Assembly (NCBI GenBank): GCA_016190145.1
Contig: JACPRD010000130.1
Coordinates: 6,528-70,527, forward strand
Origin: Planctomycetota bacterium
Lineage (GTDB): Bacteria > Planctomycetota > MHYJ01 > WSZJ01
Direction: 5' to 3'
DNA length: 64,000 nucleotides
The notes under the pieces are model-generated. The model did not search any database. It saw only the letters and a list, made by a program, of their open reading frames with translations, and was not told the DNA's origin. Positions within the stretch are counted from its first letter, which is position 1; each line of letters opens with the position of its first letter. Positions 1-64,000 of the stretch are shown piece after piece. The position numbers and the translations under genes were made by a program.

Positions 1-164
1 GTCAGTTCCCGCTGCACGGCGCCGTGCGCGGATCCTGTTCGGCGGACGATTTCGCGGAAGTGGAAGTCCCCGTCGGGATGACTAAGGAGCCATCCGAGGA
101 CACGTCGGCGCGTGAGGCCGAACAAGACTGCGGCGGGATCCGCGACACCCCGATGTGGAAAATG

Positions 165-207
165 AGTTGTACTCATTTCGAGTACGAATGTACTCAGTTT
201 AGTACAT
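165..207. promoter_or_regulatory. AT-rich GTAC-repeat region upstream of the DUF433 gene (possible operator/promoter)
   Basis: Local GC drop. TGTACTCA occurs twice (168-175, 189-196). Inverted GTACTC/GAGTAC at 169-174 and 180-185, and GTAC at 202-205. Lies about 75 nt upstream of ATG 281. Confidence 0.25.
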
Positions 208-280
208 GCTGTCAAGTTCGCCTCAGCCTAAGCGGACCTGGTCGGGACGATCCTGTAACCGATGTAGAATCGCCAATTCG

Positions 281-541
281 ATGGCGACCATCGGCGAAGA
301 CAAACTGATCGAGCGCATCACATGGGACCCGAGAATCTTCCGGGGAAAACCCACTATCCGCGGACACAGGCTCGCGGTCGAACACGTGCTCGGGATGCTC
401 GCCGCGGGAGACGACTTCGCAACGCTGCTCGAGGGCTACCCCTGGCTGGAGCGGGAGGACGTTCTCGCCTGTCTGGCATATGCGCGCCGGGTCGTCGGGC
501 ATGAGCGCGTCGAGTCGAGGTCTGCCACGGGCAGCCCCTGA
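281..541 (+). CDS. DUF433 domain protein (antitoxin-like small DNA-binding protein)
   Basis: ORF 206..541 trimmed to internal ATG 281 (MATIGEDKLIERITWDPRIFRGKPTIRGHRLAVEHVLGML...). Sequence pattern is typical of DUF433. No PIN/DUF5615-type partner gene is adjacent. Confidence 0.65.
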   Translation: MATIGEDKLIERITWDPRIFRGKPTIRGHRLAVEHVLGMLAAGDDFATLLEGYPWLEREDVLACLAYARRVVGHERVESRSATGSP

Positions 542-549
542 CCTTCCGC

Positions 550-1947
550 TCAGGCCTCGACCGCCGCGCCGATGACCCGCCCATGCAGGTCGTACCCCTC
601 CGCGCGCGTCACGCGGACCGTGACGATCTCGCCGATCGGGATGTCCTTCCCCGTGAGGTAGATGACGCCGTCGATGTCGGGCGCGTCGCCGGCCGTGCGG
701 CCGACGGTGCGGCGGCCCTGGTGCGACTCGACGAGGACCTCGATCTCCTTGCCCAGCCACTTCTTCTGATGCTCGAACGCCACGGCCTGCTGGGCGCGCA
801 TGAGACGGTCGTAGCGGTCTTCCTTGACCGCGTCGCTCAACTGACCCTCGAACCGACCCGCGGGGGTGCCGCGCTCGGGCGAGTACTTGAACGCGCCGGC
901 GCGGTCGAACTTCGCTTCCTTCACGAACGCCAGCATCTCCTCGAAGTCCTCCTCGGTTTCGCCGGGGAAGCCGACGATGAAGGTCGTGCGCAGGACGAGG
1001 CCCGGAACGCGCTCGCGCAGGCGCCGGAGGAGATCCAGCGTCTCGGCCTTCGTGATGTTGCGTTTCATCGCTTTCAGCATGGGGTCGCTGATGTGCTGAA
1101 GCGGCATGTCCACGTAGCGGAGGACGTTCGGGGTGGCGGCGAGGGCGTCGATCATCTCGTCGGTGAAGAACGACGGGTACGCGTACATGAGGCGGACCCA
1201 GCGCACGCCGGGGACCGCGGCGACTTCGCGCAGGAGCCGCGGCAGCTCGAACGACTCGTAGAGGTCTTTGCCGTAGCTCGTCGTGTCCTGCGCGATGAGA
1301 TTGATCTCCTTCGCGCCGTCCGTCGCGAGCTCTCGCACCTCCTGCACGACCATCTCCACGGGCTTCGATCGGTGGCGCCCGCGGATTTTCGGGATGATGC
1401 AGAACGTGCAGACGTTGTCGCAGCCCTCGCTGATCTTCACGTAGGCCGTATGCCGCGGCGTCAGGCGCAGGCGGCCGACGTCTGCCTGGCACTTGCGGTC
1501 GTTGCGCTCGACCTGGTACTTCGACGGCGACTTGCGCCGCTTCGACTTGACTTTCGCCGTGAGGTCCGCGCAGAGCGCCGCGATCTTCTCCTCGCCCATG
1601 ATGCCCAGGAACCCGTCGACCTCCGGCAGGAGCTGAATCAGCGATTCCTTGTCCCGCTGCGCGAGGCACCCCGCCACCACCACGCCCGAAGCCTCGCCCT
1701 TCCGCTTGTGCTCGCACGCCTCCCGGATCACCGCGATCGACTCCTGCCGCGACGCCTCCAGAAAGCCGCACGTGTTGACGACGATGATGTCGGCGTCTTC
1801 GGCCTTCTCGCAGACCGCGAAATCCTCGAGCACGAGCCGGCCGAGCAGCACCTCGCTGTCGACGAGGTTCTTGGGACAGCCGAGCGAAATGAAGTGGATG
1901 GTGCCTGCGGGCAAGGGGGGCTCTCTGAAAAGCGGGGGAAAGATCAT
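550..1947 (-). CDS. rimO: ribosomal protein S12 methylthiotransferase RimO (radical SAM, TRAM C-terminus)
   Basis: ORF 550..2013 trimmed to ATG 1947. N-terminus IHFISLGCPKNLVDSEVLLGRL, radical SAM motif CDNVCTFC, C-terminal TRAM-like segment IEVLVES...VTVRVTRAEGYDLHG. Confidence 0.85.
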   Translation of the reverse strand: MIFPPLFREPPLPAGTIHFISLGCPKNLVDSEVLLGRLVLEDFAVCEKAEDADIIVVNTCGFLEASRQESIAVIREACEHKRKGEASGVVVAGCLAQRDKESLIQLLPEVDGFLGIMGEEKIAALCADLTAKVKSKRRKSPSKYQVERNDRKCQADVGRLRLTPRHTAYVKISEGCDNVCTFCIIPKIRGRHRSKPVEMVVQEVRELATDGAKEINLIAQDTTSYGKDLYESFELPRLLREVAAVPGVRWVRLMYAYPSFFTDEMIDALAATPNVLRYVDMPLQHISDPMLKAMKRNITKAETLDLLRRLRERVPGLVLRTTFIVGFPGETEEDFEEMLAFVKEAKFDRAGAFKYSPERGTPAGRFEGQLSDAVKEDRYDRLMRAQQAVAFEHQKKWLGKEIEVLVESHQGRRTVGRTAGDAPDIDGVIYLTGKDIPIGEIVTVRVTRAEGYDLHGRVIGAAVEA

Positions 1948-1967
1948 ACCGGTTGCCGGGGCGGGAC

Positions 1968-4900
1968 TCAAGACAGGACCGGATTGTCCGATTCCCCGGC
2001 CTGACCGCCGCACCGGGCCAGGAAAGCGCGCAGACGCGTCTCGGATACCGGGAGACCCCGCGCCCGCGCGAATTCCAGCGCCTCCCCCGCCGCGAGGCGC
2101 GCCCGAACGCGATCGCCCAGCTCCAACCAGGCGACGGCCTCCTGCTCACGGAACTGCGCGAGCGCCAGGGGTCCGGCGCTCGAGGGATAGGCGCCCGCCA
2201 TCGCGGCGAGATCCGCGGCGGCAGCGGCCGAGGGCTCGGCGCGCGCCACGGCCACCGCGGCGACCGCTGTGAACAGCGCCGAACCGCACTCGCGGGCCGC
2301 GCACAGCGCCTCCCGCGCGCGCCGTGCCGACTCGGGAAGCCCCGCGTCCACGCAGACCCTCGCCCTCACCGTCATCGCTTCAAGCCGCTCCGACATCCAT
2401 CCCTCCTTCTCCGCCCGGTCGCAGATTCCCCCGAGCCGGACTACCGCCTCCTGCGCTCGCCCCCTGGCCGCAAGATTCGAGGCCACCAGGATGGCGGCAA
2501 AGGCGGCCGCGGGAGCGTCGCGCACGTCCGCCATCGCAACATCCGCTTCGTCGTAAAGCCCTGCCGCCGTTGCGTCGTCGTCCATGTCCCCGCAGATCGT
2601 GCCGAGCTCCTGCAGCCGGAACGCCAGCACCGTCCGGTCGTTCTGCTCCCGCGTCAGCGCGAGCGATTCCTCGGACGCCGCCCGGGCCTCCCGGAGACGC
2701 CCGACGGCCCGGAGACACCATGCGAGCGAGGAAAGGGCCGGCTGCAGGCCGGATCGGTTGCCGACTTCGCGCTGAATCGCCGTCGCCTCCGCGAAAGCCT
2801 CGAGCGCCTCGTCGAACCGCCCCATGCCGCGCAGGACGATTCCTCTTCCCTGAATCGGATCGGCGAGAAGCGCGCGGCTCCCGACACGCCGGGCGGTGTC
2901 CGCCGATTCCTGGTAGAGCTTGAGCGAGGCCTCGTGCTCCCCCCGCCTCGAGTGCACCAGCGCGAGATTAGACGCCGTGGAGATCGACCCCGCCAGGTCT
3001 CCGAGCTCCCCCCGGATGCGGTGCGACTCGCTCCACGACCGCCACGCCGCATCGAGATCGCGCAGGAAGAACTGCGAGTTTCCGATGTTGTTCAGGATCG
3101 CGCCCTCCTGCTGCCGGTCGCCGGCGTAGAGGGCGAGGGGAAGAGCTTCCCCGTAAGCACGAAGCGCTCCCTCGTAGTCTCCGAGGCGGTTCCGGATGAT
3201 GCCGATGTTCGAGAGGGTGACCATGACGCCGCGGCGCGAGCCGAGCTCGCGCTGGAGGCGAAGGGCGTTCTCGAGGTGCGCCTGGGCTTCCGGGTAGCGA
3301 CCGTCGTAGAGCCGGATGAGCCCGAGGGCGTTTTCCAGGCGCGCGGGGAAGTCGCGCTCCGGGGCCGGTTCGCCGGGGGCGCGGGGCAGAGCGGCCGCGG
3401 CGCCCGCCGCCTCGTACGCCTTGAGCGCGTCGGCGAGGCGGCCCAGCCGGAACAGCGCGCTGCCGCGGCACCACGCGGCCTCCGCGCGCAAGCCGCCTCC
3501 CGCACCCAGCGCGAGCGCGACGTCCGCTTCCGAGAGGGCTTCCTCGAACGCGCCCCTGCGTTCGTGGACGACGCTGAGGAGGATGCGTGCGCGGGCCGCG
3601 TCCACGGTGACAAGTCCGGGGATACCCGCGGCGGCGCGCCCCTCCTCCAGCGCTTCCGCGTGCCGGCACAGCCCGGTGAGCGCACGCGCGGCGATGAGGC
3701 GCGGCTCGACGCCCGGGGCGGAGCGGCTGGCCTCGCGTGCGTACTCGAGCGCCTCGAGGCCGGAGGCGTCCTGGAGGGCTTCGCGCGCCGAGGCGAGCCA
3801 GAGGGCCGCGGCGGCGGGGGCGTCCCCGGCCTGCGCGCGTTGCCCGGCGGCAAGCGCGCGGACGCGCCGGCCGCCGCGCGGGACCAGGTCCTCGAGACGC
3901 CCGGCGATGGCGCCGTGCAGGCGGAGGCGGTCCTTGCGGGGGAGAAGGGCGTAGGCGGCGTCGCGGAGGAGGGCGTGGCTCCAGGCGTATTCTTCGTCGC
4001 CTGGAACGAGCGAGGTTCCCCGGAGTACGAGCAGACTGCGCCGCCGGCACGACTCGAGGTCCGCGCGGACGTCGCGCCCGGTCGCCGCGGAGAGGAGCTC
4101 CGCCCAGACCGCGCCGCCGGCCGCGCTCGCGGATTTCAGCGTTTCCTTTTCGGCGGGGGGAAGGGCGTCGAGCCGGGCGACGAGCAGGCCGTGCAGCCCG
4201 TCAGGGAGGCGCGTGGGCGGCGCGGCAAGCGCGGCGGGATCGCCGGCGAGCAGACCCTGCTCGTCGAGCCAGCGCGCGAGTTCGAGGACGTAGAACGGAT
4301 GGCCGCCGGCCTGGCTGAAGAGAAACTCGCCGAGGGCGGGCGCGGCTGGCCGGCGGAGGGCGCGCTCGGCGAGCAGGGCGGCGTCTTCGCGGGCGAGCGG
4401 CGAAAGGAAGATCCGCTCGAATCCCGCGGGCGCCGGCCCGCCGGGCCGCGAGGTTGCCAGCAGCACGACCGGCGCTTCCGCGAGCGCCGGCGCCAGGTCC
4501 TCCATCAGGGCGGGCGTGCCGGCGTCGGCCCACTGCAGGTCCTCCAGGCAGAGCACCGCCGGGCCCTCCGCGGCCCGCCGGTGGAGCAGCCGCGCCCACG
4601 CCCGCGCCGTCTCGCGCTGCCGCGCGTCGGGTGGCAGGTCCCGGGCCCGGTCGTCGGGCGCCTCCTCCCCGATGGACGACAGCACGAGGTGCGGCGCGAG
4701 CGACCCCGCCTCCTCGCCCAAGCCGTCGGCGACCCAGGCGCGAAGCGCGGATCCTGCGGGGGCGGCGGAGCGAAGCGCCTCCCCGAACGCGCCGAGCGGC
4801 AGGTGGGCGCCCTCGAGGGCGCGGCCCGCGGTGACCCAGGCGCGGGCGTGCCGCTCGCGCGCGCGCCGCCTGAATTCGGCGAGCAGGCGCGTCTTGCCGG

Positions 4901-5567
4901 AGCCCGCCTCGCCCTCGACCACGAAGAATCCGCCGCGGCCGCCCTCGAGCGCGCCCAGGAGCCGGTCGAGCTCCGCGGCGCGGCCGACCATCGGGAGCCC
5001 TTTCGCCGCTTCGCGCACGACCGTGCCGCCCTCGCGCTCCCGCTCGACGCGGTGCACCTCGATCGGCCGCTCGCGCCCGCGGAGCCGGAGAGTCTCGGGC
5101 TCGCCGAAGACGATGTCGGCGCCCGCGGCGCGCGCGATCTCGCCTGACGCCAGGATCTCCCCCGGCGCGGCCTCTTCCTGCAGCCGCCGCGCGACGTTCA
5201 CCGGGTCGCCCATCACGGTCGGCCGGTCGCCGCCCACGCTTCCGTACAGAACCTCCCCCCGGTTCACCCCCGCGCGCATGTCCATCGCCGCCCCGCGCGC
5301 CGCCGCGAACGCGCGAGTTTCGGCGACGAGAGCGAGCGCCGCCCGGATCGCACGCGCCGGGTCGTCCGCGTGCGCGACGGGCGCGCCGAAGACGGCCATC
5401 ACGACGTCGCCGATGAACTTGTCGACCACCCCGCCGTGGCGCTCGACGACGGCGCGGAGGCGCGTGAAGAGCTCGTTGGCGGCCGCGGCGTCGTCGGCAA
5501 GTCCCGTGGCCTGCGCGAAGACGACGCAGACGACGCGGCGTTCTTCGGGAACCGAGGCGGCGTGCAT
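1968..5567 (-). CDS. class III adenylate/guanylate cyclase domain fused to AAA ATPase and TPR repeats
   Basis: 1199-aa ORF. N-terminus VVCVVFAQ...GGVVDKFIGDVVMAVFGAP...GDPVNVARRL (cyclase), Walker A GEAGSGKTRL, long C-terminal TPR-like repeats. Paralog of the CDS at 61338. Confidence 0.8.
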   Translation of the reverse strand: MHAASVPEERRVVCVVFAQATGLADDAAAANELFTRLRAVVERHGGVVDKFIGDVVMAVFGAPVAHADDPARAIRAALALVAETRAFAAARGAAMDMRAGVNRGEVLYGSVGGDRPTVMGDPVNVARRLQEEAAPGEILASGEIARAAGADIVFGEPETLRLRGRERPIEVHRVEREREGGTVVREAAKGLPMVGRAAELDRLLGALEGGRGGFFVVEGEAGSGKTRLLAEFRRRARERHARAWVTAGRALEGAHLPLGAFGEALRSAAPAGSALRAWVADGLGEEAGSLAPHLVLSSIGEEAPDDRARDLPPDARQRETARAWARLLHRRAAEGPAVLCLEDLQWADAGTPALMEDLAPALAEAPVVLLATSRPGGPAPAGFERIFLSPLAREDAALLAERALRRPAAPALGEFLFSQAGGHPFYVLELARWLDEQGLLAGDPAALAAPPTRLPDGLHGLLVARLDALPPAEKETLKSASAAGGAVWAELLSAATGRDVRADLESCRRRSLLVLRGTSLVPGDEEYAWSHALLRDAAYALLPRKDRLRLHGAIAGRLEDLVPRGGRRVRALAAGQRAQAGDAPAAAALWLASAREALQDASGLEALEYAREASRSAPGVEPRLIAARALTGLCRHAEALEEGRAAAGIPGLVTVDAARARILLSVVHERRGAFEEALSEADVALALGAGGGLRAEAAWCRGSALFRLGRLADALKAYEAAGAAAALPRAPGEPAPERDFPARLENALGLIRLYDGRYPEAQAHLENALRLQRELGSRRGVMVTLSNIGIIRNRLGDYEGALRAYGEALPLALYAGDRQQEGAILNNIGNSQFFLRDLDAAWRSWSESHRIRGELGDLAGSISTASNLALVHSRRGEHEASLKLYQESADTARRVGSRALLADPIQGRGIVLRGMGRFDEALEAFAEATAIQREVGNRSGLQPALSSLAWCLRAVGRLREARAASEESLALTREQNDRTVLAFRLQELGTICGDMDDDATAAGLYDEADVAMADVRDAPAAAFAAILVASNLAARGRAQEAVVRLGGICDRAEKEGWMSERLEAMTVRARVCVDAGLPESARRAREALCAARECGSALFTAVAAVAVARAEPSAAAAADLAAMAGAYPSSAGPLALAQFREQEAVAWLELGDRVRARLAAGEALEFARARGLPVSETRLRAFLARCGGQAGESDNPVLS

Positions 5568-5710
5568 CGCGCGATGGTAACGAGGAACGGCAGGACTTAG
5601 GAGTGAGTGATGAGGGGTGAGGATCGTCTGGGGGTGGGGAGAGCGGCAGGCGGAGGCTCTCGCCTTTCCTCACCCCTCACCGCTAACTCCCAATTCCTGC
5701 AGGTCCGGAC

Positions 5711-7018
5711 CTACGGATACCGGAATTTCAGCGTGGTCCGGTACGAACCGCCTTCGCTCGGCTCCCACGTCACGATCACCAGGCCCCACGCCGCGCCGCC
5801 GACGGTCGGAAACGTTTCGTTGTCGACGCGGATCTTCCGGCCGGACTTGACCTCGGTCCACTCGAGCAGGGTGACCTCGTTCACGGAGCGGTCCTTGTGG
5901 CGGTCCTCGGATGCCCCGGTCACGCGGATCCGGCCGTCCCACGGCGCGCGGTAGTGGACGAGCCCCACGAACCGGACGCCCTCGTAGCGGACGCCGGAAG
6001 CGGGATCCGTGAGCGGGATTCCCTTGTCCATGCGGCCGTTCGCGTCCGGGAGAATCGTGCCGTTGATCTCCCCGATGCTCAGGCCCTGTTTCTTCGGGTG
6101 CTCCGGATTCTCGAACAGGTTCTCGAGATGCTTGTCCCAGCCCGCCTGCATCTTGTCCGCGCCGCCCAGCACGCCGGTCACGAGCAGATCCCCGTACCGG
6201 TAGAGATCGTTGATGACGCCGGGCAGCTTGTCCACCGCGTCCCCCTCGAGCTGCGCCAGCGCCGCCACGATGTTGTTCAGCGTCAGGTTCGAGTGCGTGA
6301 TCATCATGTGCACCAGCACCCACGCGGCGTCCGCATGCGCGCGCTTGAACGATTCCTTCCGGACGCGCAGGAGATCGCGGGGCGCGGGCAGCGTCTTCGC
6401 GTCGCGCGCCGCCTTCAGCCGCTCGAGCCGCTCCCCGAACCCCTTCGTCTCCGCCACCTTCACCCGCTTGTTCCCGTACGCGAAATACTCCGCGAGCCCC
6501 TCGTTCAGCCACGCGGGCGCCCCCGTGAACAGCACGAGATGGAAGAACTGGTGCGTGAAATCGTGCCAGAGCCCCGACCAGCCCTCCGGCGAAATTTTCC
6601 CGGCGTCCAGCCAGACGCCGATCGTGTTCCGGAACTCCGCGGCGTAATGCTTCTCCCCGTCGATCCCCGCCTTCGCCGCCCACGCGTCGTGGTGCGCCTT
6701 GTCGTCGAACACCACGAGGTGCATCGCCCCCCGCTTCGTGTTCTTGAACAACCCCGTGCGCCCTACCCCCGCGACCAGCGCTTCCCCACCCAGCCCGAAC
6801 TGCTTCTGCAGAACCTCGTACAGTTCCTTGAGCCCGGCCTTGAGGTCGGTGCGGAGCGGCGGAACCCACGCCTTGCGGTCGCGCAGGTAGATCGTGACGG
6901 TCTCGACCCGGTCCACCGCGATCCAGCCCTCGGGAATGTCGGGCTTCGCTTCGGCGACGGGCGCCTGCGCGCGGGCGGCGAGCGCCAGGAGCGGAAGCAG
7001 TGCCAGCGAGCGGAGCAT
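5711..7018 (-). CDS. secreted DUF1570-like putative metallopeptidase
   Basis: ORF 5711..7420 trimmed to ATG 7018, which gives signal peptide MLRSLALLPLLALAARAQA. Contains WHDFTHQFFH and NEGLAEYF motifs resembling the DUF1570/MA-clan pattern. The upstream ORF extension is Arg/Gly-rich junk. Confidence 0.6.
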   Translation of the reverse strand: MLRSLALLPLLALAARAQAPVAEAKPDIPEGWIAVDRVETVTIYLRDRKAWVPPLRTDLKAGLKELYEVLQKQFGLGGEALVAGVGRTGLFKNTKRGAMHLVVFDDKAHHDAWAAKAGIDGEKHYAAEFRNTIGVWLDAGKISPEGWSGLWHDFTHQFFHLVLFTGAPAWLNEGLAEYFAYGNKRVKVAETKGFGERLERLKAARDAKTLPAPRDLLRVRKESFKRAHADAAWVLVHMMITHSNLTLNNIVAALAQLEGDAVDKLPGVINDLYRYGDLLVTGVLGGADKMQAGWDKHLENLFENPEHPKKQGLSIGEINGTILPDANGRMDKGIPLTDPASGVRYEGVRFVGLVHYRAPWDGRIRVTGASEDRHKDRSVNEVTLLEWTEVKSGRKIRVDNETFPTVGGAAWGLVIVTWEPSEGGSYRTTLKFRYP

Positions 7019-7068
7019 CGGACCTCCCTCGATCGAGCCCCCCCGGGCTTCGCGCCCCAGTATATCTC

Positions 7069-7515
7069 CTACCGGTTCAACTCCCCCGCGCGATGATCCA
7101 GCCCGTCGAACACCCGCTTCATCAGCCGCGACACCCTCGCCGAGAAGTCCTTCGCGCTCAGGAAATGCTCTCCGATCAGCACCGGGTGCACCGTCACGTC
7201 GAGCGCGAACTTCACCCGCACGTGGTCCTCCACCGGCTCGAGCGACCATTTCGCGCGCCCGCGCCACGCGCCTTCCCGGAGCGCCCAGTGATACCCCCGC
7301 AGCAATTCGACCCTCTCGAGCTCCGCAGAAAACGACAGCCCCCCCAGCAGCACCTCGAACTTCGACCCCACCCCCTGCGACGAAAGCTGCACGATCCGGA
7401 AACGGACTTCGCGCGGCCACCAGAGGTTCCAGCCCTCGAGATCCGCGAGCACCGCCGCGACCTGCGCGGCGCGGCGCTCGAGAACACGGCTGTCGTCGGT
7501 GGCGTAACGGTACAT
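7069..7515 (-). CDS. SRPBCC (START/polyketide cyclase-like) family protein
   Basis: 148-aa ORF with high GC3 and a SRPBCC-like pattern (family call from memory of the fold family; not searched). Confidence 0.55.
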   Translation of the reverse strand: MYRYATDDSRVLERRAAQVAAVLADLEGWNLWWPREVRFRIVQLSSQGVGSKFEVLLGGLSFSAELERVELLRGYHWALREGAWRGRAKWSLEPVEDHVRVKFALDVTVHPVLIGEHFLSAKDFSARVSRLMKRVFDGLDHRAGELNR

Positions 7516-7611
7516 GGTTCAGCCGAGGAAGCGGGTGGAATTCGAGGAGACCATGCGTCCCGCGATTGTACCGGCCTATAATCCCGGAAACATCATCGAG
7601 GGAGGCGGGCC

Positions 7612-8166
7612 ATGGCGCTGGAAGAACTGTTCTTCTCCGTCGACGTCGAAGCGAGCGGCCCGATCCCGGCGGAGTACAGCCTGCTCTCCATCGGCTGCGC
7701 CCTCGTGGGCCGCCCCGAGGCGACCTTCTACGCGGAACTCAAACCGGTCAACGGCAACGCCGTCCCCGAGGCGCTCAAGGTCGCCGGCCTCGACATGGAG
7801 AAACTCCGCGAGAAGGGCGAAGAGCCCGCGGCCGCCATGAAACGCTTCGCCGCCTGGATCAGGGAAACCTGCGGCGCCACCCACCGCCCCGTCTTCGCCG
7901 CGTTCAACGCGACGTTTGACTGGATGTTCGTGCACTGGTACTTCGTCAAGTTCACCGGCGCAAGCCCCTTCTCCATCAGCGGACTCGACATGAAGGCCTA
8001 CTACATGGGGATGATGGGCACCGGCTGGGGCGGCACGAAGAAGGAGCACGTGACGAAGAAGTTCCCGACGAAGGCGCAGCACACGCACAATGCGCTCGAC
8101 GACGCGAAGGAGCAGGCGGAGCTGTTCGGGCAGATGCTCGAGTATCAGAAGTTGCGCAAGGGGTGA
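7612..8166 (+). CDS. DEDDh-type 3'-5' exonuclease
   Basis: 184-aa ORF. Exo I FSVDVEASGP, Exo II FNATFDWMF, Exo III HNALDDAKEQA. Confidence 0.7.
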   Translation: MALEELFFSVDVEASGPIPAEYSLLSIGCALVGRPEATFYAELKPVNGNAVPEALKVAGLDMEKLREKGEEPAAAMKRFAAWIRETCGATHRPVFAAFNATFDWMFVHWYFVKFTGASPFSISGLDMKAYYMGMMGTGWGGTKKEHVTKKFPTKAQHTHNALDDAKEQAELFGQMLEYQKLRKG

Positions 8167-8217
8167 CGGTCGGGCGGTTCGGAGTTCGGAGTTCGGCGTT
8201 CGGCGTTGACGGTCGGG
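8164..8217. repeat. GTTCGGN heptamer tandem repeat flanked by direct repeat TGACGGTCGGG
   Basis: Four full GTTCGG(A/C) units at 8177-8204, plus a partial one. TGACGGTCGGG occurs at 8164-8174 and 8207-8217. Fills the gap between convergent genes. Confidence 0.7.
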
Positions 8218-8218
8218 C

Positions 8219-8539
8219 TCAGGATTTCCGCAATTGGCGGACGGCGTCGGCCAGGTTGCGGCGCGCGGGCGCTTCGAGCCTGGCGTGGAAGTGGTCGGTC
8301 AGATAGAGGCGCGGCCGGGCGAGGAAACCTTCGAGCAGCTCGGCGCGCTTGCGGCGGAAGAGCAGGCCTGGGACCAGTCGGTACTCTCGCCGGATCGCGG
8401 TTTCGTAGCGGCGGTACGCCTCCGGATCCGCCCCCAGGATCCCCAGGTCGATGTCCACCAACCACCGCGCGTCCGGGTCGGACGGCGCCTCCGCATGCCG
8501 CGTCGCCAGGATGAGCGCGACCACGCGCCCGACCGTCAC
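8219..8539 (-). CDS. C-terminal fragment of an HD-superfamily (COG4339-like) protein; possibly a truncated remnant
   Basis: Only the last 107 codons of ORF 8219..9244 look protein-like (VVALILATRHAE...WLVDIDLGILGADPEAYRRYETAIRREYRLVP...). The H..HD catalytic N-terminal half is absent. GTG 8539 overlaps the upstream TGA (GTGA). Confidence 0.4.
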   Translation of the reverse strand: MTVGRVVALILATRHAEAPSDPDARWLVDIDLGILGADPEAYRRYETAIRREYRLVPGLLFRRKRAELLEGFLARPRLYLTDHFHARLEAPARRNLADAVRQLRKS

Positions 8540-10632
8540 TCCTGGAATTCTCTCGCCCGATCCGCGCTCCCGCAGAACTCCTCCGCTCCGCACACCTTCG
8601 CGCATCCCTCCGACGCCACGCCGTCCAGGAACTCCACGAAGTCCAGCTCGCGGTCCTCGCGCCCCCGCTCGCGCGCGAACTTGCGGACGATCTCGATCGC
8701 GGGAAGGGTGTCGCGGCCCATGACGTGCTGGAGCTGGAAGTGGAGGACGCCTTCGTAGGAGCGGTAGACGACCTCGGTGCAGACGAGCTTGTCGGCGCTG
8801 AAGAAATCGAACTCGTAGTCGTACGGCTTCCCGTGGTGCCCGAAGGCCTTGAGGATCGCCTGCGCCTTCTTCTCCTTCGACACGCGCGGGCGCAGGACGG
8901 CGACGTGGTCGGCGTGCATCGAGTGTTCGAGCGAGTTGAAGATGACTCCCTCGCTCACCGCCTCGATCACGTTGCACCGCTTTCCGTCCGGCGCCGGCCG
9001 CCGGAACTCCTCGAGCTTGGACTTGATGGCGGGATCGTCGGCAATCCCGAGCGCACGCAGGTCCTCTTCGGTGCCGACGTAAAGCGCGGCGTGCGGCCAG
9101 AAACCCGGGAGGAAGGCGTTCGAGAGGAAGAAACTCCGGCGCTCGAGCAGGATGTCGCCGGGTTCGAGCTTCGTCTTCAGCATGCCGATCTGCTCGTGGG
9201 AGATGAACGGCTTTCGCGTCACGATGCGCGTGTCGCCGATCCACTCCGACAGCTGCGACTGGATCGCGTAGACCGGCGAGTACGCGTCGTCCTTCACCCG
9301 GTCCACCATCCGCCGCAGCCAGTTGCGGTGCGTCTGGATGTCCAGCCCGCGCGCCGTCGCGATCCCCCGCTTCAGCCTCTCCTCGAACCAGTCCAGCTCC
9401 TCACGCGGCCACACCTCCTCCGCGCGCCACCCACCCAGGCGCTCCTCGAAGTAGGCGGCCATCTCTTCGAAGCGCTCGACGTTCCGGTCAGCGGAAATGC
9501 CGGCGGCGATCCGGTCGAACATCCCGGCCGCGATGCCGAACGTCGGGTCGGGCTCGTTGAGCTTCCGCCGCCCCTCGCTCCAGTCCTGCCACGCCACCAC
9601 GACGCGCCCGCTCGACTCGCAGACGAGCGTCGCGGCGCCGAACGCCAGGAGGAAGCAGCGCGCGCGCAGGAGCGGGTCCTTGACCGCATCGAACCCGGCG
9701 TAGATCGCCAGGATGCGCAGGAGCGCCGACCGGCACGACAGGTACGTCATGTACGTCGCCTTGAGCTCGTCGTCCTCCTCGGGCAGCAGGACCTTCCGCT
9801 CGCGGCCGTTCACGGCGGCCTCGAGGCGGGTGCGAAGCGGCTGCATCCGCGCCGCGGAAGCCTCCGCGCCGTCCGCCGCCGCGCGCAGCCGCTTGTAGTC
9901 GGTCTCGACCTGCGCCCGGATCTCTTCGTCCGTCAGCCCGGCCAGCGCGGAAGGAAACGCCTCGTAGATCGCGTCCCCGAAACCCGTGATGCGGCCGACG
10001 TAGAGGCCGCCGAGGAACAGGAGCGCCTGCGAAGCGCCGAACGCGGAGTACCGGAGCCACGCGGGGAGTTTCGGGGGAAGGGCGTAGTTCGCGACGCGCC
10101 AGCGATGGAAGACGATGACGGTGCATCCGACCACGACGGCGGCCGCCACGGCGATCATCGCGACATACCACGTCGGCGGGTCGGAGAGGATGTCTTTTCG
10201 CGCCACGAGCGCGATCCACAGGAGCCCGTGCACCACGATCGAAACCGCCGTGACGCGCCCCAGCCGCGTCTTCCACTCGATCCCCAGCAGCCTGAGCGCC
10301 CGCAGGTGCGCGGCCGCGAGCGACGGCACCGCCGCCGCCCACCAGAGCCGCCAAAGGTCGGCCTCCTGCTTCGCGTCCGTCCAGACCAGCAGCACGAACG
10401 CGAACTGCGATGCCGCGACGAAGACCAGCCCCGCGGCGCCCATCCCGGGCCGCGGCGGCGGCGGCCGCAGATAAATGGTCGTGATCCACGCCCCGATCGC
10501 CAGCGCGACCGCCGTAAGCATCGACTGCGCGAGCCCCGCCGTGAACGCCTTGCCGAGCACGCCGTACGCGAACATCACCGCCGCGACGGACGTGAGGAGC
10601 CAGGCCACGCGCGAGACGAGCTTGAGCGCCAT
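8536..10632 (-). CDS. polytopic membrane protein with C-terminal YiiX-like permuted papain-fold (NlpC/P60 superfamily) domain
   Basis: 698-aa ORF. N-terminal hydrophobic helices. C-terminus GDILLERRSFFLSNAFLPGFWPHAALYVG ... KLVCTEVVYRSYEG has His before Cys, as in permuted papain-like enzymes. Confidence 0.6.
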   Translation of the reverse strand: MALKLVSRVAWLLTSVAAVMFAYGVLGKAFTAGLAQSMLTAVALAIGAWITTIYLRPPPPRPGMGAAGLVFVAASQFAFVLLVWTDAKQEADLWRLWWAAAVPSLAAAHLRALRLLGIEWKTRLGRVTAVSIVVHGLLWIALVARKDILSDPPTWYVAMIAVAAAVVVGCTVIVFHRWRVANYALPPKLPAWLRYSAFGASQALLFLGGLYVGRITGFGDAIYEAFPSALAGLTDEEIRAQVETDYKRLRAAADGAEASAARMQPLRTRLEAAVNGRERKVLLPEEDDELKATYMTYLSCRSALLRILAIYAGFDAVKDPLLRARCFLLAFGAATLVCESSGRVVVAWQDWSEGRRKLNEPDPTFGIAAGMFDRIAAGISADRNVERFEEMAAYFEERLGGWRAEEVWPREELDWFEERLKRGIATARGLDIQTHRNWLRRMVDRVKDDAYSPVYAIQSQLSEWIGDTRIVTRKPFISHEQIGMLKTKLEPGDILLERRSFFLSNAFLPGFWPHAALYVGTEEDLRALGIADDPAIKSKLEEFRRPAPDGKRCNVIEAVSEGVIFNSLEHSMHADHVAVLRPRVSKEKKAQAILKAFGHHGKPYDYEFDFFSADKLVCTEVVYRSYEGVLHFQLQHVMGRDTLPAIEIVRKFARERGREDRELDFVEFLDGVASEGCAKVCGAEEFCGSADRAREFQE

Positions 10633-10641
10633 GGGCGCCGA

Positions 10642-11058
10642 TCATAGCAGGTGGTGTACGACGAGGCTCCCGTAGACCGCCGTCTGGAAACTGAACAACG
10701 CGACCAAGAGCACGTGCCCGACCGCGACCGCGCGCCCCGGTGGCCAGTCCGCATGGCTGAAATAGAAGACGTCGACCCCGAGCCGCGCCGCCCAGAAGAC
10801 GGCGATGAACGCCGCGATCGCCACCGCCGCGCGGTCGCCCCGCAGCATCTCCTCCCGCAGCCCCAGCGTCATCACACCGAACGCCACGATCGTGAGCACC
10901 GTAAACGCCCCGTACACCCACATCAGCTTGCGGTTCAGCGGACGCAGCCGCGGCAACTCCTCCGCCCACCCCAGCCGCGACGGCACCTGGAAGGAAGCGG
11001 CAAGCACGAGAAAATGGCCGAGCCCGGCGAGGAGCAGAAGGGTGCGGAAGGTGAGCAT
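10642..11058 (-). CDS. small integral membrane protein, unknown function
   Basis: 138-aa ORF with four hydrophobic segments and high GC3. Confidence 0.5.
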   Translation of the reverse strand: MLTFRTLLLLAGLGHFLVLAASFQVPSRLGWAEELPRLRPLNRKLMWVYGAFTVLTIVAFGVMTLGLREEMLRGDRAAVAIAAFIAVFWAARLGVDVFYFSHADWPPGRAVAVGHVLLVALFSFQTAVYGSLVVHHLL

Positions 11059-11207
11059 GGCTCCCTCCTAAGCGGGTCCGGGGAAGTCCATGCGGATCCG
11101 CGAAAACGTCTTGTGGACCCGCTTACCCCGAGCGAGCGAAGCGAGTCGAGGGGTAGGCCGGCCCGGCGACAAGCCCCACTCCGAAGGAATTTCCCCGATC
11201 CGTTTGG

Positions 11208-12473
11208 CTAAAGCGCCCCCAGGACCCTCAGCATCGGTGTGACCACGTTCTCCACGAACGGCGGATGGAACAGGATCGGCGCGGGAAGCGCGACGAGCGC
11301 CCACGCGAACGCCCGCCCCGAAAGCCCGCGGTCCAGCCCGAGCCGCTTCCCCACCGCGGACTTCTCCAGCGCCACGCCGAGCCCCTGCGCGACGAAGTAC
11401 AGCGTGGGCAGCCCCCAGCCCGCGCGGGCGGGAAGCGAGACGACGAGTTCATGGATGAGGCCGGACGCCAGGAACACGAGGAGCATCGGTGCCGCCGGCC
11501 CGAGGCGCCTCAGAGGCCGCACCACGAGATCGCGCGCAAGGTCGCTGAACGCGAGGTTCCACCGGCCGCGCCAGAAATCGGCGGGCGACGCGGCGAGGAG
11601 CGGCGCGTTCATGAGCGGGCGTGCGTCGGCGCCGCGCGCGCGCCAGCCGCACGAGAGAGCGTGGAAGAGGCCGCAATGAAGGGCGAGAATGATCCCGGCC
11701 ATCGCGGTCCACGGCGCAGCCGGGCCGGGAAGATGCCGTGCGACGCCCCAGAGGAGCGCGGCGCCGAGCATGATCTTGAGCGCCGCCGCGCCCCACTCGC
11801 CCGCGCCGGGCCGCGCGGGCGCGGGCGCGCGCAGGAATCGCGCGGCGTCCATCCCGGGCCAGAGGAAGAGGTACGCCAGCGACCGCCCGAGCGGCGCGCG
11901 CGGCACGCGCCACCACGTGAGCCACTTGAACCCCGCGAAGAACGCGCCCGCCACCGCTGCCATCACGATCCACCCGGGGGCGCGCAGCGTCGCCGCCACC
12001 GCCGCGGCCGGAAGCACGGCCAGCGGGATCCAGCCCGGCGCCGCGGGCGGCGCATGTTCGACCCCGCATTCGCCTCCAAGACAGTGCCGCCGGGCCGAGA
12101 ACCACCCATACGCCGCGCCCAGCATCCGCGCGACGACCGGCACCCGCGACGCGAGCCACAGCGGCCACGCCCACCAGATCCCGCGCGCAATCTCCGACAC
12201 GGCCTCCGCCCCGCCGAACGCGCGCCCGCCGCCGGCCAGGAAGGCCATTTCGGAAGGGGGTTCGCCGGGGCGCAGGCCGAGCCGGCGCCGGACCCAGGGG
12301 ACCTGGATCGGCTCGAACAGGTAGCCGTAGTTGCACAGAAGGGGCGCGAAGCGGCCCGCGATGCCCCGGCAGGCGCGGCAATCCGCGTCGTAGCAGATCC
12401 AGCCGGCGAACGGCCGGGGATCGGCCTCGGGGTCGCTGTAGAACCAGGCGCTTCGGGCTCTCGTTGCGTTCAT
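11208..12473 (-). CDS. DCC1-like thiol-disulfide oxidoreductase (DUF393) fused to MBOAT_2/wax-synthase-like membrane acyltransferase
   Basis: ORF 11208..13508 trimmed to ATG 12473 (MNATRARSAWFYSD...). N-terminus WICYDADCRACRG (CxxC). C-terminal multi-TM region with FWRGRWNLAFSD and GLIHE motifs. Confidence 0.6.
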   Translation of the reverse strand: MNATRARSAWFYSDPEADPRPFAGWICYDADCRACRGIAGRFAPLLCNYGYLFEPIQVPWVRRRLGLRPGEPPSEMAFLAGGGRAFGGAEAVSEIARGIWWAWPLWLASRVPVVARMLGAAYGWFSARRHCLGGECGVEHAPPAAPGWIPLAVLPAAAVAATLRAPGWIVMAAVAGAFFAGFKWLTWWRVPRAPLGRSLAYLFLWPGMDAARFLRAPAPARPGAGEWGAAALKIMLGAALLWGVARHLPGPAAPWTAMAGIILALHCGLFHALSCGWRARGADARPLMNAPLLAASPADFWRGRWNLAFSDLARDLVVRPLRRLGPAAPMLLVFLASGLIHELVVSLPARAGWGLPTLYFVAQGLGVALEKSAVGKRLGLDRGLSGRAFAWALVALPAPILFHPPFVENVVTPMLRVLGAL

Positions 12474-12523
12474 GACCGTTCTTTCTGTAAAAGAAGAAAT
12501 CCCCTTCGAAAAAAAGGGGCGAC

Positions 12524-13045
12524 CTACGCCCCCCCCAGCAGCTTCTGCAGCTTTCCCCCGTACTTCACCACCCGCTTCATCGCCGCCGGCGACATCCTCA
12601 TGTACTCCTCGTGCGCCAGCGTCGCCGTCTCGAAGAATTCCAGCATGTCCCCCAGCCGCTTCTGCACCTCGAGCTCCGATCCCTTCCCCGCCTGCGCCAC
12701 CGCTTCCCGCAAGAGCTCCACCGTCGGGTCGATCTCGCGCCGCTTGCGCTCGTTCAGGACGACTTTGAACATGGCCCAGACGTCGCGGAAAGTCTCGAAA
12801 TGATCGCGGCGGTCGCCGAGGACGTGGACGACCTTCGCGAGGCCCCAGGCCTGGAGTTCGCGGAGAGACGTGGAGACGTTGGAGCGGGCGACGGAGAGGG
12901 TCGCGGCGATTTCCTCGGCGGCGAGGGGTTTGGAGGAGATGAAGAGGAGGGCGTGGATCTGGGCGACGGTGCGGTTGATGCCCCAGCGGGTGCCCATTTC
13001 GCCCCAGTGGAGGACGAACTTCTGCGTGGTGGGTGTGAGGTTCAT
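12524..13045 (-). CDS. GbsR/MarR-family winged-helix transcriptional regulator
   Basis: 173-aa ORF: FVLHWGEMGTRWGINRTVAQIHALLFISSKPLAAEEIAATLSVARSNVSTSLRELQAWGL. Divergent from the tRNA array. Confidence 0.75.
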   Translation of the reverse strand: MNLTPTTQKFVLHWGEMGTRWGINRTVAQIHALLFISSKPLAAEEIAATLSVARSNVSTSLRELQAWGLAKVVHVLGDRRDHFETFRDVWAMFKVVLNERKRREIDPTVELLREAVAQAGKGSELEVQKRLGDMLEFFETATLAHEEYMRMSPAAMKRVVKYGGKLQKLLGGA

Positions 13046-13061
13046 GATCCGCCTTCTGTTG

Positions 13062-13079
13062 TTTCTGTCTGTACAGAAA
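13062..13079. promoter_or_regulatory. palindrome TTTCTGT-N4-ACAGAAA next to an AT-rich patch (candidate GbsR operator / divergent promoter)
   Basis: 7-bp inverted arms at 13062-13068 and 13073-13079, 17 nt upstream of the regulator ATG. Direct TTCTGT copy at 13054-13059. ATATATGACA follows. Confidence 0.3.
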
Positions 13080-13469
13080 TATATGACACAATCCCGCCCC
13101 TGTCAAGCTCCCGCCTGGTCCCACGGATTCCCCCGAACCTTTCCACCCCCGCCCGCGATGAACTCTCTGTCGCCCGGCGCCACGGGACCGTAGGTCAACA
13201 GGAGATCGCCCGGCTGTGGCCCAGGAGACGTCGGTGCAACCCCGACCGGTCCCTTGAAAGGACGGCGCATGCCAGACGACGGAAGTGCGAATCGCCCCGA
13301 AGCGATCCCGCACCAACGATTGTCCAGACGCAGGTCCCGAAACCCGCTCGTTTGCGGGTCGAGAGGCTCTTTGACATCCGGCGGACTTTCCCAGGGCCGG
13401 CCCCCGGCCCCCATTCTCTCCCCTTCTCTCGGGGCCGGGGACCGGTCCGATTCTCTCTCTTCCCTCGCC

Positions 13470-13542
13470 TGGGGTGTCGTCTAACGGCTGAGGACGGCGG
13501 CCTCTCACGCTGCAGATGCAGGTTCAACTCCTGTCACCCCGA
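13470..13542 (+). tRNA. tRNA-Glu(CUC)
   Basis: Manual cloverleaf. Acceptor TGGGGTG/CACCCCG; D GTCT/GGAC; AC GCGGC-CTCTCAC-GCTGC (anticodon 13504-13506); T GCAGG-TTCAACT-CCTGT. No CCA. Confidence 0.8.
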
Positions 13543-13652
13543 TTCGGGAAGCGGAACGGAGGCCCGCGCTGCGGCGCCGGAGCGATGTCCCGGTATTCCC
13601 GAGGCAGTCCACCGGCGCCTCCGCGCGGGCCCCACGTTCCGCTTCCCGAATC
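13541..13652 (+). repeat. inter-tRNA GC-rich extended hairpin element H1
   Basis: 18-bp basal stem GATTCGGGAAGCGGAACG / CGTTCCGCTTCCCGAATC. Inner stems GGCCCGCGC/GCGCGGGCC and GGCGCCGG/CCGGCGCC. First nt is nt 72 of tRNA-Glu. Confidence 0.75.
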
Positions 13653-13671
13653 GGCGTAAAAAGAAAAGCAC

Positions 13672-13744
13672 GTCCTGGTAGCTCAACCAGAAGAGCGCCA
13701 GTCTCCGAAGCTGGAGGGTGCAGGCGCGAATCCTGCCCAGGACA
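13672..13744 (+). tRNA. tRNA-Arg(CCG), atypical T and D loops
   Basis: Acceptor GTCCTGG/CCAGGAC; AC CCAGT-CTCCGAA-GCTGG (anticodon 13705-13707); T GCAGG-CGCGAAT-CCTGC (C54 G55). D loop AACCAGAA lacks GG. Confidence 0.65.
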
Positions 13745-13748
13745 TCTC

Positions 13749-13819
13749 TGCGGGATGGATCAGGAGTTGATCGGCGGTCTCATAAGCCGCAAAGGAGGGT
13801 GCAAGTCCCTCTCCCGCTA
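13749..13819 (+). tRNA. tRNA-Met(CAU), initiator-like
   Basis: Acceptor TGCGGGA/TCCCGCT with a 1:72 U.U mismatch; D stem GATC/GATC (A11:U24); AC GCGGT-CTCATAA-GCCGC (anticodon 13781-13783); T GAGGG-TGCAAGT-CCCTC (G55); A73. Confidence 0.65.
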
Positions 13820-13822
13820 TCT

Positions 13823-13919
13823 TCAATTCGGGAGTCGTGAGACGCGCGCTGGACGCGAGAGGCGCGCGCAAGGTGCGCGCCTCGAGCGGCCGGCGCACGG
13901 CTCGCGACTCCCGAATTGA
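13823..13919 (+). repeat. inter-tRNA GC-rich extended hairpin element H2
   Basis: Basal stem TCAATTCGGGAGTCG / CGACTCCCGAATTGA. Inner hairpin GAGGCGCGC-GCAAGGT-GCGCGCCTC. Ends 1 nt before tRNA-Cys. Confidence 0.75.
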
Positions 13920-13920
13920 G

Positions 13921-13994
13921 GCGCGTGTGCCCGAGTGGTCGAAGGGTCCGGTTTGCAAAATCGGAATCCGCTGGTTCGAATCCAGCCGCGCGCT
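13921..13994 (+). tRNA. tRNA-Cys(GCA)
   Basis: Acceptor GCGCGTG/CGCGCGC; AC CCGGT-TTGCAAA-ATCGG (anticodon 13955-13957); T GCTGG-TTCGAAT-CCAGC. Confidence 0.85.
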
Positions 13995-14002
13995 TTCTCG
14001 CA

Positions 14003-14074
14003 CGGGCTGTAGCGCAGGGGAAGCGCGCTTCGTTGGGGTCGAAGAGGTCGGAAGTTCGAACCTTCCCAGCCCGA
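14003..14074 (+). tRNA. tRNA-Pro(GGG)
   Basis: Acceptor CGGGCTG/CAGCCCG (C1:G72); D GCGC/GCGC; AC CTTCG-TTGGGGT-CGAAG (anticodon 14035-14037); T GGAAG-TTCGAAC-CTTCC. Confidence 0.85.
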
Positions 14075-14080
14075 TATTTC

Positions 14081-14154
14081 GGGGGCGTCGTCTAGGGGCT
14101 CAGGACACCGCCCTGTCACGGCGGAGACCACGGGTTCAAATCCCGTCGCCCTCG
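14081..14154 (+). tRNA. tRNA-Asp(GUC)
   Basis: Acceptor GGGGGCG/CGCCCTC; D GTCT/GGAC; AC CCGCC-CTGTCAC-GGCGG (anticodon 14115-14117); T ACGGG-TTCAAAT-CCCGT. Confidence 0.85.
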
Positions 14155-14156
14155 TT

Positions 14157-14257
14157 TCGATGCGCGCAGCGCTCCGCAGAGGCGGCGGTCGCACGTCGGC
14201 CCGGCTGCGCCGGGCCTCGCGCGACCGCTCGCCCCTGCTACGCGCCGCGCGCATCGA
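14157..14257 (+). repeat. inter-tRNA GC-rich extended hairpin element H3 (same subfamily as H8)
   Basis: Basal stem TCGATGCGCGC / GCGCGCATCGA. Apical hairpin GGCCCGGC-TGC-GCCGGGCC. Shares the CGCTCGCCCCTGCT segment with H8. Starts 3 nt after tRNA-Asp. Confidence 0.75.
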
Positions 14258-14278
14258 CGGAACGGCAAGGAAATGCAA

Positions 14279-14351
14279 AGGGGTGTGGGCTAACCGGTAA
14301 GTCACCTCCCTGTTAAGGAGGTTGATCCAGGTTCGAATCCTGGTGCCCCTG
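14279..14351 (+). tRNA. tRNA-Asn(GUU)
   Basis: Acceptor AGGGGTG/TGCCCCT; AC CCTCC-CTGTTAA-GGAGG (anticodon 14312-14314); T CCAGG-TTCGAAT-CCTGG. Confidence 0.8.
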
Positions 14352-14363
14352 TTCGTTTTCGAA

Positions 14364-14453
14364 GGGATTCGCGCGGGTCCAGGACTGCCTGTGCCTTCGT
14401 TGAGCCAAGTTGGACCGTGACCCTGACGGGCGACGCACGGCCCGCCGAATCCC
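14364..14453 (+). repeat. degenerate inter-tRNA hairpin element H3b
   Basis: Basal stem GGGATTCG(C)GCGGG / CCCGC(C)GAATCCC with one bulge on each strand. Interior pairs only partially (GGTCC...GGACC). Confidence 0.45.
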
Positions 14454-14465
14454 CACGCAAACCAC

Positions 14466-14556
14466 GGATGGTTGGCAGAGCCCGGCTTAATGCGCCTGTC
14501 TCGAAAACAGGAGCTCCTGAAACACGGAGCCGGAGGTTCGAATCCTCCACCATCCT
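14466..14556 (+). tRNA. tRNA-Ser(CGA), class II
   Basis: Acceptor GGATGGT/ACCATCC; AC CCTGT-CTCGAAA-ACAGG (anticodon 14502-14504); long variable arm GCTCC...GGAGC; T GGAGG-TTCGAAT-CCTCC. Confidence 0.85.
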
Positions 14557-14560
14557 TCCA

Positions 14561-14649
14561 GGGGAGATGGCCGAGCGGTTGAAGGCACCGCGGTGCTAAC
14601 GCGGCGGGCCCCCTCGGGGGCCCCGAAGGTTCGAATCCTTCTCTTCCCG
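14561..14649 (+). tRNA. tRNA-Ser(GCU), class II
   Basis: Acceptor GGGGAGA/TCTTCCC; AC CCGCG-GTGCTAA-CGCGG (anticodon 14595-14597); long variable arm GGGCCCCC-TC-GGGGGCCC; T GAAGG-TTCGAAT-CCTTC. Confidence 0.85.
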
Positions 14650-14660
14650 TCCAATCTCCC

Positions 14661-14732
14661 GGGGGCGTGGCCGACCGGCAAGGCACCTGCCCGGCAGGCA
14701 GGACCACGAGGGTTCAAGTCCCTCCGCTTCCA
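14661..14732 (+). tRNA. tRNA-Ala(GGC) with C33
   Basis: Acceptor GGGGGCG/CGCTTCC including G3:U70; AC CCTGC-CCGGCAG-GCAGG (anticodon 14693-14695, position 33 = C); T GAGGG-TTCAAGT-CCCTC. Confidence 0.7.
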
Positions 14733-14744
14733 TCCGCTCGACAA

Positions 14745-14816
14745 GGGGGTGTGGCCTAACGGCAAGGCACCTGCGTCGCAAGCAGGAGTATGAGGGTTCA
14801 AATCCCTCCACTTCCA
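14745..14816 (+). tRNA. tRNA-Ala(CGC)
   Basis: Acceptor GGGGGTG/CACTTCC including G3:U70; AC CCTGC-GTCGCAA-GCAGG (anticodon 14777-14779); T GAGGG-TTCAAAT-CCCTC. Confidence 0.8.
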
Positions 14817-14821
14817 TCCGA

Positions 14822-14892
14822 AGGGGCGTCGTTCAGCAGGAGGACCCCGGTTTCCAAGTCCGGTGACGAGGGTGCAATTCCTTCCGCCCCTG
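14822..14892 (+). tRNA. tRNA-Trp(CCA), atypical T loop
   Basis: Acceptor AGGGGCG/CGCCCCT; AC CCGGT-TTCCAAG-TCCGG (31:39 U.U; anticodon 14854-14856); T GAGGG-TGCAATT-CCTTC (G55). Confidence 0.65.
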
Positions 14893-14911
14893 TTGTCAGC
14901 CCGCCGTTCCT

Positions 14912-15013
14912 CCAATTCGAGGCTTGCGGAGAGGGACGGCACGAGCGCGCCCCCGAGCGCGCAGCACGAGGGGCGTGCGCGAGCGCCGGGCCTCGCAGCG
15001 AGTTTCGAATTGG
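14912..15013 (+). repeat. inter-tRNA GC-rich extended hairpin element H4 (same subfamily as H5)
   Basis: Basal stem CCAATTCGA / TCGAATTGG, extended by G.U-rich pairing. 50-nt core at 14938-14987 is 49/50 identical to 15446-15495. Last nt is nt 1 of tRNA-Glu(UUC). Confidence 0.75.
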
Positions 15014-15083
15014 GGCGCGTCGGCTAGTGGAAGGCCCCCAGGCTTTCATCCTGACAGCGCGGGTTCGATTCCCGCCGCGCCTA
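15013..15083 (+). tRNA. tRNA-Glu(UUC)
   Basis: Acceptor GGGCGCG/CGCGCCT; AC CCAGG-CTTTCAT-CCTGA (27:43 C.A; anticodon 15045-15047); T GCGGG-TTCGATT-CCCGC. Confidence 0.8.
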
Positions 15084-15090
15084 TCTGTGA

Positions 15091-15163
15091 AGGAGCGTCG
15101 CTTAGTGGTTGAGCACCGGTTTCTTAAACCGGACGAGGAAGGGTTCGAATCCCTCCGCTCCTA
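15091..15163 (+). tRNA. tRNA-Lys(CUU)
   Basis: Acceptor AGGAGCG/CGCTCCT; AC CCGGT-TTCTTAA-ACCGG (anticodon 15123-15125); T AAGGG-TTCGAAT-CCCTC with a 49:65 A.C mismatch or a bulged A. Confidence 0.75.
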
Positions 15164-15167
15164 TCCC

Positions 15168-15239
15168 GGGGTTGTAGCTCAAAGGCCGAGCACCTGTTTT
15201 TTAAGCAGAGAGATGTGGGTTCGATCCCCACCGGCCCCA
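15168..15239 (+). tRNA. tRNA-Lys(UUU)
   Basis: Acceptor GGGGTTG/CGGCCCC; D GCTC/GAGC; AC CCTGT-TTTTTAA-GCAGA (anticodon 15200-15202); T GTGGG-TTCGATC-CCCAC. Confidence 0.8.
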
Positions 15240-15250
15240 TTCGGTCCAAG

Positions 15251-15322
15251 AGGGGAGTCAGGTAACTGGTAACCACCGAGTCCCTGAAACTCGCCATGCT
15301 GGTTCGAATCCAGCCTCCCCTA
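15251..15322 (+). tRNA. tRNA-Gln(CUG) with C33
   Basis: Acceptor AGGGGAG/CTCCCCT; AC CGAGT-CCCTGAA-ACTCG (anticodon 15284-15286, position 33 = C); T GCTGG-TTCGAAT-CCAGC. Confidence 0.7.
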
Positions 15323-15332
15323 TGAAAAACGC

Positions 15333-15403
15333 GGGCACGTAGGCTAACGGCAGGCCACCAGGTTCTCAGCCTGACAGCGAGGGTTCGATTCCCTCCGTGC
15401 CTA
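15333..15403 (+). tRNA. tRNA-Glu(CUC), paralog of the tRNA at 15013
   Basis: Acceptor GGGCACG/CGTGCCT; AC CCAGG-TTCTCAG-CCTGA (anticodon 15365-15367); T GAGGG-TTCGATT-CCCTC. Confidence 0.8.
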
Positions 15404-15419
15404 TCTGAAAGCCCTTCCT

Positions 15420-15521
15420 CTCGATTCGAGGAGCGGGAGGTGAAGGGCACGAGCGCGCCCCCGAGCGCGCAGCGCGAGGGGCGTGCGCGAGCGCCCTTCA
15501 CCGGACGCTCCTCGAATCGAG
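15420..15521 (+). repeat. inter-tRNA GC-rich extended hairpin element H5 (same subfamily as H4)
   Basis: 16-bp basal stem CTCGATTCGAGGAGCG / CGCTCCTCGAATCGAG. Inner stem GGTGAAGG/CCTTCACC encloses the conserved 50-nt core at 15446-15495. Last nt is nt 1 of tRNA-Phe. Confidence 0.8.
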
Positions 15522-15593
15522 GTGAAGTAGCTTAGACGGTCTGAGCGCCTGGTTGAAAACCAGGAGGCGGAGGTTCGATACCTCCCTTCACCA
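15521..15593 (+). tRNA. tRNA-Phe(GAA)
   Basis: Acceptor GGTGAAG/CTTCACC; AC CCTGG-TTGAAAA-CCAGG (anticodon 15555-15557); T GGAGG-TTCGATA-CCTCC. Confidence 0.85.
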
Positions 15594-15597
15594 TTGC

Positions 15598-15670
15598 GCG
15601 GGCGTCGTCCAACGGACCAGGACCCGAGACTACGAATCTCGAGATGAGGGTTCGATTCCTTCCGCCCGTA
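15598..15670 (+). tRNA. tRNA-Arg(ACG)
   Basis: Acceptor GCGGGCG/CGCCCGT; D GTCC/GGAC; AC CGAGA-CTACGAA-TCTCG (anticodon 15632-15634); T GAGGG-TTCGATT-CCTTC. Confidence 0.85.
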
Positions 15671-15673
15671 TCG

Positions 15674-15745
15674 CGGGGCGTGGCCGAGAAGAGAGGCTCC
15701 CGTTTCCTAAACGGGACCACGCAGGTGCGACTCCTGCCGTCCCGA
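15674..15745 (+). tRNA. tRNA-Arg(CCU), atypical T and D loops
   Basis: Acceptor CGGGGCG/CGTCCCG; AC CCCGT-TTCCTAA-ACGGG (anticodon 15706-15708); T GCAGG-TGCGACT-CCTGC (G55). D loop GAGAAGAGA has no GG. Confidence 0.65.
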
Positions 15746-15749
15746 CTTG

Positions 15750-15820
15750 GCTCCCGTCGTCCAGCGGAAGGGCCCCCGTCCTCTAAACGGGCGACGCAGG
15801 TTCGACCCCTGCCGGGAGCG
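15750..15820 (+). tRNA. tRNA-Arg(UCU) with C33
   Basis: Acceptor GCTCCCG/CGGGAGC; AC CCCGT-CCTCTAA-ACGGG (anticodon 15782-15784, position 33 = C); T GCAGG-TTCGACC-CCTGC. Confidence 0.7.
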
Positions 15821-15828
15821 TCATCCAA

Positions 15829-15909
15829 GGGCGTGTACGGAATGGGATAACCGCGCCGGCCGTAACCCGGCAGCCTCGCGCTTAGAAGGTTCGAGTCCTT
15901 CCGCGCCCA
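15829..15909 (+). tRNA. tRNA-Tyr(GUA), class II, with C33
   Basis: Acceptor GGGCGTG/CGCGCCC; AC GCCGG-CCGTAAC-CCGGC (anticodon 15862-15864, position 33 = C); 13-nt variable arm; T GAAGG-TTCGAGT-CCTTC. Confidence 0.75.
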
Positions 15910-15947
15910 TTGATCACGAGAGACTTCCAGGAAATGCTTTGCCTCCC

Positions 15948-16066
15948 AGAGTTTGAGAGAAAACCGGGATGGGGGGCGGAGTCGGCCGGCTCGTCCAGTC
16001 CCGGCCGCATCGTGGGCCTTCCTGCCGGCCGACGGAGCATCCCAGCCCGGTTTTCTCTCAAACTCT
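15948..16066 (+). repeat. inter-tRNA extended hairpin element H6
   Basis: Perfect 21-bp basal stem AGAGTTTGAGAGAAAACCGGG / CCCGGTTTTCTCTCAAACTCT. Inner stem GTCGGCCGG/CCGGCCGAC. Ends 1 nt before tRNA-Gly(GCC). Confidence 0.8.
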
Positions 16067-16067
16067 T

Positions 16068-16139
16068 GCGGCTGTAGCTCAACGGCAGAGCGCCACGTTG
16101 CCAACGTGGATACTGCGGGTTCAAGCCCCGCCAGTCGCT
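16068..16139 (+). tRNA. tRNA-Gly(GCC)
   Basis: Acceptor GCGGCTG/CAGTCGC; D GCTC/GAGC; AC CCACG-TTGCCAA-CGTGG (anticodon 16100-16102); T GCGGG-TTCAAGC-CCCGC. Confidence 0.85.
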
Positions 16140-16145
16140 TTCTTT

Positions 16146-16219
16146 CAGGACGTAGCGGAGCCTGGTAACGCGCTTCGTTCGGGGCGAAGAGACCGGTGGT
16201 TCGAATCCACCCGTCCTGA
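16146..16219 (+). tRNA. tRNA-Pro(CGG)
   Basis: Acceptor CAGGACG/CGTCCTG (C1:G72); AC CTTCG-TTCGGGG-CGAAG (anticodon 16180-16182, G37); T GGTGG-TTCGAAT-CCACC. Confidence 0.85.
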
Positions 16220-16235
16220 TTTTCTCGGCAGACGC

Positions 16236-16308
16236 GCTTCTGTAGCCCAACGGAAGAGGCACCAAGCTCAGAACTTGGCGAGTGGAGGTTCGAATCCTCC
16301 CGGAAGCA
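16236..16308 (+). tRNA. class I (short variable arm) tRNA with Leu anticodon CAG
   Basis: Acceptor GCTTCTG/CGGAAGC; D arm TAGCCCAACGGAAGAGGC; AC CCAAG-CTCAGAA-CTTGG (anticodon 16269-16271); variable region only 5 nt (CGAGT); T GGAGG-TTCGAAT-CCTCC; A73. Confidence 0.7.
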
Positions 16309-16324
16309 TTTTGAATCTCAGAAC

Positions 16325-16395
16325 GGTCTCGTAGCTCAAAGGCAGAGCGCCGGTCTCACATACCGGTGACGGAGGTTCGAGTCCTTCCGGGACCA
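16325..16395 (+). tRNA. tRNA-Val(CAC)
   Basis: Acceptor GGTCTCG/CGGGACC; D GCTC/GAGC; AC CCGGT-CTCACAT-ACCGG (anticodon 16357-16359); T GGAGG-TTCGAGT-CCTTC. Confidence 0.85.
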
Positions 16396-16405
16396 TGGAC
16401 ACACG

Positions 16406-16477
16406 GCTCCTGTGGTCTAGCGGCCGGGCACCAGCGCGACATGCTGGGCAAGGCAGGTTCGACTCCTGCCGGGAGCA
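16406..16477 (+). tRNA. tRNA-Val(GAC) with G32 C33
   Basis: Acceptor GCTCCTG/CGGGAGC; AC CCAGC-GCGACAT-GCTGG (anticodon 16438-16440, position 33 = C); T GCAGG-TTCGACT-CCTGC. Confidence 0.7.
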
Positions 16478-16483
16478 CTTCAT

Positions 16484-16554
16484 GCCTCTCTAGTTCAATG
16501 GGAGAACCCCTGCTTCCCACGCAGGTGACGAGGGATCGATACCCTCGAGAGGCT
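16484..16554 (+). tRNA. tRNA-Gly(CCC), A54 T loop
   Basis: Acceptor GCCTCTC/GAGAGGC; D GTTC/GAAC; AC CCTGC-TTCCCAC-GCAGG (anticodon 16516-16518); T GAGGG-ATCGATA-CCCTC. Confidence 0.75.
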
Positions 16555-16558
16555 CTTG

Positions 16559-16629
16559 GCGCCTGTAGCTCAAGGGGAGAGCCCCCGCCCGATAAGCGGG
16601 AGATGCAGGTTCAAGTCCTGACTGGCGCA
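16559..16629 (+). tRNA. tRNA-Ile(GAU) with C33; two stem mismatches
   Basis: Acceptor GCGCCTG/CTGGCGC (6:67 U.U); AC CCCGC-CCGATAA-GCGGG (anticodon 16591-16593, position 33 = C); T GCAGG-TTCAAGT-CCTGA (49:65 G.A). Confidence 0.6.
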
Positions 16630-16673
16630 TTGAGACCCGGGAGGAGTTCCCGGACCGACTGCCTCGGCATCCC

Positions 16674-16775
16674 AGAGCGCGTGAACGATTCGATTGGAGG
16701 CGCGCGGCCGGGGCGAGCGACGCGAAGCGGCGCCAGGTCCGGCCCCCGCCGGAGATCGAGTCGTTCACGCGCTCT
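16674..16775 (+). repeat. inter-tRNA GC-rich extended hairpin element H7
   Basis: 15-bp basal stem AGAGCGCGTGAACGA / TCGTTCACGCGCTCT, continued by TTCGAT/ATCGAG pairing. The 3' arm overlaps the first 5 nt of tRNA-Thr (16771-16775). Confidence 0.75.
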
Positions 16776-16841
16776 TGTAGCTCAACGGTGAGCACCTGCC
16801 TCGTAAGCAGGGGGATGTGGGTTCGATTCCCACCAGGAGCT
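16771..16841 (+). tRNA. tRNA-Thr(CGU)
   Basis: Acceptor GCTCTTG/CAGGAGC; D GCTC/GAGC; AC CCTGC-CTCGTAA-GCAGG (anticodon 16802-16804); T GTGGG-TTCGATT-CCCAC. Confidence 0.85.
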
Positions 16842-16843
16842 TC

Positions 16844-16938
16844 GGAATCGCGCGCGCTTCGCAGGGGCGGCTCGCGCACGGCGGCCGGGCTTCGCCCGGC
16901 CTGGCGCGCTCGCTCGCCCCTGCTGCGCGCGCGATTTC
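16844..16938 (+). repeat. inter-tRNA GC-rich extended hairpin element H8 (same subfamily as H3)
   Basis: Basal stem GGAATCGCGCGCGC / GCGCGCGCGATTTC. Also GCAGGGGCG/CGCCCCTGC. Apical hairpin GGCCGGGC-TTC-GCCCGGCC. Starts 3 nt after tRNA-Thr. Confidence 0.8.
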
Positions 16939-16967
16939 GAAAAGGGAAAGGCGCCGGGAAGGAGAAG

Positions 16968-17040
16968 GCTCTCGTAGCCCAACGGCAGAGGCGGCGGTCT
17001 CAAGAACCGCGCGGTGCAGGTTCGAATCCTGCCGGGAGCA
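16968..17040 (+). tRNA. class I (short variable arm) tRNA with Leu anticodon CAA
   Basis: Acceptor GCTCTCG/CGGGAGC; D arm TAGCCCAACGGCAGAGGC; AC GCGGT-CTCAAGA-ACCGC (anticodon 17001-17003); 5-nt variable region (GCGGT); T GCAGG-TTCGAAT-CCTGC; A73. Confidence 0.7.
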
Positions 17041-17050
17041 TCGAAGAAAC

Positions 17051-17125
17051 GCCCTCGTAGCCCAATCTGGCAGAGGCCCATGGTTGAGGGCCATGGTGGT
17101 GATGGTTCGATTCCATCCGAGGGCA
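17051..17125 (+). tRNA. class I (short variable arm) tRNA with Leu anticodon GAG
   Basis: Acceptor GCCCTCG/CGAGGGC; D arm TAGCCCAATCTGGCAGAGGC; AC CATGG-TTGAGGG-CCATG (anticodon 17086-17088); 5-nt variable region (GTGGT); T GATGG-TTCGATT-CCATC; A73. Confidence 0.7.
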
Positions 17126-17248
17126 TCAGCCTGAGCAGTCTGAATTCGAACAAGACATCTGGCACTTCCTGAGGGGAAACCGTCGGAGAGTTCGGAAGTA
17201 GCCTGAGGTGCTCTCTGCAGGGAACGAACTATCCGCTTCGGCGAAGCC

Positions 17249-19810
17249 CTAAAGCCGCGGATCGACCGGCTCGCTTTCCAGTGCCAGGACGCCGAAAACA
17301 CATTCGTGGACGCGGCGAAGCGGCTCGTTGCGGACGAAACGCTCGAGCCCCTCGACTCCGAGGGCGAACTCCCTCATCGCAAGAGAACGCTTCGCGCCGA
17401 GGCCGCGGGAGCGGAGCCGACTCAGGTTCGCGGGGATCGAGTAGTCCGGGCCATAGATGATGCGGAGGTACTCGGGTCCGCGGCACTTGACGGCTGGTTG
17501 AGCGACTCCCCTCCGCCCCCGCGCGACGAAGTCCAGCGGCTTTACGACCATTCCCTCTCCACCGCGCGAAGTCAGTTCCTCCCACCAGCGGATCCCCGCC
17601 TGTTCGCTGGCCTCATCTGTGACATTGACCTCGATGAAACCGGTCTCGATGAGGATCTTGCTTCCCTTGCAGAATCGGGAGATGGCGCTCATGTGCCACA
17701 GGTGGTTCTTGTCGAAATACGTTTTCCCCTCGGTGGCCAGCACGTGGAACGGCGCCAGCTTGATGTCCGCCAGCGTCTTGACCGGCCAGCAGTACCCGCG
17801 ATAGGCGGTCACGTATTTCTCGGCGAGAGAAGCGCGTTCGACCGAGCGTTCCAGCAGCGAGGCGACGTCAGCTCCCCGCGCTGCTGCCGTTTTCAGTGTT
17901 TCGACCGAGTCCCTCAGCGCTGCCCCTGACGCCGCCCCGACGGCCGCGTACTGCCGCTTCACCAGCTCCTGGGCCTTCGCCGACCATGGCATCAGTTCGC
18001 AATCGAGGCAGACCCAATCCGTGTCGAATTCCTTCCAGGATTCTGAGCGGTCCAGCGCTTCCCGCAGATGCGCCAGCAGCTCTGTCTCAAACGCGAGATC
18101 TTCGAAGAAGCGGCGCCCGGTGCGAGTCACGCAGATGCCGCTTTCACTGACGATTCCGAATCTGCGACGGGCTGCGTCTTCATTGCGACAAAGCACCACG
18201 ACGACCCGTGATCCCATGTGCTTCTCTTCGCACAGCACCTGCGGAATTCCCTCGTGCCGGAAGTACGCGAAGGCCTGCGCCGGATGCTCCAGCAGACTCC
18301 CCTCCTGCGAGGTCTCCGGCGGCGACATGGTCGGCGGAAGGTAGATCAGCCACTTCGGGTTGGCTGCAAAGCGGCTCATGACCTCGAGCGCGGCGATCGC
18401 GTTCTCTTCGCGGATCGTCACGTTGTGATGGAGGCGCGTCGTCACGATCCTCTTCCCGATCACGTCCGCGAGGTCGAGCAGGTCGTCGTGGGCCTGCTGC
18501 GGGGAGAGCGCCTGAGTCTGGAATTCCGCCGGATGGAAGGGCTTCGCCGGTTTCGCGTACATGGCGCCCGCGGGGACTGAAACAAGCTCCTTCTCCGGGT
18601 AGCGAAGCGCCGTGAGCTTGCCGCCGAAAACGCAGCCGGTATCGATGTTGATCGTGTTGTTGAGCCACTCGGGCGCCGGCACGGGCGTGTGTCCGTAGAC
18701 GACCATGGACGGCCCGCGATACTCCGCGGCCCAGTTGTTGCGGACCGGCAGGCCGAATTCGTCGGTCTCCCCCGTCGTCTCGCCGTAGAGTGCGAACTCC
18801 CGCACCTTGCCGGAGCCTCGACCCTGCATGGTCTCTTTCATCCCGGCGTGCGCCACGACGAGCCCGTTGTCGTCGAGCACGTAGTGGGAGACCAGGTCGT
18901 CAATGAAGGCGGCCGTCTTCTCGCGAAATGCCGCCGGTTCGCGGTCCAGCTGCGCGAGGGATTCGGCAAGACCGTGGGTGATCTGCACGTCCTTGCCGCG
19001 GAGTTTCCGGAGCAGCTTGACGTCGTGGTTTCCCGGGACGCAAAGCGCGGTCCCGGCCTCCACCATGCCCATCACGAGCCGCAGCACGTCCGGAGTGTTC
19101 GGTCCACGATCGACGAGATCGCCCACGAAGACTGCTTTGCGATTCCCGGGCGGCTTCGCGGCAATTGTGCGCTCCCCAGTCGTCGTCACGTCGACGACAT
19201 ACCCGAGACGCTCAAGAAGCGCCTTCGTCTCGTCGAAGCAGCCGTGAATGTCCCCGATGATGTCGAACGGGCCATGATCGCTCTTCCGGTTGTTCCACAA
19301 CGGCTCTCGCTCGATGGTTGCCGCATCGATCTCTTCCGGGCTTGCCAGAACGTGGACGTGCCGGAAGCCTTCAACCTGAAGGTTCCGGAGCGATTTGCGA
19401 AGCTGCTGCGACTGCTGCCGGATGACATGTGGACCGAACGTGCGCTCACTACGCCCGCGGTTGCGGTCCTGGCACAGCCGTTCCGGAAGGTCCAGCACGA
19501 TCGCGACGGGCAGGCAATGGTAGTCCCGGGCCAGCGCGACGAGGGGTTTGCGCGCTTCGGCCTGGACGTTCGTCGCATCGATGACGGTGAGCTTGCCCGC
19601 CGCCAGGCGTTTTCCGGCGATGTAGTGCAGCACCTCAAAGGCCGCGTTCGTGGCAGCTTGATTGTTCTCGTCGTCCGACACGAGGCCGCGGCAGAAGTCT
19701 GAGGACAGGATCTCCGTCGGGAGAAAGTGCTTCCGCCCGAACGTGGACTTCCCGCTGCCCGAGGGGCCGATCAGGACAACGAGGGACAGCTCAGGTATTT
19801 TCAGTTTCAC
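17249..19810 (-). CDS. pnkp: polynucleotide kinase-phosphatase/ligase Pnkp (RNA repair)
   Basis: ORF 17249..19918 trimmed to GTG 19810, which overlaps the hen1 TGA (GTGA). Kinase P-loop GPSGSGKST. Metallophosphoesterase motifs GDIHGC, GDLVDRGP, GNHD. Nucleotidyltransferase-type Lys motif EEKHMGSR in the C-terminal ligase-like domain. 853 aa. Confidence 0.85.
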   Translation of the reverse strand: MKLKIPELSLVVLIGPSGSGKSTFGRKHFLPTEILSSDFCRGLVSDDENNQAATNAAFEVLHYIAGKRLAAGKLTVIDATNVQAEARKPLVALARDYHCLPVAIVLDLPERLCQDRNRGRSERTFGPHVIRQQSQQLRKSLRNLQVEGFRHVHVLASPEEIDAATIEREPLWNNRKSDHGPFDIIGDIHGCFDETKALLERLGYVVDVTTTGERTIAAKPPGNRKAVFVGDLVDRGPNTPDVLRLVMGMVEAGTALCVPGNHDVKLLRKLRGKDVQITHGLAESLAQLDREPAAFREKTAAFIDDLVSHYVLDDNGLVVAHAGMKETMQGRGSGKVREFALYGETTGETDEFGLPVRNNWAAEYRGPSMVVYGHTPVPAPEWLNNTINIDTGCVFGGKLTALRYPEKELVSVPAGAMYAKPAKPFHPAEFQTQALSPQQAHDDLLDLADVIGKRIVTTRLHHNVTIREENAIAALEVMSRFAANPKWLIYLPPTMSPPETSQEGSLLEHPAQAFAYFRHEGIPQVLCEEKHMGSRVVVVLCRNEDAARRRFGIVSESGICVTRTGRRFFEDLAFETELLAHLREALDRSESWKEFDTDWVCLDCELMPWSAKAQELVKRQYAAVGAASGAALRDSVETLKTAAARGADVASLLERSVERASLAEKYVTAYRGYCWPVKTLADIKLAPFHVLATEGKTYFDKNHLWHMSAISRFCKGSKILIETGFIEVNVTDEASEQAGIRWWEELTSRGGEGMVVKPLDFVARGRRGVAQPAVKCRGPEYLRIIYGPDYSIPANLSRLRSRGLGAKRSLAMREFALGVEGLERFVRNEPLRRVHECVFGVLALESEPVDPRL

Positions 19811-21204
19811 CGCGAGAACACCGCCATCTGGGTAGGCGCGCCGACGACGGCGTCCTCGGGGCCGACCGGAAGAATCCGAACTTGATACCCGGCACGGCTG
19901 GCGACACGTTCCGCCCACGCTCTGAAATCAACGCGCGACCATTCGAACCGGTGGTCCTTGTGACGAAACTGGCCGGCAGGAAGCGTCTCGAACTTCACGT
20001 TGTAGTCCGAGTTCGGCGTCGTGAGGACTACGAACCTGGGCTTCGCGTGCTCGAACAGCACGCGCTCGAACGCGTCGAGGCGACCCGGGTCCAGATGTTC
20101 CACGACCTCGATCAGTGCCGCGGCGTCGAACCCCTCGAGACGCTTGTCGCGATAGGTCAGCGATCCCTGGATGAGCTGCAGGCGCGCCTTCTGGATGTCC
20201 GGCATCCGCTCGAGCTTGAGCTTGTCACTCGCGAACTCGAGCGCGCGATGCGAGACGTCCATCCCCAGCACGCGCTCGAAGGTCTTGTCGGCCAGCAGGT
20301 CTCTGAGAAGACGGCCCTCGCCGCATCCGAGGTCCATGACGCTTTTCGCGCCCACTTCTCGAAGCACGGCGACGACTGCCCCCATCCGATGATCGTGAAG
20401 CCGGATCTTCTCTTCCAGCCCAGCTTCCTGCCTTGCCTGATTCTCCCGTGTCGATTCCAGTTCTTCGAGATCGTCGTCCACCAGCCGGGACAACGCGTCG
20501 CGACACAGGTCCCGCCGGTGCTTGAGGTAGCGACGGGCAATCGCGTCCTTCTCCGGATGCCCCGCCAGCCAGCCCTCGCCATGACGAAGCAGTTTCTCGA
20601 CCTCGTCCTCACCGACCCAGTAGTGCTTTGAGTTGTCCAGCACCGGAACCAGCACGTAGAGGTGGCTCAGCAGCTCTTGGAGCATGCGCGTGCCCTGGAG
20701 GTGGAGCGTGAAGTACACACTGTCGCCCCATTCCGGAAAGGTCGGGTCGAGGGAGTGCGGTTCGACGCTGACACGATAGCCGAGCGGCTCGAAGAGAGAC
20801 CGCAGGAACGCCTCGCCGCCGCGGCAGGGGATGACCGAGAGCGTGGCTTCAAGTTTCAGGGGCTTTGACGCCAGCTCCGGCCTCTCCTTGCTTCGCCCGG
20901 CGAGCGCGGAGCCGAAGATCTGCGCGATCGCGACGCTCAGGAACGAAGAAGCAACGTAGGGCCGATCATTCACGTACTGGTCGAGCGAGTGGCCTTCGCC
21001 GCTGCCGGGCTTCCCCCGCACGAGGCCGATCGGGTCGATCTCGAGCAGGAGCGCTGCCGTGCAGCGCTGCTCCGCCGCTTCGGGGTAGAAGACGTGCGCT
21101 TTGCCGAATGAAAGGTCGAAGGACTGCGCGCGAGCAGGATTCTTGTGAAGGAGAAACCCCAGATCCGTGGCTGGAAACGTGGAAGTGGTGATGGTGAGCA
21201 ACAT
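19807..21204 (-). CDS. hen1: RNA 3'-terminal ribose 2'-O-methyltransferase Hen1
   Basis: 465-aa ORF. N-terminus MLLTITTSTFPATDLGFLLHKNPAR is typical of bacterial Hen1. C-terminal SAM motif VMDLGCGEGRLL. Immediately upstream of, and coupled to, pnkp. Confidence 0.85.
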   Translation of the reverse strand: MLLTITTSTFPATDLGFLLHKNPARAQSFDLSFGKAHVFYPEAAEQRCTAALLLEIDPIGLVRGKPGSGEGHSLDQYVNDRPYVASSFLSVAIAQIFGSALAGRSKERPELASKPLKLEATLSVIPCRGGEAFLRSLFEPLGYRVSVEPHSLDPTFPEWGDSVYFTLHLQGTRMLQELLSHLYVLVPVLDNSKHYWVGEDEVEKLLRHGEGWLAGHPEKDAIARRYLKHRRDLCRDALSRLVDDDLEELESTRENQARQEAGLEEKIRLHDHRMGAVVAVLREVGAKSVMDLGCGEGRLLRDLLADKTFERVLGMDVSHRALEFASDKLKLERMPDIQKARLQLIQGSLTYRDKRLEGFDAAALIEVVEHLDPGRLDAFERVLFEHAKPRFVVLTTPNSDYNVKFETLPAGQFRHKDHRFEWSRVDFRAWAERVASRAGYQVRILPVGPEDAVVGAPTQMAVFSR

Positions 21205-21450
21205 GGGGGCAGAGTGTAATCGAGCGAGACTGTATTACGGTTCAGACCTTCCGGGTCGAGCAACGTCGAATGCGTGTCTGGCCTGTTCGATCGGAAGCTC
21301 TGGCGGAGGCGGGCGCGCGGGGATTCGAGTCCGTCCCACACTCGGCCAGAGTCGCGGCGAGGAGCGTCGCGAAGACACAGGAAGACCGGGGAATCATGTC
21401 GGGGATGAACGATGCGGCTATTTGGAAGTTCTCGACGAACTGCGGGGGAA

Positions 21451-21963
21451 TCAGGCCTTGCCCCGCGCTTTGCCAGCGCGCGCCTTCTTCGCCGCCGGCT
21501 TCCCCTTCTTTCTGCCCGCCAGCATCCCCTCGACCGCCGCGACGTACTTCTTCGCGGGCACCCGCCGGATCGCCTTCCCGATGACGTCGAGCGGAATGTC
21601 CTCGACGCTCGTGAACCGGATGCAGGCCTTGCCCATGTCGAGCTTCTTGCCCGATTTCGCCCAGGCCTCGCGGAACCACGCGGCCTCGCCGGCGTTGCCG
21701 TAGACGGACATGAGGTAGAGAGACAGGTAGTTTTTCTGGGAAGCGAGCATGGCGAACCCGAGGGGCTGCTTCGGGTCGCAGTGGTATCCGGCGGGATAGA
21801 CGCGGTGCGGCACGTAGTAGCAGATCATGCCGTACTGCATTCCCTCCTCGTAGTCCTTGTCGAGGTTGGCGAGGATCAGCTTGCGGACGGCCTCGAGCGC
21901 CTTGCGCCGGTCGGCAGGAAGCGCGGCGAGGTAGGCGGCGACGGTCTTCGCGGACGAAGGCAT
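21451..21963 (-). CDS. DUF1801 (YdhG-like) domain protein with Lys-rich tail
   Basis: C-terminal part of ORF 21451..24723 from ATG 21963 (MPSSAKTVAAYLAALPADRRKALEAVRKLI...). The upstream part of that ORF is an out-of-frame shadow of the molybdoenzyme gene. Confidence 0.65.
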   Translation of the reverse strand: MPSSAKTVAAYLAALPADRRKALEAVRKLILANLDKDYEEGMQYGMICYYVPHRVYPAGYHCDPKQPLGFAMLASQKNYLSLYLMSVYGNAGEAAWFREAWAKSGKKLDMGKACIRFTSVEDIPLDVIGKAIRRVPAKKYVAAVEGMLAGRKKGKPAAKKARAGKARGKA

Positions 21964-21974
21964 GGGCAGGGCTC

Positions 21975-24803
21975 CTATTCGGGGGGCCTCTTCTCGATAA
22001 CGAAGGCCTCCTTCGCGGGAGAATACGGCCGCGGCAGCCAGAGCGGCCGACGGAGCCCGCCGGGGCCGGGCGCGGGGCGGACCTTCTCCATCCACTTCCG
22101 GTAGACCTCCATCGACTTCGCAGTGTCGACGAAGACGTCGCCGTAGCGGTCGCCGGCGGCCGGCTTCTCCACGCGCACTTTCTGGTGCCAGCAGTGCTGG
22201 CCGGAGATCGGGTCGGGCTGGACGGGGAAGGTGAGGTTCTGGTGGACGCCGGCGTCCTCCCAGTTGATGCGTTCGGAGTCGGGGTCGGAGGACTTGAAGG
22301 GGCGGATGCCGTGGAGCGTGCGCATCAGCCATTTGCCGGGGGAGGTCTGCCGGAGGTCGACGAGGGCGGTGGACCAGCGCTCGCCGCCGGTGTCTTCGAA
22401 GAGGCGCCAGCGGCCGAGGTGGTGGGAGCAGGCGAGGATGCCGGGGCGGATGGACTCGGTGGCCCAGACTTTGTCGATGAACCAGCCGATCTCGGTGTGG
22501 ACCTTGAGGAGGTCGCCGGTCGTGACGCCGAAGCGGGCGGCGTCCTTCGGGTGGAGCCAGAGCGGGTTGTTGTGGGAGATTTCGTAGAGCCATTTCGCGT
22601 TGCCCGAGCGGGTGTGGATGAGCGTGGGGAGGCGGAAGGTGGGGAGGAGGAGCATCTCGCCTCTGGCGATGTCGAAATTCGAGGGGTGGACGTGGCTCCG
22701 GATGTAGCCGGGGGTCGCGTGCTCGGGCCATTTCCAGTCCTTGAGCGTGCGCGACCAGAATTCGAGGCGGCGGGTCGGCGTGGGGAATCCGGCCACAGGG
22801 ACGCCGTCGATCTCGACGCCGAGCGGCGCGCCGTTTTTGGTGACGACCTTCGTCGCGGGGTCGGTCGCCGCGCCCTCGAGCTGCGCCGGCGTCAGCGGCT
22901 TCTCGTGCGAACGGTGCACCGCGCCTTCGACCTGGAACGCGCCGTGGCGGCGCATGTACTCGAGCGGCGTGAGGTTTTCTTTCTTCGCCGCCTCCGGCAG
23001 CCCCGGCACGCTGTTCTCGAAGATCCAGCGGTAGAACTCCTCGATCCGCAGCTTCTCGCCCGGCCGGTACGGCGACTCGAAATACTTCCGGATCCCCAGC
23101 GACCCGTCGGGGTCGATCCGCCACGACAGCTCGATCCAGAATTCGTCCTCTTCCCAGATCTCGCCCAGGCCCGCCTCGCGGTGCGCTTCCCACGTCGTCT
23201 CGAACTTCTTCCCCTGCCGCTCGAGCACGACGCGCAGGACGGGCTGGCGGAATCCGATCCAGCGCGCGTTGTGGGTCTCCTGGCTCATGAGGTCGTGGCG
23301 TTCGGAAGCATGGCCCATCGGGAGGATCCAGTCGGCGTACCAGGCGGTTTCGCTCCAGGTGGGGGTGAGGCAGGCGTGGCACTCGACCTTCGACTCGTCG
23401 GTGAGCATTTCGAGCCACGAGAGGCCGTCGGGGTTGGTCCAGACGGGGTTGTAGACGCGGGTGAAGTACGCGGCGAGCTTGCCGCGGCCTTCCTTGAGGA
23501 AATGCGGCAGCAGGAACGACATCTCGAAAAACGCGAGCGGGAACTCGCGCGGGTAGAGCAGCTCGCTCCAGACTTTCGACGGCGGAGGCATCGACGGCGG
23601 CTTCGGGATGAACTTGTTCCACGCGTTGGGCGTCGTGCCCCCCGGCGTGCCGACCGCGCCCGCGAGCACGACCAGGAACTCGAGGCAGCGCGCGATCTGC
23701 CACCCGCCCAGGTTCCCCGCGGCGCCGTTCCGCCAGACGTGCGTCGCGAATCCCGAGCCCGCGCGGCCGATCTCGCGCGCGACCTGCCGCACCATGTCCG
23801 CCGCGACCCCCGACTCCTTCTCCGCGAACTCCGGCGTGAACGAGGCGTACATCTCGCGGAGCGCCGCCTCGAACTCCTCGAACGTCCCCGGCCGCCCCGG
23901 CCGCTCCTCCCGCAGGTACTCCTCCCAGTTCACCCACCGACGCACGAACTCCCGGTCGTACAGATTCTCCTCCAGCATCACGTGCGCCATCGCGAGAAGC
24001 AGCGCCGACTCCGTCCCCGGCCAGGTCGAGAGCCACCAGTCGGCCATGGAAGCGGTGTTCGAGAGCCGCGTGTCGATCACGCACAGCTTCGCGCCCTTCT
24101 CCTTCGCTTCCATGATCCGCTGCGCGTGCGGATTGAAGTAGTGCCCCGTCTCGAGGTGCGACGACATGAGCAGCATGAACCGGGAGTTCGCATGGTCCGG
24201 CGACGGCCGGTCGATCCCCATCCAGAACGCGTACCCCGCCCGCGCCCCCGCGCTGCAGACGTTCGTGTGCGAATTGTGCGCGTCCACACCCCACGCGTGC
24301 ATCACCCGCTGGTGATAAACCAGCTCGTGCCCCGGCCGCCCCACGTGGTACATCACCTCGTTCTGCCGCCCCTCCACCAGCGCCTTCCGGATCCGCCCCG
24401 CCAGGTCGTCCAGCGCCTCGCCCCAGCTCGCCCGCACCCACTTCCCTTCCCCGCGCTTCCCCGCCCGCTTCAGCGGATGCCGGATCCGCTCCGGGTCGTA
24501 CACCTGGTTCAGCGTCGCCGGCCCCTTTGCACAGTTCCGCCCGCGACTCCCCGGATGCTCCGGATTCCCCTCGAACTTCCTGATCTGAAGCGTCTTCGGG
24601 TCCACATACGAAATCAGCCCGCACGCCGCCTCGCAGTTGAAACAGATCGTCGGCACGATCGTGTACCGCCGCTCGACCTTCTTCGGCCACGCCTCCGCGT
24701 CGAACTCCACCCAGTCGTCCCACTTCGCGAACGGCGGAAAGCTGGCGAGCCCCCCGGGCGGGGGATCGAGGTCGCGTGCGGCGGGGTGAAGGGGTTCGTT
24801 CAT
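21975..24803 (-). CDS. molybdopterin-dependent oxidoreductase catalytic subunit (Psr/Phs/Ttr-like complex iron-sulfur molybdoenzyme family)
   Basis: ORF 21975..25454 trimmed to ATG 24803 (MNEPLHPAARD...). N-terminal FeS motif CFNCEAACG. Long MopB-like body. No twin-arginine motif visible in the N-terminus. Confidence 0.8.
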   Translation of the reverse strand: MNEPLHPAARDLDPPPGGLASFPPFAKWDDWVEFDAEAWPKKVERRYTIVPTICFNCEAACGLISYVDPKTLQIRKFEGNPEHPGSRGRNCAKGPATLNQVYDPERIRHPLKRAGKRGEGKWVRASWGEALDDLAGRIRKALVEGRQNEVMYHVGRPGHELVYHQRVMHAWGVDAHNSHTNVCSAGARAGYAFWMGIDRPSPDHANSRFMLLMSSHLETGHYFNPHAQRIMEAKEKGAKLCVIDTRLSNTASMADWWLSTWPGTESALLLAMAHVMLEENLYDREFVRRWVNWEEYLREERPGRPGTFEEFEAALREMYASFTPEFAEKESGVAADMVRQVAREIGRAGSGFATHVWRNGAAGNLGGWQIARCLEFLVVLAGAVGTPGGTTPNAWNKFIPKPPSMPPPSKVWSELLYPREFPLAFFEMSFLLPHFLKEGRGKLAAYFTRVYNPVWTNPDGLSWLEMLTDESKVECHACLTPTWSETAWYADWILPMGHASERHDLMSQETHNARWIGFRQPVLRVVLERQGKKFETTWEAHREAGLGEIWEEDEFWIELSWRIDPDGSLGIRKYFESPYRPGEKLRIEEFYRWIFENSVPGLPEAAKKENLTPLEYMRRHGAFQVEGAVHRSHEKPLTPAQLEGAATDPATKVVTKNGAPLGVEIDGVPVAGFPTPTRRLEFWSRTLKDWKWPEHATPGYIRSHVHPSNFDIARGEMLLLPTFRLPTLIHTRSGNAKWLYEISHNNPLWLHPKDAARFGVTTGDLLKVHTEIGWFIDKVWATESIRPGILACSHHLGRWRLFEDTGGERWSTALVDLRQTSPGKWLMRTLHGIRPFKSSDPDSERINWEDAGVHQNLTFPVQPDPISGQHCWHQKVRVEKPAAGDRYGDVFVDTAKSMEVYRKWMEKVRPAPGPGGLRRPLWLPRPYSPAKEAFVIEKRPPE

Positions 24804-24805
24804 GG

Positions 24806-26377
24806 TCAGCTCAACGGGGGCGCCTGGCCGGCCTTGATCCAGAGGTGCTCGTAGATGTAGAGGCCGGCGAGGGCGAGGAGGGAAGCGGCCGCTTCGACGA
24901 TCGTGTCTTGACGGAATGTGGCGATCAAGAAGATCGGACCCAGGTGCCCGGCGAGGACGACGCCCAACCAGAAGGGAATCCTCCAGCGACCGCGGGTCAG
25001 CATGCAGGCCGCCCGGTGTGAGTCCGTCGAACCGTGAGGGACGAGAAATTCGCCGGCGAGGACGACAAGGCCGGCCATGAGGAACAGCACGAGCATCCCA
25101 CGAACGGATTGTCCGATAACCCGCTCCATCGAGACGTAGATGCAGCGCGTCATGGCGACCGATTCTCCGGAATCCACAATGAGTGCGAAGGCCATGAGTG
25201 ATGCTGTCCCCGCGATCCCTGCCGCGACGACAAGCTGGCCGAGGAGAAGAGGGCTCCGCCAGAAGGCCCGGCCATTCGCCTGACCGAACAGGAAGGCCGA
25301 GTAACCGGCGGCGCCGACGGAGGCAATGAAGGTGGGCCACGCGAGCATCCTGATCCAGTCTGGCTGGCCGAAAGCGCCCGCCGCGAGCCACGCGAGCGTC
25401 AACGCACCAAAAACCATCAGGACGATCGTCCCCCAGACGAGCCACGATCGCCAATTCGGCCTAAGCAGGATCAGGTAGAAACGTTCCGGTCTCTTGAGAT
25501 CGGCGATGAGTAGGAGTGCCGTGATCGCTGTGAATGCGAGCGCGATCGCCGGAGCCACTAGTGTGCTCACGAAACTCAGGCCATCGGGATTGAGGATGGC
25601 CTCTCCGGCCACAATCATCATCACCCCCGCCGCGATCGACTTCGTCCACAGGTAGGCCGCGACTTTCCAGCCCCACGGCGCGCGGTTTTTCGGCGTGTCG
25701 TAGACGGTGCGCGCCATGGCGTCGACGGGGTTGTGGTCGCGGGCCTGCGAGCGGGCGAACTCGGCTTCGGAGGCCGTCGGCGTCGACCACATCTGCTGGC
25801 TTTCGGCCTGCGTCATCGAGGGCGTGAGCGTCGCGGCGTCGGCGCCGAGGTAGAAGACCTTGGGCTGGGTGCCCTGCTCGGGCTTGCGGACCTGGACTTC
25901 CTTTTTCGCGACGAGCTTCGCGATCCGGCTCGCGGGGTCGTCGAGGTCGCCCGTGATGATCGCCTGCTCGGGACACACGATCACGCACGCGGGCTCGAGG
26001 CCGACCTCGACGCGGTGCGCGCAGAAGTTGCACTTGGCCGCGGTGTCGGTCGCGGGGTCGATGTAGAGCGCGTCGTACGGGCACGCCTGCATGCACGCCT
26101 TGCAGCCGATGCAGGCGTCGCGGTCGAAGTCGACGATGCCGTTATTGCGGCGGAATAGCGCCGAGGTGGGGCAGATCTCGATGCAGGGCGCGTTGTCGCA
26201 GTGGTTGCAGCGCAGAACCGCAAAATGCCGGGACGTGTCGGGGAAATGGCCCTTCTCCACGTACTTCACCCACGTCCGAAACGTCCCGAGCGGGACGTTG
26301 TTCTCTTCCTTGCAGGCGACGGTGCAGGCGTGGCAGCCGATGCAGCGGTTCTGATCGAGAACGAAACCGTAGCGCAT
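24806..26377 (-). CDS. 4Fe-4S ferredoxin subunit (NrfC/DmsB-like) fused to NrfD/PsrC-like membrane subunit
   Basis: ORF 24806..26512 trimmed to ATG 26377, preceded by GGAGGGG. Contains CIGCHACTVAC, CNHCDNAPC, CIGCKACMQACP and CNFC...CVIVCP clusters. About 8 hydrophobic helices follow. Confidence 0.75.
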   Translation of the reverse strand: MRYGFVLDQNRCIGCHACTVACKEENNVPLGTFRTWVKYVEKGHFPDTSRHFAVLRCNHCDNAPCIEICPTSALFRRNNGIVDFDRDACIGCKACMQACPYDALYIDPATDTAAKCNFCAHRVEVGLEPACVIVCPEQAIITGDLDDPASRIAKLVAKKEVQVRKPEQGTQPKVFYLGADAATLTPSMTQAESQQMWSTPTASEAEFARSQARDHNPVDAMARTVYDTPKNRAPWGWKVAAYLWTKSIAAGVMMIVAGEAILNPDGLSFVSTLVAPAIALAFTAITALLLIADLKRPERFYLILLRPNWRSWLVWGTIVLMVFGALTLAWLAAGAFGQPDWIRMLAWPTFIASVGAAGYSAFLFGQANGRAFWRSPLLLGQLVVAAGIAGTASLMAFALIVDSGESVAMTRCIYVSMERVIGQSVRGMLVLFLMAGLVVLAGEFLVPHGSTDSHRAACMLTRGRWRIPFWLGVVLAGHLGPIFLIATFRQDTIVEAAASLLALAGLYIYEHLWIKAGQAPPLS

Positions 26378-26594
26378 CGCTCCGCCGCCCCCCTCCGTGG
26401 ATTCGCTCCAGAGGGTGCCAGCGCGTCGGGCCGGCGTCCACGATTTCGTACCCGGAGAGTCCTGTTTCCGGCCCACATCCCGAACAAAAATCGGCGGGCG
26501 GGGGAACCGCATCGCGGGCGCGTCGGCACTGTCGCATAGCGCGCGCGCCCCTTCACCTGCTTCACGAATCGTGCGGTTCCCCGCCGGCCGGGAA

Positions 26595-27704
26595 TTACCG
26601 GATCTCCCACTCGAAGCCCAGGTCGTCCTTCAATGCGTTCAGCCACGCGAGCCGGTTCTCGGCCGACGGCTCGATGCCTTCCTTTCCGAACTTCGCCTCC
26701 GCGAGGTTTTCGGCGATCGTGCGCTCGTAGCCCTGGCGCAGTTCGGCGAACCGCCGGAGCTCGCCCGCCAGGTGGTCGCGGCGGCGCCGCTGGTCCTTCG
26801 TGAGCCCTTCGCCCAGCGCGCGAAGCTCTTCGATCTCCGCCGCCCACGCGGCGGCGTCGCCGAAGGCCTGCGAGTGGACGGCGTCCTGCAGAAGGAGCAT
26901 GTTGAGAAGCGCGGAGTTCAGGCACTCGTGGACGCGGGGGAGGCTGACCCAGACGAGGGAAGCGCTGCGGCGGCGCAGGGGTCCCTCGACGCCGGTCCAG
27001 TCGTCGCGCCAGCGGTTGTACCAGGCGCGGGGGTCGGAGGCGTCGAACGTGCCCGCGCCCGGCGCGGGGGGGCGGACTTTCATGAGGCCGCTGAAGAGTT
27101 CGGCGGCGGCGTCGGCGCCGTCGCGGAGCAGGGCGGCCTCCTCGGCGCGGTCGCGCTCGGCGTCTTCGGGGGAGCCGACTTCGAGGAAGCAGCTGCCGGA
27201 CTGTTTCTTTCCGATGCAGCGGCCGCCGTTGGCCTTGATTTCCTTCATGAACTGCTCGTACTTCTCGGGGTTGTCCTTCTTGTACTTCGCCTGGAATTCC
27301 GGGTTGTTGACCAGGCACTGCGCGATGTCCTCGTGAGACTGAAGCGTATCCTGCATTCCCTTCGACTGGTCCTCGAACTCGAACTCAACGATGACGGGGT
27401 AGCGGCCGGGGGGGAAGTGCTGTTCCCAGGGGCCGATTTCGGCCATGAAGAGCCGTTTGGAGACGCGGACCTGGACGGACTTGAGGTAGGTTTCGACGTT
27501 GGGGTGGCGGATGCCGACGCGAAGGAGGGTCCCGTCGGGGTAGTGGGCGTGTCCCTCGACGTAGACCATGGCGAACTCGCCCTTGCCGCGCTGGACCTTC
27601 TTCAGGCCGGCCTTGAGCTCGAACTTGTACCCGTCATGGGCGCGCGCGGCCTGTGAAAACAAAAACACCATGGCCGCGGCGGCCGCCGGAATGAGGCGCC
27701 GCAT
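26595..27704 (-). CDS. secreted protein, unknown function
   Basis: 369-aa ORF with signal peptide MRRLIPAAAAAMVFLFSQAARA and high GC3. Confidence 0.55.
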   Translation of the reverse strand: MRRLIPAAAAAMVFLFSQAARAHDGYKFELKAGLKKVQRGKGEFAMVYVEGHAHYPDGTLLRVGIRHPNVETYLKSVQVRVSKRLFMAEIGPWEQHFPPGRYPVIVEFEFEDQSKGMQDTLQSHEDIAQCLVNNPEFQAKYKKDNPEKYEQFMKEIKANGGRCIGKKQSGSCFLEVGSPEDAERDRAEEAALLRDGADAAAELFSGLMKVRPPAPGAGTFDASDPRAWYNRWRDDWTGVEGPLRRRSASLVWVSLPRVHECLNSALLNMLLLQDAVHSQAFGDAAAWAAEIEELRALGEGLTKDQRRRRDHLAGELRRFAELRQGYERTIAENLAEAKFGKEGIEPSAENRLAWLNALKDDLGFEWEIR

Positions 27705-27900
27705 GGTTATCCGTCCTTGCGTGCGTGTTGCGCGACAGTTCGCGTGGACACGGATGCAAGAAGGGTGCCGCGCGCGGCGCCGCGGCGCGATCGACGCAAG
27801 TCGAGACGGGAAAGGAGGCTCCGCGATCCGTCACCGGCGGGTGACGCGGCGTGGAGCGTTTCCCCCGGCGCTCATGTGCAGTCCCGGTAACGGACGCGCC

Positions 27901-27932
27901 AAAAAAAGAGGCCGCGCCCCGAAAGCGCGGCC
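27901..27932 (-). terminator. rho-independent terminator
   Basis: On the minus strand: GGCCGCGC-TTTCGGG-GCGCGGCC followed by TC and TTTTTTT. Lies 24 nt downstream of the stop at 27956. Confidence 0.65.
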
Positions 27933-27955
27933 CCTGTATCGCAACGGCAATCCGA

Positions 27956-28750
27956 CTAGTCGTCGTCGTCCCCCGTCGAAGGCGTGCTCTCCGACGGCAG
28001 CGACGACCTCGTCCGGAACGGCTTGGCATACCCGCACTCCGCCGCCACCTTCGCCTCCGCGGTCACGAGCGCCTGCCACAGCCGCCGGTCGGACGACACC
28101 AGCCGCAGCAGTTCCTCCGTCTTCACGGAGCCCGGAAACATCCCGGAACCCCGGTTTTTCTTCTTCAGCTCCTGCCACTCCCCCTTCACGGACCTCCACA
28201 GCTCCTGCTCCCTCGCGCTCCGACCCGCAATGCCGGTGTCGATCTCAGTCTCGAGCGCCGAGTACTGCCTGCCCTCCATCTCGACGCGGATCGCCTCCAT
28301 CTCCTTGATGTCCTTGGCCGCCGCGGCGCCGGCCACTCCGACCACGCCGGCCGCGAACACGAAGAAGAGGACGAAGGCCACGCAGGCGAGAAGTCCCAGC
28401 AGCACGTTGATCGCCGCGATCCAGAACGCGAGCTGCGACTGCGACAGCCCGTTCGGGTTGTAGCGACCTTCGCGGCACCCCCGGATGTCCGAACGCGCGA
28501 TGAACATCGCCGGAAGGCTGAGAAGCGGCCCGCCGAGCACCCACGCGGCCGCTGCGAGGATGATCGCCAGCGGCGAAACGTCGGGAAGCACCATTCCCCC
28601 CTGGAAAGGAGGAGGCGAGTAGCTCGCCGGGCTCGGCATCGACACCACGGGCGGCGGCGGCGCGGAGGATGCCCCGCCCGACGCCCCGCACTTCGGACAC
28701 GACGCCGACCCCGCCGCCAGCGCGGAGCCGCAACTCGGACAGAAAGCCAT
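27956..28750 (-). CDS. zinc-ribbon membrane protein (DUF4190-like) with C-terminal coiled region
   Basis: 264-aa ORF. N-terminus CPSCG...CPKCG, Pro-rich linker, two or three TM helices, acidic tail. Confidence 0.55.
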   Translation of the reverse strand: MAFCPSCGSALAAGSASCPKCGASGGASSAPPPPVVSMPSPASYSPPPFQGGMVLPDVSPLAIILAAAAWVLGGPLLSLPAMFIARSDIRGCREGRYNPNGLSQSQLAFWIAAINVLLGLLACVAFVLFFVFAAGVVGVAGAAAAKDIKEMEAIRVEMEGRQYSALETEIDTGIAGRSAREQELWRSVKGEWQELKKKNRGSGMFPGSVKTEELLRLVSSDRRLWQALVTAEAKVAAECGYAKPFRTRSSLPSESTPSTGDDDD

Positions 28751-28762
28751 GGTCCCTCCCCC

Positions 28763-29644
28763 TTATTTCGCGCGCTCGATCGTCAGCGTCCCGCCCATGT
28801 CCATGTCGATGTCCAGCTCGAACTCCTGCCCGTTCGCCTCCGCCGTCCGCTTGCCCTTCATCCCGGCGTCGATCTTCATCGTCCCGGTCGGCTCCGTCGC
28901 GTCGATGCAGACGTCGAGCGTCAGCTTGAACTTCAGCTTGAGCGGCTTGTTCAGCTGAACCGGACCCATCTTCTCCGCCACCAGCTCGATCTCGCCCTCG
29001 ATCTTCCCGAACTGCGCCCCGCCGCGCTTCTCGACGGAGATCAGCGTCATCGAACCCTTCGATTTCTCCAGATCGAACGACTCCTCGTCGTCCATCATCC
29101 CGGAGGCGAATTTCTTCGGATCCAGGTCCCAGGACTCTCCGACCTTCACGGGCTTGCCGGGAGAAAGAGCCTCCTCGACCCCGGGCTCCCCCTCCTTCTT
29201 GTTCTTCTTTTTGCTCAGCGCGTCCTTCACGCCGGCCACGTCCTCTTCCGCGAGCTCCGACCCGTCCTCGTACGTGAATTCCCAGCCGTCTTCGCCTTTC
29301 TTCCCGAGGACGGTCTTGCCCTTGAAGGCGTAGTCCGTATCTTCGCCTTCGACTTCGTGCGTGGCTTCCTGGAACGTGTACTTGCCTTCCGAGACGTCGT
29401 CCCCGGCGACCTTGACGACCTCTTCCGTGTACTGGAACGACTTCTTCTCCTTCTGATCCTGTTCCTGGACGACGGCGCCGCCGGAGGAGACCGTCATCTT
29501 CATCGCCATCTTTTCCTTACTTGTATGGTTCGTCTTGTCGCCAACCTTTGGAGTGTATTTCAATTTCAGGTCGTAGGTTTCGTCGGCGCGGACGGCGGTC
29601 GCGAGCACGAACGCGAAGGCGAGCGAAGTCACGAGCGTCTTCAT
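28763..29644 (-). CDS. secreted Lys/Glu-rich protein, unknown function
   Basis: 293-aa ORF with signal peptide MKTLVTSLAFAFVLATAVRA. Confidence 0.55.
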   Translation of the reverse strand: MKTLVTSLAFAFVLATAVRADETYDLKLKYTPKVGDKTNHTSKEKMAMKMTVSSGGAVVQEQDQKEKKSFQYTEEVVKVAGDDVSEGKYTFQEATHEVEGEDTDYAFKGKTVLGKKGEDGWEFTYEDGSELAEEDVAGVKDALSKKKNKKEGEPGVEEALSPGKPVKVGESWDLDPKKFASGMMDDEESFDLEKSKGSMTLISVEKRGGAQFGKIEGEIELVAEKMGPVQLNKPLKLKFKLTLDVCIDATEPTGTMKIDAGMKGKRTAEANGQEFELDIDMDMGGTLTIERAK

Positions 29645-29713
29645 AGAACTCCTCTGTCAAAGGGTTTATGGGCGCTGTGTGGAAGCCGCGGATTGTAGCA
29701 GAACCCGAAGAAT

Positions 29714-31339
29714 CTACTTCGGACGGGTGATTTTCCAGCGCAGGAGCCCGTCGCCGGGTGCGCCGAAGGCGCCGACGACCATGCGGCCGGTCACCAGCTC
29801 ATCGGCGCCGTCCCCGTCGAGGTCCGCGGCGTCGAGCGTGATGAGGTGGGAAGGGGAAGCGGGGACGTCGTGGCGGGCAAAATTCTGCGCGCCGTCGTTC
29901 TCGTACCAGAGGAGACCGGCGGCGCCGGGATCGGACCAGGGGCCGAACAGCACCGCGACCGCCACGTCCAGGTCGCCGTCGCCGTCGAGATCGCTCGCCA
30001 CCGCGCGGTACGGGCCGTAGCACCGCCCGATCTCGCGCCACTCGAACGCCAGCTTCCCCTTGTTCTCCAGCCACTGCACCCCGTGGTAGGGCCGCGGCGG
30101 CGCCTGGGGGTCGTCGAGGGAGTCGCCGTTGGTGAAGAGAACGTCCAGGTCGCCGTCGCGGTCGAGGTCGACGAGTTCGAGGCCGGAGGATCCGTAGAGA
30201 GGATTGCGGGCTTCGAAGAGCGTGACCGGCTCGAAGGTGCTGCCGCGGTTTAGCCAGGCGGTGATCGTCTCGGACTCCTGCGCGACGAGCGCGACGAAGT
30301 CGGGGCGCCCGTCGGCATCGAGGTCCGCGACCGGCACGTGGATCGCTCCGGGCCGCTCGGAGACCGTCAGGCGCGTCCAGGTCGCGCCGTCGTTGCGCCA
30401 TACGGCGATGAATCCCGTCTTCCGCCACCCGAACGCCGCCACGACGTAGTCCATGTCGCCGTCGCCGTCGAAGTCCGCGGGCTCCACGTCCGCGACGCGG
30501 GGCAGGCCCTGGGCCAGGTCGCGGCGGGTCCAGCGCCCTCCGCCCTCGTTGACGAGAATCGACACGTATCCGGTGGGGTCGTCGGAGGGCGCGTAGTTCC
30601 CGAGCCCGGCGACGGCCACATCGAGGTCGCCGTCGCGGTCCGCGTCGACGACGGCCGTATGCCCCGCCGCCGGGCACTCCGCGAGCACGTCTTCCGCCCA
30701 CGCCTCGCCCGTCCGGCGGAACCGCAGCACCGCGTTGGCCCCGCCGTCGCAGACGAGCAGCTCCGGCGCCCCGTCGCCGTCGAGATCCGCGACGTTCACG
30801 TTCGCGACGCGGGCTTCCAGCGGCCGCTTCCCCACGGCCTGTCGCGCGAACGCGGGTGCCCCGGGCGACTCCGCGGCGGGAAGCGGCGCGAACTGTTCCG
30901 GCGCATTCTCCACGTAAAACGCCCGGATTCTGCGGAACAGAATTTCGTCCGGCGACTTGCCGGCGGTCTTGAGAATGTCGGTCATCTCGCCCATCACCCG
31001 GTCCCATTCGCGCGCCCGAAGGCTGTGGGGGGCGGGGACCGCGTGGCACTCGCCGCACGCAGCCTTGAGCTCGACGGGTCCGGCGCTGAAGACGTGGTAC
31101 CAGTTGTCGCCGAAACGCCAGCCGCGGGCGGGGTCGTAGTCCGGGCGCGGCCCGTTGGGGTGCAGAATAGAAGGGTCCTCCGTGGGGGGCGGCTGGCGGC
31201 TGACGGCCCGGTCGAAAGGAATCGGCGCCGGAAGGCCCGTCCCTCGCCGCACCCGCGCGGGAGTCACCGCCTGGTAGAGCAGGAACCCGATGCCGAGCAG
31301 CGCCAGGATTCCCCCCGCCACCGCCGTGCGCGTCCGCAT
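29714..31339 (-). CDS. membrane-anchored FG-GAP/VCBS repeat protein with N-terminal CxxCH motif
   Basis: ORF 29714..31402; likely start ATG 31339 (MRTRTAVAGGILALLGIGFLL). CGECH heme-binding-type motif. Repeated DxDGDGxxD FG-GAP calcium-loop motifs. Confidence 0.7.
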   Translation of the reverse strand: MRTRTAVAGGILALLGIGFLLYQAVTPARVRRGTGLPAPIPFDRAVSRQPPPTEDPSILHPNGPRPDYDPARGWRFGDNWYHVFSAGPVELKAACGECHAVPAPHSLRAREWDRVMGEMTDILKTAGKSPDEILFRRIRAFYVENAPEQFAPLPAAESPGAPAFARQAVGKRPLEARVANVNVADLDGDGAPELLVCDGGANAVLRFRRTGEAWAEDVLAECPAAGHTAVVDADRDGDLDVAVAGLGNYAPSDDPTGYVSILVNEGGGRWTRRDLAQGLPRVADVEPADFDGDGDMDYVVAAFGWRKTGFIAVWRNDGATWTRLTVSERPGAIHVPVADLDADGRPDFVALVAQESETITAWLNRGSTFEPVTLFEARNPLYGSSGLELVDLDRDGDLDVLFTNGDSLDDPQAPPRPYHGVQWLENKGKLAFEWREIGRCYGPYRAVASDLDGDGDLDVAVAVLFGPWSDPGAAGLLWYENDGAQNFARHDVPASPSHLITLDAADLDGDGADELVTGRMVVGAFGAPGDGLLRWKITRPK

Positions 31340-31420
31340 CGGCGAAGTGTACCGCCCTTCATGAAACAGGGGAGGGCCGGTTTGGCCCTCCCCTGGAGAC
31401 ATTCCCCATCGTCCCGACAG

Positions 31421-33757
31421 CTACCCCGCGTGAACCTGCTCCGCCTCCGGCACGTGCCTCGCCTGCCACGCCTGGATCGACATCCGCACCTCGCGCGGCT
31501 TCGATCCCACCTGCGGACCTACGATCCCCGCCTTCTCGAGCGCGTCCATCAGCTTGCCCGCGCGGCTGAACCCGATCTCCAGCTTCCGCTGAAGCAGGCT
31601 GACCGACCCGCGCTGCTCGCCGATCGTGATCTCGGCGGCCTTCTCGAACAACGGGTCGTCGCAGGGACCGCCATCGCCGTCCTCGCCGCCCGACGGCGCC
31701 TCGTTGATCTGGATCAGCTCGGCATCGAAGGTCGCCGCGCCGCCCTTCTCCTTGAGCCAGCTGATGACGTTCTTCGCCTCGTCGTCCGTCACCCACGTGC
31801 ACTGCCCGCGCTGAAGCTGCATGCACCCGTTGATCATGAGCAGCATGTCGCCCTTGCCCAGAAGCTTCTCCGCGCCCTGCTGGTCGAGAATCGTCCGGCT
31901 GTCCACCATCGCCGATACCTTGAAGGAAATCCGGCTCGGCATGTTCGACTTGATGAGCCCCGTGATCACGTCCACCGACGGCCGCTGAGTCGCCAGCACC
32001 ATGTGGATCCCCACCGCCCGCGACTTCTGCGACAGCCTCGTGATCGCCGCCTCCACTTCCTTCGCCGAAACCATCATCAGATCCGCCAGCTCGTCGATGA
32101 TCACCACGATGTACGGAAGATGCGTCGGCACATCCGGCGGCTCCTCCCCGTCCACCTGCAGCTTCTCCATGATCTTCTTCTCGCCCAGCCCGTTGAACTG
32201 CTCGATCTTCTTCACCCCGACCGAGGCGAACAGCGAGTACCGTTCCTCCATCTGCCGCACCACCCAGTCGAGCACGATCGGCGCACGCTTCATGTCCACC
32301 ACCACCGGCGACATCAGGTGCGGGATGTCCTTGAACGCCGAGAGTTCGACCATCTTCGGGTCAACCAGGATCAGCTTCAGATCCTCGCTCGTCCGCGTGA
32401 GCAGCATCGACAGGATCATCGTCGTCAGACACACGCTCTTCCCGGACCCCGTCGTCCCCGCCACCAGCAGGTGCGGCATCTCCTGCATGTCGCAGACGAT
32501 CGGCTTGCCCGTCGCGCCCTCGCCGAAGAAAAGCGGCAGGTGCATCTTCCGCCACGAGTCCTCGTGGCTCGTGATCAGGTTCCGCAGGCGGACCTGCGTG
32601 GCGCGGGGGTTCGGGACCTCGATGCCGATCGTGGTTTTGTTGGGAAGGGGATACACGATGCGGATCGTCGGGACGGCGAGGTGGATGGCGAGGTCGGAGG
32701 CCAGCCCGATGATCTTGGCGACCCGCGTGCCGGGCGCGAGCTCGAGTTCGTAGCAGGTGACGACCGGGCCGGCCTCGTAGGCGAGGACCTTGGCCTGGAC
32801 TTCGAAGGCGAGGAGGGCGTTCTGAAGTGCGACCATGCGGGCGTCGTGGTTGATCTCAGCGGGTTCGACGACGACCTCGTCGAGAAGGGTGAGCGGAGGA
32901 AGCTCGGGATTCGGCTTGTGGATGACCTTTTTCGGCTCGGGGCGCGGCTCGGCCTTCTGGACGGGCGCGAGGGCGAAGGCCGCGGCCGGCGCCGCCGGCT
33001 TCGGAGCCGCAAACGCCGGTTCCCCTTCGATATCGTCGGCGACGACCTCCCCCAGGATCGGCTTCGCCTCGCGCCGCGGCGCCGCGGCCTCCGCCGCCTT
33101 CGCGACCGCCGCTTCGCGCCGGAACATCCCGCGCAGGCGCTCCGCCAGGCCGCTCCACGAAACGCGTCCCCAGGTCTGGTCGAACGACCCCTCGAGGGCC
33201 TTCGTTCCGCGGAGGAGGAAGGTGAGGAGCAGCCAGTCCGTGGCGATGAGCGCGCTGGTGCAGAGCGCGAAGATCACGGCCATCACGGCGCCGGCCGTGC
33301 CGAGGTTGCTCCTGAGGGCGCGGGCGCCGGCCTCGCCGTAGAGCCCGCCGAGCGACGTCATGGTGTTGTGCCAGCGCGAGTCGGCGGCGACCACCGGCAT
33401 CGCGAGCGAGGCGAGGATCGCGGTCGAAAGCACCACGACCGCCGCCCCGAAGAACTTGAAGAACGGGTCGCTCGTGCGTTTCCGCACGAACATCACGCCG
33501 CCCCACGTGCCCGCGAGCGCGGCGATGAGCCAGGAGACGACGCCGAAATGCAGGTAGAGGAACCACGACAGCGCGGCCCCGGCTTTAGACCCGCGGTTGA
33601 CGATTTCGGCGTTCGGCGGCCACACCATGCCGCCCCAGTCGCCGGGGTCGTGCGAGGCGAGCGCGACGAGCGTGAAGGCGGAGCCGAAGAGGGCGGCGAT
33701 GCCGGCCCATTCGCAGATCTGTTCGGTTTTCGTGGACGGCGTGTCGGTCTTGGCCAT
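31421..33757 (-). CDS. ftsK: DNA translocase FtsK/SpoIIIE
   Basis: ORF 31421..33874 trimmed to ATG 33757, preceded by GGAGG. N-terminal TM helices. Walker A GTTGSGKS. C-terminal winged-helix gamma domain (...GSVSLLQRKLEIGFSRAGKLMDALE...). Confidence 0.85.
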   Translation of the reverse strand: MAKTDTPSTKTEQICEWAGIAALFGSAFTLVALASHDPGDWGGMVWPPNAEIVNRGSKAGAALSWFLYLHFGVVSWLIAALAGTWGGVMFVRKRTSDPFFKFFGAAVVVLSTAILASLAMPVVAADSRWHNTMTSLGGLYGEAGARALRSNLGTAGAVMAVIFALCTSALIATDWLLLTFLLRGTKALEGSFDQTWGRVSWSGLAERLRGMFRREAAVAKAAEAAAPRREAKPILGEVVADDIEGEPAFAAPKPAAPAAAFALAPVQKAEPRPEPKKVIHKPNPELPPLTLLDEVVVEPAEINHDARMVALQNALLAFEVQAKVLAYEAGPVVTCYELELAPGTRVAKIIGLASDLAIHLAVPTIRIVYPLPNKTTIGIEVPNPRATQVRLRNLITSHEDSWRKMHLPLFFGEGATGKPIVCDMQEMPHLLVAGTTGSGKSVCLTTMILSMLLTRTSEDLKLILVDPKMVELSAFKDIPHLMSPVVVDMKRAPIVLDWVVRQMEERYSLFASVGVKKIEQFNGLGEKKIMEKLQVDGEEPPDVPTHLPYIVVIIDELADLMMVSAKEVEAAITRLSQKSRAVGIHMVLATQRPSVDVITGLIKSNMPSRISFKVSAMVDSRTILDQQGAEKLLGKGDMLLMINGCMQLQRGQCTWVTDDEAKNVISWLKEKGGAATFDAELIQINEAPSGGEDGDGGPCDDPLFEKAAEITIGEQRGSVSLLQRKLEIGFSRAGKLMDALEKAGIVGPQVGSKPREVRMSIQAWQARHVPEAEQVHAG

Positions 33758-33894
33758 GGAGCCTCCGGAGGCACGGGACACAGAGAGTCTTCCGCCTTCT
33801 TTTTCGGCTGGAGAAGGGGCCGGGGCTGAGGAGAATTGGAACCCGGGGCGGCGGGGAGCGTCCAACAGGGGCACATATAAGGAAGGAGCGTCGC

Positions 33895-34605
33895 ATGAAC
33901 CGGGTGCTGTGTGTCGTGGTCGCGGCGGCCGTGGCGGCGGCCTGGGCCGGGGCGGAAGACGAGCCGGAGGGGAAGCCGATGCGCGAGCCGGCGCCCGTCT
34001 GCACGTGCGGCGGATGCCGCGGCATGGCGGAAACGACCGACACCCGCCAGTGCGAGCGCTGCGACGGGTGGACCTCGACCGGAGCCCACCCGATCTGCTC
34101 CGCCTGCGCGCACGCGCTCGACCTGTGCCAGCACTGCGGGAAAACCCTTCCCGTGACGGGCCCCATGATGATCCTGCGCGGACGGATCTCGCTGGTGGAC
34201 AAGCAGCCGGAAAAGGACCTGCGCTACTACGTGATCGAGACGGAAGGGGGCGGGAACCAGGGAGTCTACCTGGACCCGAACCGCCCGATCGGGTGCGAGG
34301 CGTCGGGAAGGGTCCTCGTGCGGGCGATGGACGACGGCGGAAAGGGCGCGCGCGTGCTCGTCAGGGAGATGTTCGCGCTGGGGCCGCTGGGTGACGATAA
34401 GGAGGTGAAGGTCAAGAGCGACGTCGAGGTGTGCTGGCGCGCCGGCGGGATCGTCGGGCCCGCAATCGCCCCGAAGGACGGCGAGTGCGCTCTGACGCTG
34501 CCCGCGGTGAAGATCGGGAAGATCTACGTCATGGCGGGTCGGAAGATCCTGAAGACGTACGTCTACGACCTCGGAACGTGGACGGAGGAGGCCTCAGGAA
34601 AGTAG
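33895..34605 (+). CDS. secreted multi-CxxC protein, unknown function
   Basis: 236-aa ORF. Signal peptide MNRVLCVVVAAAVAAAWAGA, then CTCGGC, CERC, CSAC and CQHC motifs. Confidence 0.5.
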   Translation: MNRVLCVVVAAAVAAAWAGAEDEPEGKPMREPAPVCTCGGCRGMAETTDTRQCERCDGWTSTGAHPICSACAHALDLCQHCGKTLPVTGPMMILRGRISLVDKQPEKDLRYYVIETEGGGNQGVYLDPNRPIGCEASGRVLVRAMDDGGKGARVLVREMFALGPLGDDKEVKVKSDVEVCWRAGGIVGPAIAPKDGECALTLPAVKIGKIYVMAGRKILKTYVYDLGTWTEEASGK

Positions 34606-34637
34606 GCGCCGCGCCGGTCCTTCCATAGAATTCCGGC

Positions 34638-35129
34638 ATGTCCCGCCTCCTCGGGTATCTCCGCAGCCTCAAACGCCCGCCGGCCCCCGGCCGCGTCGCC
34701 GCGACCGCCGAGGCGGTCGAGGGATTCGAGGGCGCCGAGCGCGTGTGGTCGATCCCCTGGACCGGCATCCGCCGCGTCGGCTACGTCCGCGAAGAATCCG
34801 GGCTCGAAAACGACGAGGACCGCTTCCTGGCCCTGCACGCCGCCGAAATGCTCACGCTGATCTCCCTCGCAGCCGAGGGCGCGGCCTCGCTCTCGCGCCG
34901 AATCCCCCTGAAATTCTCCTGCGTTTTCGGCGAGAAAGGGGATCTCGGGCACGTCACGGCGGACGACTCGGTCATCGTCTGGCCGCCGGAGGAGGCGGGG
35001 AAGGACCTGTTCGCCACGATCGGCGCGGTTCCGCTTCGGTTCCTGGTCCGGACCGAGTGGGGATTCAAGGCGCAGGGGCCGAAGAAGATCGAGGGGACGG
35101 AGCTGATCGACCCGAAGGACAAACTCTGA
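34638..35129 (+). CDS. hypothetical protein
   Basis: 163-aa ORF with high GC3 and no recognisable motif. Confidence 0.4.
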   Translation: MSRLLGYLRSLKRPPAPGRVAATAEAVEGFEGAERVWSIPWTGIRRVGYVREESGLENDEDRFLALHAAEMLTLISLAAEGAASLSRRIPLKFSCVFGEKGDLGHVTADDSVIVWPPEEAGKDLFATIGAVPLRFLVRTEWGFKAQGPKKIEGTELIDPKDKL

Positions 35130-35130
35130 T

Positions 35131-35814
35131 TTAGTCGTCGAGCACGTCCTCCCCGCGCCAGTAGGCCGCTCCGGGGCCTCCCGCCCCCCCGGGATCGAGC
35201 GCGAGGAACGCGTCCATCAGCGCGGGATCGTCGAAGATTGCCAGGTCATGCTCCATCGCGAACGCCGCCCCCTCGAGAAGCTTCGCAAATCCCGAAAAGA
35301 CCACCGGCGAGACCTGCTCCTCGTCCGCGTCCCAGAAAACCACCGGCGGCTCGGGGTGCCGTTCCCTCAGGTCGAGGCAGAGCGGTCCCGCATCTCGCAG
35401 CCCCTCGTCCCCGATCGGGAAAAGCTGCCGGGTGCGGATCATCGGCACTTCCCATTCGAGCAGCTCCTCCAGGTCCGCGAACGGCTTGTTCGACGGCGAG
35501 ACCGCAAGCCGGAGAAGACCGCAATCCAGCGACAGCGTGTGACGCGCGAGAAACCAGGTCCGGAACGAATCGGGAAGCCGCACGCCGTGCGCGTCCTCCC
35601 ACTGCCGGAAGGCGGGAAGCGAGACGCCCCCCGGGATCAGCTTCCACGACGTCCAGGGCGGCGTGACGGGGGCGTCCCCGAGCATGGCCGAAGGAAAATC
35701 CTGCGCCCGGGGAATGCGAAGCCGGTCCGGGTCGCGCTCGAAAGCGGCGTAGAACCGATCGATGAGTTCCTGCACGCGGGCAGGATATCGCGGGAGCCCC
35801 GCGGCGGCGACCAT
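35131..35814 (-). CDS. SMI1/KNR4 (SUKH-1) family protein
   Basis: ORF 35131..35880 trimmed to ATG 35814. The pattern ...LPAFRQWEDAHGVRLPDSFRTWF... ...FPIGDEG... resembles SUKH immunity-type domains (from memory; not searched). Confidence 0.5.
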   Translation of the reverse strand: MVAAAGLPRYPARVQELIDRFYAAFERDPDRLRIPRAQDFPSAMLGDAPVTPPWTSWKLIPGGVSLPAFRQWEDAHGVRLPDSFRTWFLARHTLSLDCGLLRLAVSPSNKPFADLEELLEWEVPMIRTRQLFPIGDEGLRDAGPLCLDLRERHPEPPVVFWDADEEQVSPVVFSGFAKLLEGAAFAMEHDLAIFDDPALMDAFLALDPGGAGGPGAAYWRGEDVLDD

Positions 35815-35845
35815 TCGAAGGGCCACGCCCCCCCTAGCGAGGCTG

Positions 35846-36487
35846 TCAGCAGGCCGGCTTCGCCGCCCCGCGCCGCGCACCCTCGATGAACTTCACGATC
35901 CGGTCCGAAAGACGCGCCTTGGTCATGCGGGGAAGCGGCTCTTCGCGTCCGTCCGGCGTGAGGAACGTCGGCCCGATCTCGCGCGACCCGAACGACTCCG
36001 GCGAATTCAGAACCACGAGGTCGAGGTTCTTGCGGCGGAGCTTCTCCGCCGCGTTCTCGAGACCGCAGCGGACCTCGAGCGCGAACCCGACGAGCACCCG
36101 CCGGCCCTTCGACTTCCCGCAGGTCGCGAGGATGTCGGGGTTCCGGACGAGTTTGAGGGCCATCCGCTTCGGCCCCTTCTTGATCTTGTCGTCCACCACC
36201 CGCTCGGGCCTGTAGTCGCTCACCGCGGCGCTGCCGATCATCGCGTCGCAGGCTCCGTACGCGCGCTTAACCGCCCCGGCCATTTCGACCGCGCACACGA
36301 CGCGCACGACGCGGACGCCGGGGGGGTCGGGAAGCACCGTCGGCCCGGTGACGAGGGTGACCTGGTGGCCGCGCCGGCGCGCGGCGCGGGCGAGTTCCAT
36401 GCCCATGCGTCCCGTGGAGGGGTTGGTCAGGCAGCGGACGCGGTCGAGGTACTCGTGGGTGGGGCCTCCCGTGATCAGCACCCTCAT
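35846..36487 (-). CDS. coaB: phosphopantothenate-cysteine ligase (CoaB)
   Basis: C-terminal part of ORF 35846..37003 from ATG 36487 (MRVLITGGPTHEYLDRVRCLTNPSTGRMG...AVSDYRP...). ATGA overlap with the coaC stop. Confidence 0.75.
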   Translation of the reverse strand: MRVLITGGPTHEYLDRVRCLTNPSTGRMGMELARAARRRGHQVTLVTGPTVLPDPPGVRVVRVVCAVEMAGAVKRAYGACDAMIGSAAVSDYRPERVVDDKIKKGPKRMALKLVRNPDILATCGKSKGRRVLVGFALEVRCGLENAAEKLRRKNLDLVVLNSPESFGSREIGPTFLTPDGREEPLPRMTKARLSDRIVKFIEGARRGAAKPAC

Positions 36488-37059
36488 CCCTTCTGCCCCT
36501 CCGCAAACTTCCGCCCCTCGCCCGGTCCGAGAAACTTTTCCACGGCCGCGACGATCACCTCGGGCGCCGGCAGCCGCCCGGCCCCGACGCGGTCGCAGGC
36601 GAGGTACCCGACGTCCGGCGCCACGCACATCGCCCCCCGCGAGCCGAGCGCCGCGAGATTCGTGCGGACCGTCGGATGGTTCCACATGTTGTCGTTCATC
36701 GAGGGCGCGATCATGACCGGCGCCTTGAGCGCCAGCACGCACGTGGTGAGCAGGTCGTCGGCGATCCCCACGGCCATCTTCGCGATCACGTCCGCCGTCG
36801 CCGGCGCGATCAGCAGCAGGTCCGCATGGTCCGCCAGGTAGATGTGCGACGGATCGTACGACCCCTCGTCGAACAGGTCCGTGTACACCTTCCGGTGCGA
36901 CAGCGTCTGGAACGTGAACGGCGTCACGAACTTCTGCGCCGCCCGCGTCATGATCACCGTGACGTCGAATCCCCGCTGGTACAGCAGGGAAACCACGTCG
37001 CACACCTTGTAAGCCGCGATGCCTCCGGTGACGCCGATCACGACGCGCTTCATGCTCAC
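36484..37059 (-). CDS. coaC: phosphopantothenoylcysteine decarboxylase flavoprotein (CoaC)
   Basis: 191-aa ORF: VVIGVTGGIAAYK...LLIAPATADVIAKMAVGIADDLL...PSMNDNMW. Confidence 0.8.
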   Translation of the reverse strand: MSMKRVVIGVTGGIAAYKVCDVVSLLYQRGFDVTVIMTRAAQKFVTPFTFQTLSHRKVYTDLFDEGSYDPSHIYLADHADLLLIAPATADVIAKMAVGIADDLLTTCVLALKAPVMIAPSMNDNMWNHPTVRTNLAALGSRGAMCVAPDVGYLACDRVGAGRLPAPEVIVAAVEKFLGPGEGRKFAEGQKG

Positions 37060-37268
37060 CCCTGCAGCAACTGCTGCTTCAGCTCCTCCTCCGTCACCAG
37101 CGCGATCTTGTCCTGGAGAATCTCCTCCAGCACGACCTCGATCATCGGCCGGCCCGGAAGCTCCACCAGCGCCGGAGCCCCCTTGTTCAGCTCCTGAAGA
37201 CGCTTCTGGATCAGCGTCGTCAACTTGAAGCGACCCCCGGCCTTCCGGATCGCGTCCTCGATCTTCAT
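37056..37268 (-). CDS. rpoZ: DNA-directed RNA polymerase subunit omega
   Basis: ORF 37056..37319 trimmed to ATG 37268 to avoid overlapping gmk. Small acidic protein in the conserved gmk-rpoZ-coaBC context (...GGRFKLTTLIQKRLQEL...). Confidence 0.6.
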   Translation of the reverse strand: MKIEDAIRKAGGRFKLTTLIQKRLQELNKGAPALVELPGRPMIEVVLEEILQDKIALVTEEELKQQLLQG

Positions 37269-37275
37269 CTTGTGC

Positions 37276-37863
37276 TCAATCACGTCGGCCTCCTTGAAGT
37301 TCACGGTCGAGGATGGCAAGGACCTCGGCGAGCGCGCGTTCCACGACGTCGTTGACCACCACGTGGTCGTAGAGGTCCTTCCGGTTCATTTCCTGCTCCG
37401 CCACCTTCATCCGCCGCTCGATGACCTCGGGGGCCATCGCGCCGCGTTTCTCCAGCCTCCTGCGCAGATCGTCGAGCGAGGGCGGCGCGAGAAAGACGTA
37501 AATCCCGTCCCACCCCAGCTTCCGGAGCTGCTCCACCCCCTGCACCTCGATCTCGAGCAGCGGGCAGTACCCTCTCTCCGTCTCGGCCTTCACGAACTCC
37601 TTCGGCGTGCCGTACAGGTTCCCCGCGTATTCCGCCCACTCCAGGAAACCGCCCCTCTCCCGCCTCGCGACGAAATCCTCCCTCGACAGGAAAAAGTAAT
37701 CGCGTCCGTGCACCTCGCCCGGCCGCGGAACGCGCGTCGTCGCCGACACCGACCGCACGATCCGCCCCCTCCCCCGCAGGGCGTGGCAGATCGTCGTCTT
37801 CCCGACCCCGCTGGGCCCGGAGATCACGATCAGCCGCCCCTTCGCTTCCCCGTTGCCCGTCAT
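37276..37863 (-). CDS. gmk: guanylate kinase
   Basis: 195-aa ORF: GRLIVISGPSGVGKTTI, TTRVPRPGEVHGRDYFF, EIEVQG. Confidence 0.85.
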   Translation of the reverse strand: MTGNGEAKGRLIVISGPSGVGKTTICHALRGRGRIVRSVSATTRVPRPGEVHGRDYFFLSREDFVARRERGGFLEWAEYAGNLYGTPKEFVKAETERGYCPLLEIEVQGVEQLRKLGWDGIYVFLAPPSLDDLRRRLEKRGAMAPEVIERRMKVAEQEMNRKDLYDHVVVNDVVERALAEVLAILDRELQGGRRD

Positions 37864-38741
37864 TCGATGTTCTGAATCTGCTCCTTCAACTTCTCGATCT
37901 CCGCCTTCATCGCCACGATCCTCTGCGTGAGCCGCGCGTCGTTCGCCTTCGCGCCCATCGTGTTGGCCTCGCGGAGCATCTCCTGCGAAGTGAAATCCAG
38001 GCGGCGGCCGACGTCTCCGCCGGCGGTCATCACGCTGTCGAATTCCTTGAGGTGGGACTCCTGCCGCGCGATTTCCTCGCTGATGTCGCAGCGGTCGGCG
38101 AAGAGGGCGAGCTCGCGGCCGAGGTCGGCGGGGGGCACCGGGGCCTCCGATCCGTCGAGCAGCCGCGCGATGCGCTCCTTCAGGCGGTCGCGGTAGTGCT
38201 CCACGACCGTGGGCGCGAACGCCCGGACTTCCTTCAGCTGCTTCGCGATCTCCTTCAGGATCTCCTTGAGCGGCTTTCGCAGCCTTTCGCCCTCGCGCTT
38301 GCGGGACGCCTCCAGGTCCTCCAGCGCCTTCCGGATCGCTTTCTCCACCTTGGGCCAGATCCGTTCGGCGCCGTTCCTCTCACCGTCGGGACTGCGGACG
38401 ACGCCGGGAAGGGACAGGAGCGCGTCCATGGAGATCGGCGCCTGGATGCCCAGGTCCTTCTGAAGCTGCGACAGTCCCCGGTGGTACTGCTTCATGAGCT
38501 CCCGGTCGAACGGCTCCTCTCGCGCCTCCACGCGCGTCACCACGCGCACGTCGACGTCCACGGTGCCGCGTTTCACGAGCTCCCGCACGCACTCCTCGAC
38601 CGCCGCTTCACGCGCGGCCAGCCGCTCCGGAAGGTGCGTGTGCACCTTGAGATAGCGGTGATTGACGCTGCGGACTTCGACCTCGATCGCGTCCTGCGCG
38701 TCCCGGGCGCGGGCCTGGCCGTAGCCGGTCATGCTTCTCAA
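37860..38741 (-). CDS. yicC: YicC-family stress-induced protein
   Basis: 293-aa ORF. N-terminus MRSMTGYGQA. C-terminus EMLREANTMGAKAND...EIEKLKEQIQNIE. Confidence 0.8.
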   Translation of the reverse strand: MRSMTGYGQARARDAQDAIEVEVRSVNHRYLKVHTHLPERLAAREAAVEECVRELVKRGTVDVDVRVVTRVEAREEPFDRELMKQYHRGLSQLQKDLGIQAPISMDALLSLPGVVRSPDGERNGAERIWPKVEKAIRKALEDLEASRKREGERLRKPLKEILKEIAKQLKEVRAFAPTVVEHYRDRLKERIARLLDGSEAPVPPADLGRELALFADRCDISEEIARQESHLKEFDSVMTAGGDVGRRLDFTSQEMLREANTMGAKANDARLTQRIVAMKAEIEKLKEQIQNIE

Positions 38742-38745
38742 GCGG

Positions 38746-39045
38746 CTATTTCTCCGCCGGCTGGCTGGAGCCCTGGCCTTCCATGATCGAGCGCGTCTTC
38801 TTGGCGGGCCCGATCTTGTTGATGGTGATGGCGAGGGAGACGATGAGCACGGCCAGGACGATCGTGACCTTGCCGGCCATGGTCATCGCCTTGGTGCCGA
38901 AGAACGAGTCGCCGCCCGCGCCGATGAAGGCTCCCGCGAGCCCCGTCCCGCCGTCGGAGTGCGGCGGCTGGATGAGAACGAGGAACGTGATCAGGATGCA
39001 GGCGATGACGAAGACGAGGGTCAGGATCACGACGAGCGCGCCCAT
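38746..39045 (-). CDS. secG: preprotein translocase subunit SecG
   Basis: 99-aa ORF with two TM helices flanking a Gly-rich loop (GGTGLAGAFIGAGGDSFFG). Lies downstream of tpiA. Confidence 0.7.
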   Translation of the reverse strand: MGALVVILTLVFVIACILITFLVLIQPPHSDGGTGLAGAFIGAGGDSFFGTKAMTMAGKVTIVLAVLIVSLAITINKIGPAKKTRSIMEGQGSSQPAEK

Positions 39046-39058
39046 CGAATGTCTCCTC

Positions 39059-39808
39059 TCAATGCCTCACGATCTTGACGAAGCTCTCCGCCTTCAGGCT
39101 CGCGCCCCCTACGAGCGCGCCGTTCACGTCGGCCTGGTCCATCAGGCCCCGGATGTTCTCGGGGTTCACGGACCCGCCGTACAGGATCCGCACCTCCCGC
39201 GCCGCCGCGTCGCCCGCCAGCTTCGCGAGGCGCGCGCGGATGAACGCGTGCACCTCCTGGGCCTGCGCCGGCGTCGCGACCTTGCCCGTCCCGATCGCCC
39301 ACACCGGCTCGTAGGCGAGCGTCAGTTTCAGCACATCCTCCTTCGACAGCCCGCCGAGCGCACCGTCGAGCTGGCGCCCCACCGTCTCCTGCGTCACGCC
39401 GCGCTCGCGCTCCTCCAGCCGCTCCCCCACGCACACCACGGGTTCGAGCCCCGCCTTCTGCGCGGCCCGCAGCTTCTTCCCCACCGACTCGTCCGTCTCG
39501 CCGAAGAACTGCCGGCGCTCGCTGTGCCCCACCAGCACGTACCGGCACCCCGCGTCCGCCAGCATCGACGGCGCCACCTCTCCGGTGAACGCCCCCGACT
39601 CCGCCCAGTAACAGTCCTGCCCGCCGACCGCGATCTCCGATCCCTTCAGCGCCTCCGCCACCGCCCCCAGCGCCGTGAACGGCGGACACACCAGCACCTC
39701 GCACCGCTTCTCGCCGGCCAGCCCCGACCGAAGCGCCGCGACCAGGTCGACGGCGCCCGCGCGAAGCAGGTTCAGCTTCCAGTTCCCGGCGATCAGAGGT
39801 CTGCGCAT
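39059..39808 (-). CDS. tpiA: triose-phosphate isomerase
   Basis: 249-aa ORF: PLIAGNWKLN, VLVGHSERR, AYEPVWAIGTG, ILYGGSV. Confidence 0.9.
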   Translation of the reverse strand: MRRPLIAGNWKLNLLRAGAVDLVAALRSGLAGEKRCEVLVCPPFTALGAVAEALKGSEIAVGGQDCYWAESGAFTGEVAPSMLADAGCRYVLVGHSERRQFFGETDESVGKKLRAAQKAGLEPVVCVGERLEERERGVTQETVGRQLDGALGGLSKEDVLKLTLAYEPVWAIGTGKVATPAQAQEVHAFIRARLAKLAGDAAAREVRILYGGSVNPENIRGLMDQADVNGALVGGASLKAESFVKIVRH

Positions 39809-39966
39809 GTTTCGTGCCTCGTGCTTCGTGCCTCGTTCCGAGACCCCGACTCCAAGGAATGGGGGAGCTCCGTAGTTTAGGGTGGTGCGCCGGAAAGATC
39901 AACCAATACCGGACTTAGGGGCGTCGCGATCCGGACGGATCAACGCCCCGGACTCCCCGGCCCCGC

Positions 39967-41001
39967 CTACTTCGCGGCAGCCTCTTCCTGCTTCTTCAGA
40001 TCCTCCGGATCCGGCGCGAACCTCAGATCGTCCTCCCAGAGGATCAGCTTCGTCGTCGCGTTGATCCTCTGTACGATCGCGCTTCCCCAGCGCTGCACCG
40101 AACCCGTGCGCGCCAGCATCTTCAGCCGGAACCAGCTCGACCGGACCGCGATCCGGCCGGAAATCGTGTCGTACGTCTCCTCCGTCATGCCGCTTCGGCT
40201 CAGCTCCTCGTAGGAAGTGTTCTGGAAGACCTCCGGGTTGTCCTCCTCGTCCGTCTCTTCCCGCGCGTTCACGATCCCGTCGACGTCCGATTCCTTCATC
40301 GCCGTGGAGAGCGACCGCAGGACCGCGCGGGGCGCCGTGTTGACGTTGACCCTGCCGGAACCGTACAGCGTCAGCAGGTCCGTCAGCCCCGGCTGCTTCT
40401 CGTCGTCCACCGTCTTCCCGTAGAAGTCCTCGTCCGTGATCCCCGGCACCGAAAGCAGCTCCTTGATCGTGTAGAACTTCCGGTTCGGCACACCCTCGTC
40501 GAACGCCCCCGCCTCCTCGGCGTCCATCGCGCCGGAAATCCGCCGCGCCGTGTCCGCGTCCCCGATCGCCGCGAACTCCAGCATCTCCGTCAGCCGCTCG
40601 AGCTGCTCGTCCACTACCACACCGTTCTGGTCGACCAGCGCCGGCAGGTAGAACTTCCCTTCCTCGTCCTCGATCTTCATGTACAGCTTCGTCGGCTCTT
40701 CCAGGTCCTCGTTGAAGTCGAACGGATCCAGGTCCACCAGCATCGACTCCCCCAGGTGGTCGAGCGGCGGCGTCGGCGCCTCCGCGAGGTCGCCCTCGAT
40801 GTCCGCCTTGATGTAGAGGCGGCCGATGGAGAGGCCGGCGCGAAGCGCCGACTGGTTGGAGAGGTCGCGCGAGAGGTTTCCCGCCGCCCTGTGGGCCACC
40901 TGGGCCGAAAAGGACAGCTGGAGCACGACGATGGCCAGCACCATCAGGACCAGCATGGTGAGCAGCAGCACGACCCCCCGGTCCCGGCGGTTCTTTCGCA
41001 T
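39967..41001 (-). CDS. gspK: type II secretion system minor pseudopilin GspK-like protein
   Basis: ORF 39967..41079 trimmed to ATG 41001 (MRKNRRDRGVVLLLTMLVLMVLAIVV...). VNVNTAPRAVLRSL helix-hairpin-helix-like motif is typical of GspK. Confidence 0.6.
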   Translation of the reverse strand: MRKNRRDRGVVLLLTMLVLMVLAIVVLQLSFSAQVAHRAAGNLSRDLSNQSALRAGLSIGRLYIKADIEGDLAEAPTPPLDHLGESMLVDLDPFDFNEDLEEPTKLYMKIEDEEGKFYLPALVDQNGVVVDEQLERLTEMLEFAAIGDADTARRISGAMDAEEAGAFDEGVPNRKFYTIKELLSVPGITDEDFYGKTVDDEKQPGLTDLLTLYGSGRVNVNTAPRAVLRSLSTAMKESDVDGIVNAREETDEEDNPEVFQNTSYEELSRSGMTEETYDTISGRIAVRSSWFRLKMLARTGSVQRWGSAIVQRINATTKLILWEDDLRFAPDPEDLKKQEEAAAK

Positions 41002-41136
41002 ATCGCTTAAACGACCCACTCTCCCGGACGTTGAGGCCTTCCCGAACCCCCGATTGGCCTTGACTTTCCTGCAATCCAATCTAAATTGAAACCCCGCATA
41101 CGGGGTCTTTATTTCTCACTCGGGGGATACCGCGCG

Positions 41137-42117
41137 ATGATCATGCCGCGACTGTCCGTTGCCCTTATCCTCGGCCTTGCCCTCTCCGGCACCAGCCGGG
41201 CCGACGACGACGAGTACGCTCACGTCTCACTGCGTGAAATCCGGCACAACGCCACGTCGTTCAAGGCGACCAAGGTGGCCTTCAAGTGCCGCCTGAACAA
41301 GACCGAAAACCTCTATGCCCCGTTCTACACTCCGTTCACCCCCGACCGCTACGCCCAGGTCTCCGCCTGGGGCCCCGAGTCGCAGGTTTTCCGCGAGAAA
41401 GACCGCCTCGATCTGTTCCCCAACCTGTTCGCACGCCGGGACGCCAAGTGGCTCCCCGAACTCCTCGAGACGCCGCGCTACTCCTGGATCTATGTCTGGG
41501 GCGAAGTCGTGAACGACTTCAACGACCAGCCCTGGATCGAGATGTTCGACATCGAAGTCCTCAGCGACAAGCACTACACCGATCACTCCCTCGGAGCCGC
41601 CATCCGCGGATACGAGGCGTTCGAGACGGGCGACATGGAAGGGACGCTCGCGGAGCTCTCGCGGGTCTCCGACTACGGCCTTCCGAAGACGGACCGGTTC
41701 CACGTCGTCAAGATGAAGGCCAAGGCCGCCTGGGCGCTCGGGCGGGACGAGGAGGCGAAGCGGTCGGCGGTGCGCGGGTTGCGGATCCGGCCGCGCGACT
41801 CCGAGTTGAACGCGATCCTCGAGGGCGTCGCGCCGCGCGCGCTGCCCGAAGAGGGCGAAAAGACCGAGGGCGAAGGCGGGACGAAGGAAGGCGAAGGCGT
41901 CAAGAAGGAAGGGGAAGGTGAAGGCGAGAAGAAGGAAGGCGAGGGCGAGGGCGAGAAAAAGGACGGCGGCAGCCTGAACGAGCTGCGCGAGCGCGTCGCC
42001 CGCCTGGAACGGGAGAACGAGAAGCTCCGCCTCGAGCTCGACGCCGCGAACGAGGAACTCTCGATCTCGAAGGAAATGCCGCTTCGCGTCGCCGGCGAGG
42101 GCAAGGAAGGCCGCTAG
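41137..42117 (+). CDS. secreted protein with KKEGEGEGE low-complexity repeats and C-terminal coiled coil
   Basis: ORF 41086..42117 trimmed to ATG 41137, which gives signal peptide MIMPRLSVALILGLALSGTSRA. Confidence 0.5.
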   Translation: MIMPRLSVALILGLALSGTSRADDDEYAHVSLREIRHNATSFKATKVAFKCRLNKTENLYAPFYTPFTPDRYAQVSAWGPESQVFREKDRLDLFPNLFARRDAKWLPELLETPRYSWIYVWGEVVNDFNDQPWIEMFDIEVLSDKHYTDHSLGAAIRGYEAFETGDMEGTLAELSRVSDYGLPKTDRFHVVKMKAKAAWALGRDEEAKRSAVRGLRIRPRDSELNAILEGVAPRALPEEGEKTEGEGGTKEGEGVKKEGEGEGEKKEGEGEGEKKDGGSLNELRERVARLERENEKLRLELDAANEELSISKEMPLRVAGEGKEGR

Positions 42118-42139
42118 TTCACAGGATTAAAATCATCAA

Positions 42140-42171
42140 CCGCCGGCCCCACGGGCCGGCGGTTTTGTTTT
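42140..42171 (+). terminator. rho-independent terminator
   Basis: CCGCCGGCCC-CAC-GGGCCGGCGG followed by TTTTGTTTT, 23 nt after the stop at 42117. Confidence 0.7.
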
Positions 42172-42214
42172 GGGCGCAAGTGTCCCTTGATCCACGCGGC
42201 CTCCGCTTCGCATC

Positions 42215-43510
42215 ATGTTACCCATGAGCGACGATAACCTAGTTCACTGCCCGGGCTGCCAGGCCGAGTACGACGCCACGGGGTACGACCCCGGCGACCG
42301 CTTCCAGTGCCCCTCCTGCCAGGAAATCGTGACGGTCGGCGGGGAGGCCCCTGCCGCAGCGGCGGCGGGCGGGCCGAAGGTGGCGAAGATGCCTTCGCGC
42401 GGGACGACGCGCCGGTCGCGCCCGATGGCGCCTCCGCGCGAGCGGTCGACGGCGAAGATGCGGGTGGTGAGCGACGCCGTGGGGATGGGGGCGCTCAATC
42501 CGAACCTGGACCCGAAGGCGGGCCGGCGCGGGGTGGGGACGCCGCCGGCGGCGAATCAGGGCCCGGACAAGACGATGATGATCGTCGCGGCGGTCCTGGG
42601 CGGGATCATGATCCTGGGCGCGGTGATCTACCTGGCGAAGCAGCCGAGCAAGGAGGACAAGAAGAAGGCCGCGGTCGAAGCCGCGCGGAAGGAACAGGAG
42701 AAGAAGAACAAGGCGGAGGCGGACAAACCCAACGCGGGTACGACCGGCGAAACGTCGAAGCCGCCGCCGACCAAGACCGGGTGGGACCTGGACTCGAAGA
42801 TCGAGGCCCACGTCAGCCAGATCCTCACGCTTCTGAAGTCGCATCCCGTCGACTCCGTGTTCTGGAAGACGGCGGCGCCTCTGCTCCAGTACGGGCGCGA
42901 AGCGATCCCGCCGCTCGTCGAGCGGTGGACCGACACGGATGCGGAGATCGCGATGGCGTCGCGGACGATCGTGGAGAGGGCGACGAAGAAGTCCCTGCCG
43001 GAGGAGCTTTTTGCGACGGTGACGCATCGGGCCGCGATGCTGGCGGAATTCCGGACGTGGTGGCTGACGACCGGCGTGAATGCGCAGCTGGTGAGCGAGG
43101 CTGAGTTCCTCGGGGGCGCTTCCGAATCCCCCGGTCCAGGCCCGGGTCCCGGCCCCGGGCCCGGGCCCAGGCCCGACGGCGTCGGCGGACCTCCCAAGCC
43201 GGTCGGCGGGGGAACGTCGGAGGCCGCGATGCGGCGCGATCTGCCGCAGCACCTGGCCAACTACGCGACCGGGACGGGCGAGCAGCGGGACCAGGTGATC
43301 GTCGAGGTACGGAAGTACGGAAAGGCGGTGATTCCGGCGCTGATCGGCTACCTGAAGAGCGAAGACTACGGCTGGGGGAAGGCGGCGAACTCGCTGCTGG
43401 AGCAGTTCACGAAGCAGCAGATGGGGACCCTGCCGTCCGAGGGGCGCGAGGCGTTCATCAAGAAGTGGGAAGACTGGTGGACGGCGAACCAGGCGACGTT
43501 TTCGATGTGA
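42215..43510 (+). CDS. zinc-ribbon / single-TM protein with HEAT-like C-terminal region
   Basis: 431-aa ORF. N-terminus CPGC...CPSC, TM segment MMIVAAVLGGIMILGAVIYL, Lys-rich linker. Confidence 0.5.
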   Translation: MLPMSDDNLVHCPGCQAEYDATGYDPGDRFQCPSCQEIVTVGGEAPAAAAAGGPKVAKMPSRGTTRRSRPMAPPRERSTAKMRVVSDAVGMGALNPNLDPKAGRRGVGTPPAANQGPDKTMMIVAAVLGGIMILGAVIYLAKQPSKEDKKKAAVEAARKEQEKKNKAEADKPNAGTTGETSKPPPTKTGWDLDSKIEAHVSQILTLLKSHPVDSVFWKTAAPLLQYGREAIPPLVERWTDTDAEIAMASRTIVERATKKSLPEELFATVTHRAAMLAEFRTWWLTTGVNAQLVSEAEFLGGASESPGPGPGPGPGPGPRPDGVGGPPKPVGGGTSEAAMRRDLPQHLANYATGTGEQRDQVIVEVRKYGKAVIPALIGYLKSEDYGWGKAANSLLEQFTKQQMGTLPSEGREAFIKKWEDWWTANQATFSM

Positions 43511-43610
43511 GTGGCCTGTGACCAGTTGCCTGTGACCAGTTGCCTGTGACCAGTTGCCAGTGACCAGTTGCCAGTGACCAGTTGCCAGTGACCAGTTGCC
43601 AGTGACCAGC
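43511..43610. repeat. tandem 14-nt repeat (T/A)GTGACCAGTTGCC, about 6.7 copies (reverse-complement heptamer pairs)
   Basis: Units start at 43517, 43531, 43545, 43559, 43573 and 43587, with a partial at 43601. Begins immediately after the stop codon at 43510. Confidence 0.9.
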
Positions 43611-43670
43611 ATGCAGTGAACAGGGCAGGACCAGGACTTACCCGCAGCTTCCGGCTGGTCAATTTTCCTT

Positions 43671-43775
43671 GTCACTGGCCACTGGCCACTGGCAACTGGC
43701 CACTGGCCACTGGCCACTGGTCACTGGCCACTGGTCACTGGCCACTGGCCACTGGTAACTGGTAACTGGTAACTG
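43671..43775. repeat. tandem heptamer repeat (C/A)ACTGG(C/T), 15 copies, inverted relative to 43511-43610
   Basis: GTCACTGGCCACTGGCCACTGGCAACTGG...TAACTGGTAACTG. Ends 1 nt before the stop codon of the ABC permease (43777). Confidence 0.9.
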
Positions 43776-43776
43776 T

Positions 43777-45216
43777 CTACAGGCTCCGGAGGGCTTCTAC
43801 AGGGTCGAGCCTCGCCGCCCGGAACGCAGGGTAGAGGCCCGCGATGACGGCGACGACCACGGCGAAGGCGAGCGTCGCGCCCGCCAGCGCGGGGGAGACG
43901 AGGAAAAGGCTGACGTCCTCGGGGCCGCCGCGCTGCTTCACGAACCACTGCGCGAGTTCGTTCAGGCCCTGGCCGAACGCCCAGCCGATCGCAATGCCCA
44001 GGACGGCGCCGAGGAAGCCGATCGCGGCCGCCTCGAGGAGAAACAGCCGCCGGATTTCGCGGTTGCGCGCGCCGAGGGCCTTCATGATGCCGATTTCGCG
44101 CGTCCGCTCGAGAATCGCCATCACCATCGTGTTGGCGATGCCGAAGAACGAGACGATGAGCCCGATCGAGGCGACGGCGCCGAGCACCGCCTGGAGGGTC
44201 ACGAAAACGTAGCCGATGACTTCGACGATGTCGTTGATCGTGAGCGTCCCGTACCCCATCGACTCGAGATCGCGGCGGACGGCGTCCGTCTGCGAGGCGT
44301 CGGCGACCTTGACGATCAGTGCCTGGTAACCGGCATCGGCCCCCGCGGCGCGCGCGCCCCGATATTTCGCCAGTTCCTTGCCGTGCGAGAGCGGGATGAA
44401 TACCGCGGGCGCCCAGGGCATGCCGATGTTCCGACTGTCGTAGACGCCCACGATGCGGTAGCGGCGCGTGACCTTCTTCGTCCGGACTTCCTCGTCCTTC
44501 TCCTCTTCCGGATCCGGCTCCTCCCCCTCCTTCGGCGGGTCCTTCGCTTCCTCCGTCGTCACCGGCATGTTGAACGTCAGCTTCACCGACTTCCCGATCA
44601 CCGCGTTCCACACCGGGTCGCCCTTCGCAGGGTCCAGCTCCCCCCCGTCGGCGGTCGTGAAACGCTTCACAAGCCCCATGTCCAGCACCGCGTCCGCCGG
44701 AACGACGGCGAGTCGCTCTTCCGTCGCGTCCCCGGTCCAGAAGCCGCCGGCGACGAGAGAGGCGCGGTAGAGGGGGGTCATTCCGGACTCGGGAAGCCCG
44801 ACGAATTCCACGTTCTGGCCCAGGACGTCCTTCTTCTTGCCGTCGACCTCCGACTCGATCATGAGGCGCGAGAACACGTTGATGGCGGGGTATACGGTCG
44901 CGATCCCGGGCCGGACGCGCAGTTCCTCGATGACCGCGTCGTCGAGTTTTTTAGAAGGGCCGCCGAGGGGGCGGCCGAAGTTCATGAAGTTGCGGCTGCG
45001 TTTCTGGGGGAAGACGCGGATGGTGGTGAGGTAATCGACCTGGTTGAAGAACTCGACGGTCTGGGCCTGGAGGCCGATGCCGAGGGAGACCATGAGGACG
45101 ATGGCGCCGGTGCCGACGACGACGCCGAAGACGGTAAGGAGGGTGCGGACTTTCTGGCGGCCGAGGCTGCCGAAGGAATAGCGGAACAGGTCGGCCGCGC
45201 GCATGGTGCCGCTCAT
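43777..45216 (-). CDS. ABC transporter permease, FtsX/MacB-like
   Basis: 479-aa ORF. N-terminal TM helix, large periplasmic domain, C-terminal three-TM FtsX-like module (...REIGIMKALGARNREI...). Confidence 0.8.
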   Translation of the reverse strand: MSGTMRAADLFRYSFGSLGRQKVRTLLTVFGVVVGTGAIVLMVSLGIGLQAQTVEFFNQVDYLTTIRVFPQKRSRNFMNFGRPLGGPSKKLDDAVIEELRVRPGIATVYPAINVFSRLMIESEVDGKKKDVLGQNVEFVGLPESGMTPLYRASLVAGGFWTGDATEERLAVVPADAVLDMGLVKRFTTADGGELDPAKGDPVWNAVIGKSVKLTFNMPVTTEEAKDPPKEGEEPDPEEEKDEEVRTKKVTRRYRIVGVYDSRNIGMPWAPAVFIPLSHGKELAKYRGARAAGADAGYQALIVKVADASQTDAVRRDLESMGYGTLTINDIVEVIGYVFVTLQAVLGAVASIGLIVSFFGIANTMVMAILERTREIGIMKALGARNREIRRLFLLEAAAIGFLGAVLGIAIGWAFGQGLNELAQWFVKQRGGPEDVSLFLVSPALAGATLAFAVVVAVIAGLYPAFRAARLDPVEALRSL

Positions 45217-45941
45217 CGCGGGGTCTCCGGAAGGGCCGCGACGGCGGCCGAGTCGAAGACGATCCGGCCGTCCCTGAGCTCGACGACGCGCCGGCAGCAG
45301 GAGTCGGCCAGCGGGCGCTCGTGCGTCACGAGGAGAATGGTCTGGCCCTCCTCGTTCGTGCGGCGCAGGAGATCCATCACGCTTCCCGCGGTCGCCGAGT
45401 CGAGATTCCCCGTCGGTTCGTCGGCCAGGAGGATCGCAGGGCGGTTCGCCATCGCGCGCGCGATCGCGACGCGCTGCTGCTCGCCGCCGGAAAGCTCCGT
45501 CGGGCGGTGGCCGCTTCGCGGACCCAGCGCGACCTTCTCCAGCAGTTCCTCCGCGCGGCGGCGGCGGACGGCCGGCGCGACGCCCGCGAAGACGAGGGGG
45601 AGTTCGACGTTCTGAAGGGCCGTCATGGAGGGGATGAGGTTGAACTGCTGGAAGATGAAGCCGACTTTCTCGCGGCGGTAGCGGGCGAGGGTGTCGGTAT
45701 CCGCGTCGGTGATGAGGGTGCCGCCGATTTCGACCGAGCCGGAGGAAGGGGTATCCAGGCCGCCGAGGAGGTTCAGGAGGGTCGATTTCCCGGAGCCGGA
45801 GCGGCCGACGATGCCGAAGAACGCGCCTTCTTCGACCTCAAGGTTCAGCCGGTCGAGCGCCGTGACGATTCCCCCGCCCATGCGGTAGACGCGCGTGAGG
45901 TCGCGGGTGCGGACGATGGGCGATCGGGGAGACGTATCCAA
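45213..45941 (-). CDS. ABC transporter ATP-binding protein (MacB/LolD-like)
   Basis: 242-aa ORF with apparent TTG start at 45941. Walker A GRSGSGKST, signature LSGGEQQR, Walker B ILLADEPT. 4-nt overlap with the permease gene. Confidence 0.85.
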   Translation of the reverse strand: MDTSPRSPIVRTRDLTRVYRMGGGIVTALDRLNLEVEEGAFFGIVGRSGSGKSTLLNLLGGLDTPSSGSVEIGGTLITDADTDTLARYRREKVGFIFQQFNLIPSMTALQNVELPLVFAGVAPAVRRRRAEELLEKVALGPRSGHRPTELSGGEQQRVAIARAMANRPAILLADEPTGNLDSATAGSVMDLLRRTNEEGQTILLVTHERPLADSCCRRVVELRDGRIVFDSAAVAALPETPR

Positions 45942-45963
45942 GTCATTGGAATTCTAACAGCGG

Positions 45964-45997
45964 GTGGCCAGTTGCCGGTTGCCTGTTGCCAGTGACC
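45964..45997. repeat. degenerate CCAGTTGCC/GTGACC heptamer block (left arm of second inverted pair)
   Basis: GTGGCCAGTTGCCGGTTGCCTGTTGCCAGTGACC. Related to the 43511-43610 units. Confidence 0.7.
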
Positions 45998-46047
45998 GGC
46001 AGGCGGTTGCATCCCGGAGCGGCGAGTGGGCGGAAGCTGCAGTTCCT

Positions 46048-46079
46048 GGCCACTGGCCACTGGCAACAGGCCACTGGCC
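46048..46079. repeat. CACTGGC heptamer block (right arm of second inverted pair)
   Basis: GGCCACTGGCCACTGGCAACAGGCCACTGGCC. Ends 4 nt before the stop of the GT2 gene (46084). Confidence 0.75.
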
Positions 46080-46083
46080 CTTC

Positions 46084-47601
46084 CTACGCGGAAGCCTTCT
46101 CCAGCGCCTTCGCCGCAGGAACCGGCACCGCCTTCTTCCCCGCCCCGAACGCCTGCGCGAACGAGAGGCCTGACACGTAGAAGAAGCCGATCGGGAAGAG
46201 CGCGAGGAACGGCAGCGCCCCGTACATTTCGAACTGGTACGCGAAGCCGCAGACGAAGGTGAAGTACACGCCGAACAGCAGCTCGATGACCGCGAGGACG
46301 TTCGAGCGGCCGCGGTACTTCATGCCCTTGAGCGATCCCTTGTTCCCGATGCCGTGCTTCGGCGTCCGCACGAAGCCGGTCCGGTGTCCGACGAGCGCCT
46401 CGAGCACGGCCTTGGCGTTGTTCAGGCACATCCCGACGCCCACCGCCAGCATCAGCGGGAACATCAGGAACCGGCGCATCCAGCCCTTCCCCAGCTGCTG
46501 CTCCGTGTACCCGTAGAACACGAACACGGAGAGAAACGCCGCGATGAAGACCGCGGAGTCGAGGTAGCGGAGAGTGCCGTACCAGCCCATGTCGTGCCGG
46601 ACCATCATCGAGGGCAGGATCAGGAGGCAGAGGAGCACCATGCCGAGGAACGACACGTAGTTCCCCAGGTGCTGCGTCGCCTCTAGCTTGACTTTGAGCG
46701 GCGCTTTCGATCCCCAGATCGTCGGGAGCAGCTTGAAGGCCGTCTGCACGCCGCCCTTGGCCCAGCGGTGCTGCTGCGTTTTGAACGCGTTGATGTCGCC
46801 CGGCAGCTCCGAAGGCGAAGCGAGGTCCACGAGGTACACGAACCTCCAGCCCTTGAGCTGCGAGCGGTACGACAGGTCGAGGTCCTCCGTCAGCGTGTCG
46901 TGCTCCCAGCCGCCGCCGTCCTCGATCGCCTTGCGGCGCCAGATGCCGGCGGTGCCGTTGAAATTGAAGAAGCGGCCGCTGCGGTTCCGGGCGGTGTGCT
47001 CGAGGACGAAATGCGCGTCGAGCATGATCGCCTGGATTCTCGTGAGCCAGGACCAGTCGCGGTTGATGTGCTCCCAGCGGGCCTGCACCATGCCGATGCC
47101 GGGGTCGGTGAAGAAATGGACCGTGCGATTGAGGAACTCCTTCGCGGGAAGGAAGTCCGCGTCGAAGACCGCGACGTAGTCCGCCGTCGCTTTCCGGAGT
47201 CCGTTCTCCAGCGCTCCTGCCTTGTAACCCGTGCGGTCGGTCCGGTGGATGAAATGGATGTCGAACCCCTGGGCCCGCTTCTCGGCGACCTTGCGCCGCG
47301 AGATCTCCACCGTTTCGTCCGTCGAGTCGTCGAGCACCTGGATCTCGAGCTTCTCGCGCGGATAATCCAGCTGGCAGACCGCGTCGATCAGCCGCTCGGT
47401 GACGTACATCTCGTTGTAGATGGGCAACTGGACGGTCACCCGCGGCAGATCTTCGAAGCGCGCCCTGGGCTTGGGCGCATCGTTCCGGTGGCGCCAGTAC
47501 AGCAGCACCATCAGGTACCGGTGCGCGCCGCAGAGGGCCAGCACGCCCAGGACCGAGAAGTAAAGCGCGACGACCACGATGTCGATAATGCCGACGCTCA
47601 T
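46084..47601 (-). CDS. family 2 glycosyltransferase, processive membrane-embedded (CslA/cellulose-synthase-like)
   Basis: ORF 46084..47793 trimmed to ATG 47601 (MSVGIIDIVVV...). Motifs QLPIYNE, VLDDSTD, FDADF, TEDLDLS, QQHRWAKG. C-terminal TM helices. Confidence 0.8.
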   Translation of the reverse strand: MSVGIIDIVVVALYFSVLGVLALCGAHRYLMVLLYWRHRNDAPKPRARFEDLPRVTVQLPIYNEMYVTERLIDAVCQLDYPREKLEIQVLDDSTDETVEISRRKVAEKRAQGFDIHFIHRTDRTGYKAGALENGLRKATADYVAVFDADFLPAKEFLNRTVHFFTDPGIGMVQARWEHINRDWSWLTRIQAIMLDAHFVLEHTARNRSGRFFNFNGTAGIWRRKAIEDGGGWEHDTLTEDLDLSYRSQLKGWRFVYLVDLASPSELPGDINAFKTQQHRWAKGGVQTAFKLLPTIWGSKAPLKVKLEATQHLGNYVSFLGMVLLCLLILPSMMVRHDMGWYGTLRYLDSAVFIAAFLSVFVFYGYTEQQLGKGWMRRFLMFPLMLAVGVGMCLNNAKAVLEALVGHRTGFVRTPKHGIGNKGSLKGMKYRGRSNVLAVIELLFGVYFTFVCGFAYQFEMYGALPFLALFPIGFFYVSGLSFAQAFGAGKKAVPVPAAKALEKASA

Positions 47602-47726
47602 GCGTCCCCTGATTAACCCCGTTGAAGGAGCGACGATTATAGGAGCGGAAGGGCCGCCTTCAAGAGGTAAAGATGAACCGGGGCCTTTGCGGCCGGAGCG
47701 TGCGACAATCCGCAAGTCCCGCCTCC

Positions 47727-49328
47727 ATGCCTGTTTCCGAGGAGAACCGTCTGGCGAACCCGCGCGGCCCGACCCTGGCCTGCCTGCTGGCACTCCTGGC
47801 GGCGGCCGGAATCCTCTTCTGGCGCTCCCCGTTCCAGGCCTCCCACCTCGGCATCACGCCGGACTCCGTCGAGTACGCGACCGCCGGCTACCGACTGGCT
47901 CACGGGCAGGGTTGCGGACTCGAGATTGAAGGGAAGGGGCTTCCATCGCGCTATCCGCCCTGGTTTTCGGTGTTCGCGGCCGCGCCGGCGTACCGGCTGC
48001 TGGGCGACGAGCCGGGGAACCCGGTGGTCTCCGTGCTCCTCCTCTCCCTGCTCGGCGTCGCCGCCGCCTGGGGGGTCGGCCTGCGCGCTGCCGGAATGCC
48101 CGGAGCGGTCGTCAGCGCGGGCATGGTCATGGCGCTTCCTCTTTATCGCCTTTACGCCGGCGAGATCATGACCGATGCGCCGGGCGCCGCGCTCATGCTG
48201 GCCTGCCTGTTCCTGTACCTGCGGGCGCGCGCGCAGCCCGGCGACCGGACGGGCTGGGAGTGGCCCGCTGCAGGACTCGCCCTCGCCCTGGCCACGGCTT
48301 TCCGCGCGCCGCTCGCCGCGCTCGCCGTACCTTTCGCCATTTTCGGTCTTCGCAGTCCGGGGGCGGCGCGCTGGAAGCGGCTCTCGTGCCTCGCGATCCC
48401 GCTCGCCGCGCTTTTCGTCGCGAACGCGTTTTACAACCGGGCGGTCTTCGGTTCCGCGTCGCGGACCGGCTACAACTTCTGGTGCGGCGTCCCGTTCGAC
48501 TACCCGCATCTCGCGTTCTCCGCCGCGTTCGTGCCCGCGAACCTCCGCGCGGCGCAGGCCGCGTGGCTGCTGTTTCCGGGGCTCGTCGCCGTCGCAGCCC
48601 TCGTCTTCCTCGTTCGCCGCGAGCGCGCGGCGGCGCCGGATCGCGAGCGCCCTCTCGCCGGAATCGGCGCGTTCGGCCTGCTCAGCCTCCTGCCGCTCTT
48701 CGCCCTCCACCTCTTTTACTTCTTTCCGGATCCGCGGCTCTTTCTACCCATCCAGGTCTGGGTCGCCGTCGCCGCGGCCGCCTGCCTTTCCGTCCCCCTG
48801 CGGATTGTCCGCCCCTCCGCCGCGGTGGCCGCCGCGGCCGCCGTCCTCCTCGCCGCCGGCCTCTTCCGCATGCACGAATCCCGCGAAGTCCCCTGGCGCC
48901 GCCTGGGCGCCGACCGGATCCGGCTCCGCACGCCGGCGGACGCCGTGGTGCTTTCGGGGCTGGACCCCGTCTATCTGAATCTTGTCCTGGGTCCCGACAA
49001 TCGTCGCCGGGTCGTGCCACTCTCGCGCGAAGTGGAATTCGCCTCGAAGGTGATCACGCCCATGAAAGTCGTGGCGCCGGATCCGTACCCCGTGAGCGCC
49101 TGGGATCACCGGTGCCGTGGCCTGCTGGCCGGAGGGGCGCAGGAGGCGGTGGCCGTGGTCGTGGCGGAGCAATCCGACCTGGTCCGGCGCTGGCTAAAGG
49201 AGGGCAAGGCCGTCTACCTGGACCTGACGTCCCTGCAACCCGCCGACCGCGAAGTCATCCACCGACTCGAGACCGAATTCACCCTCCAGGAAGTCGAGCC
49301 CGGCCTCCACCTCATCCGCCCCCGCTGA
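47727..49328 (+). CDS. ArnT/PMT_2-like membrane glycosyltransferase (GT-C fold)
   Basis: ORF 47673..49328; likely start ATG 47727. Many TM helices with an N-terminal ...DSVEYATAGYRLAHG... loop. Divergent from the GT2 gene. Confidence 0.55.
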   Translation: MPVSEENRLANPRGPTLACLLALLAAAGILFWRSPFQASHLGITPDSVEYATAGYRLAHGQGCGLEIEGKGLPSRYPPWFSVFAAAPAYRLLGDEPGNPVVSVLLLSLLGVAAAWGVGLRAAGMPGAVVSAGMVMALPLYRLYAGEIMTDAPGAALMLACLFLYLRARAQPGDRTGWEWPAAGLALALATAFRAPLAALAVPFAIFGLRSPGAARWKRLSCLAIPLAALFVANAFYNRAVFGSASRTGYNFWCGVPFDYPHLAFSAAFVPANLRAAQAAWLLFPGLVAVAALVFLVRRERAAAPDRERPLAGIGAFGLLSLLPLFALHLFYFFPDPRLFLPIQVWVAVAAAACLSVPLRIVRPSAAVAAAAAVLLAAGLFRMHESREVPWRRLGADRIRLRTPADAVVLSGLDPVYLNLVLGPDNRRRVVPLSREVEFASKVITPMKVVAPDPYPVSAWDHRCRGLLAGGAQEAVAVVVAEQSDLVRRWLKEGKAVYLDLTSLQPADREVIHRLETEFTLQEVEPGLHLIRPR

Positions 49329-49376
49329 TCCGAAGGCCCCCGCTGGCGATCGCTTATGGCTTATGGCTCCCCTCCC

Positions 49377-50885
49377 CTATCCGTCCACCTTCCGATTATC
49401 TATCTGCGCCCTTTGCAGTTTCCCGCTGTAGTCCACGTACACGGTCCGCGTCTCGCTGTAGATGTCGTACGCCGTCCAGCCGCCTTCGCGGTGGCCGTTT
49501 CCCGTGTCTTTCATCCCGCCGAACGGGAGGTGGTTCTCCGCGCCGATCGTCGAGCTGTTCACGTAGAGGATGCCGGTCTCGACGTCGCGCATCGCGCGGA
49601 AGGCGCGGTTCACGTCGCGGGTATAGATGGAAGCGGAGAGGCCGTAGCGCGAGTTGTTGAGTGCGTCGATCGCCTCGTCAAAGGACCTGACCGTGATGAC
49701 GGAGAGAACCGGCCCGAAGATCTCCTCCTGCGCGAGCACGTCGCCGGCCTTCACGTTGTCGAAGATCGTCGGCTCGTAATACCAGCCCTTCTTCAGCACC
49801 CCGTTCGTCGCAGGCTTCCCTCCGCAGAGAAGCTTCGCCCCCGACGCGAGACCCTTCTCCACCCAGCCGTGCACTTCCTTCACGCGCCCCGCGTTCACGA
49901 GCGGCCCGACCTTGACCGTTTCGTCGAGCCCGGGCCCGAGCTTGAGCTTCTTCACGCGATCCAGCATCCGCGACAGGTACTCCGCTTTCACTTTCTCGTG
50001 CACGATGATCCGGCTCGTCGCGGTGCACCGCTGCCCTGTGGTCCCGAACGCGCCCCAGATCGAGCCGTCCACCGCGAGATCGAGGTCCGCGTCGTCCATC
50101 ACGATCGAACCGTTCTTGCCGCCGAGCTCGAGCGAGCAGCGCTTCAGGTTCTTCCCGCACGACTCCGCGATCGCCCTTCCCACCTCGCTCGACCCGGTGA
50201 ACGAAATCAGCGCGACGCCGGGATGGTTCACGATTCCCATGCCGACCTCGCCGCCGCCGCCGTGCACGAGATTCACCACCCCGCCCGGCACCCCCGCCTC
50301 TTCCAGGATCTTCACCATCTCCGTCGCCACGATCGGCGTGTCGCTGGCCGGCTTGAACACCACGGTGTTGCCGCACGTGAGCGCGGGGAACAGTTTCCAG
50401 CTCGGGATCGCGGTCGGGAAGTTCCACGGGCTGATGAGCCCGCACACGCCCAGGGGCGCGCGCACCGTCATCGCGAACTTGTCCGGCAGCTCCGAGGGCA
50501 CCGTCTCGCCCATGAGCCGCGTGCCCGCGCCGAGCGCGTACACCGCCGTGTCGATCGACTCCTGCACGTCCCCGCGCCCCTCCTCCAGCACCTTGCCCAT
50601 CTCGCGCGTCAGGAGCTTCGACATCTCCTCCTTCCGTTCCCGCAGGATCGCCGCAGCCCGCCCCATGATCTCCCCGCGCTTCGGCGCCGGCACCAGCCGC
50701 CACGATTTGAACGCCTTCTGCGCCGCCTTCACCGCCGCGTCCACGTCCCCCGCGTCGCTCCTGGGGACTTCGCCCAGGACGTCGCCGTCGTCCGCCGGAT
50801 TGCGGTCCTCGGACCACTTGCCGGTCCGCGATTCGACCCATTTTCCGGCGATGAAGTTGAGGTAGCGGGAAGTCGTTTTCGGCAT
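49377..50885 (-). CDS. NAD(P)-dependent aldehyde dehydrogenase
   Basis: ORF 49377..51389 trimmed to ATG 50885. Motifs ISPWNFP, FTGSSEVG, LELGGKN, catalytic Cys in GQRCTA, EEIFGPV. Confidence 0.85.
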   Translation of the reverse strand: MPKTTSRYLNFIAGKWVESRTGKWSEDRNPADDGDVLGEVPRSDAGDVDAAVKAAQKAFKSWRLVPAPKRGEIMGRAAAILRERKEEMSKLLTREMGKVLEEGRGDVQESIDTAVYALGAGTRLMGETVPSELPDKFAMTVRAPLGVCGLISPWNFPTAIPSWKLFPALTCGNTVVFKPASDTPIVATEMVKILEEAGVPGGVVNLVHGGGGEVGMGIVNHPGVALISFTGSSEVGRAIAESCGKNLKRCSLELGGKNGSIVMDDADLDLAVDGSIWGAFGTTGQRCTATSRIIVHEKVKAEYLSRMLDRVKKLKLGPGLDETVKVGPLVNAGRVKEVHGWVEKGLASGAKLLCGGKPATNGVLKKGWYYEPTIFDNVKAGDVLAQEEIFGPVLSVITVRSFDEAIDALNNSRYGLSASIYTRDVNRAFRAMRDVETGILYVNSSTIGAENHLPFGGMKDTGNGHREGGWTAYDIYSETRTVYVDYSGKLQRAQIDNRKVDG

Positions 50886-51035
50886 CGGGGGACTCCTTGA
50901 GGGAAAGCGGGCGTTCGGGGGCGCCATCGTGCCGGGCTTGCGAAGATGTGTCAATGCGTCCGGACGGCTGCGGATTATTTCTGCGGACTTTTCGCGGCTC
51001 CGCCGTCGTATAGGCATCAACCCGGGAGGAACGAG

Positions 51036-54000
51036 ATGACGGAATATGAACGCCTGGTTCGGGACCATCACGGGCTCGTGTACCGGCTCGCGCTGGGTGT
51101 CCTGAGGGACGGTCCGGCGGCCGAGGACGTCGCCCAGGAGGTCTTCCTGGACATCCTGCGGCGGCCCGCGGCGTGGAAGGACGTCCGGGATCCGAAGGCT
51201 TTCCTCGGGCGCGCGGCGATCAACCGCGCGATTCAGGCGATCCGGGAGCGGAGCCGCCGGGCGCGCCGCGAGCGGGAGGCCGGGGAGAGGAGGGCGGAGA
51301 TGGCAAACTCGGAGAGTCCTTTCCGCAGCGAGGTGCGCACGCAGGTGGCGGGCCTCCCCGCGGAGGAGCGGATGGTCGTCGAGCTGCACTTCATGGAAGG
51401 ATTCACTCTTCGCGAGACGGCCGCAACACTCGAAATCTCGGAGCGGACCGTGTCAACCCGGGTCGCGGACGCGCTCGCCCGGCTGCGGCGGCTGCTGGCG
51501 GCGGGGGCTTTCGCGGGAATGCTGGCGATGCTGGAGTCGGAGCTCGCGAACTGCGCCGCAGCGCCGCCGGCCGGGCTTTCGGAAAGGCTGCGGAAGCTGG
51601 AGTCGGGGGCGGGGCGGAGCCGCGCGCACCGCATCACGCGGGTCGCCGGTGTCGCGGTGGCCGTGTCGGTGATGGTCGCGCTGGTCTCGTGGCTGGCGAT
51701 GCGCGGAGGGACCGGCCGCGGCGGCGAAGGCCCGGCGATTTCGGACCTTGGAGGCGAAGCGGATCGGGACGCCGCCGCGCGCGCGGTGGTCGCGGGCGGT
51801 CCGGGCGCGGCGGAGCCGGGAAGCGGCGGGACCGGGGATCCGAGGGAGAGTGCGCCGGGCGTGGCCGTCCGCGTCCAGGTCGTCGACGCGGAAGGACGGC
51901 CGCTTCCAGGACGCGAAGTCGACGTGTGGCGTGACGGCGGGGCCGGCGCGAGTGGGGTGCTGGGGCGGTCGAAGACGGACGCGGCCGGCCTCTGCGAGGT
52001 GGAGGAGATTCCGCCGCTGACGCAGATCTCGGTGGAGGTGAGTCTGGGCGCCGGGACGGTTCGTGACGGCGCCCGGCGTGTGGCCACGCCGGAGAGCGGC
52101 CGGATCGAGGTTCGTATCCAGTTGCGCGTGCGCCGGATCAGGGGGCATGTGGCGGACATTCGGACGGGGGCGCCGATTCCAGGGGCCGAGGTCTGGATGG
52201 GCCTCCAGGGCGGGGGGCTGGAATTCGTGCGGGAGTCCTCGCGGGTCCTGACCGATGCGGAGGGCCGGTACGGAATCGAGACGGCGATGGACGAGAATAG
52301 CTGGTTCAAACTGTTCGCGCGGGCCGAGGGATACGCGACAAGGCCGGATAATCTCATGCACTTTCACTCGGGAGCAGACGAGGAGATCGTGGACCTCATG
52401 CTCGCGCGCGGCGCGGCGGCTCGGGGACGGATCGTCGACGGTTCGGGAACGCCGATCGCGGGGGCGCGACTGCTGTGCCAGAGAACGCCGGGCTGCCACG
52501 AGATCCCGGCGCACGTCGCGGAATCGGAGCAGGATGGAGGATTCGTGCTCGAGGGGCTGGCGGCCGGGCAGGACCACGTCGTTCACGTCCGGGGCCGAGG
52601 ATTCGCGGGCGTCTCAATTCACTTCAAGTCGCCGGAAGAGGGCGGTGACGTGGCTGACCTGGGGGATCTGGCCGTCGGGGCCGCCGGCTGGGTCGGAGGG
52701 AGGGTGCTCACGGCGTCCGGCGAGCCGATGCCGGGCATCGCGGTGACTCTCGGGGGATTTCCGCAGATCCTGTCGCGCGCGGACAAGTCCATTTCAGGCG
52801 AGGTGAGCGGAAGCGCGCGGACCCGCGACTCCGGATCGACGGACGCCTCCGGGCGGTTCAGGTTTGAAGATCTCCCGCCCGGGACCTACGTGCTGATGAC
52901 TGCCCAGCCGGGATTGCCGGCGTACCGATCCGAGTTGAGTCTGCCGCCCGGGGGACACCAGGATGGAATTGAGATCCGCATGCCTGCCGGCCGATTCGTC
53001 ACCGTCCATGTCCTCGACGACCATGGGCGCCCGCTGCCGGGAATCGTCGTCTCCTGTTCGCGGCCCTGGCTCGAGGCGCGCACGGATGTTCTCGGCGACG
53101 CCCGATTCCTGGTCTCAGGCTCCGAAGCCGAATTCGACCTCGGCCGGATCGAAATCGTCAGCGTTCTCGACGGTCGCGGGCCGGACCAGGTCCCGATGTT
53201 CACTCCTCCCGCGCAGCGGCTCCCGGCCGGCGCCCGCGAGCTCACGTTCGTCTTCCGTCGCGCCGGGATGACGGAAGGATTCGCTCTGGACCCCGACGGC
53301 AATCCCCTCGCGTTCGCGGAGCTGGACGTCTTCGCGGGAGGCCGCCGGCTCCGGACGCTCCTGACCGACGAAGCCGGCAGATTCCAGGTCCTCTCCACCG
53401 CCGGCGAAGCGGTGGACTTCATCCTCGCCGGACGGGTCGAAGGCCCCGCCAACGGGTTCCGTCTGGTCGACGGAGAAGTCCGGGGCGTCGCGTGCGGAAC
53501 CGAGAGAGTCCGCCTGCAGGCCCGCTGGGCGGCCACTCGGACGCTGCGGGTCCGGGTCCGGGACGGCAACGGCAGTGCCATCGCCGGCGCACGGGTCCAC
53601 CCCGTCCTCCCGGGCGAAAACGAGTCCGGAATGCGCCACTACGCCGTCTGGACCCGCGAATACCCGTTCATCCGGGGCCTCTCCCGCAATTCCTGGAAGT
53701 CGGCCGAAGGCACCGGTACTCTGACCGACGATGAAGGGCTGGCCGTTCTCCACGATCTCCCGGATCGTGACCTGGCGATCCACGCCGTCCTCGCGGACGC
53801 CTCATGGCTGCCGGCATCGCTGGCGGGCGTCCGGCCGGCCGGACAGGAAGTCGAACTCCGGATGAGGCCGGGGCTGGTCGTCTCCGGACAGGTCGTGAGC
53901 GGCGACGGAGCGCCACTCGAAGATCCCTGGGTGTCCGCCTGGGCCGGACAATCCAAGGTCGCCGGCGTCCGCTGCGACAAGGACGGCTTCTTCCGATTCC

Positions 54001-54146
54001 TCGTCGACCCGGCAATCGGCACGCCCCTGGCGGTTTTCGGCGAGGACTTCCGAAAGGGGGGCCGACCGGTCCAGGCGTGCCTGGAAAACGTCGAGGCCCC
54101 CGCGGGCAATCTCAGGATCGTCGTGCAGGAACTGCCCGGGAAGTAG
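51036..54146 (+). CDS. ECF sigma-70 factor fused to a TM segment and extracytoplasmic carboxypeptidase-regulatory-like (CarboxypepD_reg) repeats
   Basis: ORF 50946..54146 trimmed to ATG 51036. Sigma region 2 (VAQEVFLDILRR) and region 4 (FTLRETAATLEISERTVSTRV). TM helix VAGVAVAVSVMVALVSWLAM. More than 8 repeats of the type GRVVD..G.P..GA.V.....TD..G.F. Confidence 0.7.
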   Translation: MTEYERLVRDHHGLVYRLALGVLRDGPAAEDVAQEVFLDILRRPAAWKDVRDPKAFLGRAAINRAIQAIRERSRRARREREAGERRAEMANSESPFRSEVRTQVAGLPAEERMVVELHFMEGFTLRETAATLEISERTVSTRVADALARLRRLLAAGAFAGMLAMLESELANCAAAPPAGLSERLRKLESGAGRSRAHRITRVAGVAVAVSVMVALVSWLAMRGGTGRGGEGPAISDLGGEADRDAAARAVVAGGPGAAEPGSGGTGDPRESAPGVAVRVQVVDAEGRPLPGREVDVWRDGGAGASGVLGRSKTDAAGLCEVEEIPPLTQISVEVSLGAGTVRDGARRVATPESGRIEVRIQLRVRRIRGHVADIRTGAPIPGAEVWMGLQGGGLEFVRESSRVLTDAEGRYGIETAMDENSWFKLFARAEGYATRPDNLMHFHSGADEEIVDLMLARGAAARGRIVDGSGTPIAGARLLCQRTPGCHEIPAHVAESEQDGGFVLEGLAAGQDHVVHVRGRGFAGVSIHFKSPEEGGDVADLGDLAVGAAGWVGGRVLTASGEPMPGIAVTLGGFPQILSRADKSISGEVSGSARTRDSGSTDASGRFRFEDLPPGTYVLMTAQPGLPAYRSELSLPPGGHQDGIEIRMPAGRFVTVHVLDDHGRPLPGIVVSCSRPWLEARTDVLGDARFLVSGSEAEFDLGRIEIVSVLDGRGPDQVPMFTPPAQRLPAGARELTFVFRRAGMTEGFALDPDGNPLAFAELDVFAGGRRLRTLLTDEAGRFQVLSTAGEAVDFILAGRVEGPANGFRLVDGEVRGVACGTERVRLQARWAATRTLRVRVRDGNGSAIAGARVHPVLPGENESGMRHYAVWTREYPFIRGLSRNSWKSAEGTGTLTDDEGLAVLHDLPDRDLAIHAVLADASWLPASLAGVRPAGQEVELRMRPGLVVSGQVVSGDGAPLEDPWVSAWAGQSKVAGVRCDKDGFFRFLVDPAIGTPLAVFGEDFRKGGRPVQACLENVEAPAGNLRIVVQELPGK

Positions 54147-54173
54147 GCGGGAATTCCGGCCCGTCGCACGCGT

Positions 54174-56243
54174 ATGATGGGCCGCCTTCCGATGAAAACC
54201 GCGCTCATCTACCCGCCCACCTGCGACCCCACGGCGCCGTATCTGTCGGTGCCGGCGCTCGCCGCGTGGCTCCGGAAGCACGGGTTCGAGGTGCTCCCGG
54301 TGGACGCGAATCTCGAAGCGTGGGAGTGGCTGCTGCGCCCGGCGTCGCTGACCGCGCTCGCGAAGCGGATCGAGGAGCGGCTGGCGGTGCTCGAGAGGCA
54401 GCCGGCGCTGTCTCACGTCGAGCAGCTGGACTACGCGGCGCTCTGGGCGGCGCGCGGCGACGCCGCAGCGGCTCCGAGCGCCATCGAGGACGCGCTCGCG
54501 ACGCTTCGCGACCCGGAGCGGTTCTACGATCCGGACTCGTACGGCGCCGCAGTGGCGGTGGTGGAAGCGGCGCAGCGGGTCGTGAGCGCCGCGCACGCGC
54601 CGCTCGTCCTGGATTTCGTGTCTTACCGCACACCGTTTTCGCTGCTCAGCGCGGAGGAGATCGCGCGCGACGCCGCGCCCGGACGCGATCCCTTCCATGA
54701 GTACTTCGAGTCGCTGGCGAAGCGGCTTTGTGAAGCGGGGGTCGGCCTGGTAGGCGTCTCGGTGGCGTTCCCCGGGCAGATCCAACCGGCGTATTCGCTC
54801 GCGCACGTGCTGCGGGAGCGGCTGCCGGGGGTGCACGTGACGGTGGGCGGCCCGGCGCTGACGCAGATGCTGCTGCGGCTGACCGGCGATCGGCTGGAGC
54901 GGGCCATCGGGCCGTTTTCCAGCGCGGTCGTGTTCGAGGGTGAGGTCGCGCTGCTCGAGCTGGTGCGGGCGCTCGAACGCGGCGATGAACCGAGCCGCGA
55001 CGGCCGGCTCATCCGCGGCAGGATGACCGAGGACCTCGGAACGCTGCCGCCGCCGGACTTCGACGGCATGCCGCTCGACCGGTACCTCGCGCCGGCACTC
55101 GTGCTCCCCTACGACCCGACGCGCGGCTGCTACTGGGGAACCTGCACGTTCTGTCATTACGGGCTGGCGGAGGTCGGCACCGCGCGCTACCGGCAGCGGC
55201 CCGTCGCGACGGTGCTCGATCACCTGGCCGGGCTTTCCGCGAAACACGGCGCGAAATTCATCTACCTCTCGCAGGACGTGTTCCCGCCGAAGGTCGCCGG
55301 CGACATCGCCCGCGGGATCGCGGCGCGCGGGCTCGACCTCCAGTGGGGCACCGATATGCGCCCCGAACCCGCCCTCGACCCTGCGCTGTGCGACGTCCTC
55401 GTCCGCGGGGGCCTCCTCAACACGGCGCTCGGCGTCGAGTCCGCCGCTCCGCGCGTCCTGAAACTCATCGACAAGGGCATCGCCCCCGACGACGTCGCCC
55501 GCGTCGTCCGCAACCTCGCCGCTGCCGGCGCCGCCGTCGAGGCCATGTGCTTCACGGACTTCCCCACCGAGTCCTGCACCGAAGCCCTCGAGACCGTCCG
55601 CTTCTGCACCGACCTTCGTGACTCCCTCTCCCTCTTCATCGTCGGCCGCTTCGACCTCACCCACGGCTCCCTCGTCGCCCAGCGCCCCGGCGAGTTCGGG
55701 ATCAGGGAAGTCTGGCAGGTCGAAGGCGACGAACTCGGCACCGGCCTCTTCTTCGCTGAACGCCGCCGCGCGAAAAACGCGGCCCAGCAGGCGCGCGTCG
55801 ACCGCGCCGTTGCGAACCTCGCCTCCGGCTGGCGCCTCCGCCGCTACCCCTGGGCCGGCGCCCTCTCCACCGCACACACGATGCTCTGGTACGCGCGCCA
55901 CGGCGCCGACGTCTTCCGCACTCTCGGTCCCGCCGCAGCGCCCGGCGTCCCCCGCGCCCGCCCGCGCACGCGAAACGCCCGCTTCAATGTGGCACGCCTC
56001 GCCCGAACGAGCGCCGCCCGCGAAGCCGCGATCTGGGAGCGCCTCGTCCACACCGACCGGCGCGTCGGCCGCGAGGCCTATGTGGCGCTGTCGGAAGCGG
56101 CGCCGCGCGCGAAGCCGGCGCCCGGAATGTACCGGGTGGTTTCGGGAAGCGAGCCCGAGCCGGCCGCCGATTCGCAGACCGGCGCGCGACGAGCCCACTC
56201 CGGGCGCCGCCCTTCGCACGCCGCGAACGCGACGCGGCCTTGA
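54174..56243 (+). CDS. B12-binding-domain radical SAM protein (non-canonical CX4CX2C cluster motif)
   Basis: 689-aa ORF; alternative start ATG 54192. N-terminal Rossmann-like region (ALIYPP...) and the cluster motif RGCYWGTCTFCHYG. Confidence 0.65.
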   Translation: MMGRLPMKTALIYPPTCDPTAPYLSVPALAAWLRKHGFEVLPVDANLEAWEWLLRPASLTALAKRIEERLAVLERQPALSHVEQLDYAALWAARGDAAAAPSAIEDALATLRDPERFYDPDSYGAAVAVVEAAQRVVSAAHAPLVLDFVSYRTPFSLLSAEEIARDAAPGRDPFHEYFESLAKRLCEAGVGLVGVSVAFPGQIQPAYSLAHVLRERLPGVHVTVGGPALTQMLLRLTGDRLERAIGPFSSAVVFEGEVALLELVRALERGDEPSRDGRLIRGRMTEDLGTLPPPDFDGMPLDRYLAPALVLPYDPTRGCYWGTCTFCHYGLAEVGTARYRQRPVATVLDHLAGLSAKHGAKFIYLSQDVFPPKVAGDIARGIAARGLDLQWGTDMRPEPALDPALCDVLVRGGLLNTALGVESAAPRVLKLIDKGIAPDDVARVVRNLAAAGAAVEAMCFTDFPTESCTEALETVRFCTDLRDSLSLFIVGRFDLTHGSLVAQRPGEFGIREVWQVEGDELGTGLFFAERRRAKNAAQQARVDRAVANLASGWRLRRYPWAGALSTAHTMLWYARHGADVFRTLGPAAAPGVPRARPRTRNARFNVARLARTSAAREAAIWERLVHTDRRVGREAYVALSEAAPRAKPAPGMYRVVSGSEPEPAADSQTGARRAHSGRRPSHAANATRP

Positions 56244-56315
56244 TTCAGAGTTTGAAACGAATCGGTCCGGGGTGCTCCGTCGGCTGGCAATAAGGCGCCC
56301 GAAGTCGCCGCGGAC

Positions 56316-56531
56316 GTGAAGTGCGATTTCAAGTCGAAGGGCAAGCCGGTTTCCGGGACGACGCACGTCGTCGAGGCAGGCCGCGGAAACCCGAAGTCCT
56401 CGGAGTGCCGGAAAATGAAGCTGATGCTGGCGGGGACGATGAAGCTGGTCCTCGCGAACGGCCAGGAAGTGACTTTCGAACTCGAGGTGACGACGAGGGC
56501 ATCGTCGAAGATCACGTGGAAGCGGGAGTAG
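56316..56531 (+). CDS. small Lys-rich protein (71 aa from GTG; 38 aa if from the internal ATG)
   Basis: Third-codon positions are almost all G/C in this frame. The overlapping minus-strand ORF 56078..56515 lacks that bias. No recognisable motif. Confidence 0.4.
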   Translation: MKCDFKSKGKPVSGTTHVVEAGRGNPKSSECRKMKLMLAGTMKLVLANGQEVTFELEVTTRASSKITWKRE

Positions 56532-56600
56532 CGGGAGATCGGGCGGTCGGCGCTGAACTCGGATCACCGGCCACTGGTTTTCGGCGTAGAATCGTCGTCC

Positions 56601-59234
56601 ATGTCGCGACGCCTCCTCCTGGTCACATGCGGTCTCGCGATTTTCGCGGTGGCGGTGATCGCATGGCGCCTGCGCGCGGCGAAGTCGCTCCCCGATCATG
56701 GCACCGGCTCGCACAGGGCGACGGCTGCGGATGCCGCGGCGGAGGTTTCCCCCGATGCCGCGGCACAACCCGGCGACATCCCGACTCCGGACCGCGAGCG
56801 CGATCTTCACGGAATCGTCGTCGCGCCCCCTGGGCGGCCCCTCGCGGGAGCACGGGTGCGGGCGCTGGAGTCGCCGCTCCGGCGGGTGTACGCGAAGGAC
56901 TACCGCGAGTGGCCGTCGCGGGAAGTCGCCGCCGGCGTCACGGACGCGGAGGGCGCCTTCCGGCTCCGGCTGCGACCCGGCCAGGTGGTGACGCTGCGCG
57001 CGGAAGCCGACGGATTCGCTTCGAGAGAATTCCCGGGCTGCCTCGCAGGACGGCGCGTCCGGATCGAGATGTCGGCTGGGGCGCGGGTGATCGCGGTCGT
57101 GACTTCCAACGCGGGGAAGCCGGTCGATGGCGCGATCGTGGAGCTGGAGTCCGAAGAAGAAGGCCGGTTTGAGCGGCGATTTCAGCGGAAGCGGACGGAC
57201 GCGGAGGGGAAGGCGGCGTTCGAGGGGGTGCCGTCTTCCGGGGACGCGAGACTCGACGTGTGGCATCACGTCGCGGGCGCCGGATTCAGGAGGGTCGATC
57301 TGAAGGCGGACGGAGACGTGCGGGTGGAGATCGAACTCGAGCCGACGATGACCGTGCGCGGGCGCGTCACGGAAGCGAAGTCGGGGGCGCCGATCGCGGG
57401 CGCGCGCGTGCGGCAGGACCGCTTTCCCCGCGAGTCGACGCTGACCGATGCGGACGGCCGCTATTCGCTCTCCGGCGTCCATCCGCCGCGGAAGCAGGAT
57501 CCGGACTCGGAGGAAACGGTCTGCCTGAGCGGCGAGGGCGGGCTCGTCGCGGAAGCCAGGGGCCTCCGGCCCGAGCACCATTACCCGGACGAGGACGGCA
57601 TCACCGACTTCGCTCTCGAGCCGGCCGCGCGCGTCGAGGGGCGCGTCGTCGATCCGGGCGGGAACCCGGTGGGCGGGGCCTCCGTCGCGGCCGCGCGGGA
57701 CCAGTTGTCCCCGGACGACTACCGGACAACGGGCGCCGACGGCCGCTTCTCGATCGACGGACTCTACGCCGCCACGGTCTACCTCCTCCTCGTGAACGCC
57801 GACGGGTTCGGCCTCGTGGCGCTGGAATTCGACGCGCCCGCCGAGGGGGAATCGCGGGACCTGGGGGACCTCCGCCTCGCGCTCCCGTGCACCCTGGCGG
57901 GACGCGTCGTGAGCGCGACCGGCGAGCCCGTCGCGGACGTTCGGGTCGAACTCGAGGGATCGCCCGACGACCGCTGCCGCCTGCGTCCCGGCGAACCGAG
58001 CGAATCGGAGCCCGAAGAGGGCGCGGTCACCGACAACTCAGGCAGATTCAGCTTCCCCGGCCTCGCTCCCGGCGAATTCACGGTCCGCGCCGACGGCGAC
58101 TGCGACAGCGCCAAGGCGACCATCCGCGTCGCCGAGGGCACCCGCGCGGACATCGAGCTCCGCCTGCCCGCCGTCATCCGCTTCCGCGCCGTCGTCGTGG
58201 ACGAAACCGGCGCCCCGCAGGCGGGCGTGACCGTCGAAGCTGAGTACGGCGGGACCGCGCGCGGTTACGGGGGAAGCGGCCGGCGGGGGCTGACGGACGC
58301 CGCCGGGGGCGTCTCCTTCACGGTCGGCACGAAGCGCCCGAACGTGCGGGTCCACTCGGGCCCGGCGGGGTGGGAGTTCGTGGCGCCGGGAGCGGTGCCG
58401 GTCCCGGTTGACGCGACCGAAGTGCGGATCGTCGTCAAGCCCGGGCTCCGCACGGGGGGCATCGTGGTCGACGAGGCGGGCAAACCTGTGGGCCACGCGC
58501 AGGTCGAAGCCTGGCGCGACGAGGAGTCGGTCGCGAGCGTGTTCTGCAACGAGGCGGGCGAGTTCTCGTTCCTGGCGACCGACGGGCCGCCGGTCGACCT
58601 GTTCCTCACGGGCGAAGTCTACCTGCCGGACGAATACCGGCGCGAAACGCAGCTCCTCCAGGGCGAACTTCGCGGCGCGCGCCCCGGCGACACCCGCCTC
58701 CGGATCCCCGCCGTCCGCCCGCCGCGCGACACGACGCTGGACCTCCGGATCGTCGGCCCGGGCAAAGTCCCCGCGGGCGGCTGCACGGTGCGGCTCCGCG
58801 GCCCGCAGGTCGACGAGGACCGCGAACTCGGCGCCGACGGGTGCGCGCGCTTCACGGAGATGCCGCGCGTCGAACTGCACCTCACGGTTTTCCCGGCCGA
58901 CGACAGCGGGCTCTGCTGGTGGGCCGGCCGCGTGACCCCGGCGGGCCGGGAATTCCTCGTGGAGCTGGCGCGCGAACTGCGCTTCACGGGCAAGGTAGTC
59001 GAGAACGGCGGCCCGCCGTCGGACACCTTCAAAGTCGAGATCCGCTCGGGAGACTGCGTTCTGGACTGGACGCGTACTGAGGATGAAGGGAGTTTCGTGC
59101 TGTCGATCCCGGAGGGATCCGCAGGCCCGTTCACGCTCGTGGCCTGGGACGACAACAGCGACCTCACCGGGCGCGTCGAGAACGTGAAGGCCGGCGACTC
59201 TCCCGTGACGGTGCCTCTCGCGCCGACGGAATAG
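56601..59234 (+). CDS. membrane-anchored protein with multiple CarboxypepD_reg-like repeats
   Basis: 877-aa ORF. N-terminal anchor LLLVTCGLAIFAVAVIAW. Repeats of the same type as the C-terminus of the sigma fusion (e.g. VEGRVVDPGGNPVGGASV...TGADGRFSIDGL). Confidence 0.6.
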   Translation: MSRRLLLVTCGLAIFAVAVIAWRLRAAKSLPDHGTGSHRATAADAAAEVSPDAAAQPGDIPTPDRERDLHGIVVAPPGRPLAGARVRALESPLRRVYAKDYREWPSREVAAGVTDAEGAFRLRLRPGQVVTLRAEADGFASREFPGCLAGRRVRIEMSAGARVIAVVTSNAGKPVDGAIVELESEEEGRFERRFQRKRTDAEGKAAFEGVPSSGDARLDVWHHVAGAGFRRVDLKADGDVRVEIELEPTMTVRGRVTEAKSGAPIAGARVRQDRFPRESTLTDADGRYSLSGVHPPRKQDPDSEETVCLSGEGGLVAEARGLRPEHHYPDEDGITDFALEPAARVEGRVVDPGGNPVGGASVAAARDQLSPDDYRTTGADGRFSIDGLYAATVYLLLVNADGFGLVALEFDAPAEGESRDLGDLRLALPCTLAGRVVSATGEPVADVRVELEGSPDDRCRLRPGEPSESEPEEGAVTDNSGRFSFPGLAPGEFTVRADGDCDSAKATIRVAEGTRADIELRLPAVIRFRAVVVDETGAPQAGVTVEAEYGGTARGYGGSGRRGLTDAAGGVSFTVGTKRPNVRVHSGPAGWEFVAPGAVPVPVDATEVRIVVKPGLRTGGIVVDEAGKPVGHAQVEAWRDEESVASVFCNEAGEFSFLATDGPPVDLFLTGEVYLPDEYRRETQLLQGELRGARPGDTRLRIPAVRPPRDTTLDLRIVGPGKVPAGGCTVRLRGPQVDEDRELGADGCARFTEMPRVELHLTVFPADDSGLCWWAGRVTPAGREFLVELARELRFTGKVVENGGPPSDTFKVEIRSGDCVLDWTRTEDEGSFVLSIPEGSAGPFTLVAWDDNSDLTGRVENVKAGDSPVTVPLAPTE

Positions 59235-59326
59235 GAATCCGTGGCCGGCTGGAATCACTTCTGGATGCTGGAAATCCGGTTAATGTGCTTCAGTAAGTGC
59301 GGCGCGCAGATTCGGAAGGAGGCCAG

Positions 59327-61273
<1,947 letters not shown>

Positions 61274-61337
61274 AGCGGAGCTCCGCACCGGCCCCGCGCG
61301 GGCCGGCCGGCGACGGTTTCGTGCTAGCATCCGGTGC

Positions 61338-64000
61338 ATGCCGGTCGACGCCAGCGAGCGCCGCCACGTCGTCGTCCTCTTTGCGGGCCTTTCGGACTTC
61401 GCCGCTGCCGCGGCGGGACGCTCGCCCGAGGATGCCCGGGACCTCCTGGACGAGCTGTTCGCGCGATTCCGCGCCGAGGTCGAGGCGGAAGGCGGAGCGG
61501 TGGACAAGTTCGTGGACGATACCGTGATGGCGCTGTTCGGGGCGCCGGTGGCGCACGCGGACGACGGCGCGCGGGCCGTGCGGGCGGCATTCCGTCTGCA
61601 GCAGGCGGCGCGCGAAGTCGGCGCGGAACGCGGCGCGACGCTCGCGCTCAGCACGGGAATCAACTCCGGCGAGGTGCTCTGGGGCTCGGTGGGCGGCGAT
61701 CGACCGACCGCGATGGGCGACCCGGTCAACGTCGCGCAACGGCTCAAGGCGGCGTCGGCGCCGGGAACCGTTCTGGTGTCGGCCGCAGTCGCGCGCGACG
61801 CCCCGCGCGCCGCCCGGTTCCGCCCCGTCCCGCCCCTTCACGTCAGGGGCCGCCAGGAGCCCGTCGACGCCTTCGAGGCCGCCGAATTGCCCTCCGCCGT
61901 GACGGAATTCCACGCGATTGGCGGGCGCGAAGCCCGGTTGATCGGGCGCGACGGCGAACTGGCGCGGCTCCTCGCGCGCGCCGTCGAGCCGGGCGGGACT
62001 GTGATGGTGGTGGAGGGGGAAGCGGGGATCGGAAAGAGCCGGCTCGTGACGGAGCTGCGGCGGGCGTTTCGCGGGCGGAATCCTGAGACCTGGGTTGCCG
62101 CGGGGCGGGCGCTCGAAGGCGCGCACATGCCGCTGGGCCCTTTCGGCGACCTGCTCCGGCAGGGCGCGGAGTCGCAGGAAGCCAGGTGCGTCCTGGCGGC
62201 GGCGCGCAGGGTGCTCCAGGCGGCGGGCGCGGCGCCGCGCGATGCCGAGAACATGGCGCACCTCGTCGGATCGTCCGCGGGATTCGCGGAGCCTGGAGCG
62301 CGCGTCGCGCAGCTGGACCCCGCGCGCCGCGCTGCGGAAACCGTCCACGCCTGGCAGCGCTGGATCGAGGGCCGCGCGGCCGGGCGGCCCGCGCTGATCT
62401 GCCTGGAGGACCTCCACTGGGCCGACGACGAAACGTGGCGGCTCCTCGCGGCGCTCAAGCCGCTTCTCGCCGGCCGCCCCGTTGCGCTCGTCGGTACGCG
62501 CCGCCCCGGAGCGGCACTTCCCGCGAACCTCGAAGTCCAGCGGTTGGGCGAGCTGGCCGGCGCCGCGGCAGCGGAGCTGGCGGAGGACGTGCTCGGCGGG
62601 CGCGTTACGGAAGAGCTGGGCGCGTTCCTGGCGGAGCAGACCGGCGGCAACCCGTGCTTCGTGCAGGAGCTGGCCGCGTACCTGCGGGAACAGGGCCTCG
62701 TCGAGGGCGTCCCGATCCGGTTGCGCGTGCGCCCCGACCGGATTCCTTCGGGACTGAACGGACTCCTCGTCGCGCGGCTCGATGCGCTTCAGCCAGAGGA
62801 CAAGGAAGCCGTGAAGGGCGCGAGCGTGGCGGGCCGCGAGTTCTGGGAACGGTTGCTCTCGGCGATGATCGAACGTGAAGCGGGCGGCTCGCTGCGGGCC
62901 GCCGAGGGGCGCGATCTGGTGCGGAGGCAGGCCGAGTCGCTTCTCCCCGGCGACACGCAGTTCTCGTTCCGGCACGCGCTCCTCCGCGACGCCGCCTACT
63001 CGATCGTCACGCGGCGCGAGCGGACGCGACTTCACGGACGCGCGGCCGCCGAGCTGGAGAGGAGCGGCGGGCGGCGGGTGCGGGCGCTCGCGGCAGGGCA
63101 CCACCTGGCCGCGGGTCGCGGCGGGCCGGCCGAGGAACTCTGGCTGTCGGGCGCTGCTGAGGCTCTGGCGGCTTCCGCGCCGGGCGAGGCGCTCGGGTAC
63201 GCGCTGAGCGCGCGGTCGGTGCGCGGCAGCGCCGCCTCCGCGCTCGCCGCGTCGCGCGCGATGGGGCAGCTCGCGCGCTACGAAGAGGCGCTCGCGACCG
63301 CCCGCGAGGCGGCGGCGGCGCCGGACGCGAGTCCCGCGGACCGGCTCGCGGCCTCGCTCGAGGCCGGTTTCGCCCTGCGCGGCCTCAGTCGGTTCGCCGA
63401 AGCGCTGGAAGCCGCCGCGCCGGCGCTCGACCCCGCCGCCCCGGACTCGATCCGCGGCCCGGCGACCGTCCTGAAGACACAACTCCTCACGAGGCTCGCG
63501 CGCTATCCCGAGGCGGCGGAGGCGGCGCGCGAGGCGCGCAGGGTGGCTGCGCGCTGCGGAGAGGAGAAGCACGGGGATCTCGACCTCGCCGACGGCGTGC
63601 TCCACGAAATGGCCGGCCACATCGACGCCGCCGTCGCCTCCTACGAGTCCGCCCTCGCGCAGTTCCGCGCACGCGGCATTCGCTCGGGTGAGGCCTCCGC
63701 CCTCATCAATCTGGGGTCGCTTCACACGCTCCGCGTAAACCCCGCCGCCGCACGGGCCGCCCTCGAGGAGGCCCTCGAGCTCAAGCGGGCGATGGGCGAC
63801 CGCCTGGGCGTCGCCGCCGCGCTCAACAACCTCGGACTCGCGCATGCGCGGCGAAACGATCCGAGGGCGGCGCTCGCCTGTCAGGAGGAAGGACTCTCGC
63901 TTGCGCGCGCGGTGGGCGACCGGCACCTGGCGGCCTACTGCCTCTCGGCGGCGGGGAACGTCCACCTGATGGAAGGGCGGATCGAGAGAGCGCGGGCCTC
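61338..64000 (+). CDS. adenylate/guanylate cyclase domain - AAA ATPase - TPR protein (3' end outside window)
   Basis: Open frame from ATG 61338 to the window edge, so absent from the ORF track. HVVVLFAGLSDF...GGAVDKFVDDTVMALFGAP...GDPVNVAQRL, Walker A GEAGIGKSRL. Paralog of 1968..5567. Confidence 0.75.
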   Translation, partial: MPVDASERRHVVVLFAGLSDFAAAAAGRSPEDARDLLDELFARFRAEVEAEGGAVDKFVDDTVMALFGAPVAHADDGARAVRAAFRLQQAAREVGAERGATLALSTGINSGEVLWGSVGGDRPTAMGDPVNVAQRLKAASAPGTVLVSAAVARDAPRAARFRPVPPLHVRGRQEPVDAFEAAELPSAVTEFHAIGGREARLIGRDGELARLLARAVEPGGTVMVVEGEAGIGKSRLVTELRRAFRGRNPETWVAAGRALEGAHMPLGPFGDLLRQGAESQEARCVLAAARRVLQAAGAAPRDAENMAHLVGSSAGFAEPGARVAQLDPARRAAETVHAWQRWIEGRAAGRPALICLEDLHWADDETWRLLAALKPLLAGRPVALVGTRRPGAALPANLEVQRLGELAGAAAAELAEDVLGGRVTEELGAFLAEQTGGNPCFVQELAAYLREQGLVEGVPIRLRVRPDRIPSGLNGLLVARLDALQPEDKEAVKGASVAGREFWERLLSAMIEREAGGSLRAAEGRDLVRRQAESLLPGDTQFSFRHALLRDAAYSIVTRRERTRLHGRAAAELERSGGRRVRALAAGHHLAAGRGGPAEELWLSGAAEALAASAPGEALGYALSARSVRGSAASALAASRAMGQLARYEEALATAREAAAAPDASPADRLAASLEAGFALRGLSRFAEALEAAAPALDPAAPDSIRGPATVLKTQLLTRLARYPEAAEAAREARRVAARCGEEKHGDLDLADGVLHEMAGHIDAAVASYESALAQFRARGIRSGEASALINLGSLHTLRVNPAAARAALEEALELKRAMGDRLGVAAALNNLGLAHARRNDPRAALACQEEGLSLARAVGDRHLAAYCLSAAGNVHLMEGRIERARA

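Follow-up and report, generated by a model that had tools for sequence, protein, structure and literature searches.

The array and its members

The locus examined here raises the question of whether a dense run of tRNA genes on one strand of a Planctomycetota chromosome is real and, if so, whether it is the main tRNA set of its host or an accessory one. We have analyzed a stretch of 64,000 nucleotides around it (the window), which belongs to an 88-kb contig of a metagenome-assembled genome. ARAGORN with default settings found 31 tRNA genes on the + strand at 13470-17125. The Rfam model RF00005 at its gathering threshold also gave 31, including Trp(CCA) at 14822-14892, missed by default ARAGORN; Gln(CTG) was recovered in E-value mode and Tyr(GTA), the sole member failing RF00005, was called by ARAGORN alone. 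The union comprises 32 genes, and ARAGORN -ps95 drew cloverleaves for all of them. They match, gene by gene along the array and anticodon by anticodon, those that the initial annotation had listed, none of which was lost. That annotation had overlooked a 33rd gene in the same orientation, tRNA-His(GTG), 215 nt upstream of 13470. Its statement that tRNA-His was lacking is therefore wrong, and the repertoire, given as 19 amino acids plus an initiator-like tRNA, extends to all 20. The whole array consists of 33 tRNA genes with 32 anticodons, all on the + strand (ARAGORN calls unless stated; RF00005 scores in bits):

13184-13254, +, tRNA-His(GTG), 49.9 bits, ARAGORN -ps95; C at -1 (no G-1), U73, TGCAACC T-loop, C.A mismatch in anticodon stem
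13470-13542, +, tRNA-Glu(CTC), 51.0 bits
13672-13744, +, tRNA-Arg(CCG), 62.1 bits; T-loop CGCGAAT, D-loop without GG
13749-13819, +, tRNA-Met(CAT), initiator-like, 47.8 bits; TGCAAGT T-loop
13921-13994, +, tRNA-Cys(GCA), 58.7 bits; U73
14003-14074, +, tRNA-Pro(GGG), 61.7 bits
14081-14154, +, tRNA-Asp(GTC), 60.6 bits; G73
14279-14351, +, tRNA-Asn(GTT), 58.4 bits
14466-14556, +, tRNA-Ser(CGA), class II, 53.1 bits
14561-14649, +, tRNA-Ser(GCT), class II, 52.3 bits
14661-14732, +, tRNA-Ala(GGC), 49.8 bits; G3.U70, C33
14745-14816, +, tRNA-Ala(CGC), 63.8 bits; G3.U70
14822-14892, +, tRNA-Trp(CCA), 45.1 bits, ARAGORN -ps95; TGCAATT T-loop
15013-15083, +, tRNA-Glu(TTC), 56.1 bits
15091-15163, +, tRNA-Lys(CTT), 53.9 bits
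15168-15239, +, tRNA-Lys(TTT), 59.1 bits
15251-15322, +, tRNA-Gln(CTG), 43.3 bits (E-value mode); C33
15333-15403, +, tRNA-Glu(CTC), copy 2, 58.8 bits; 83% identity to Glu(TTC)
15521-15593, +, tRNA-Phe(GAA), 70.2 bits
15598-15670, +, tRNA-Arg(ACG), 56.2 bits
15674-15745, +, tRNA-Arg(CCT), 47.3 bits; TGCGACT T-loop, D-loop without GG
15750-15820, +, tRNA-Arg(TCT), 50.8 bits; C33
15829-15909, +, tRNA-Tyr(GTA), 81 nt; shortened variable arm, C33
16068-16139, +, tRNA-Gly(GCC), 67.4 bits; U73
16146-16219, +, tRNA-Pro(CGG), 60.8 bits
16236-16308, +, tRNA-Leu(CAG), type I, 60.2 bits; 5-nt variable loop, A73, D-arm GTAGCCCAACGGAAGAGGC
16325-16395, +, tRNA-Val(CAC), 68.1 bits
16406-16477, +, tRNA-Val(GAC), 39.7 bits; C33
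16484-16554, +, tRNA-Gly(CCC), 58.6 bits; T-loop ATCGATA
16559-16629, +, tRNA-Ile(GAT), 54.9 bits; C33
16771-16841, +, tRNA-Thr(CGT), 67.0 bits
16968-17040, +, tRNA-Leu(CAA), type I, 55.4 bits; A73
17051-17125, +, tRNA-Leu(GAG), type I, 49.7 bits; A73, last member

As had been noticed before, none of the 33 genes encodes CCA and none is an elongator tRNA-Met, the single CAT tRNA being initiator-like by its U1.U72 mismatch and A11:U24. Thirty of the 33 have T at position 74 (p = 5e-20). Neither ARAGORN nor Rfam found tRNA genes in the remaining 60 kb, against a density of 8.4 per kb in the array.

The spacers had been described as either short or hairpins of about 100 nt, and they measure 2-16 or 100-158 nt, apart from the 215-nt one that follows His. 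Nine long inter-tRNA spacers are listed below, and all but one (S4) form hairpins of ~40-50 bp (z -3.6 to -12.8 relative to shuffled sequences):

13543-13650, +, S1, -85.4 kcal/mol, z -8.0; begins immediately 3' of the Glu(CTC) discriminator base, with an A-rich linker after it
13823-13919, +, S2, -84 kcal/mol, z -12.8; ends flush with the tRNA-Cys 5' end
14157-14258, +, S3, z -7.0
14355-14462, +, S4, weak hairpin GGGATTCG...CGAATCCC, z only -2.0
14913-15012, +, S5, z -3.6; flush with the Glu(TTC) 5' end
15421-15520, +, S6, -82.8 kcal/mol, z -7.7; flush with the tRNA-Phe 5' end
15948-16066, +, S7, z -5.9; ends 1 nt before tRNA-Gly(GCC)
16679-16770, +, S8, z -4.4; flush with the tRNA-Thr 5' end
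16842-16940, +, S9, z -4.9; begins immediately 3' of the Thr discriminator base

Some of them are paralogous, S3 and S9 with 83% identity over 77 nt and the cores of S5 and S6 with 98% over 50 nt.

Conservation in related genomes

Orthologous arrays with shared gene order and flanks were found at the matching locus of two related genomes (L288/L303 and L296). All three share the layout MarR, array and, further on, FtsK, and the comparison shows that at least three related genomes have inherited the array at one fixed locus, flanked by the MarR operon on one side and a backbone containing FtsK on the other. Of the stem pairs compared with L288, 535 were unchanged, 28 had changed on one side with pairing kept, 67 were compensatory and 29 broken; the other two comparisons gave 56 and 17 compensatory pairs. 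These compensatory changes mean that selection maintains the cloverleaf of the array genes. Even tRNA-Tyr(GTA) has an orthologue (81% identity) with three compensatory pairs. tRNA-His, which likewise opens the orthologous arrays, keeps C-1 and U73 at 93% identity, and the L288 orthologue of tRNA-Asn is 93.6% identical. We have therefore rejected an artefact, on the support of ARAGORN and Rfam and these compensatory changes, and also a decaying relic, since selection has kept the genes foldable in the three genomes. The array genes are real tRNAs.

Sequence and membership are less constant. Array tRNAs share 81-84% identity at a backbone identity of 70-72%, and 90.9% at one of 85-86%, whereas an ordinary tRNA-Thr is 100% identical between flanks of 80-83%. 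Such values imply that array tRNAs evolve at several times the rate of ordinary ones. Membership varies for Gln-TTG, Gly-TCC, Pro-TGG/GGG, Arg-TCT and Ala-GGC: the Pro(GGG) slot holds Pro(TGG) in the relatives (merely 58% identity), the Gly(GCC) slot holds Gly(TCC), and Arg(TCT) is absent from both related arrays. Long palindromic spacers are also gained and lost. L288 lacks S2 (6-nt spacer), S8 (3 nt) and S9 (12 nt); L296 has a different hairpin at the S2 junction and only 4 nt in place of S9. The Asp/Asn junction has a hairpin in all three genomes.

Reserve or main set

Many array tRNAs are unorthodox. Their mean RF00005 score was 56.0 bits, ~11 bits below that of eight dispersed tRNAs (67.4 bits, p = 8e-4). 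C33 occurs in 18-32% of the members across the related genomes, and in 17 of 67 array tRNAs compared with 24 of 860 phage tRNAs (p = 2e-10). G55 T-loops paired with D-loops lacking GG are a conserved oddity, and the related arrays share three type I (short-variable-loop) tRNA-Leu and a tRNA-His with U73 and without G-1. The type I tRNA-Leu body is the usual form in phage tRNA clusters, where 113 of the 119 carriers of the D-arm motif have Leu anticodons.

The array might still be the working main set of its host. It can read 94.2% of the host codons sampled, the close fit expected of such a set, and it has been vertically stable at a single chromosomal locus in three lineages. Besides, a tRNA-Leu of type I may serve as the ordinary and only isoacceptor, as in Streptomyces coelicolor (PMC6614811), so this feature alone is no proof of accessory status. 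However, 5.8% of the 15,996 codons are beyond its reach, among them ACC, UCC and GGA, and other tRNA genes must therefore exist. The turnover of gene content between orthologous arrays likewise implies copies elsewhere, and the low scores and fast divergence also speak against a main set. Together, these comparisons favour a supernumerary "reserve" set over an everyday one. The earlier description as a rare large array of deviant tRNAs stands; its accessory nature is favoured, short of shown.

Flanking regions

Four features lie beside the array, together with a structured spacer inside it:

12524-13045, -, MarR-family regulator (Pfam MarR_2), divergent from the array
13135-13163, +, promoter-like motif GAACCTT-N17-TGAAC, 21-49 nt upstream of tRNA-His
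13255-13469, +, structured His-Glu spacer: 5' multi-helix domain and 18-bp hairpin (13394-13448), then a T-rich run
17249-19810, -, pnkp, polynucleotide kinase-phosphatase/ligase (Pfam AAA_33, Metallophos and PNKP_ligase; TIGR04075, 1430 bits)
19807-21204, -, hen1, RNA 3'-terminal 2'-O-methyltransferase (Pfam Hen1_L; TIGR04074, 729 bits)

In each of the three genomes the MarR gene, part of the backbone, borders the array on the left; no arrays were found beside MarR homologues elsewhere. Its promoter at 13106-13078 is close to the sigma-70 consensus, and the gene is probably the first of its own operon, with a DCC1/MBOAT protein downstream. On the + strand no sigma-70-type site was detected. 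The promoter-like motif is identical, spacing included, in the three genomes and has a single match in the window against a chance expectation of 0.03, the pattern having been derived post hoc; we infer a resemblance to ECF-sigma promoters. The consensus fold of the His-Glu spacer in the three genomes has nine pairs with compensatory change. It gave a terminator-like match, with a strong U-run in L303 and L296, and may act as a terminator or attenuator that separates His from the remaining 32 genes.

At the 3' end, pnkp converges on the array, with 123 nt between it and tRNA-Leu(GAG), and has hen1 as its upstream partner in a two-gene RNA-repair cassette. The cassette occupies this position in two of the three lineages and is not present at the third array; none of 80 other pnkp loci was linked to an array. 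Its nucleotide identity to L288 is 88.6% despite a backbone of ~72-77%; the cassette is mobile and arrived later than the array. The context of the array itself is chromosomal: the phage or ICE setting at which the initial annotation had hinted finds no support, with no integrase or phage gene in the 64 kb.

Proposed expression and role, and comparison with known arrays

The array is a real, long-lived case of the rare "long tRNA array" (L-array) class. As the best overall explanation we propose a chromosomal L-array that acts as a supernumerary reserve set with the expression and stress role outlined here, a proposal to which we give somewhat better than even chances. At the level of motifs, transcription would start ahead of tRNA-His, from the conserved ECF-like (non-sigma-70) promoter, and the conserved structured leader with its terminator-like hairpin may gate read-through into the other 32 genes. 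RNase P would cut the 5' ends and RNase Z the 3' ends of the polycistronic precursor. RNase Z cleaves CCA-less precursors 3' of the discriminator base (PMC8549757); here it would cut just before U74, with CCA added afterwards. The palindromic spacers may be lineage-specific insertions that double as double-stranded processing or insulating sites. The likely role would be to keep translation going once the ordinary tRNAs have been depleted or cleaved, under translational stress or by tRNA-targeting toxins. The unorthodox loops could make array tRNAs poor substrates for tRNA-targeting nucleases; phage tRNAs evade anticodon nucleases via loop changes (PMC10264068). The adjoining hen1-pnkp tRNA-repair cassette would fit this theme, although a later mobile arrival.

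L-arrays are supernumerary, have been found in Planctomycetes, are linked or co-regulated with the RNA-repair genes rtcB and hen1-pnkP and, in Anabaena, are stress-induced (PMC8421152). Published L-arrays are described as patchy and horizontally spread, whereas this one has kept its single locus by vertical descent in three lineages.

A long tRNA array representing the 20 amino acids

By combining the predictions of ARAGORN and of Rfam RF00005 over the 64 kb we have found 33 tRNA genes, arranged as follows:

13184-17125, + strand: array of 33 tRNA genes, from tRNA-His(GTG) to tRNA-Leu(GAG), 8.4 genes per kb
13184-13254, + strand: tRNA-His(GTG), found at the RF00005 gathering score
14822-14892, + strand: tRNA-Trp(CCA), found at the RF00005 gathering score, missed by ARAGORN with default settings

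With default settings ARAGORN detected 31 genes, all on the + strand (13470-17125), and no tRNA gene elsewhere in the 64-kb window. RF00005 at its gathering score also gave 31, including the tRNA-His and the tRNA-Trp. Gln(CTG) reached 43.3 bits on RF00005 with permissive filters, Tyr(GTA) is the only one that fails this model, and with a slightly lower threshold ARAGORN drew cloverleaves for the 33 genes. The 32 genes proposed in the initial annotation were recovered in this union with the same order and anticodons, most of the candidates being accepted by each tool. The tRNA-His described there as absent is the 33rd gene, and with its addition the 20 amino acids are represented. On the other hand, the annotation was right in that no array gene encodes CCA and that elongator tRNA-Met is missing among them; the single CAT tRNA is initiator-like, as judged from its U1.U72 mismatch and A11:U24 pair.

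This is a long tRNA array, a class that has already been described. A tRNA array unit is defined by Tran et al. (2016; PMC4758250) as having at least 20 tRNA genes per region and at least 2 tRNA genes per kb, and both the 33 genes and their density lie above these values. Long supernumerary arrays (L-arrays) have been delimited with phylum-specific spacing thresholds of 200-1000 bp, and Planctomycetes are among the phyla that contain them (PMC8421152). Here all the genes are on the + strand with spacers of 2-215 nt, within or below the thresholds, and they follow no repeating order, in a phylum dominated by stand-alone tRNA genes; the array is also far longer than those that grow by accretion. 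No rRNA was detected in the window by an Rfam scan. As a variant of the class, the array is unusual for its fixed chromosomal site in at least three lineages, purifying selection seen directly, a conserved non-canonical tRNA suite, mobile palindromic spacers and a conserved leader after the first gene. Long tRNA arrays are rare outside Firmicutes, and their function and purpose are the main question.

A conserved chromosomal locus

The G+C content of the window is 68% and its proteins were also found in the Logan assemblies of SRR12113390. Pfam scans of about 40 of them revealed ordinary chromosomal genes, e.g., RimO, FtsK, triose-phosphate isomerase, YicC, an ABC transporter, glycosyltransferases and a Ser/Thr kinase, and no integrase, transposase, phage or conjugation gene. 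Upstream of the array there is a divergent MarR-family gene followed by a DCC1/MBOAT membrane protein, and downstream a convergent hen1-pnkp operon. The G+C content decreases to 61-66% at 12500-22000 (MarR, array, pnkp-hen1 and DUF1801) versus 68-76% at either side, and GC3 is 0.79 in pnkp and hen1 versus 0.85-0.93 in the neighboring genes.

Two close relatives of the Pnkp protein, with 94 and 89% identity, were found in a large protein collection. The first comes from Hainich groundwater contigs of up to 462 kb that carry an orthologous array, with 34 tRNAs whose order is almost that of the window. A small ORF beside the Hainich array, used as query, gave the other Hainich flank and a third array-bearing genome (a 119.7-kb ENA contig, MAG locus tag FD180_) with 33 genes, so that the search of related genomes for the array yielded orthologous arrays at the same locus in two relatives. 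The three genomes share the left flank (Peptidase_C92 ... DCC1/MBOAT - MarR) and the right backbone (hypothetical protein - zinc-ribbon protein - FtsK), and therefore the array was already at this locus in their common ancestor. Their FtsK proteins are 72-83% identical (72% between window and Hainich), and the backbone DNA of the window is 70-72% identical to that of the other two, versus 85-86% between those two. In a fourth relative no tRNA was found up to the contig end, 2.6 kb past the backbone, and the array was absent from 80 metagenome loci with MarR homologues (57-66% identity).

The small ORF lies between MarR and tRNA-His in the array relatives. In another Planctomycete (GCA_964590435.1 and Logan contigs) its homologue, with 84% identity over 56% of the length, adjoins mreB and has no tRNAs nearby. 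Besides, the Hainich array has a tRNA-like gene between Tyr and Gly(TCC) (18879-18954 of contig L288, 13480-13555 of contig L303) with an 8-nt anticodon loop and the ARAGORN anticodon 'tatg'. It could encode a tRNA of Ile(UAU)-like or frameshift type, or else be a pseudogene. The equivalent position in the window is occupied by the hairpin spacer S7. Other features detected in the window are:

1968-5567, - strand: 1199-aa protein with a Pycsar-like cyclase domain, AAA ATPase and TPR repeats
5584-5706: inverted repeat with 40-nt arms in the gap between the former gene and the next, probably a terminator
7612-8166, + strand: DEDDh exonuclease, full-length match to the PADLOC model 'Effector Exonuclease' (3.5e-69)
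43510-43767 and 45974-46078, intergenic: runs of short repeats forming long inverted arms

The exonuclease and the cyclase-AAA-TPR protein may represent a defence locus 5 kb from the array. A homologue of the exonuclease (37% identity) is found at 6822-7403 of a 235-kb viral contig (L163), in a tRNA-rich locus (17 tRNAs) about 4 kb from a matched tRNA-Leu. The intergenic repeat unit is CCACTGG, of about 7 nt, for the right arm and GTGACCAGTTGCCx, of 14 nt, for the left arm; the arms at 43510-43767 have 100 nt and are 81% complementary, and both regions are unrelated to the array hairpins.

The phage or ICE context hinted at in the initial annotation was not borne out. The flanking integrase and phage or conjugation genes that mark a prophage- or ICE-borne cluster were lacking in the proteins scanned, and phage and plasmid collections (blastn in distant mode) gave only single-tRNA matches covering up to 3% of the query and no similar array. 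That the array is the cargo of an integrated mobile element or a prophage remnant, serving the element (anti-defence or codon supply) and passively carried, seems to us quite improbable. In its favor, phage tRNA clusters typically carry the short-variable-loop (type I) tRNA-Leu body, L-arrays have been reported to move horizontally and to be borne by plasmids, phages or ICEs, the decreased G+C extends over 12.5-22 kb and the adjoining hen1-pnkp cassette is clearly mobile. However, besides the lack of mobility genes in 64 kb and of similar arrays in those collections, both flanks are syntenic backbone in three genomes, the gene order is shared with none of 120 viral loci carrying type I tRNA-Leu and the anticodons are tuned to a high-GC host.

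Selection on the tRNA genes

We compared the stems of the 32 orthologous tRNA pairs of the window and Hainich arrays. Among 659 comparable stem pairs, 535 were unchanged, 28 had changed at one side and 67 at both sides while still pairing, and 29 were apparently broken, some of them probably as alignment artefacts. The other two genome comparisons gave 56 and 17 compensatory pairs. Judged by the rules of PMC9976931, the acceptor ends have retained their identity elements: G3.U70 and A73 in both Ala, U73 in Cys and Gly, G73 in Asp, Asn and Trp, C1-G72/A73 in Pro, and A73 in Leu, Val, Phe, Lys, Tyr and Met. The base following the discriminator is T in 30 of the 33 window genes, versus 17% T in the region (p = 5e-20), and in 28 of the 34 genes of the Hainich relative. 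Uracils at positions 74-76 reportedly activate RNase Z. This enzyme cuts CCA-less precursors just after the discriminator base (PMC8549757).

The compensatory changes, the retained identity elements and the T after the discriminator lead us to reject a pseudo-array. The many departures from the tRNA consensus, the failure of Tyr in RF00005 and the single mismatches in several stems could indicate a decaying, non-functional relic, but this is hardly credible against the double substitutions found in all three comparisons, the identity elements kept from Ala to Trp and the U74 processing signal, and the oddities themselves are conserved between arrays. The three orthologous arrays, at rising divergence and with dozens of compensatory changes, demonstrate directly that long-term selection at a chromosomal site is possible, in contrast with the prevailing view of these arrays as transient elements that move horizontally.

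Unorthodox features and fast evolution

The mean RF00005 score was 56.0 bits for the window array and 54.3 for the Hainich array, compared with 67.4 for eight ordinary dispersed tRNAs taken from fetched bacterial loci (p = 8e-4). Orthologous tRNAs of the window and the other arrays had mean identities of 81-84% (range 58-100%), and those of the two closer genomes 90.9%. As a control, albeit a single tRNA, a tRNA-Thr(CGU) was 100% identical in three soil loci with flanks 80-83% identical, a degree of conservation that agrees with general experience for ordinary tRNAs.

In all the arrays the tRNA-Leu genes (CAG, CAA and GAG) have a 5-nt variable loop and A73. The three window copies, of 73-75 nt, are therefore within the 4-5 nt variable loop of type I. 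The tRNA-His has C at -1 and U73 in all arrays. C33 replaces the near-universal U33 in 6 of the 33 window tRNAs and 11 of the 34 Hainich ones, four of them in common (Ala-GGC, Tyr, Val-GAC and Ile), and is rarer in phages (24 of 860 sampled tRNAs, p = 2e-10). G55 T-loops were found in His, Arg-CCG, Met, Trp and Arg-CCT (TGC, or CGC in the window Arg-CCG), in which the GG of the D-loop is absent or displaced. C33, G55, a tRNA-His without G-1 and a tRNA-Leu without the long arm are features that textbooks treat as nearly forbidden. Being preserved here, they are natural test substrates for the specificity of synthetases, RNase P/Z and anticodon nucleases.

Palindromic spacers

The spacers had been described as of a few nt or as hairpins of about 100 nt. 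They measure 2-16 nt or 100-158 nt, plus one of 215 nt after tRNA-His, and the hairpins hold for eight of the nine long ones (S1-S9), with stems of about 40-50 bp and z of -3.6 to -12.8 versus dinucleotide shuffles, the ninth (S4) being weak. S1, S3 and S9 start directly after the discriminator base, and S2, S5, S6, S7 and S8 end flush with the 5' end of the next tRNA. Many of the hairpin bases read (G/A)ATTCG(CGCG)...CGAAT(C/T), these palindromes being ATTCGCGCG-ended. We found no hairpins of this kind elsewhere in the window.

The hairpin positions vary between genomes, the orthologous His/Glu and Asp/Asn spacers being the only ones shared as a family. The Ile/Thr and Thr/Leu spacers have 3 and 12 nt in Hainich versus 141 and 126 nt in the window; the Met/Cys spacer has 6 nt in Hainich, 100 nt in the window and 100 nt of a different sequence in the third genome; and a Cys/Pro hairpin, its stem of about 40 bp almost perfect, appears only in the Hainich array. 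Within a genome, similar spacers are located at unrelated junctions: the cores of S5 and S6 are 98% identical over 50 nt, S3 and S9 83%, and in the Hainich contig L288 the Ala/Ala and Arg/Tyr spacers 96%. S5 and S6 flank exactly a block of five genes whose internal order differs from that of the relatives. With low-to-moderate confidence, we consider the spacers as lineage-specific palindromic insertions that have spread within the array. Once transcribed, the hairpins could give RNase III a double-stranded point of entry, or serve as insulators. Such gains and losses of long palindromes provide concrete hypotheses about the processing and rearrangement of arrays.

Other interpretations of the spacers were tried and discarded. 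A single oriented hairpin family gave poor alignments, only the within-genome pairs being related. An integron-like cassette array was rejected since there is no integrase among the proteins scanned and the hairpins are found at 9 of 32 junctions with mixed 3' and 5' placement. The hairpin cores had few matches in viral contigs, by chance in GC-rich coding DNA without tRNAs, and Rfam gave only sub-threshold, meaningless microRNA matches. One further feature was observed:

15421-15520: S6, directly upstream of tRNA-Phe, with the two strands of the tRNA-Phe acceptor stem (GGTGAAG ... CTTCACC) on either side of its GC-rich core

This could be due to chance or be a trace of the origin of the palindrome.

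Expression signals

No sigma-70-like site precedes the array on the + strand. A motif GAACCTT-N16/17-T(G/C)AA(C/A), ending about 20 nt before tRNA-His, is present in the three genomes; the composite is unique in the window, with 0.03 expected by chance for a pattern that was derived post hoc. The E. coli sigma-E promoter is GGAACTT-N16-TCAAA, and we take the motif to resemble ECF-sigma promoters. It is a candidate ECF-like promoter of the array. The window does encode such a factor:

50946-54146, + strand: ECF-type sigma factor with Sigma70_r2 and r4 and a C-terminal extension, about 850 residues long, of CarboxypepD_reg/Big_1 repeats
56601-59234: paralogous repeat protein

No link between this sigma factor and the motif was found.

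The His/Glu spacer is structured in the three genomes, with compensatory change in nine pairs of its fold. It closes with a hairpin of 18 bp and then a U-run, clear in the relatives and weaker in the window. There is no room for a promoter between this hairpin and Glu. The hairpin would either terminate transcription conditionally, thereby gating the 32 genes beyond it, or be one more processing hairpin. Together with the ECF-like motif, this terminator-like leader gives at most a hint of a normally silent array that translational stress would induce. The divergent MarR gene has a near-consensus sigma-70 promoter of its own:

13046-13110: TTGACA-17-TATATT, 11 of 12 matches, overlapping the palindrome TTCTGT...CTGTACAGAAA

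MarR probably has this palindrome as its operator. We discarded MarR as a dedicated regulator of the array given its homologues at 80 loci without arrays, its own promoter and the DCC1/MBOAT operon downstream. It is a backbone neighbor and not demonstrably a regulator.

A mobile hen1-pnkp cassette

The operon downstream of the array encodes a Pnkp with kinase, phosphatase and ligase domains (Pfam) and the methyltransferase Hen1, the hen1 stop overlapping the pnkp start. Both are full-length equivalogs, with 1430 bits for TIGR04075 (pnkp, cut-off 750) and 729 for TIGR04074 (hen1, cut-off 340). The segment in common with the relatives comprises the two genes and about 20 nt at each side:

17226-21223 of the window, convergent with the array: hen1-pnkp cassette, 3' of Leu(GAG)
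8607-12499 of the Hainich contig L288: between the genes of Leu(CAA) and Leu(GAG), accompanied by DUF4132 and a KAP NTPase
6314-10269 of the related contig L292: the same segment

The cassette of the window is 88.6 and 83.9% identical in nucleotides to those of the relatives, far above the backbone (about 72-77%), and the third genome with an array lacks it. A fourth lineage has the cassette 43 nt from a standalone tRNA-Ser(TGA), in a contig that also has a tyrosine integrase (Phage_integrase). The high identity and the varying position indicate therefore a recently mobile cassette that has repeatedly landed beside tRNA genes. The vicinity to the array is secondary, and may reflect targeted integration or selected linkage. 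We have observed hen1-pnkp adjoining tRNA genes in four Planctomycete contexts. A general linkage between pnkp and tRNA arrays was discarded, since none of the 80 nearest pnkp loci of species-representative genomes (up to 72% identity) had an array. Pnkp/Hen1 is said to reseal tRNAs cleaved by ribotoxins, a tRNA-repair theme that, by analogy, would fit the array. The repeated landing of the cassette at the array end provides concrete hypotheses about the link of arrays to tRNA damage.

Accessory or main tRNA set

We estimated the decoding capacity of the array with standard wobble rules, 32 anticodons and the 15,996 codons of 31 window genes. The array could read 94.2% of the codons, those beyond its reach being ACC (1.6%), UCC (1.4%), GGA (1.1%), GCA and ten rarer ones, and the anticodons it lacks coincide almost exactly with the U34 set. 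The genome must therefore carry further tRNA genes. Besides, the membership varies: Pro-GGG and Arg-TCT are present in the window array and Gln-TTG, Gly-TCC and Pro-TGG are not, the reverse of what is found in the two relatives, and one relative array also lacks Ala-GGC. Hence, for each of these anticodons, at least one genome must rely on genes outside its array, which argues for dispersed copies and redundancy of those in the array.

This turnover, together with the fast evolution and the low scores, makes us favor, with little more than even confidence, a supernumerary L-array that is accessory to other tRNA genes. The Anabaena array is silent until translation is impaired (Santamaria-Gomez et al., PMC8421152). 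Against a supernumerary array are its stable and vertical retention, the close fit of its anticodons to the codon usage of the host and the precedent of a housekeeping type I tRNA-Leu.

Instead, this Planctomycete clade might depend on the array as the principal source of most of its tRNAs, with no redundancy, although we find this rather unlikely. Equally tentative are its corollaries: that only readers of A-ending codons and a few others (Thr-GGU, Ser-GGA, elongator Met and Ile2) are located elsewhere, and, with as little assurance, that more than 95% of the Leu codons are read by type I tRNA-Leu and a tRNA-His without G-1 is in use. The single locus and order in three genomes with FtsK 72-83% identical, the strong structural selection, the codons read with gaps that nearly coincide with the U34 set, the peculiarities of His, Met and Leu conserved in all arrays and the housekeeping precedent of Streptomyces coelicolor are all consistent with a main set, and a CCA-less gene with U74 is also found in the dispersed tRNA-Ser of a relative. 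However, the orthologues diverge far faster than an ordinary tRNA at similar genome divergence, model scores are low, Arg-TCT, Gln-TTG, Gly-TCC, Pro-GGG/TGG and Ala-GGC vary between arrays and so are also supplied from elsewhere, C33 toggles freely among lineages, and there is no sigma-70-type promoter upstream even if the MarR neighbor has a near-consensus one. Doubtful in our opinion is the broader picture in which a principal tRNA set of the clade, reading nearly all Leu codons by type I, tolerating C33/G55 and having a tRNA-His without G-1 and with U73, is reshuffled by the flush palindromic spacers with ATTCG...CGAAT bases, as undescribed elements homing to tRNA ends.

Comparison with known systems

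The supernumerary reading has a close parallel in the trn operon of Anabaena sp. PCC 7120 (PMC8421152). It too has dozens of co-oriented, functional tRNA genes, separated by short spacers and arranged without periodicity, and belongs to a phylum in which dispersed tRNA genes are the norm. Both have an RNA-repair gene nearby, rtcB in cyanobacteria and hen1-pnkp in the window; in Anabaena the L-array is induced along with hen1-pnkP and rtcB, and other cyanobacteria have rtcB physically linked to their L-arrays (PMC8421152). However, in Anabaena the array lies on a plasmid, has an HNH homing endonuclease linked to it and is described as spreading horizontally, whereas that of the window is chromosomal, with no endonuclease nearby and syntenic in three lineages. 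Redundancy and inducibility have been shown for Anabaena (PMC8421152), and hairpin spacers, type I tRNA-Leu and C33, present here, did not come up for it in a term search of that article.

The tRNA array units of Mycobacterium (Morgado and Vicente 2018; M. avium linear plasmids, PMC12803027) also cluster about 30-40 genes with altered D, anticodon and variable arms, and have a proposed role against tRNA-targeting defence, but they are located in plasmids, phages or mobile regions of only some strains and have no similarity to the window array in sequence or order. Firmicutes have rrn-linked tRNA operons ('A-type', housekeeping) that also contain many tRNAs per transcription unit and may be the everyday set; these are canonical, highly conserved and attached to rRNA, while the window array has no rRNA and is deviant and fast-evolving.

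Phage tRNA clusters (T4/T5-like, mycobacteriophage C1 and the jumbo phages of IMG/VR) are similarly dense, with up to 35 tRNAs, and share the type I tRNA-Leu body with the D-arm GTAGCCCAACGGNAGAGGC. We found this D-arm in at least 120 IMG/VR viral contigs (L162-L281; e.g., L162 3109-3184, L186 3026-3122 and L225 1472-3396), often inside phage tRNA clusters of up to 35 genes. Among the matches listed, 113 of 119 tRNAs, of 72-78 nt, had Leu anticodons (TAA, TAG, CAA, GAG, AAG, CAG). Annotated tRNA-Leu genes of Streptomyces and Corynebacterium phages match the array tRNA-Leu at 82-88%, and we found no published description of a phage type I tRNA-Leu family. Phage tRNAs also have anticodon-loop deviations, thought to evade anticodon nucleases. 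The differences are that the window has no phage genes, its best identity to 872 viral tRNAs is 68-81% and the genes are ordered differently. Of the retrieved viral tRNAs, many encode CCA and keep G-1/C73 in tRNA-His, and the window array does neither.

The type I tRNA-Leu(CAA) of S. coelicolor is charged by its own LeuRS and not by that of E. coli (PMC6614811). There it is one of five isoacceptors, while in the window the three tRNA-Leu (CAG, CAA and GAG) are type I. Finally, the bacterial Pnkp/Hen1 system has the same full-length equivalogs and hen1-pnkp operon order, but it is normally not located beside tRNA arrays (0 of 80 loci), and here it appears as a recently transferred cassette at the 3' end of the array in two lineages, at different points.

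Follow-up and report, generated by a model that had tools for sequence, protein, structure and literature searches.

A long array of tRNA genes and the RNA-repair operon hen1-pnkp meet tail to tail in the stretch of 64,000 nucleotides analysed here, which we call the window. The array ends at 17125, the pnkp stop lies at 17249 on the minus strand and hen1 is directly upstream of pnkp, which confirms the convergence described in an earlier, sequence-only reading of this DNA. The features of the locus are:

12524..13045, minus: MarR/GbsR-family regulator, divergent from the array and its left anchor in all lineages
13078-13106, minus: predicted near-consensus sigma-70-like promoter by the MarR/GbsR gene
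13135..13163, plus: promoter-like element conserved between lineages, GAACCTTT-N16-TGAAC, some 45 nt ahead of tRNA-His
13184..17125, plus: accessory long tRNA array (L-array type), 33 genes (ARAGORN, Rfam, homology)
13184..13254, plus: tRNA-His(GTG), first gene of the array (Rfam 49.9 bits; relaxed ARAGORN; His orthologue in related lineage L170)
13543..13650, plus: long GC-rich, near-perfect hairpin spacer (fold energy, inverted repeats)
13823-13919, 14157-14257, 14913-15012, 15421-15520, 15948-16066, 16679-16770, 16842-16940: further hairpin spacers of this kind
14661..14816, plus: tRNA-Ala(GGC) and tRNA-Ala(CGC), a tandem duplicate pair (84-nt units, 84% identical)
14822..14892, plus: tRNA-Trp(CCA) (Rfam 45.1 bits; relaxed ARAGORN; missed by default ARAGORN)
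16236..16308, plus: tRNA-Leu(CAG), 73 nt, without a long variable arm (relaxed ARAGORN)
16968-17040, plus: tRNA-Leu(CAA), short-arm type like tRNA-Leu(CAG)
17051-17125, plus: tRNA-Leu(GAG), short-arm type, last gene of the array
17126..17248: convergent spacer of 123 nt from tRNA-Leu(GAG) to the pnkp stop, homologous with L170 to 17226
17249..19810, minus: pnkp, 853-aa polynucleotide kinase-phosphatase-ligase (Pfam, solved domain structures, motifs)
19807..21204, minus: hen1, 465 aa (Hen1_L, 385 bits, and a methyltransferase domain)
21217..21243, minus: GAACCG-N15-TCGATTA, a promoter-like motif that stops 13 nt short of the hen1 start
21975..27704, minus: molybdopterin oxidoreductase, FeS/NrfD protein and 369-aa protein, the window-specific cargo of a variable slot

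The window is chromosomal DNA from a Planctomycete MAG and not phage DNA. The genes around the array and hen1-pnkp are chromosomal (MiaB, FtsK, TIM, guanylate kinase and others) and syntenic across several MAGs, and no phage DNA matched the window, none of which supports the phage framing of the sequence-only reading. The window contains no integrase and no direct repeats flanking the hen1-pnkp cassette, and no phage structural or integration genes were seen bounding the 13-21 kb region.

The hen1-pnkp cassette

The Pnkp reading frame (17249-19918, minus strand) contains the Pfam domains AAA_33 kinase, Metallophos and PNKP_ligase (594 bits), and the true start of the gene is the GTG at 19810, which overlaps the hen1 stop as GTGA. 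The 853-aa protein has an exact database match, annotated as polynucleotide kinase-phosphatase of 'MAG: Planctomycetes bacterium'; its kinase, phosphatase and ligase domains all match the corresponding chains of solved Pnkp structures, and the motifs GPSGSGKS, SSDFCR, GDIHG, GDLVDRG, GNHD, GHTP and EEKHMGS are present. Hen1 has its Pnkp-ligase-activating domain at the N terminus and its RNA 3'-terminal 2'-O-methyltransferase at the C terminus, with the motifs DLGCGEG, EVVEH and HKDHRFE. Pfam domains, structure matches and motifs bear out the earlier identification of Pnkp and Hen1, and they indicate that domains and catalytic motifs are intact in a gene pair that is, judging from the GTGA overlap, translationally coupled.

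The GAACCG-N15-TCGATTA motif upstream of hen1 is unique in the window (1 match against 0.01 expected) and belongs to the mobile cassette, because it is conserved with the cassettes of L170 and of L174; we consider it a putative promoter of hen1-pnkp. Between the window and L170, dN is 0.029 for pnkp and 0.03-0.04 for hen1-pnkp, with dS of 0.46-0.48, a pattern that points to purifying selection. GC3 of hen1-pnkp is 0.80, against 0.89-0.93 in host genes. Homology of the cassette ends at the edges of the operon: it is 88.6% identical in nucleotides to that of L170 and 83.9% to that of L174, whereas flanking genes are 57-79% identical to those of L170 and unrelated to those of L174. The cassette is also carried by 18 plasmid records. 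From its composition, boundaries and occurrence, hen1-pnkp looks like a discrete 4-kb, horizontally mobile cassette.

The tRNA array

Default ARAGORN finds 31 tRNAs on the plus strand from 13470 to 17125; since Rfam adds two more above its gathering score, tRNA-His (13184-13254) and tRNA-Trp (14822-14892, in a block 85% identical to the Trp/Ala genes of L170), the array comprises 33 genes starting at 13184, and not the 32 genes starting at 13470 counted before. All 20 amino acids are covered. None of the 33 genes encodes CCA, and in all of them the base after the discriminator is T. The tRNAs of the array are able to read 47 codons, accounting for 94.5% of the codons used locally; ACC, UCC, GGA, GCA and ten other codons are unreadable, and there is only one CAT tRNA. 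Because it cannot decode everything, the array presumably supplements a housekeeping tRNA set encoded elsewhere. Stem positions are 93% paired, and comparison with L177 shows 63 double compensatory changes against 45 broken pairs, which indicates that compensatory change preserves the cloverleaf under structural selection.

The members of the array depart from typical tRNAs, their Rfam scores being 40-70 bits. The tRNA-His gene encodes no G-1 but a C at that position, and it has U73. The 73-nt tRNA-Leu(CAG) compares with 83-85 nt for control cellular tRNA-Leu genes, and the short-arm form recurs in the arrays of L177 and L183. The altered anticodon loops that the sequence-only reading ascribed to many of the tRNAs are partly borne out, with C33 in place of U33 in 6 of 33 and a purine at position 32 in 3 of 33. 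C33 is frequent compared with control cellular tRNAs, where it is rare, and it is kept across lineages in the Tyr, Val-GAC and Ile tRNAs. The hairpin spacers (dG -66 to -88 kcal/mol; z-scores of -3.6 to -12.8 against shuffles) are array-specific in four lineages.

In the element upstream of the array, GAACC is invariant and a T(C/G)AA box is conserved across five lineages, making GAACCTTT-N16-TGAAC a candidate, ECF-sigma-like promoter. The only element shared upstream of the array and hen1-pnkp is this generic GAACC pentamer, a -35-like box; the two upstream regions differ in their -10-like boxes and in spacing, and no enrichment of the combined pattern is seen in the window. At the junction, the pnkp stop is directly followed by a small hairpin (GCTTCGCCGAAGC, minus strand), which falls within the block that L170 shares. 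The 123-nt spacer holds no strong terminator, and its fold is no better than that of shuffled sequences (z = 0.18). Being convergent, the two units cannot form one transcript, and with no terminator between them they would, if anything, interfere with each other.

Array and cassette in related lineages and elsewhere

Colinear, homologous arrays anchored at MarR occur in at least five lineages (the window, L170/L177, L183, L186/L189 and L179), with 16 to 35 genes, and no array lies beside MarR in L194 and L201. From this distribution, the array appears to be confined to the clade and to have been passed on vertically at a fixed site beside MarR. The slot at its end is variable, as judged from three array-bearing lineages, the contigs of L179 and L186 ending in or near the array. 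In L170/L171, whose Pnkp is 94% identical in amino acids, hen1-pnkp is likewise convergent with the homologous array, so that the adjacency recurs in one related lineage. The L170 cassette is placed between the last two tRNAs, Leu-CAA and the orthologous Leu-GAG, inside a low-GC3 segment of 13 kb that also holds a PifA-like gene (1e-84). In L183, the sister lineage of L170, Leu-CAA and Leu-GAG are adjacent and the array end carries no hen1-pnkp. Other slot cargo in relatives includes a PifA-like abortive-infection gene, a DUF4132 protein and an uncharacterised 761-aa protein, and the two oxidoreductase genes of the window are missing at the equivalent position of L170 and L183. Only hen1-pnkp is common to the slots of the window and L170, which have diverged (Peptidase_C92 50% and FtsK 75% identical in amino acids); in both, it converges on the same end of the array, at a distance of 0.1-5.4 kb. 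The next-closest cassette, that of L174 (89% in amino acids), has an unrelated context, in which an integrase and one tRNA-Ser are found along with a weak LmuA-like match.

Beyond these relatives, we surveyed 160 Pnkp loci of 62-73% identity (80 species-representative genomes and 80 metagenome contigs) and found no tRNA array within 10 kb of Pnkp; just one locus had four tRNAs, at a contig end, and tRNA density was about that of the background. None of three plasmid-borne loci had tRNAs nearby. With 0 of 163 other hen1-pnkp loci beside an array, the enrichment that the sequence-only reading had put forward for gene-neighbourhood statistics did not appear: the adjacency is a hallmark of neither system, and there is no general association between them. 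Of the single supply-plus-repair module proposed earlier, the linkage itself holds and recurs in L170/L171; the survey, the L183 array end without hen1-pnkp and the convergent arrangement speak against the module.

Origin of the linkage

We lean towards the interpretation that the hen1-pnkp cassette was inserted at the edge of the array, where there is a variable slot, and that the two are separate units, each able to function alone, that lie tail to tail. As about 165 other Pnkp loci and the sister lineage lack the pairing, a mobile cassette would have landed at the edge of the array without forming a general module. The anatomy, intact motifs, purifying selection and synteny are read from the locus and its relatives, and the lack of the pairing elsewhere from the survey; the promoters, the route of processing and insertion at a hot spot are what we infer. 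The array would probably be transcribed as one precursor from the GAACC-type promoter upstream of tRNA-His, cut by RNase P and RNase Z and supplied with CCA afterwards, and its tRNAs would add to the housekeeping set. The operon is a self-contained unit of two overlapping genes, preceded by a conserved promoter-like motif of its own and followed by a short 3' hairpin, in a slot at the array 3' end that holds other cargo in relatives. Pnkp-Hen1 acts in trans, healing, sealing and 2'-O-methylating broken RNAs whichever tRNA has been cut, and its activity does not require adjacency to the array.

Some observations fit insertion less readily. The same array end and orientation in two diverged lineages amount to more than a single chance event, whether they reflect one old insertion long kept or two insertions, and vertical co-inheritance of cassette and array is possible, because the dS of the cassette falls within the range of flanking genes (0.45-0.80, window against L170). 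Both units have a GAACC box upstream, and co-regulation of an L-array with an RNA ligase has been published together with co-induction of hen1-pnkP (PMC8421152). The shared array end, the GAACC boxes and the published co-regulation also favour a selected linkage, in which tRNA back-up and tRNA repair form a stress or conflict island: when ribotoxins, phages or translational stress strike, the array would supply extra tRNAs, of which some may resist nucleases by virtue of their C33 loops, Pnkp-Hen1 would reseal and methylate cleaved tRNAs, and proximity would be favoured by co-regulation (for example, through related ECF-type promoters) or by co-transfer. The cassette's standing as the only shared slot cargo, the conserved C33 loops, the defence-type (PifA-like) neighbours in L170 and the proposal that phage tRNAs with anticodon-loop changes escape anticodon nucleases (PMC10264068) all agree with such an island. 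So does phage T4, in which tRNAs and the enzymes Pnk and Rnl1 act against PrrC. Against it stand the cassette-free array of L183, the array-free cassette of L174 and the absence of the pair from all 163 other loci; the convergent units, with no terminator between them, would if anything interfere with each other, their promoter-like elements differ outside the GAACC box, and the pairing is known from two related genomes. We therefore hold a selected linkage to be possible but rather doubtful.

That the array is the main housekeeping tRNA operon, with hen1-pnkp as an unrelated neighbour, is very unlikely: its coverage of all amino acids and most codon use, its vertical inheritance at a fixed site and the structural selection on its tRNAs would suit such a role, but fourteen codons including ACC, UCC, GGA and GCA are unreadable, a single CAT tRNA is present, gene number varies from 16 to 35 and the array is absent beside MarR in two lineages, while its members are atypical in score, C33, Leu arm and His G-1. 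Least credible of all is that the region belongs to a prophage or another mobile element with both tRNAs and repair genes. Jumbo phages typically have large tRNA sets, and XacN1 combines one with annotated repair genes, but phage matches are absent for the window DNA and for Pnkp, the only ones to Hen1 are remote (the XacN1 methyltransferase domain at 29%, and two Stenotrophomonas phages that align along the whole protein at 23.6%), and the syntenic chromosomal flanks come with neither integrase nor direct repeats around the cassette.

Comparison with known systems

Phage T4 counters PrrC with its own tRNAs together with Pnk and Rnl1. In 1987, Amitsur et al. reportedly found that these two enzymes repair PrrC-cleaved tRNA-Lys. 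As in T4, one genome here encodes both tRNAs and the means to heal and seal breaks in anticodon loops; unlike the window, T4 has a Pnk and Rnl1 of other protein families, no Hen1 methylation and a phage setting, and the window's Pnkp has no phage match at E <= 1e-20 (tblastn). Large tRNA sets also share a replicon with Pnkp/Hen1-type repair in jumbo phage XacN1, with 56 tRNAs and genes annotated by its authors as PNKP and Hen1 homologue (PMC5852040), and in Borg elements, with 5-23 tRNAs and a Pnkp1-Rnl-Hen1 cluster (PMC11208441). In these, a phage and an archaeal extrachromosomal element, tRNAs and repair genes are not adjacent, and XacN1 Hen1 matches that of the window in the methyltransferase domain only, at 29%.

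As a protein system, the window's pair is indistinguishable from known bacterial Pnkp/Hen1 (PMC3675462, PMC3902929; PDB 4drf and others), with the same overlapping hen1-then-pnkp order, domains and catalytic motifs and with strong matches to all domains of solved structure, and only its position beside a tRNA array is unusual. L-array neighbourhoods are enriched in RNA-processing and translation genes, including rtcB (Santamaria-Gomez et al. 2021, PMC8421152); the L-array is co-regulated with this RNA ligase, the hen1-pnkP operon is induced late in the same stress response, and Planctomycetes are among the phyla listed with L-arrays (PMC8421152). Hence the concept of a tRNA array plus repair is not new, and the pairing, which the sequence-only reading took to be undescribed, has precedents there and in XacN1. 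Our array resembles the L-array of PCC 7120 in carrying, on a single strand, tens of tRNA genes that are in part atypical and would add to a housekeeping set; it differs in having hen1-pnkp itself, not rtcB, as its neighbour, in being chromosomal at a fixed syntenic site, vertical in its clade and not visibly spread by HGT, and in its long spacers, which are stable hairpins. No HNH homing endonuclease was seen. Cluster C1 mycobacteriophages likewise have an array of about 33 tRNAs with anticodon-loop deviations proposed to confer nuclease resistance (van den Berg et al. 2023, PMC10264068), whereas the window is host chromosome, its deviation is mostly C33 and resistance here is hypothetical. 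Against these systems, the C33 anticodon loops, short-arm tRNA-Leu and hairpin spacers are a more unusual feature of the locus than its pairing of array and repair genes.

The tRNA array

A tandem array of tRNA genes in the window converges on a hen1-pnkp operon, with 123 nt between the last tRNA and the pnkp stop, and ARAGORN, Rfam and Pfam confirm this arrangement, which a sequence-only reading had pointed out. That reading counted 32 tRNAs from position 13470. ARAGORN predicts 31 genes, and Rfam adds two more above the gathering score, which relaxed ARAGORN identifies as tRNA-His(GTG) and tRNA-Trp(CCA) and which both match the corresponding genes of a related array in alignment. The corrected array comprises 33 tRNA genes in 3.9 kb from 13184 onwards, with every one of the 20 amino acids represented.

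13184-13254, plus strand: tRNA-His(GTG)
13470-17125, plus strand: the 31 tRNA genes predicted by ARAGORN
14822-14892, plus strand: tRNA-Trp(CCA)
17249-21204, minus strand: hen1-pnkp operon

The array lies above the limit (more than about 15 tRNA genes in tandem on one strand, beyond accretion) for a long tRNA array or L-array, the class defined by Santamaria-Gomez et al. 2021, for which Planctomycetes are a listed phylum (PMC8421152). Within blocks, the genes are spaced 3-16 nt apart. Rfam scores are modest (40-70 bits). The stem positions are 93% paired, and comparison with the orthologues on contig L177, from a related genome that also includes contig L170, gives 63 double compensatory changes vs 45 broken pairs, indicating that the cloverleaves are under selection. 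CCA is encoded in none of the 33 genes and T follows the discriminator in all of them, a combination compatible with RNase Z processing and subsequent CCA addition. The array tRNAs read 47 codons, representing 94.5% of codon use in the window genes; because 14 sense codons (ACC, UCC, GGA, GCA and ten others) are unreadable and there is only one CAT tRNA, other tRNA genes must exist, which the array would supplement; this fits the published L-array class. The neighbouring tRNA-Ala(GGC) and tRNA-Ala(CGC) genes (14661-14820) are a tandem duplication of an 84-nt unit, 84% identical, indicating array growth by duplication followed by anticodon change. Two RNA-related genes lie 5-12 kb upstream, that of the tRNA-modifying enzyme MiaB (550-2013, minus strand) and an RNase T/Rv2179c-like 3'-5' exoribonuclease (7612-8166, plus strand); MiaB is also syntenic with the array in L183, a sister lineage of L170, and in L186, another array-bearing relative.

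Several of the tRNAs are non-canonical. Six of the 33 carry C33 in place of the near-universal U33, as do 11/34 in the L177 array and 9/34 in that of L183, and the C33 of Tyr-GTA, Val-GAC and Ile-GAT is kept in these two other lineages. Among cellular control tRNAs, at most 1/28 lacks U33, and the only other clear cases are copies of a phage tRNA-Glu. A phage tRNA-Glu(TTC), on viral contigs L081 and L082, has a CCTTCAA loop identical to that of Glu-TTC in L177 and L183. None of the three array tRNA-Leu genes has the long variable arm; they are class I-like, at 73-75 nt vs 83-85 nt in cellular controls, and this short form is conserved across lineages, with orthologues in L177 and L183. The tRNA-His gene has C at -1, no encoded G-1 and U73, likewise in the relatives, which is atypical among bacteria.

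Non-canonical tRNA genes in the window array (plus strand)
14661: Ala-GGC, C33
15251: Gln-CTG, C33
15750: Arg-TCT, C33
15829: Tyr-GTA, C33
16406: Val-GAC, C33
16559: Ile-GAT, C33
16236-16308: tRNA-Leu, short variable arm, A73
16968-17040: tRNA-Leu, short variable arm, A73
17051-17125: tRNA-Leu, short variable arm, A73

Ten gaps of 100-215 nt interrupt the array, and eight of them fold as long, near-perfect, GC-rich hairpins of about 100 nt (dG -66 to -88 kcal/mol, z-scores -3.6 to -12.8); the remaining two, Asn|Ser (14352-14465) and His|Glu (13255-13469), have only weak folds.

Hairpin spacers in the window array
13543-13650
13823-13919
14157-14257
14913-15012
15421-15520
15948-16066
16679-16770
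16842-16940

Some of these spacers have sequence in common. Within the window, such hairpins are concentrated in the array, and in four related loci they occur only inside arrays, those of L177, L183 and L186 carrying them. The spacers could be processing elements, pause elements or array-specific palindromic repeats. We ruled out decayed tRNA genes, since the gaps give no tRNA signal at E <= 1 and fold as hairpins; matches to Rfam microRNA families are weak, far below gathering scores, and artefacts of the hairpins. Elsewhere in the window, two mutually inverted tandem-repeat blocks (14-nt AGTTGCCAGTGACC x7 and 7-nt CACTGGC x12) form an intergenic palindrome of roughly 270 nt at 43510-43784, and at 5584-5706 there is another, separate hairpin whose arms are 40 nt long. 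The conserved non-canonical tRNAs and hairpin spacers are, to us, a more surprising feature of the array than its pairing with repair genes.

The hen1-pnkp operon and its regulation

The minus-strand pnkp frame encodes, in order, an N-terminal P-loop 5'-kinase, a central binuclear metallophosphoesterase and a C-terminal adenylyltransferase (ligase), matching Pfam AAA_33, Metallophos and PNKP_ligase (594 bits) and, for all three domains, PDB structures (E 1e-72 to 1e-172). Its catalytic motifs are GPSGSGKS (15), SSDFCR (36), GDIHG (186), GDLVDRG (230), GNHD (260), GHTP (373) and EEKHMGS (528); by analogy with CthPnkp, we take the P-loop Lys/Ser and the Asp general base, the GDxHG/GDxxDRG/GNH metal ligands and the ligase Lys in KxxG to be the functional residues. 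Hen1, also on the minus strand, combines an N-terminal Pnkp-ligase-activating domain (Hen1_L, 385 bits; PDB 4dqz/4drf) with a C-terminal SAM-dependent 2'-O-methyltransferase (Pfam methyltransferase families; PDB 3jwh/3jwg), the structural matches being strong, and contains DLGCGEG, EVVEH and HKDHRFE. The pnkp gene starts at GTG 19810 and overlaps the hen1 stop as GTGA (19807-19810), making the two genes one operon, an arrangement also found in L170, in L174 (the next-closest cassette) and on plasmids. A Planctomycetes MAG has a database entry, located on an 88-kb contig, with exactly the sequence of this 853-aa Pnkp. With dN/dS of about 0.06-0.09, the operon is under strong purifying selection, which marks hen1 and pnkp only as functional genes; repair of ribotoxin-cut tRNAs and methylation of the junction are the predicted activities.

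Convergent orientation means that the array and hen1-pnkp cannot be one transcript. The 123-nt spacer has no terminator-like structure, and transcription of the two units might interfere with each other. Promoters and processing, like every function assigned at this locus, are read from the sequence. Upstream of tRNA-His, an element conserved in five lineages resembles ECF-sigma promoters and is a putative promoter of the array, and its GAACC...TCAAC form would be the only hint here of the L-array habit of silence in normal growth and induction by translational stress; a second motif, conserved in 3/3 cassettes (window, L170, L174), precedes hen1 by only 13 nt, so that, if it is the promoter, the hen1 mRNA would be nearly leaderless.

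13135-13163, plus strand: GAACC(T/C)TT...T(C/G)AA(C/A/G), upstream of the array
21217-21243, minus strand: GAACCG-N15-TCGATTA, upstream of hen1

The two motifs have only GAACC, a -35-type box, in common, their spacing and -10-like boxes being different; a search of the window with one relaxed pattern for both gave 14 matches vs 8.5 expected, which is no enrichment. The convergent units are not transcribed in common, and no common regulatory element was found other than GAACC; the two units may or may not be co-regulated.

Chromosomal setting

The sequence-only reading had framed the island in terms of phage biology, a framing that does not survive comparison. The window has a GC content of 64-75% and its genes are chromosomal: MiaB, a STAND/TPR cyclase, the RNase T-like exonuclease, a C92 peptidase and MarR upstream; a molybdopterin oxidoreductase operon, an FG-GAP protein and FtsK downstream; and, farther away, guanylate kinase, YicC, triose-phosphate isomerase, an ABC transporter, aldehyde dehydrogenase, an ECF sigma factor and a Ser/Thr kinase. 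The locus retains chromosomal synteny across MAGs. Megablast of 13000-21500 returned no phage match and a single plasmid match, to 200 bp of pnkp; a scan of viral contigs for Pnkp found only lambda-phosphatase-like domains (22-34% identity), and tblastn found no Pnkp among 50,697 phages. We therefore rejected a phage or prophage location for the array. Between 10100 and 12400, the plus strand shows a strong AT skew (A over T, up to 0.46) that coincides with minus-strand membrane-protein genes (DCC1/MBOAT-like) and probably reflects T at codon position 2 of these genes.

Relatives of the cassette and of the array

Only two Pnkp protein clusters are closer to the window Pnkp than 73% identity. 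The first, P0002 (94% aa), comes from Hainich groundwater contigs L170-L173; its genome shares synteny with the window on both the FtsK and the MarR side and has a colinear 34-tRNA array convergent with hen1-pnkp, the cassette lying 5.4 kb from the array. In L170, a 13-kb segment with the cassette splits tRNA-Leu(CAA) from the orthologous tRNA-Leu(GAG); it has low GC3 and also carries a PifA-like gene for abortive infection (PADLOC 1e-84) along with one for a DUF4132 protein. The PifA-like KAP NTPase gene adjoins hen1 (5169-7490, minus strand, in L171; 5169-7724 in L170) and is whole in one of two assemblies from the same sampling site but broken up in the other, indicating strain-level variation in a defence gene. 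The surroundings of the second cluster, P0003 (89% aa; L174-L176), are unrelated to those of the window and hold an integrase, a weak LmuA-like match and one lone tRNA-Ser; its 13.5-kb contig has no array. In comparisons of both clusters with the window, DNA homology ends at the edges of the two-gene operon. Together with the upstream motif found in every cassette and the low GC3 (0.80 in the window vs 0.89-0.93 in host genes), these edges indicate that hen1-pnkp behaves as a compact mobile cassette composed of a promoter-like motif and two genes.

To locate homologous arrays in the clade, we used the divergent MarR gene as an anchor. Arrays are present at the MarR site in L177, L183, L186/L189 (16 tRNAs) and L179, and none adjoins MarR in L194/L195 or L201. 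They range from 16 to 35 genes and are patchy in the wider clade, and in every carrier the array occupies one and the same syntenic site. This points to vertical descent of the homologous arrays compared, whereas L-arrays as a class are marked by patchy distribution and spread by HGT. By MarR and C92 identity, L177, L183 and L179 form a clade, and the window and L186 are deeper branches. The slot at the 3' end is visible in only three array lineages, the L179 and L186 contigs ending before it.

Cargo of the array 3' slot
Window: hen1-pnkp and the molybdopterin oxidoreductase operon
L170: PifA-like gene, hen1-pnkp and DUF4132 protein
L183: 761-aa protein without family match

Array and hen1-pnkp are thus adjacent in 2/3 informative lineages, in differing configurations, and hen1-pnkp is absent after the L183 array. 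From these comparisons, the array appears to be old and vertically inherited, its 3' end being a variable slot whose cargo differs by lineage.

Two histories can account for the cassette in two lineages. Because its position relative to Leu-GAG differs, and because in L183 Leu-CAA and Leu-GAG are adjacent, as in the window, leaving this junction intact, we favour two separate insertions, which the locus comparisons suggest; a single old insertion with later rearrangement and loss is possible but less favoured. Whichever history is right, the window and L170 lineages share no slot cargo other than hen1-pnkp. As a test of whether the cassette is younger than its flanks, we compared divergence between the window and L170: dS is 0.46-0.48 for the cassette and 0.45-0.80 for flanking genes, and dN 0.03-0.04 and 0.19-0.65, respectively, so the high nucleotide identity of the cassette is mainly due to purifying selection. 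No att-like direct repeats surround the window cassette. The 11-mer ATACGAACTWT flanks both sides of the 13-kb insert in L170 (4919-4929, 17791-17801 and 17883-17893), also occurs at the array end of L186 (767-777) and is absent from the window; it could be a recombination or insertion target, and a repeat of this length is expected by chance.

Other hen1-pnkp loci

The sequence-only reading led to the expectation that hen1-pnkp neighbourhoods would be enriched in tRNA arrays. We surveyed the 80 closest Pnkp loci in species-representative genomes and the 80 closest in JGI metagenomes (62-73% identical to the window Pnkp; mostly Acidobacteriota, Verrucomicrobiota, Poribacteria, Cyanobacteria and Chloroflexota), taking in flanks of at most 10 kb to the left and right of each. 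None of the 160 has a tRNA array within these flanks, their 30 tRNAs in 2.5 Mb amount to about background density, and no tRNA lies near the three plasmid-borne operons examined. With arrays at 0/163 loci and tRNAs at background density, proximity to an array is not a general property of hen1-pnkp, and the expected enrichment was not found. In one case, L131, four tRNAs (Met, Val, Arg, Pro; 22-687) lie where the contig ends, upstream of a hen1-pnkp that is 70% identical, at a distance of about 7 kb from hen1 and 8.5 kb from pnkp; they may mark the border of a further array in another taxon.

Discussion

The best explanation of the locus, and the one towards which we lean, is that a mobile hen1-pnkp cassette would have landed at the variable edge of an accessory tRNA array specific to this clade, and that its repair enzymes would act in trans. 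The main rival is a selected supply-plus-repair stress island, close to the proposal of the sequence-only reading, in which selection would keep the array and the repair genes together. Part of that proposal stands: the pairing recurs in one related lineage, and we keep a substantial probability for selected linkage because hen1-pnkp is the sole slot cargo common to the two lineages. The pairing, however, is neither general nor co-transcribed, the L183 array does without the cassette, and the other hen1-pnkp loci surveyed do without an array; on these points, we judge a selected island possible and somewhat improbable. A more elaborate form of selected linkage would make the clade's array and hen1-pnkp an anti-ribotoxin or stress module, in which the C33 and short-arm Leu tRNAs would serve as nuclease-resistant back-ups or decoys, the hairpin-punctuated precursor would be under an ECF-type stress promoter and Pnkp-Hen1 under a related one, and Pnkp-Hen1 would reseal and 2'-O-methylate cut tRNAs, the cassette being kept or re-acquired at the array end for the sake of their joint action. 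We consider this module, taken as a whole, unlikely. For phages, it has been proposed that tRNAs escape anticodon nucleases through changes in their anticodon loops (PMC10264068).

Apart from the mobile cassette acting in trans that we prefer, a selected linkage would offer a natural system for asking what bacterial L-arrays and Pnkp-Hen1 do in vivo, and a test of joint tRNA replacement and repair against ribotoxins or translational stress. The locus adds evidence that hen1-pnkp travels as a compact promoter-plus-two-gene cassette, and it adds a family of arrays, worth separate study, whose non-canonical tRNAs are conserved and whose spacers are structured. It also supplies a Planctomycete L-array that has RNA-repair genes beside it, a hen1-pnkp counterpart to the published case of rtcB. 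The pairing had been thought undescribed, which is only partly so: we found no report in the literature of hen1-pnkp physically abutting an L-array, but the concept has been published with a different ligase, rtcB. Cyanobacterial L-array neighbourhoods are enriched in RNA-processing and translation genes, including rtcB, and in Anabaena the array is co-regulated with rtcB, the hen1-pnkP operon being induced late in the same translational-stress response (PMC8421152). Both components also share one replicon in XacN1, which has 56 tRNAs and genes annotated by its authors as PNKP and a Hen1 homologue, and in Borg elements, which have tRNAs and Pnkp/Hen1-type repair.
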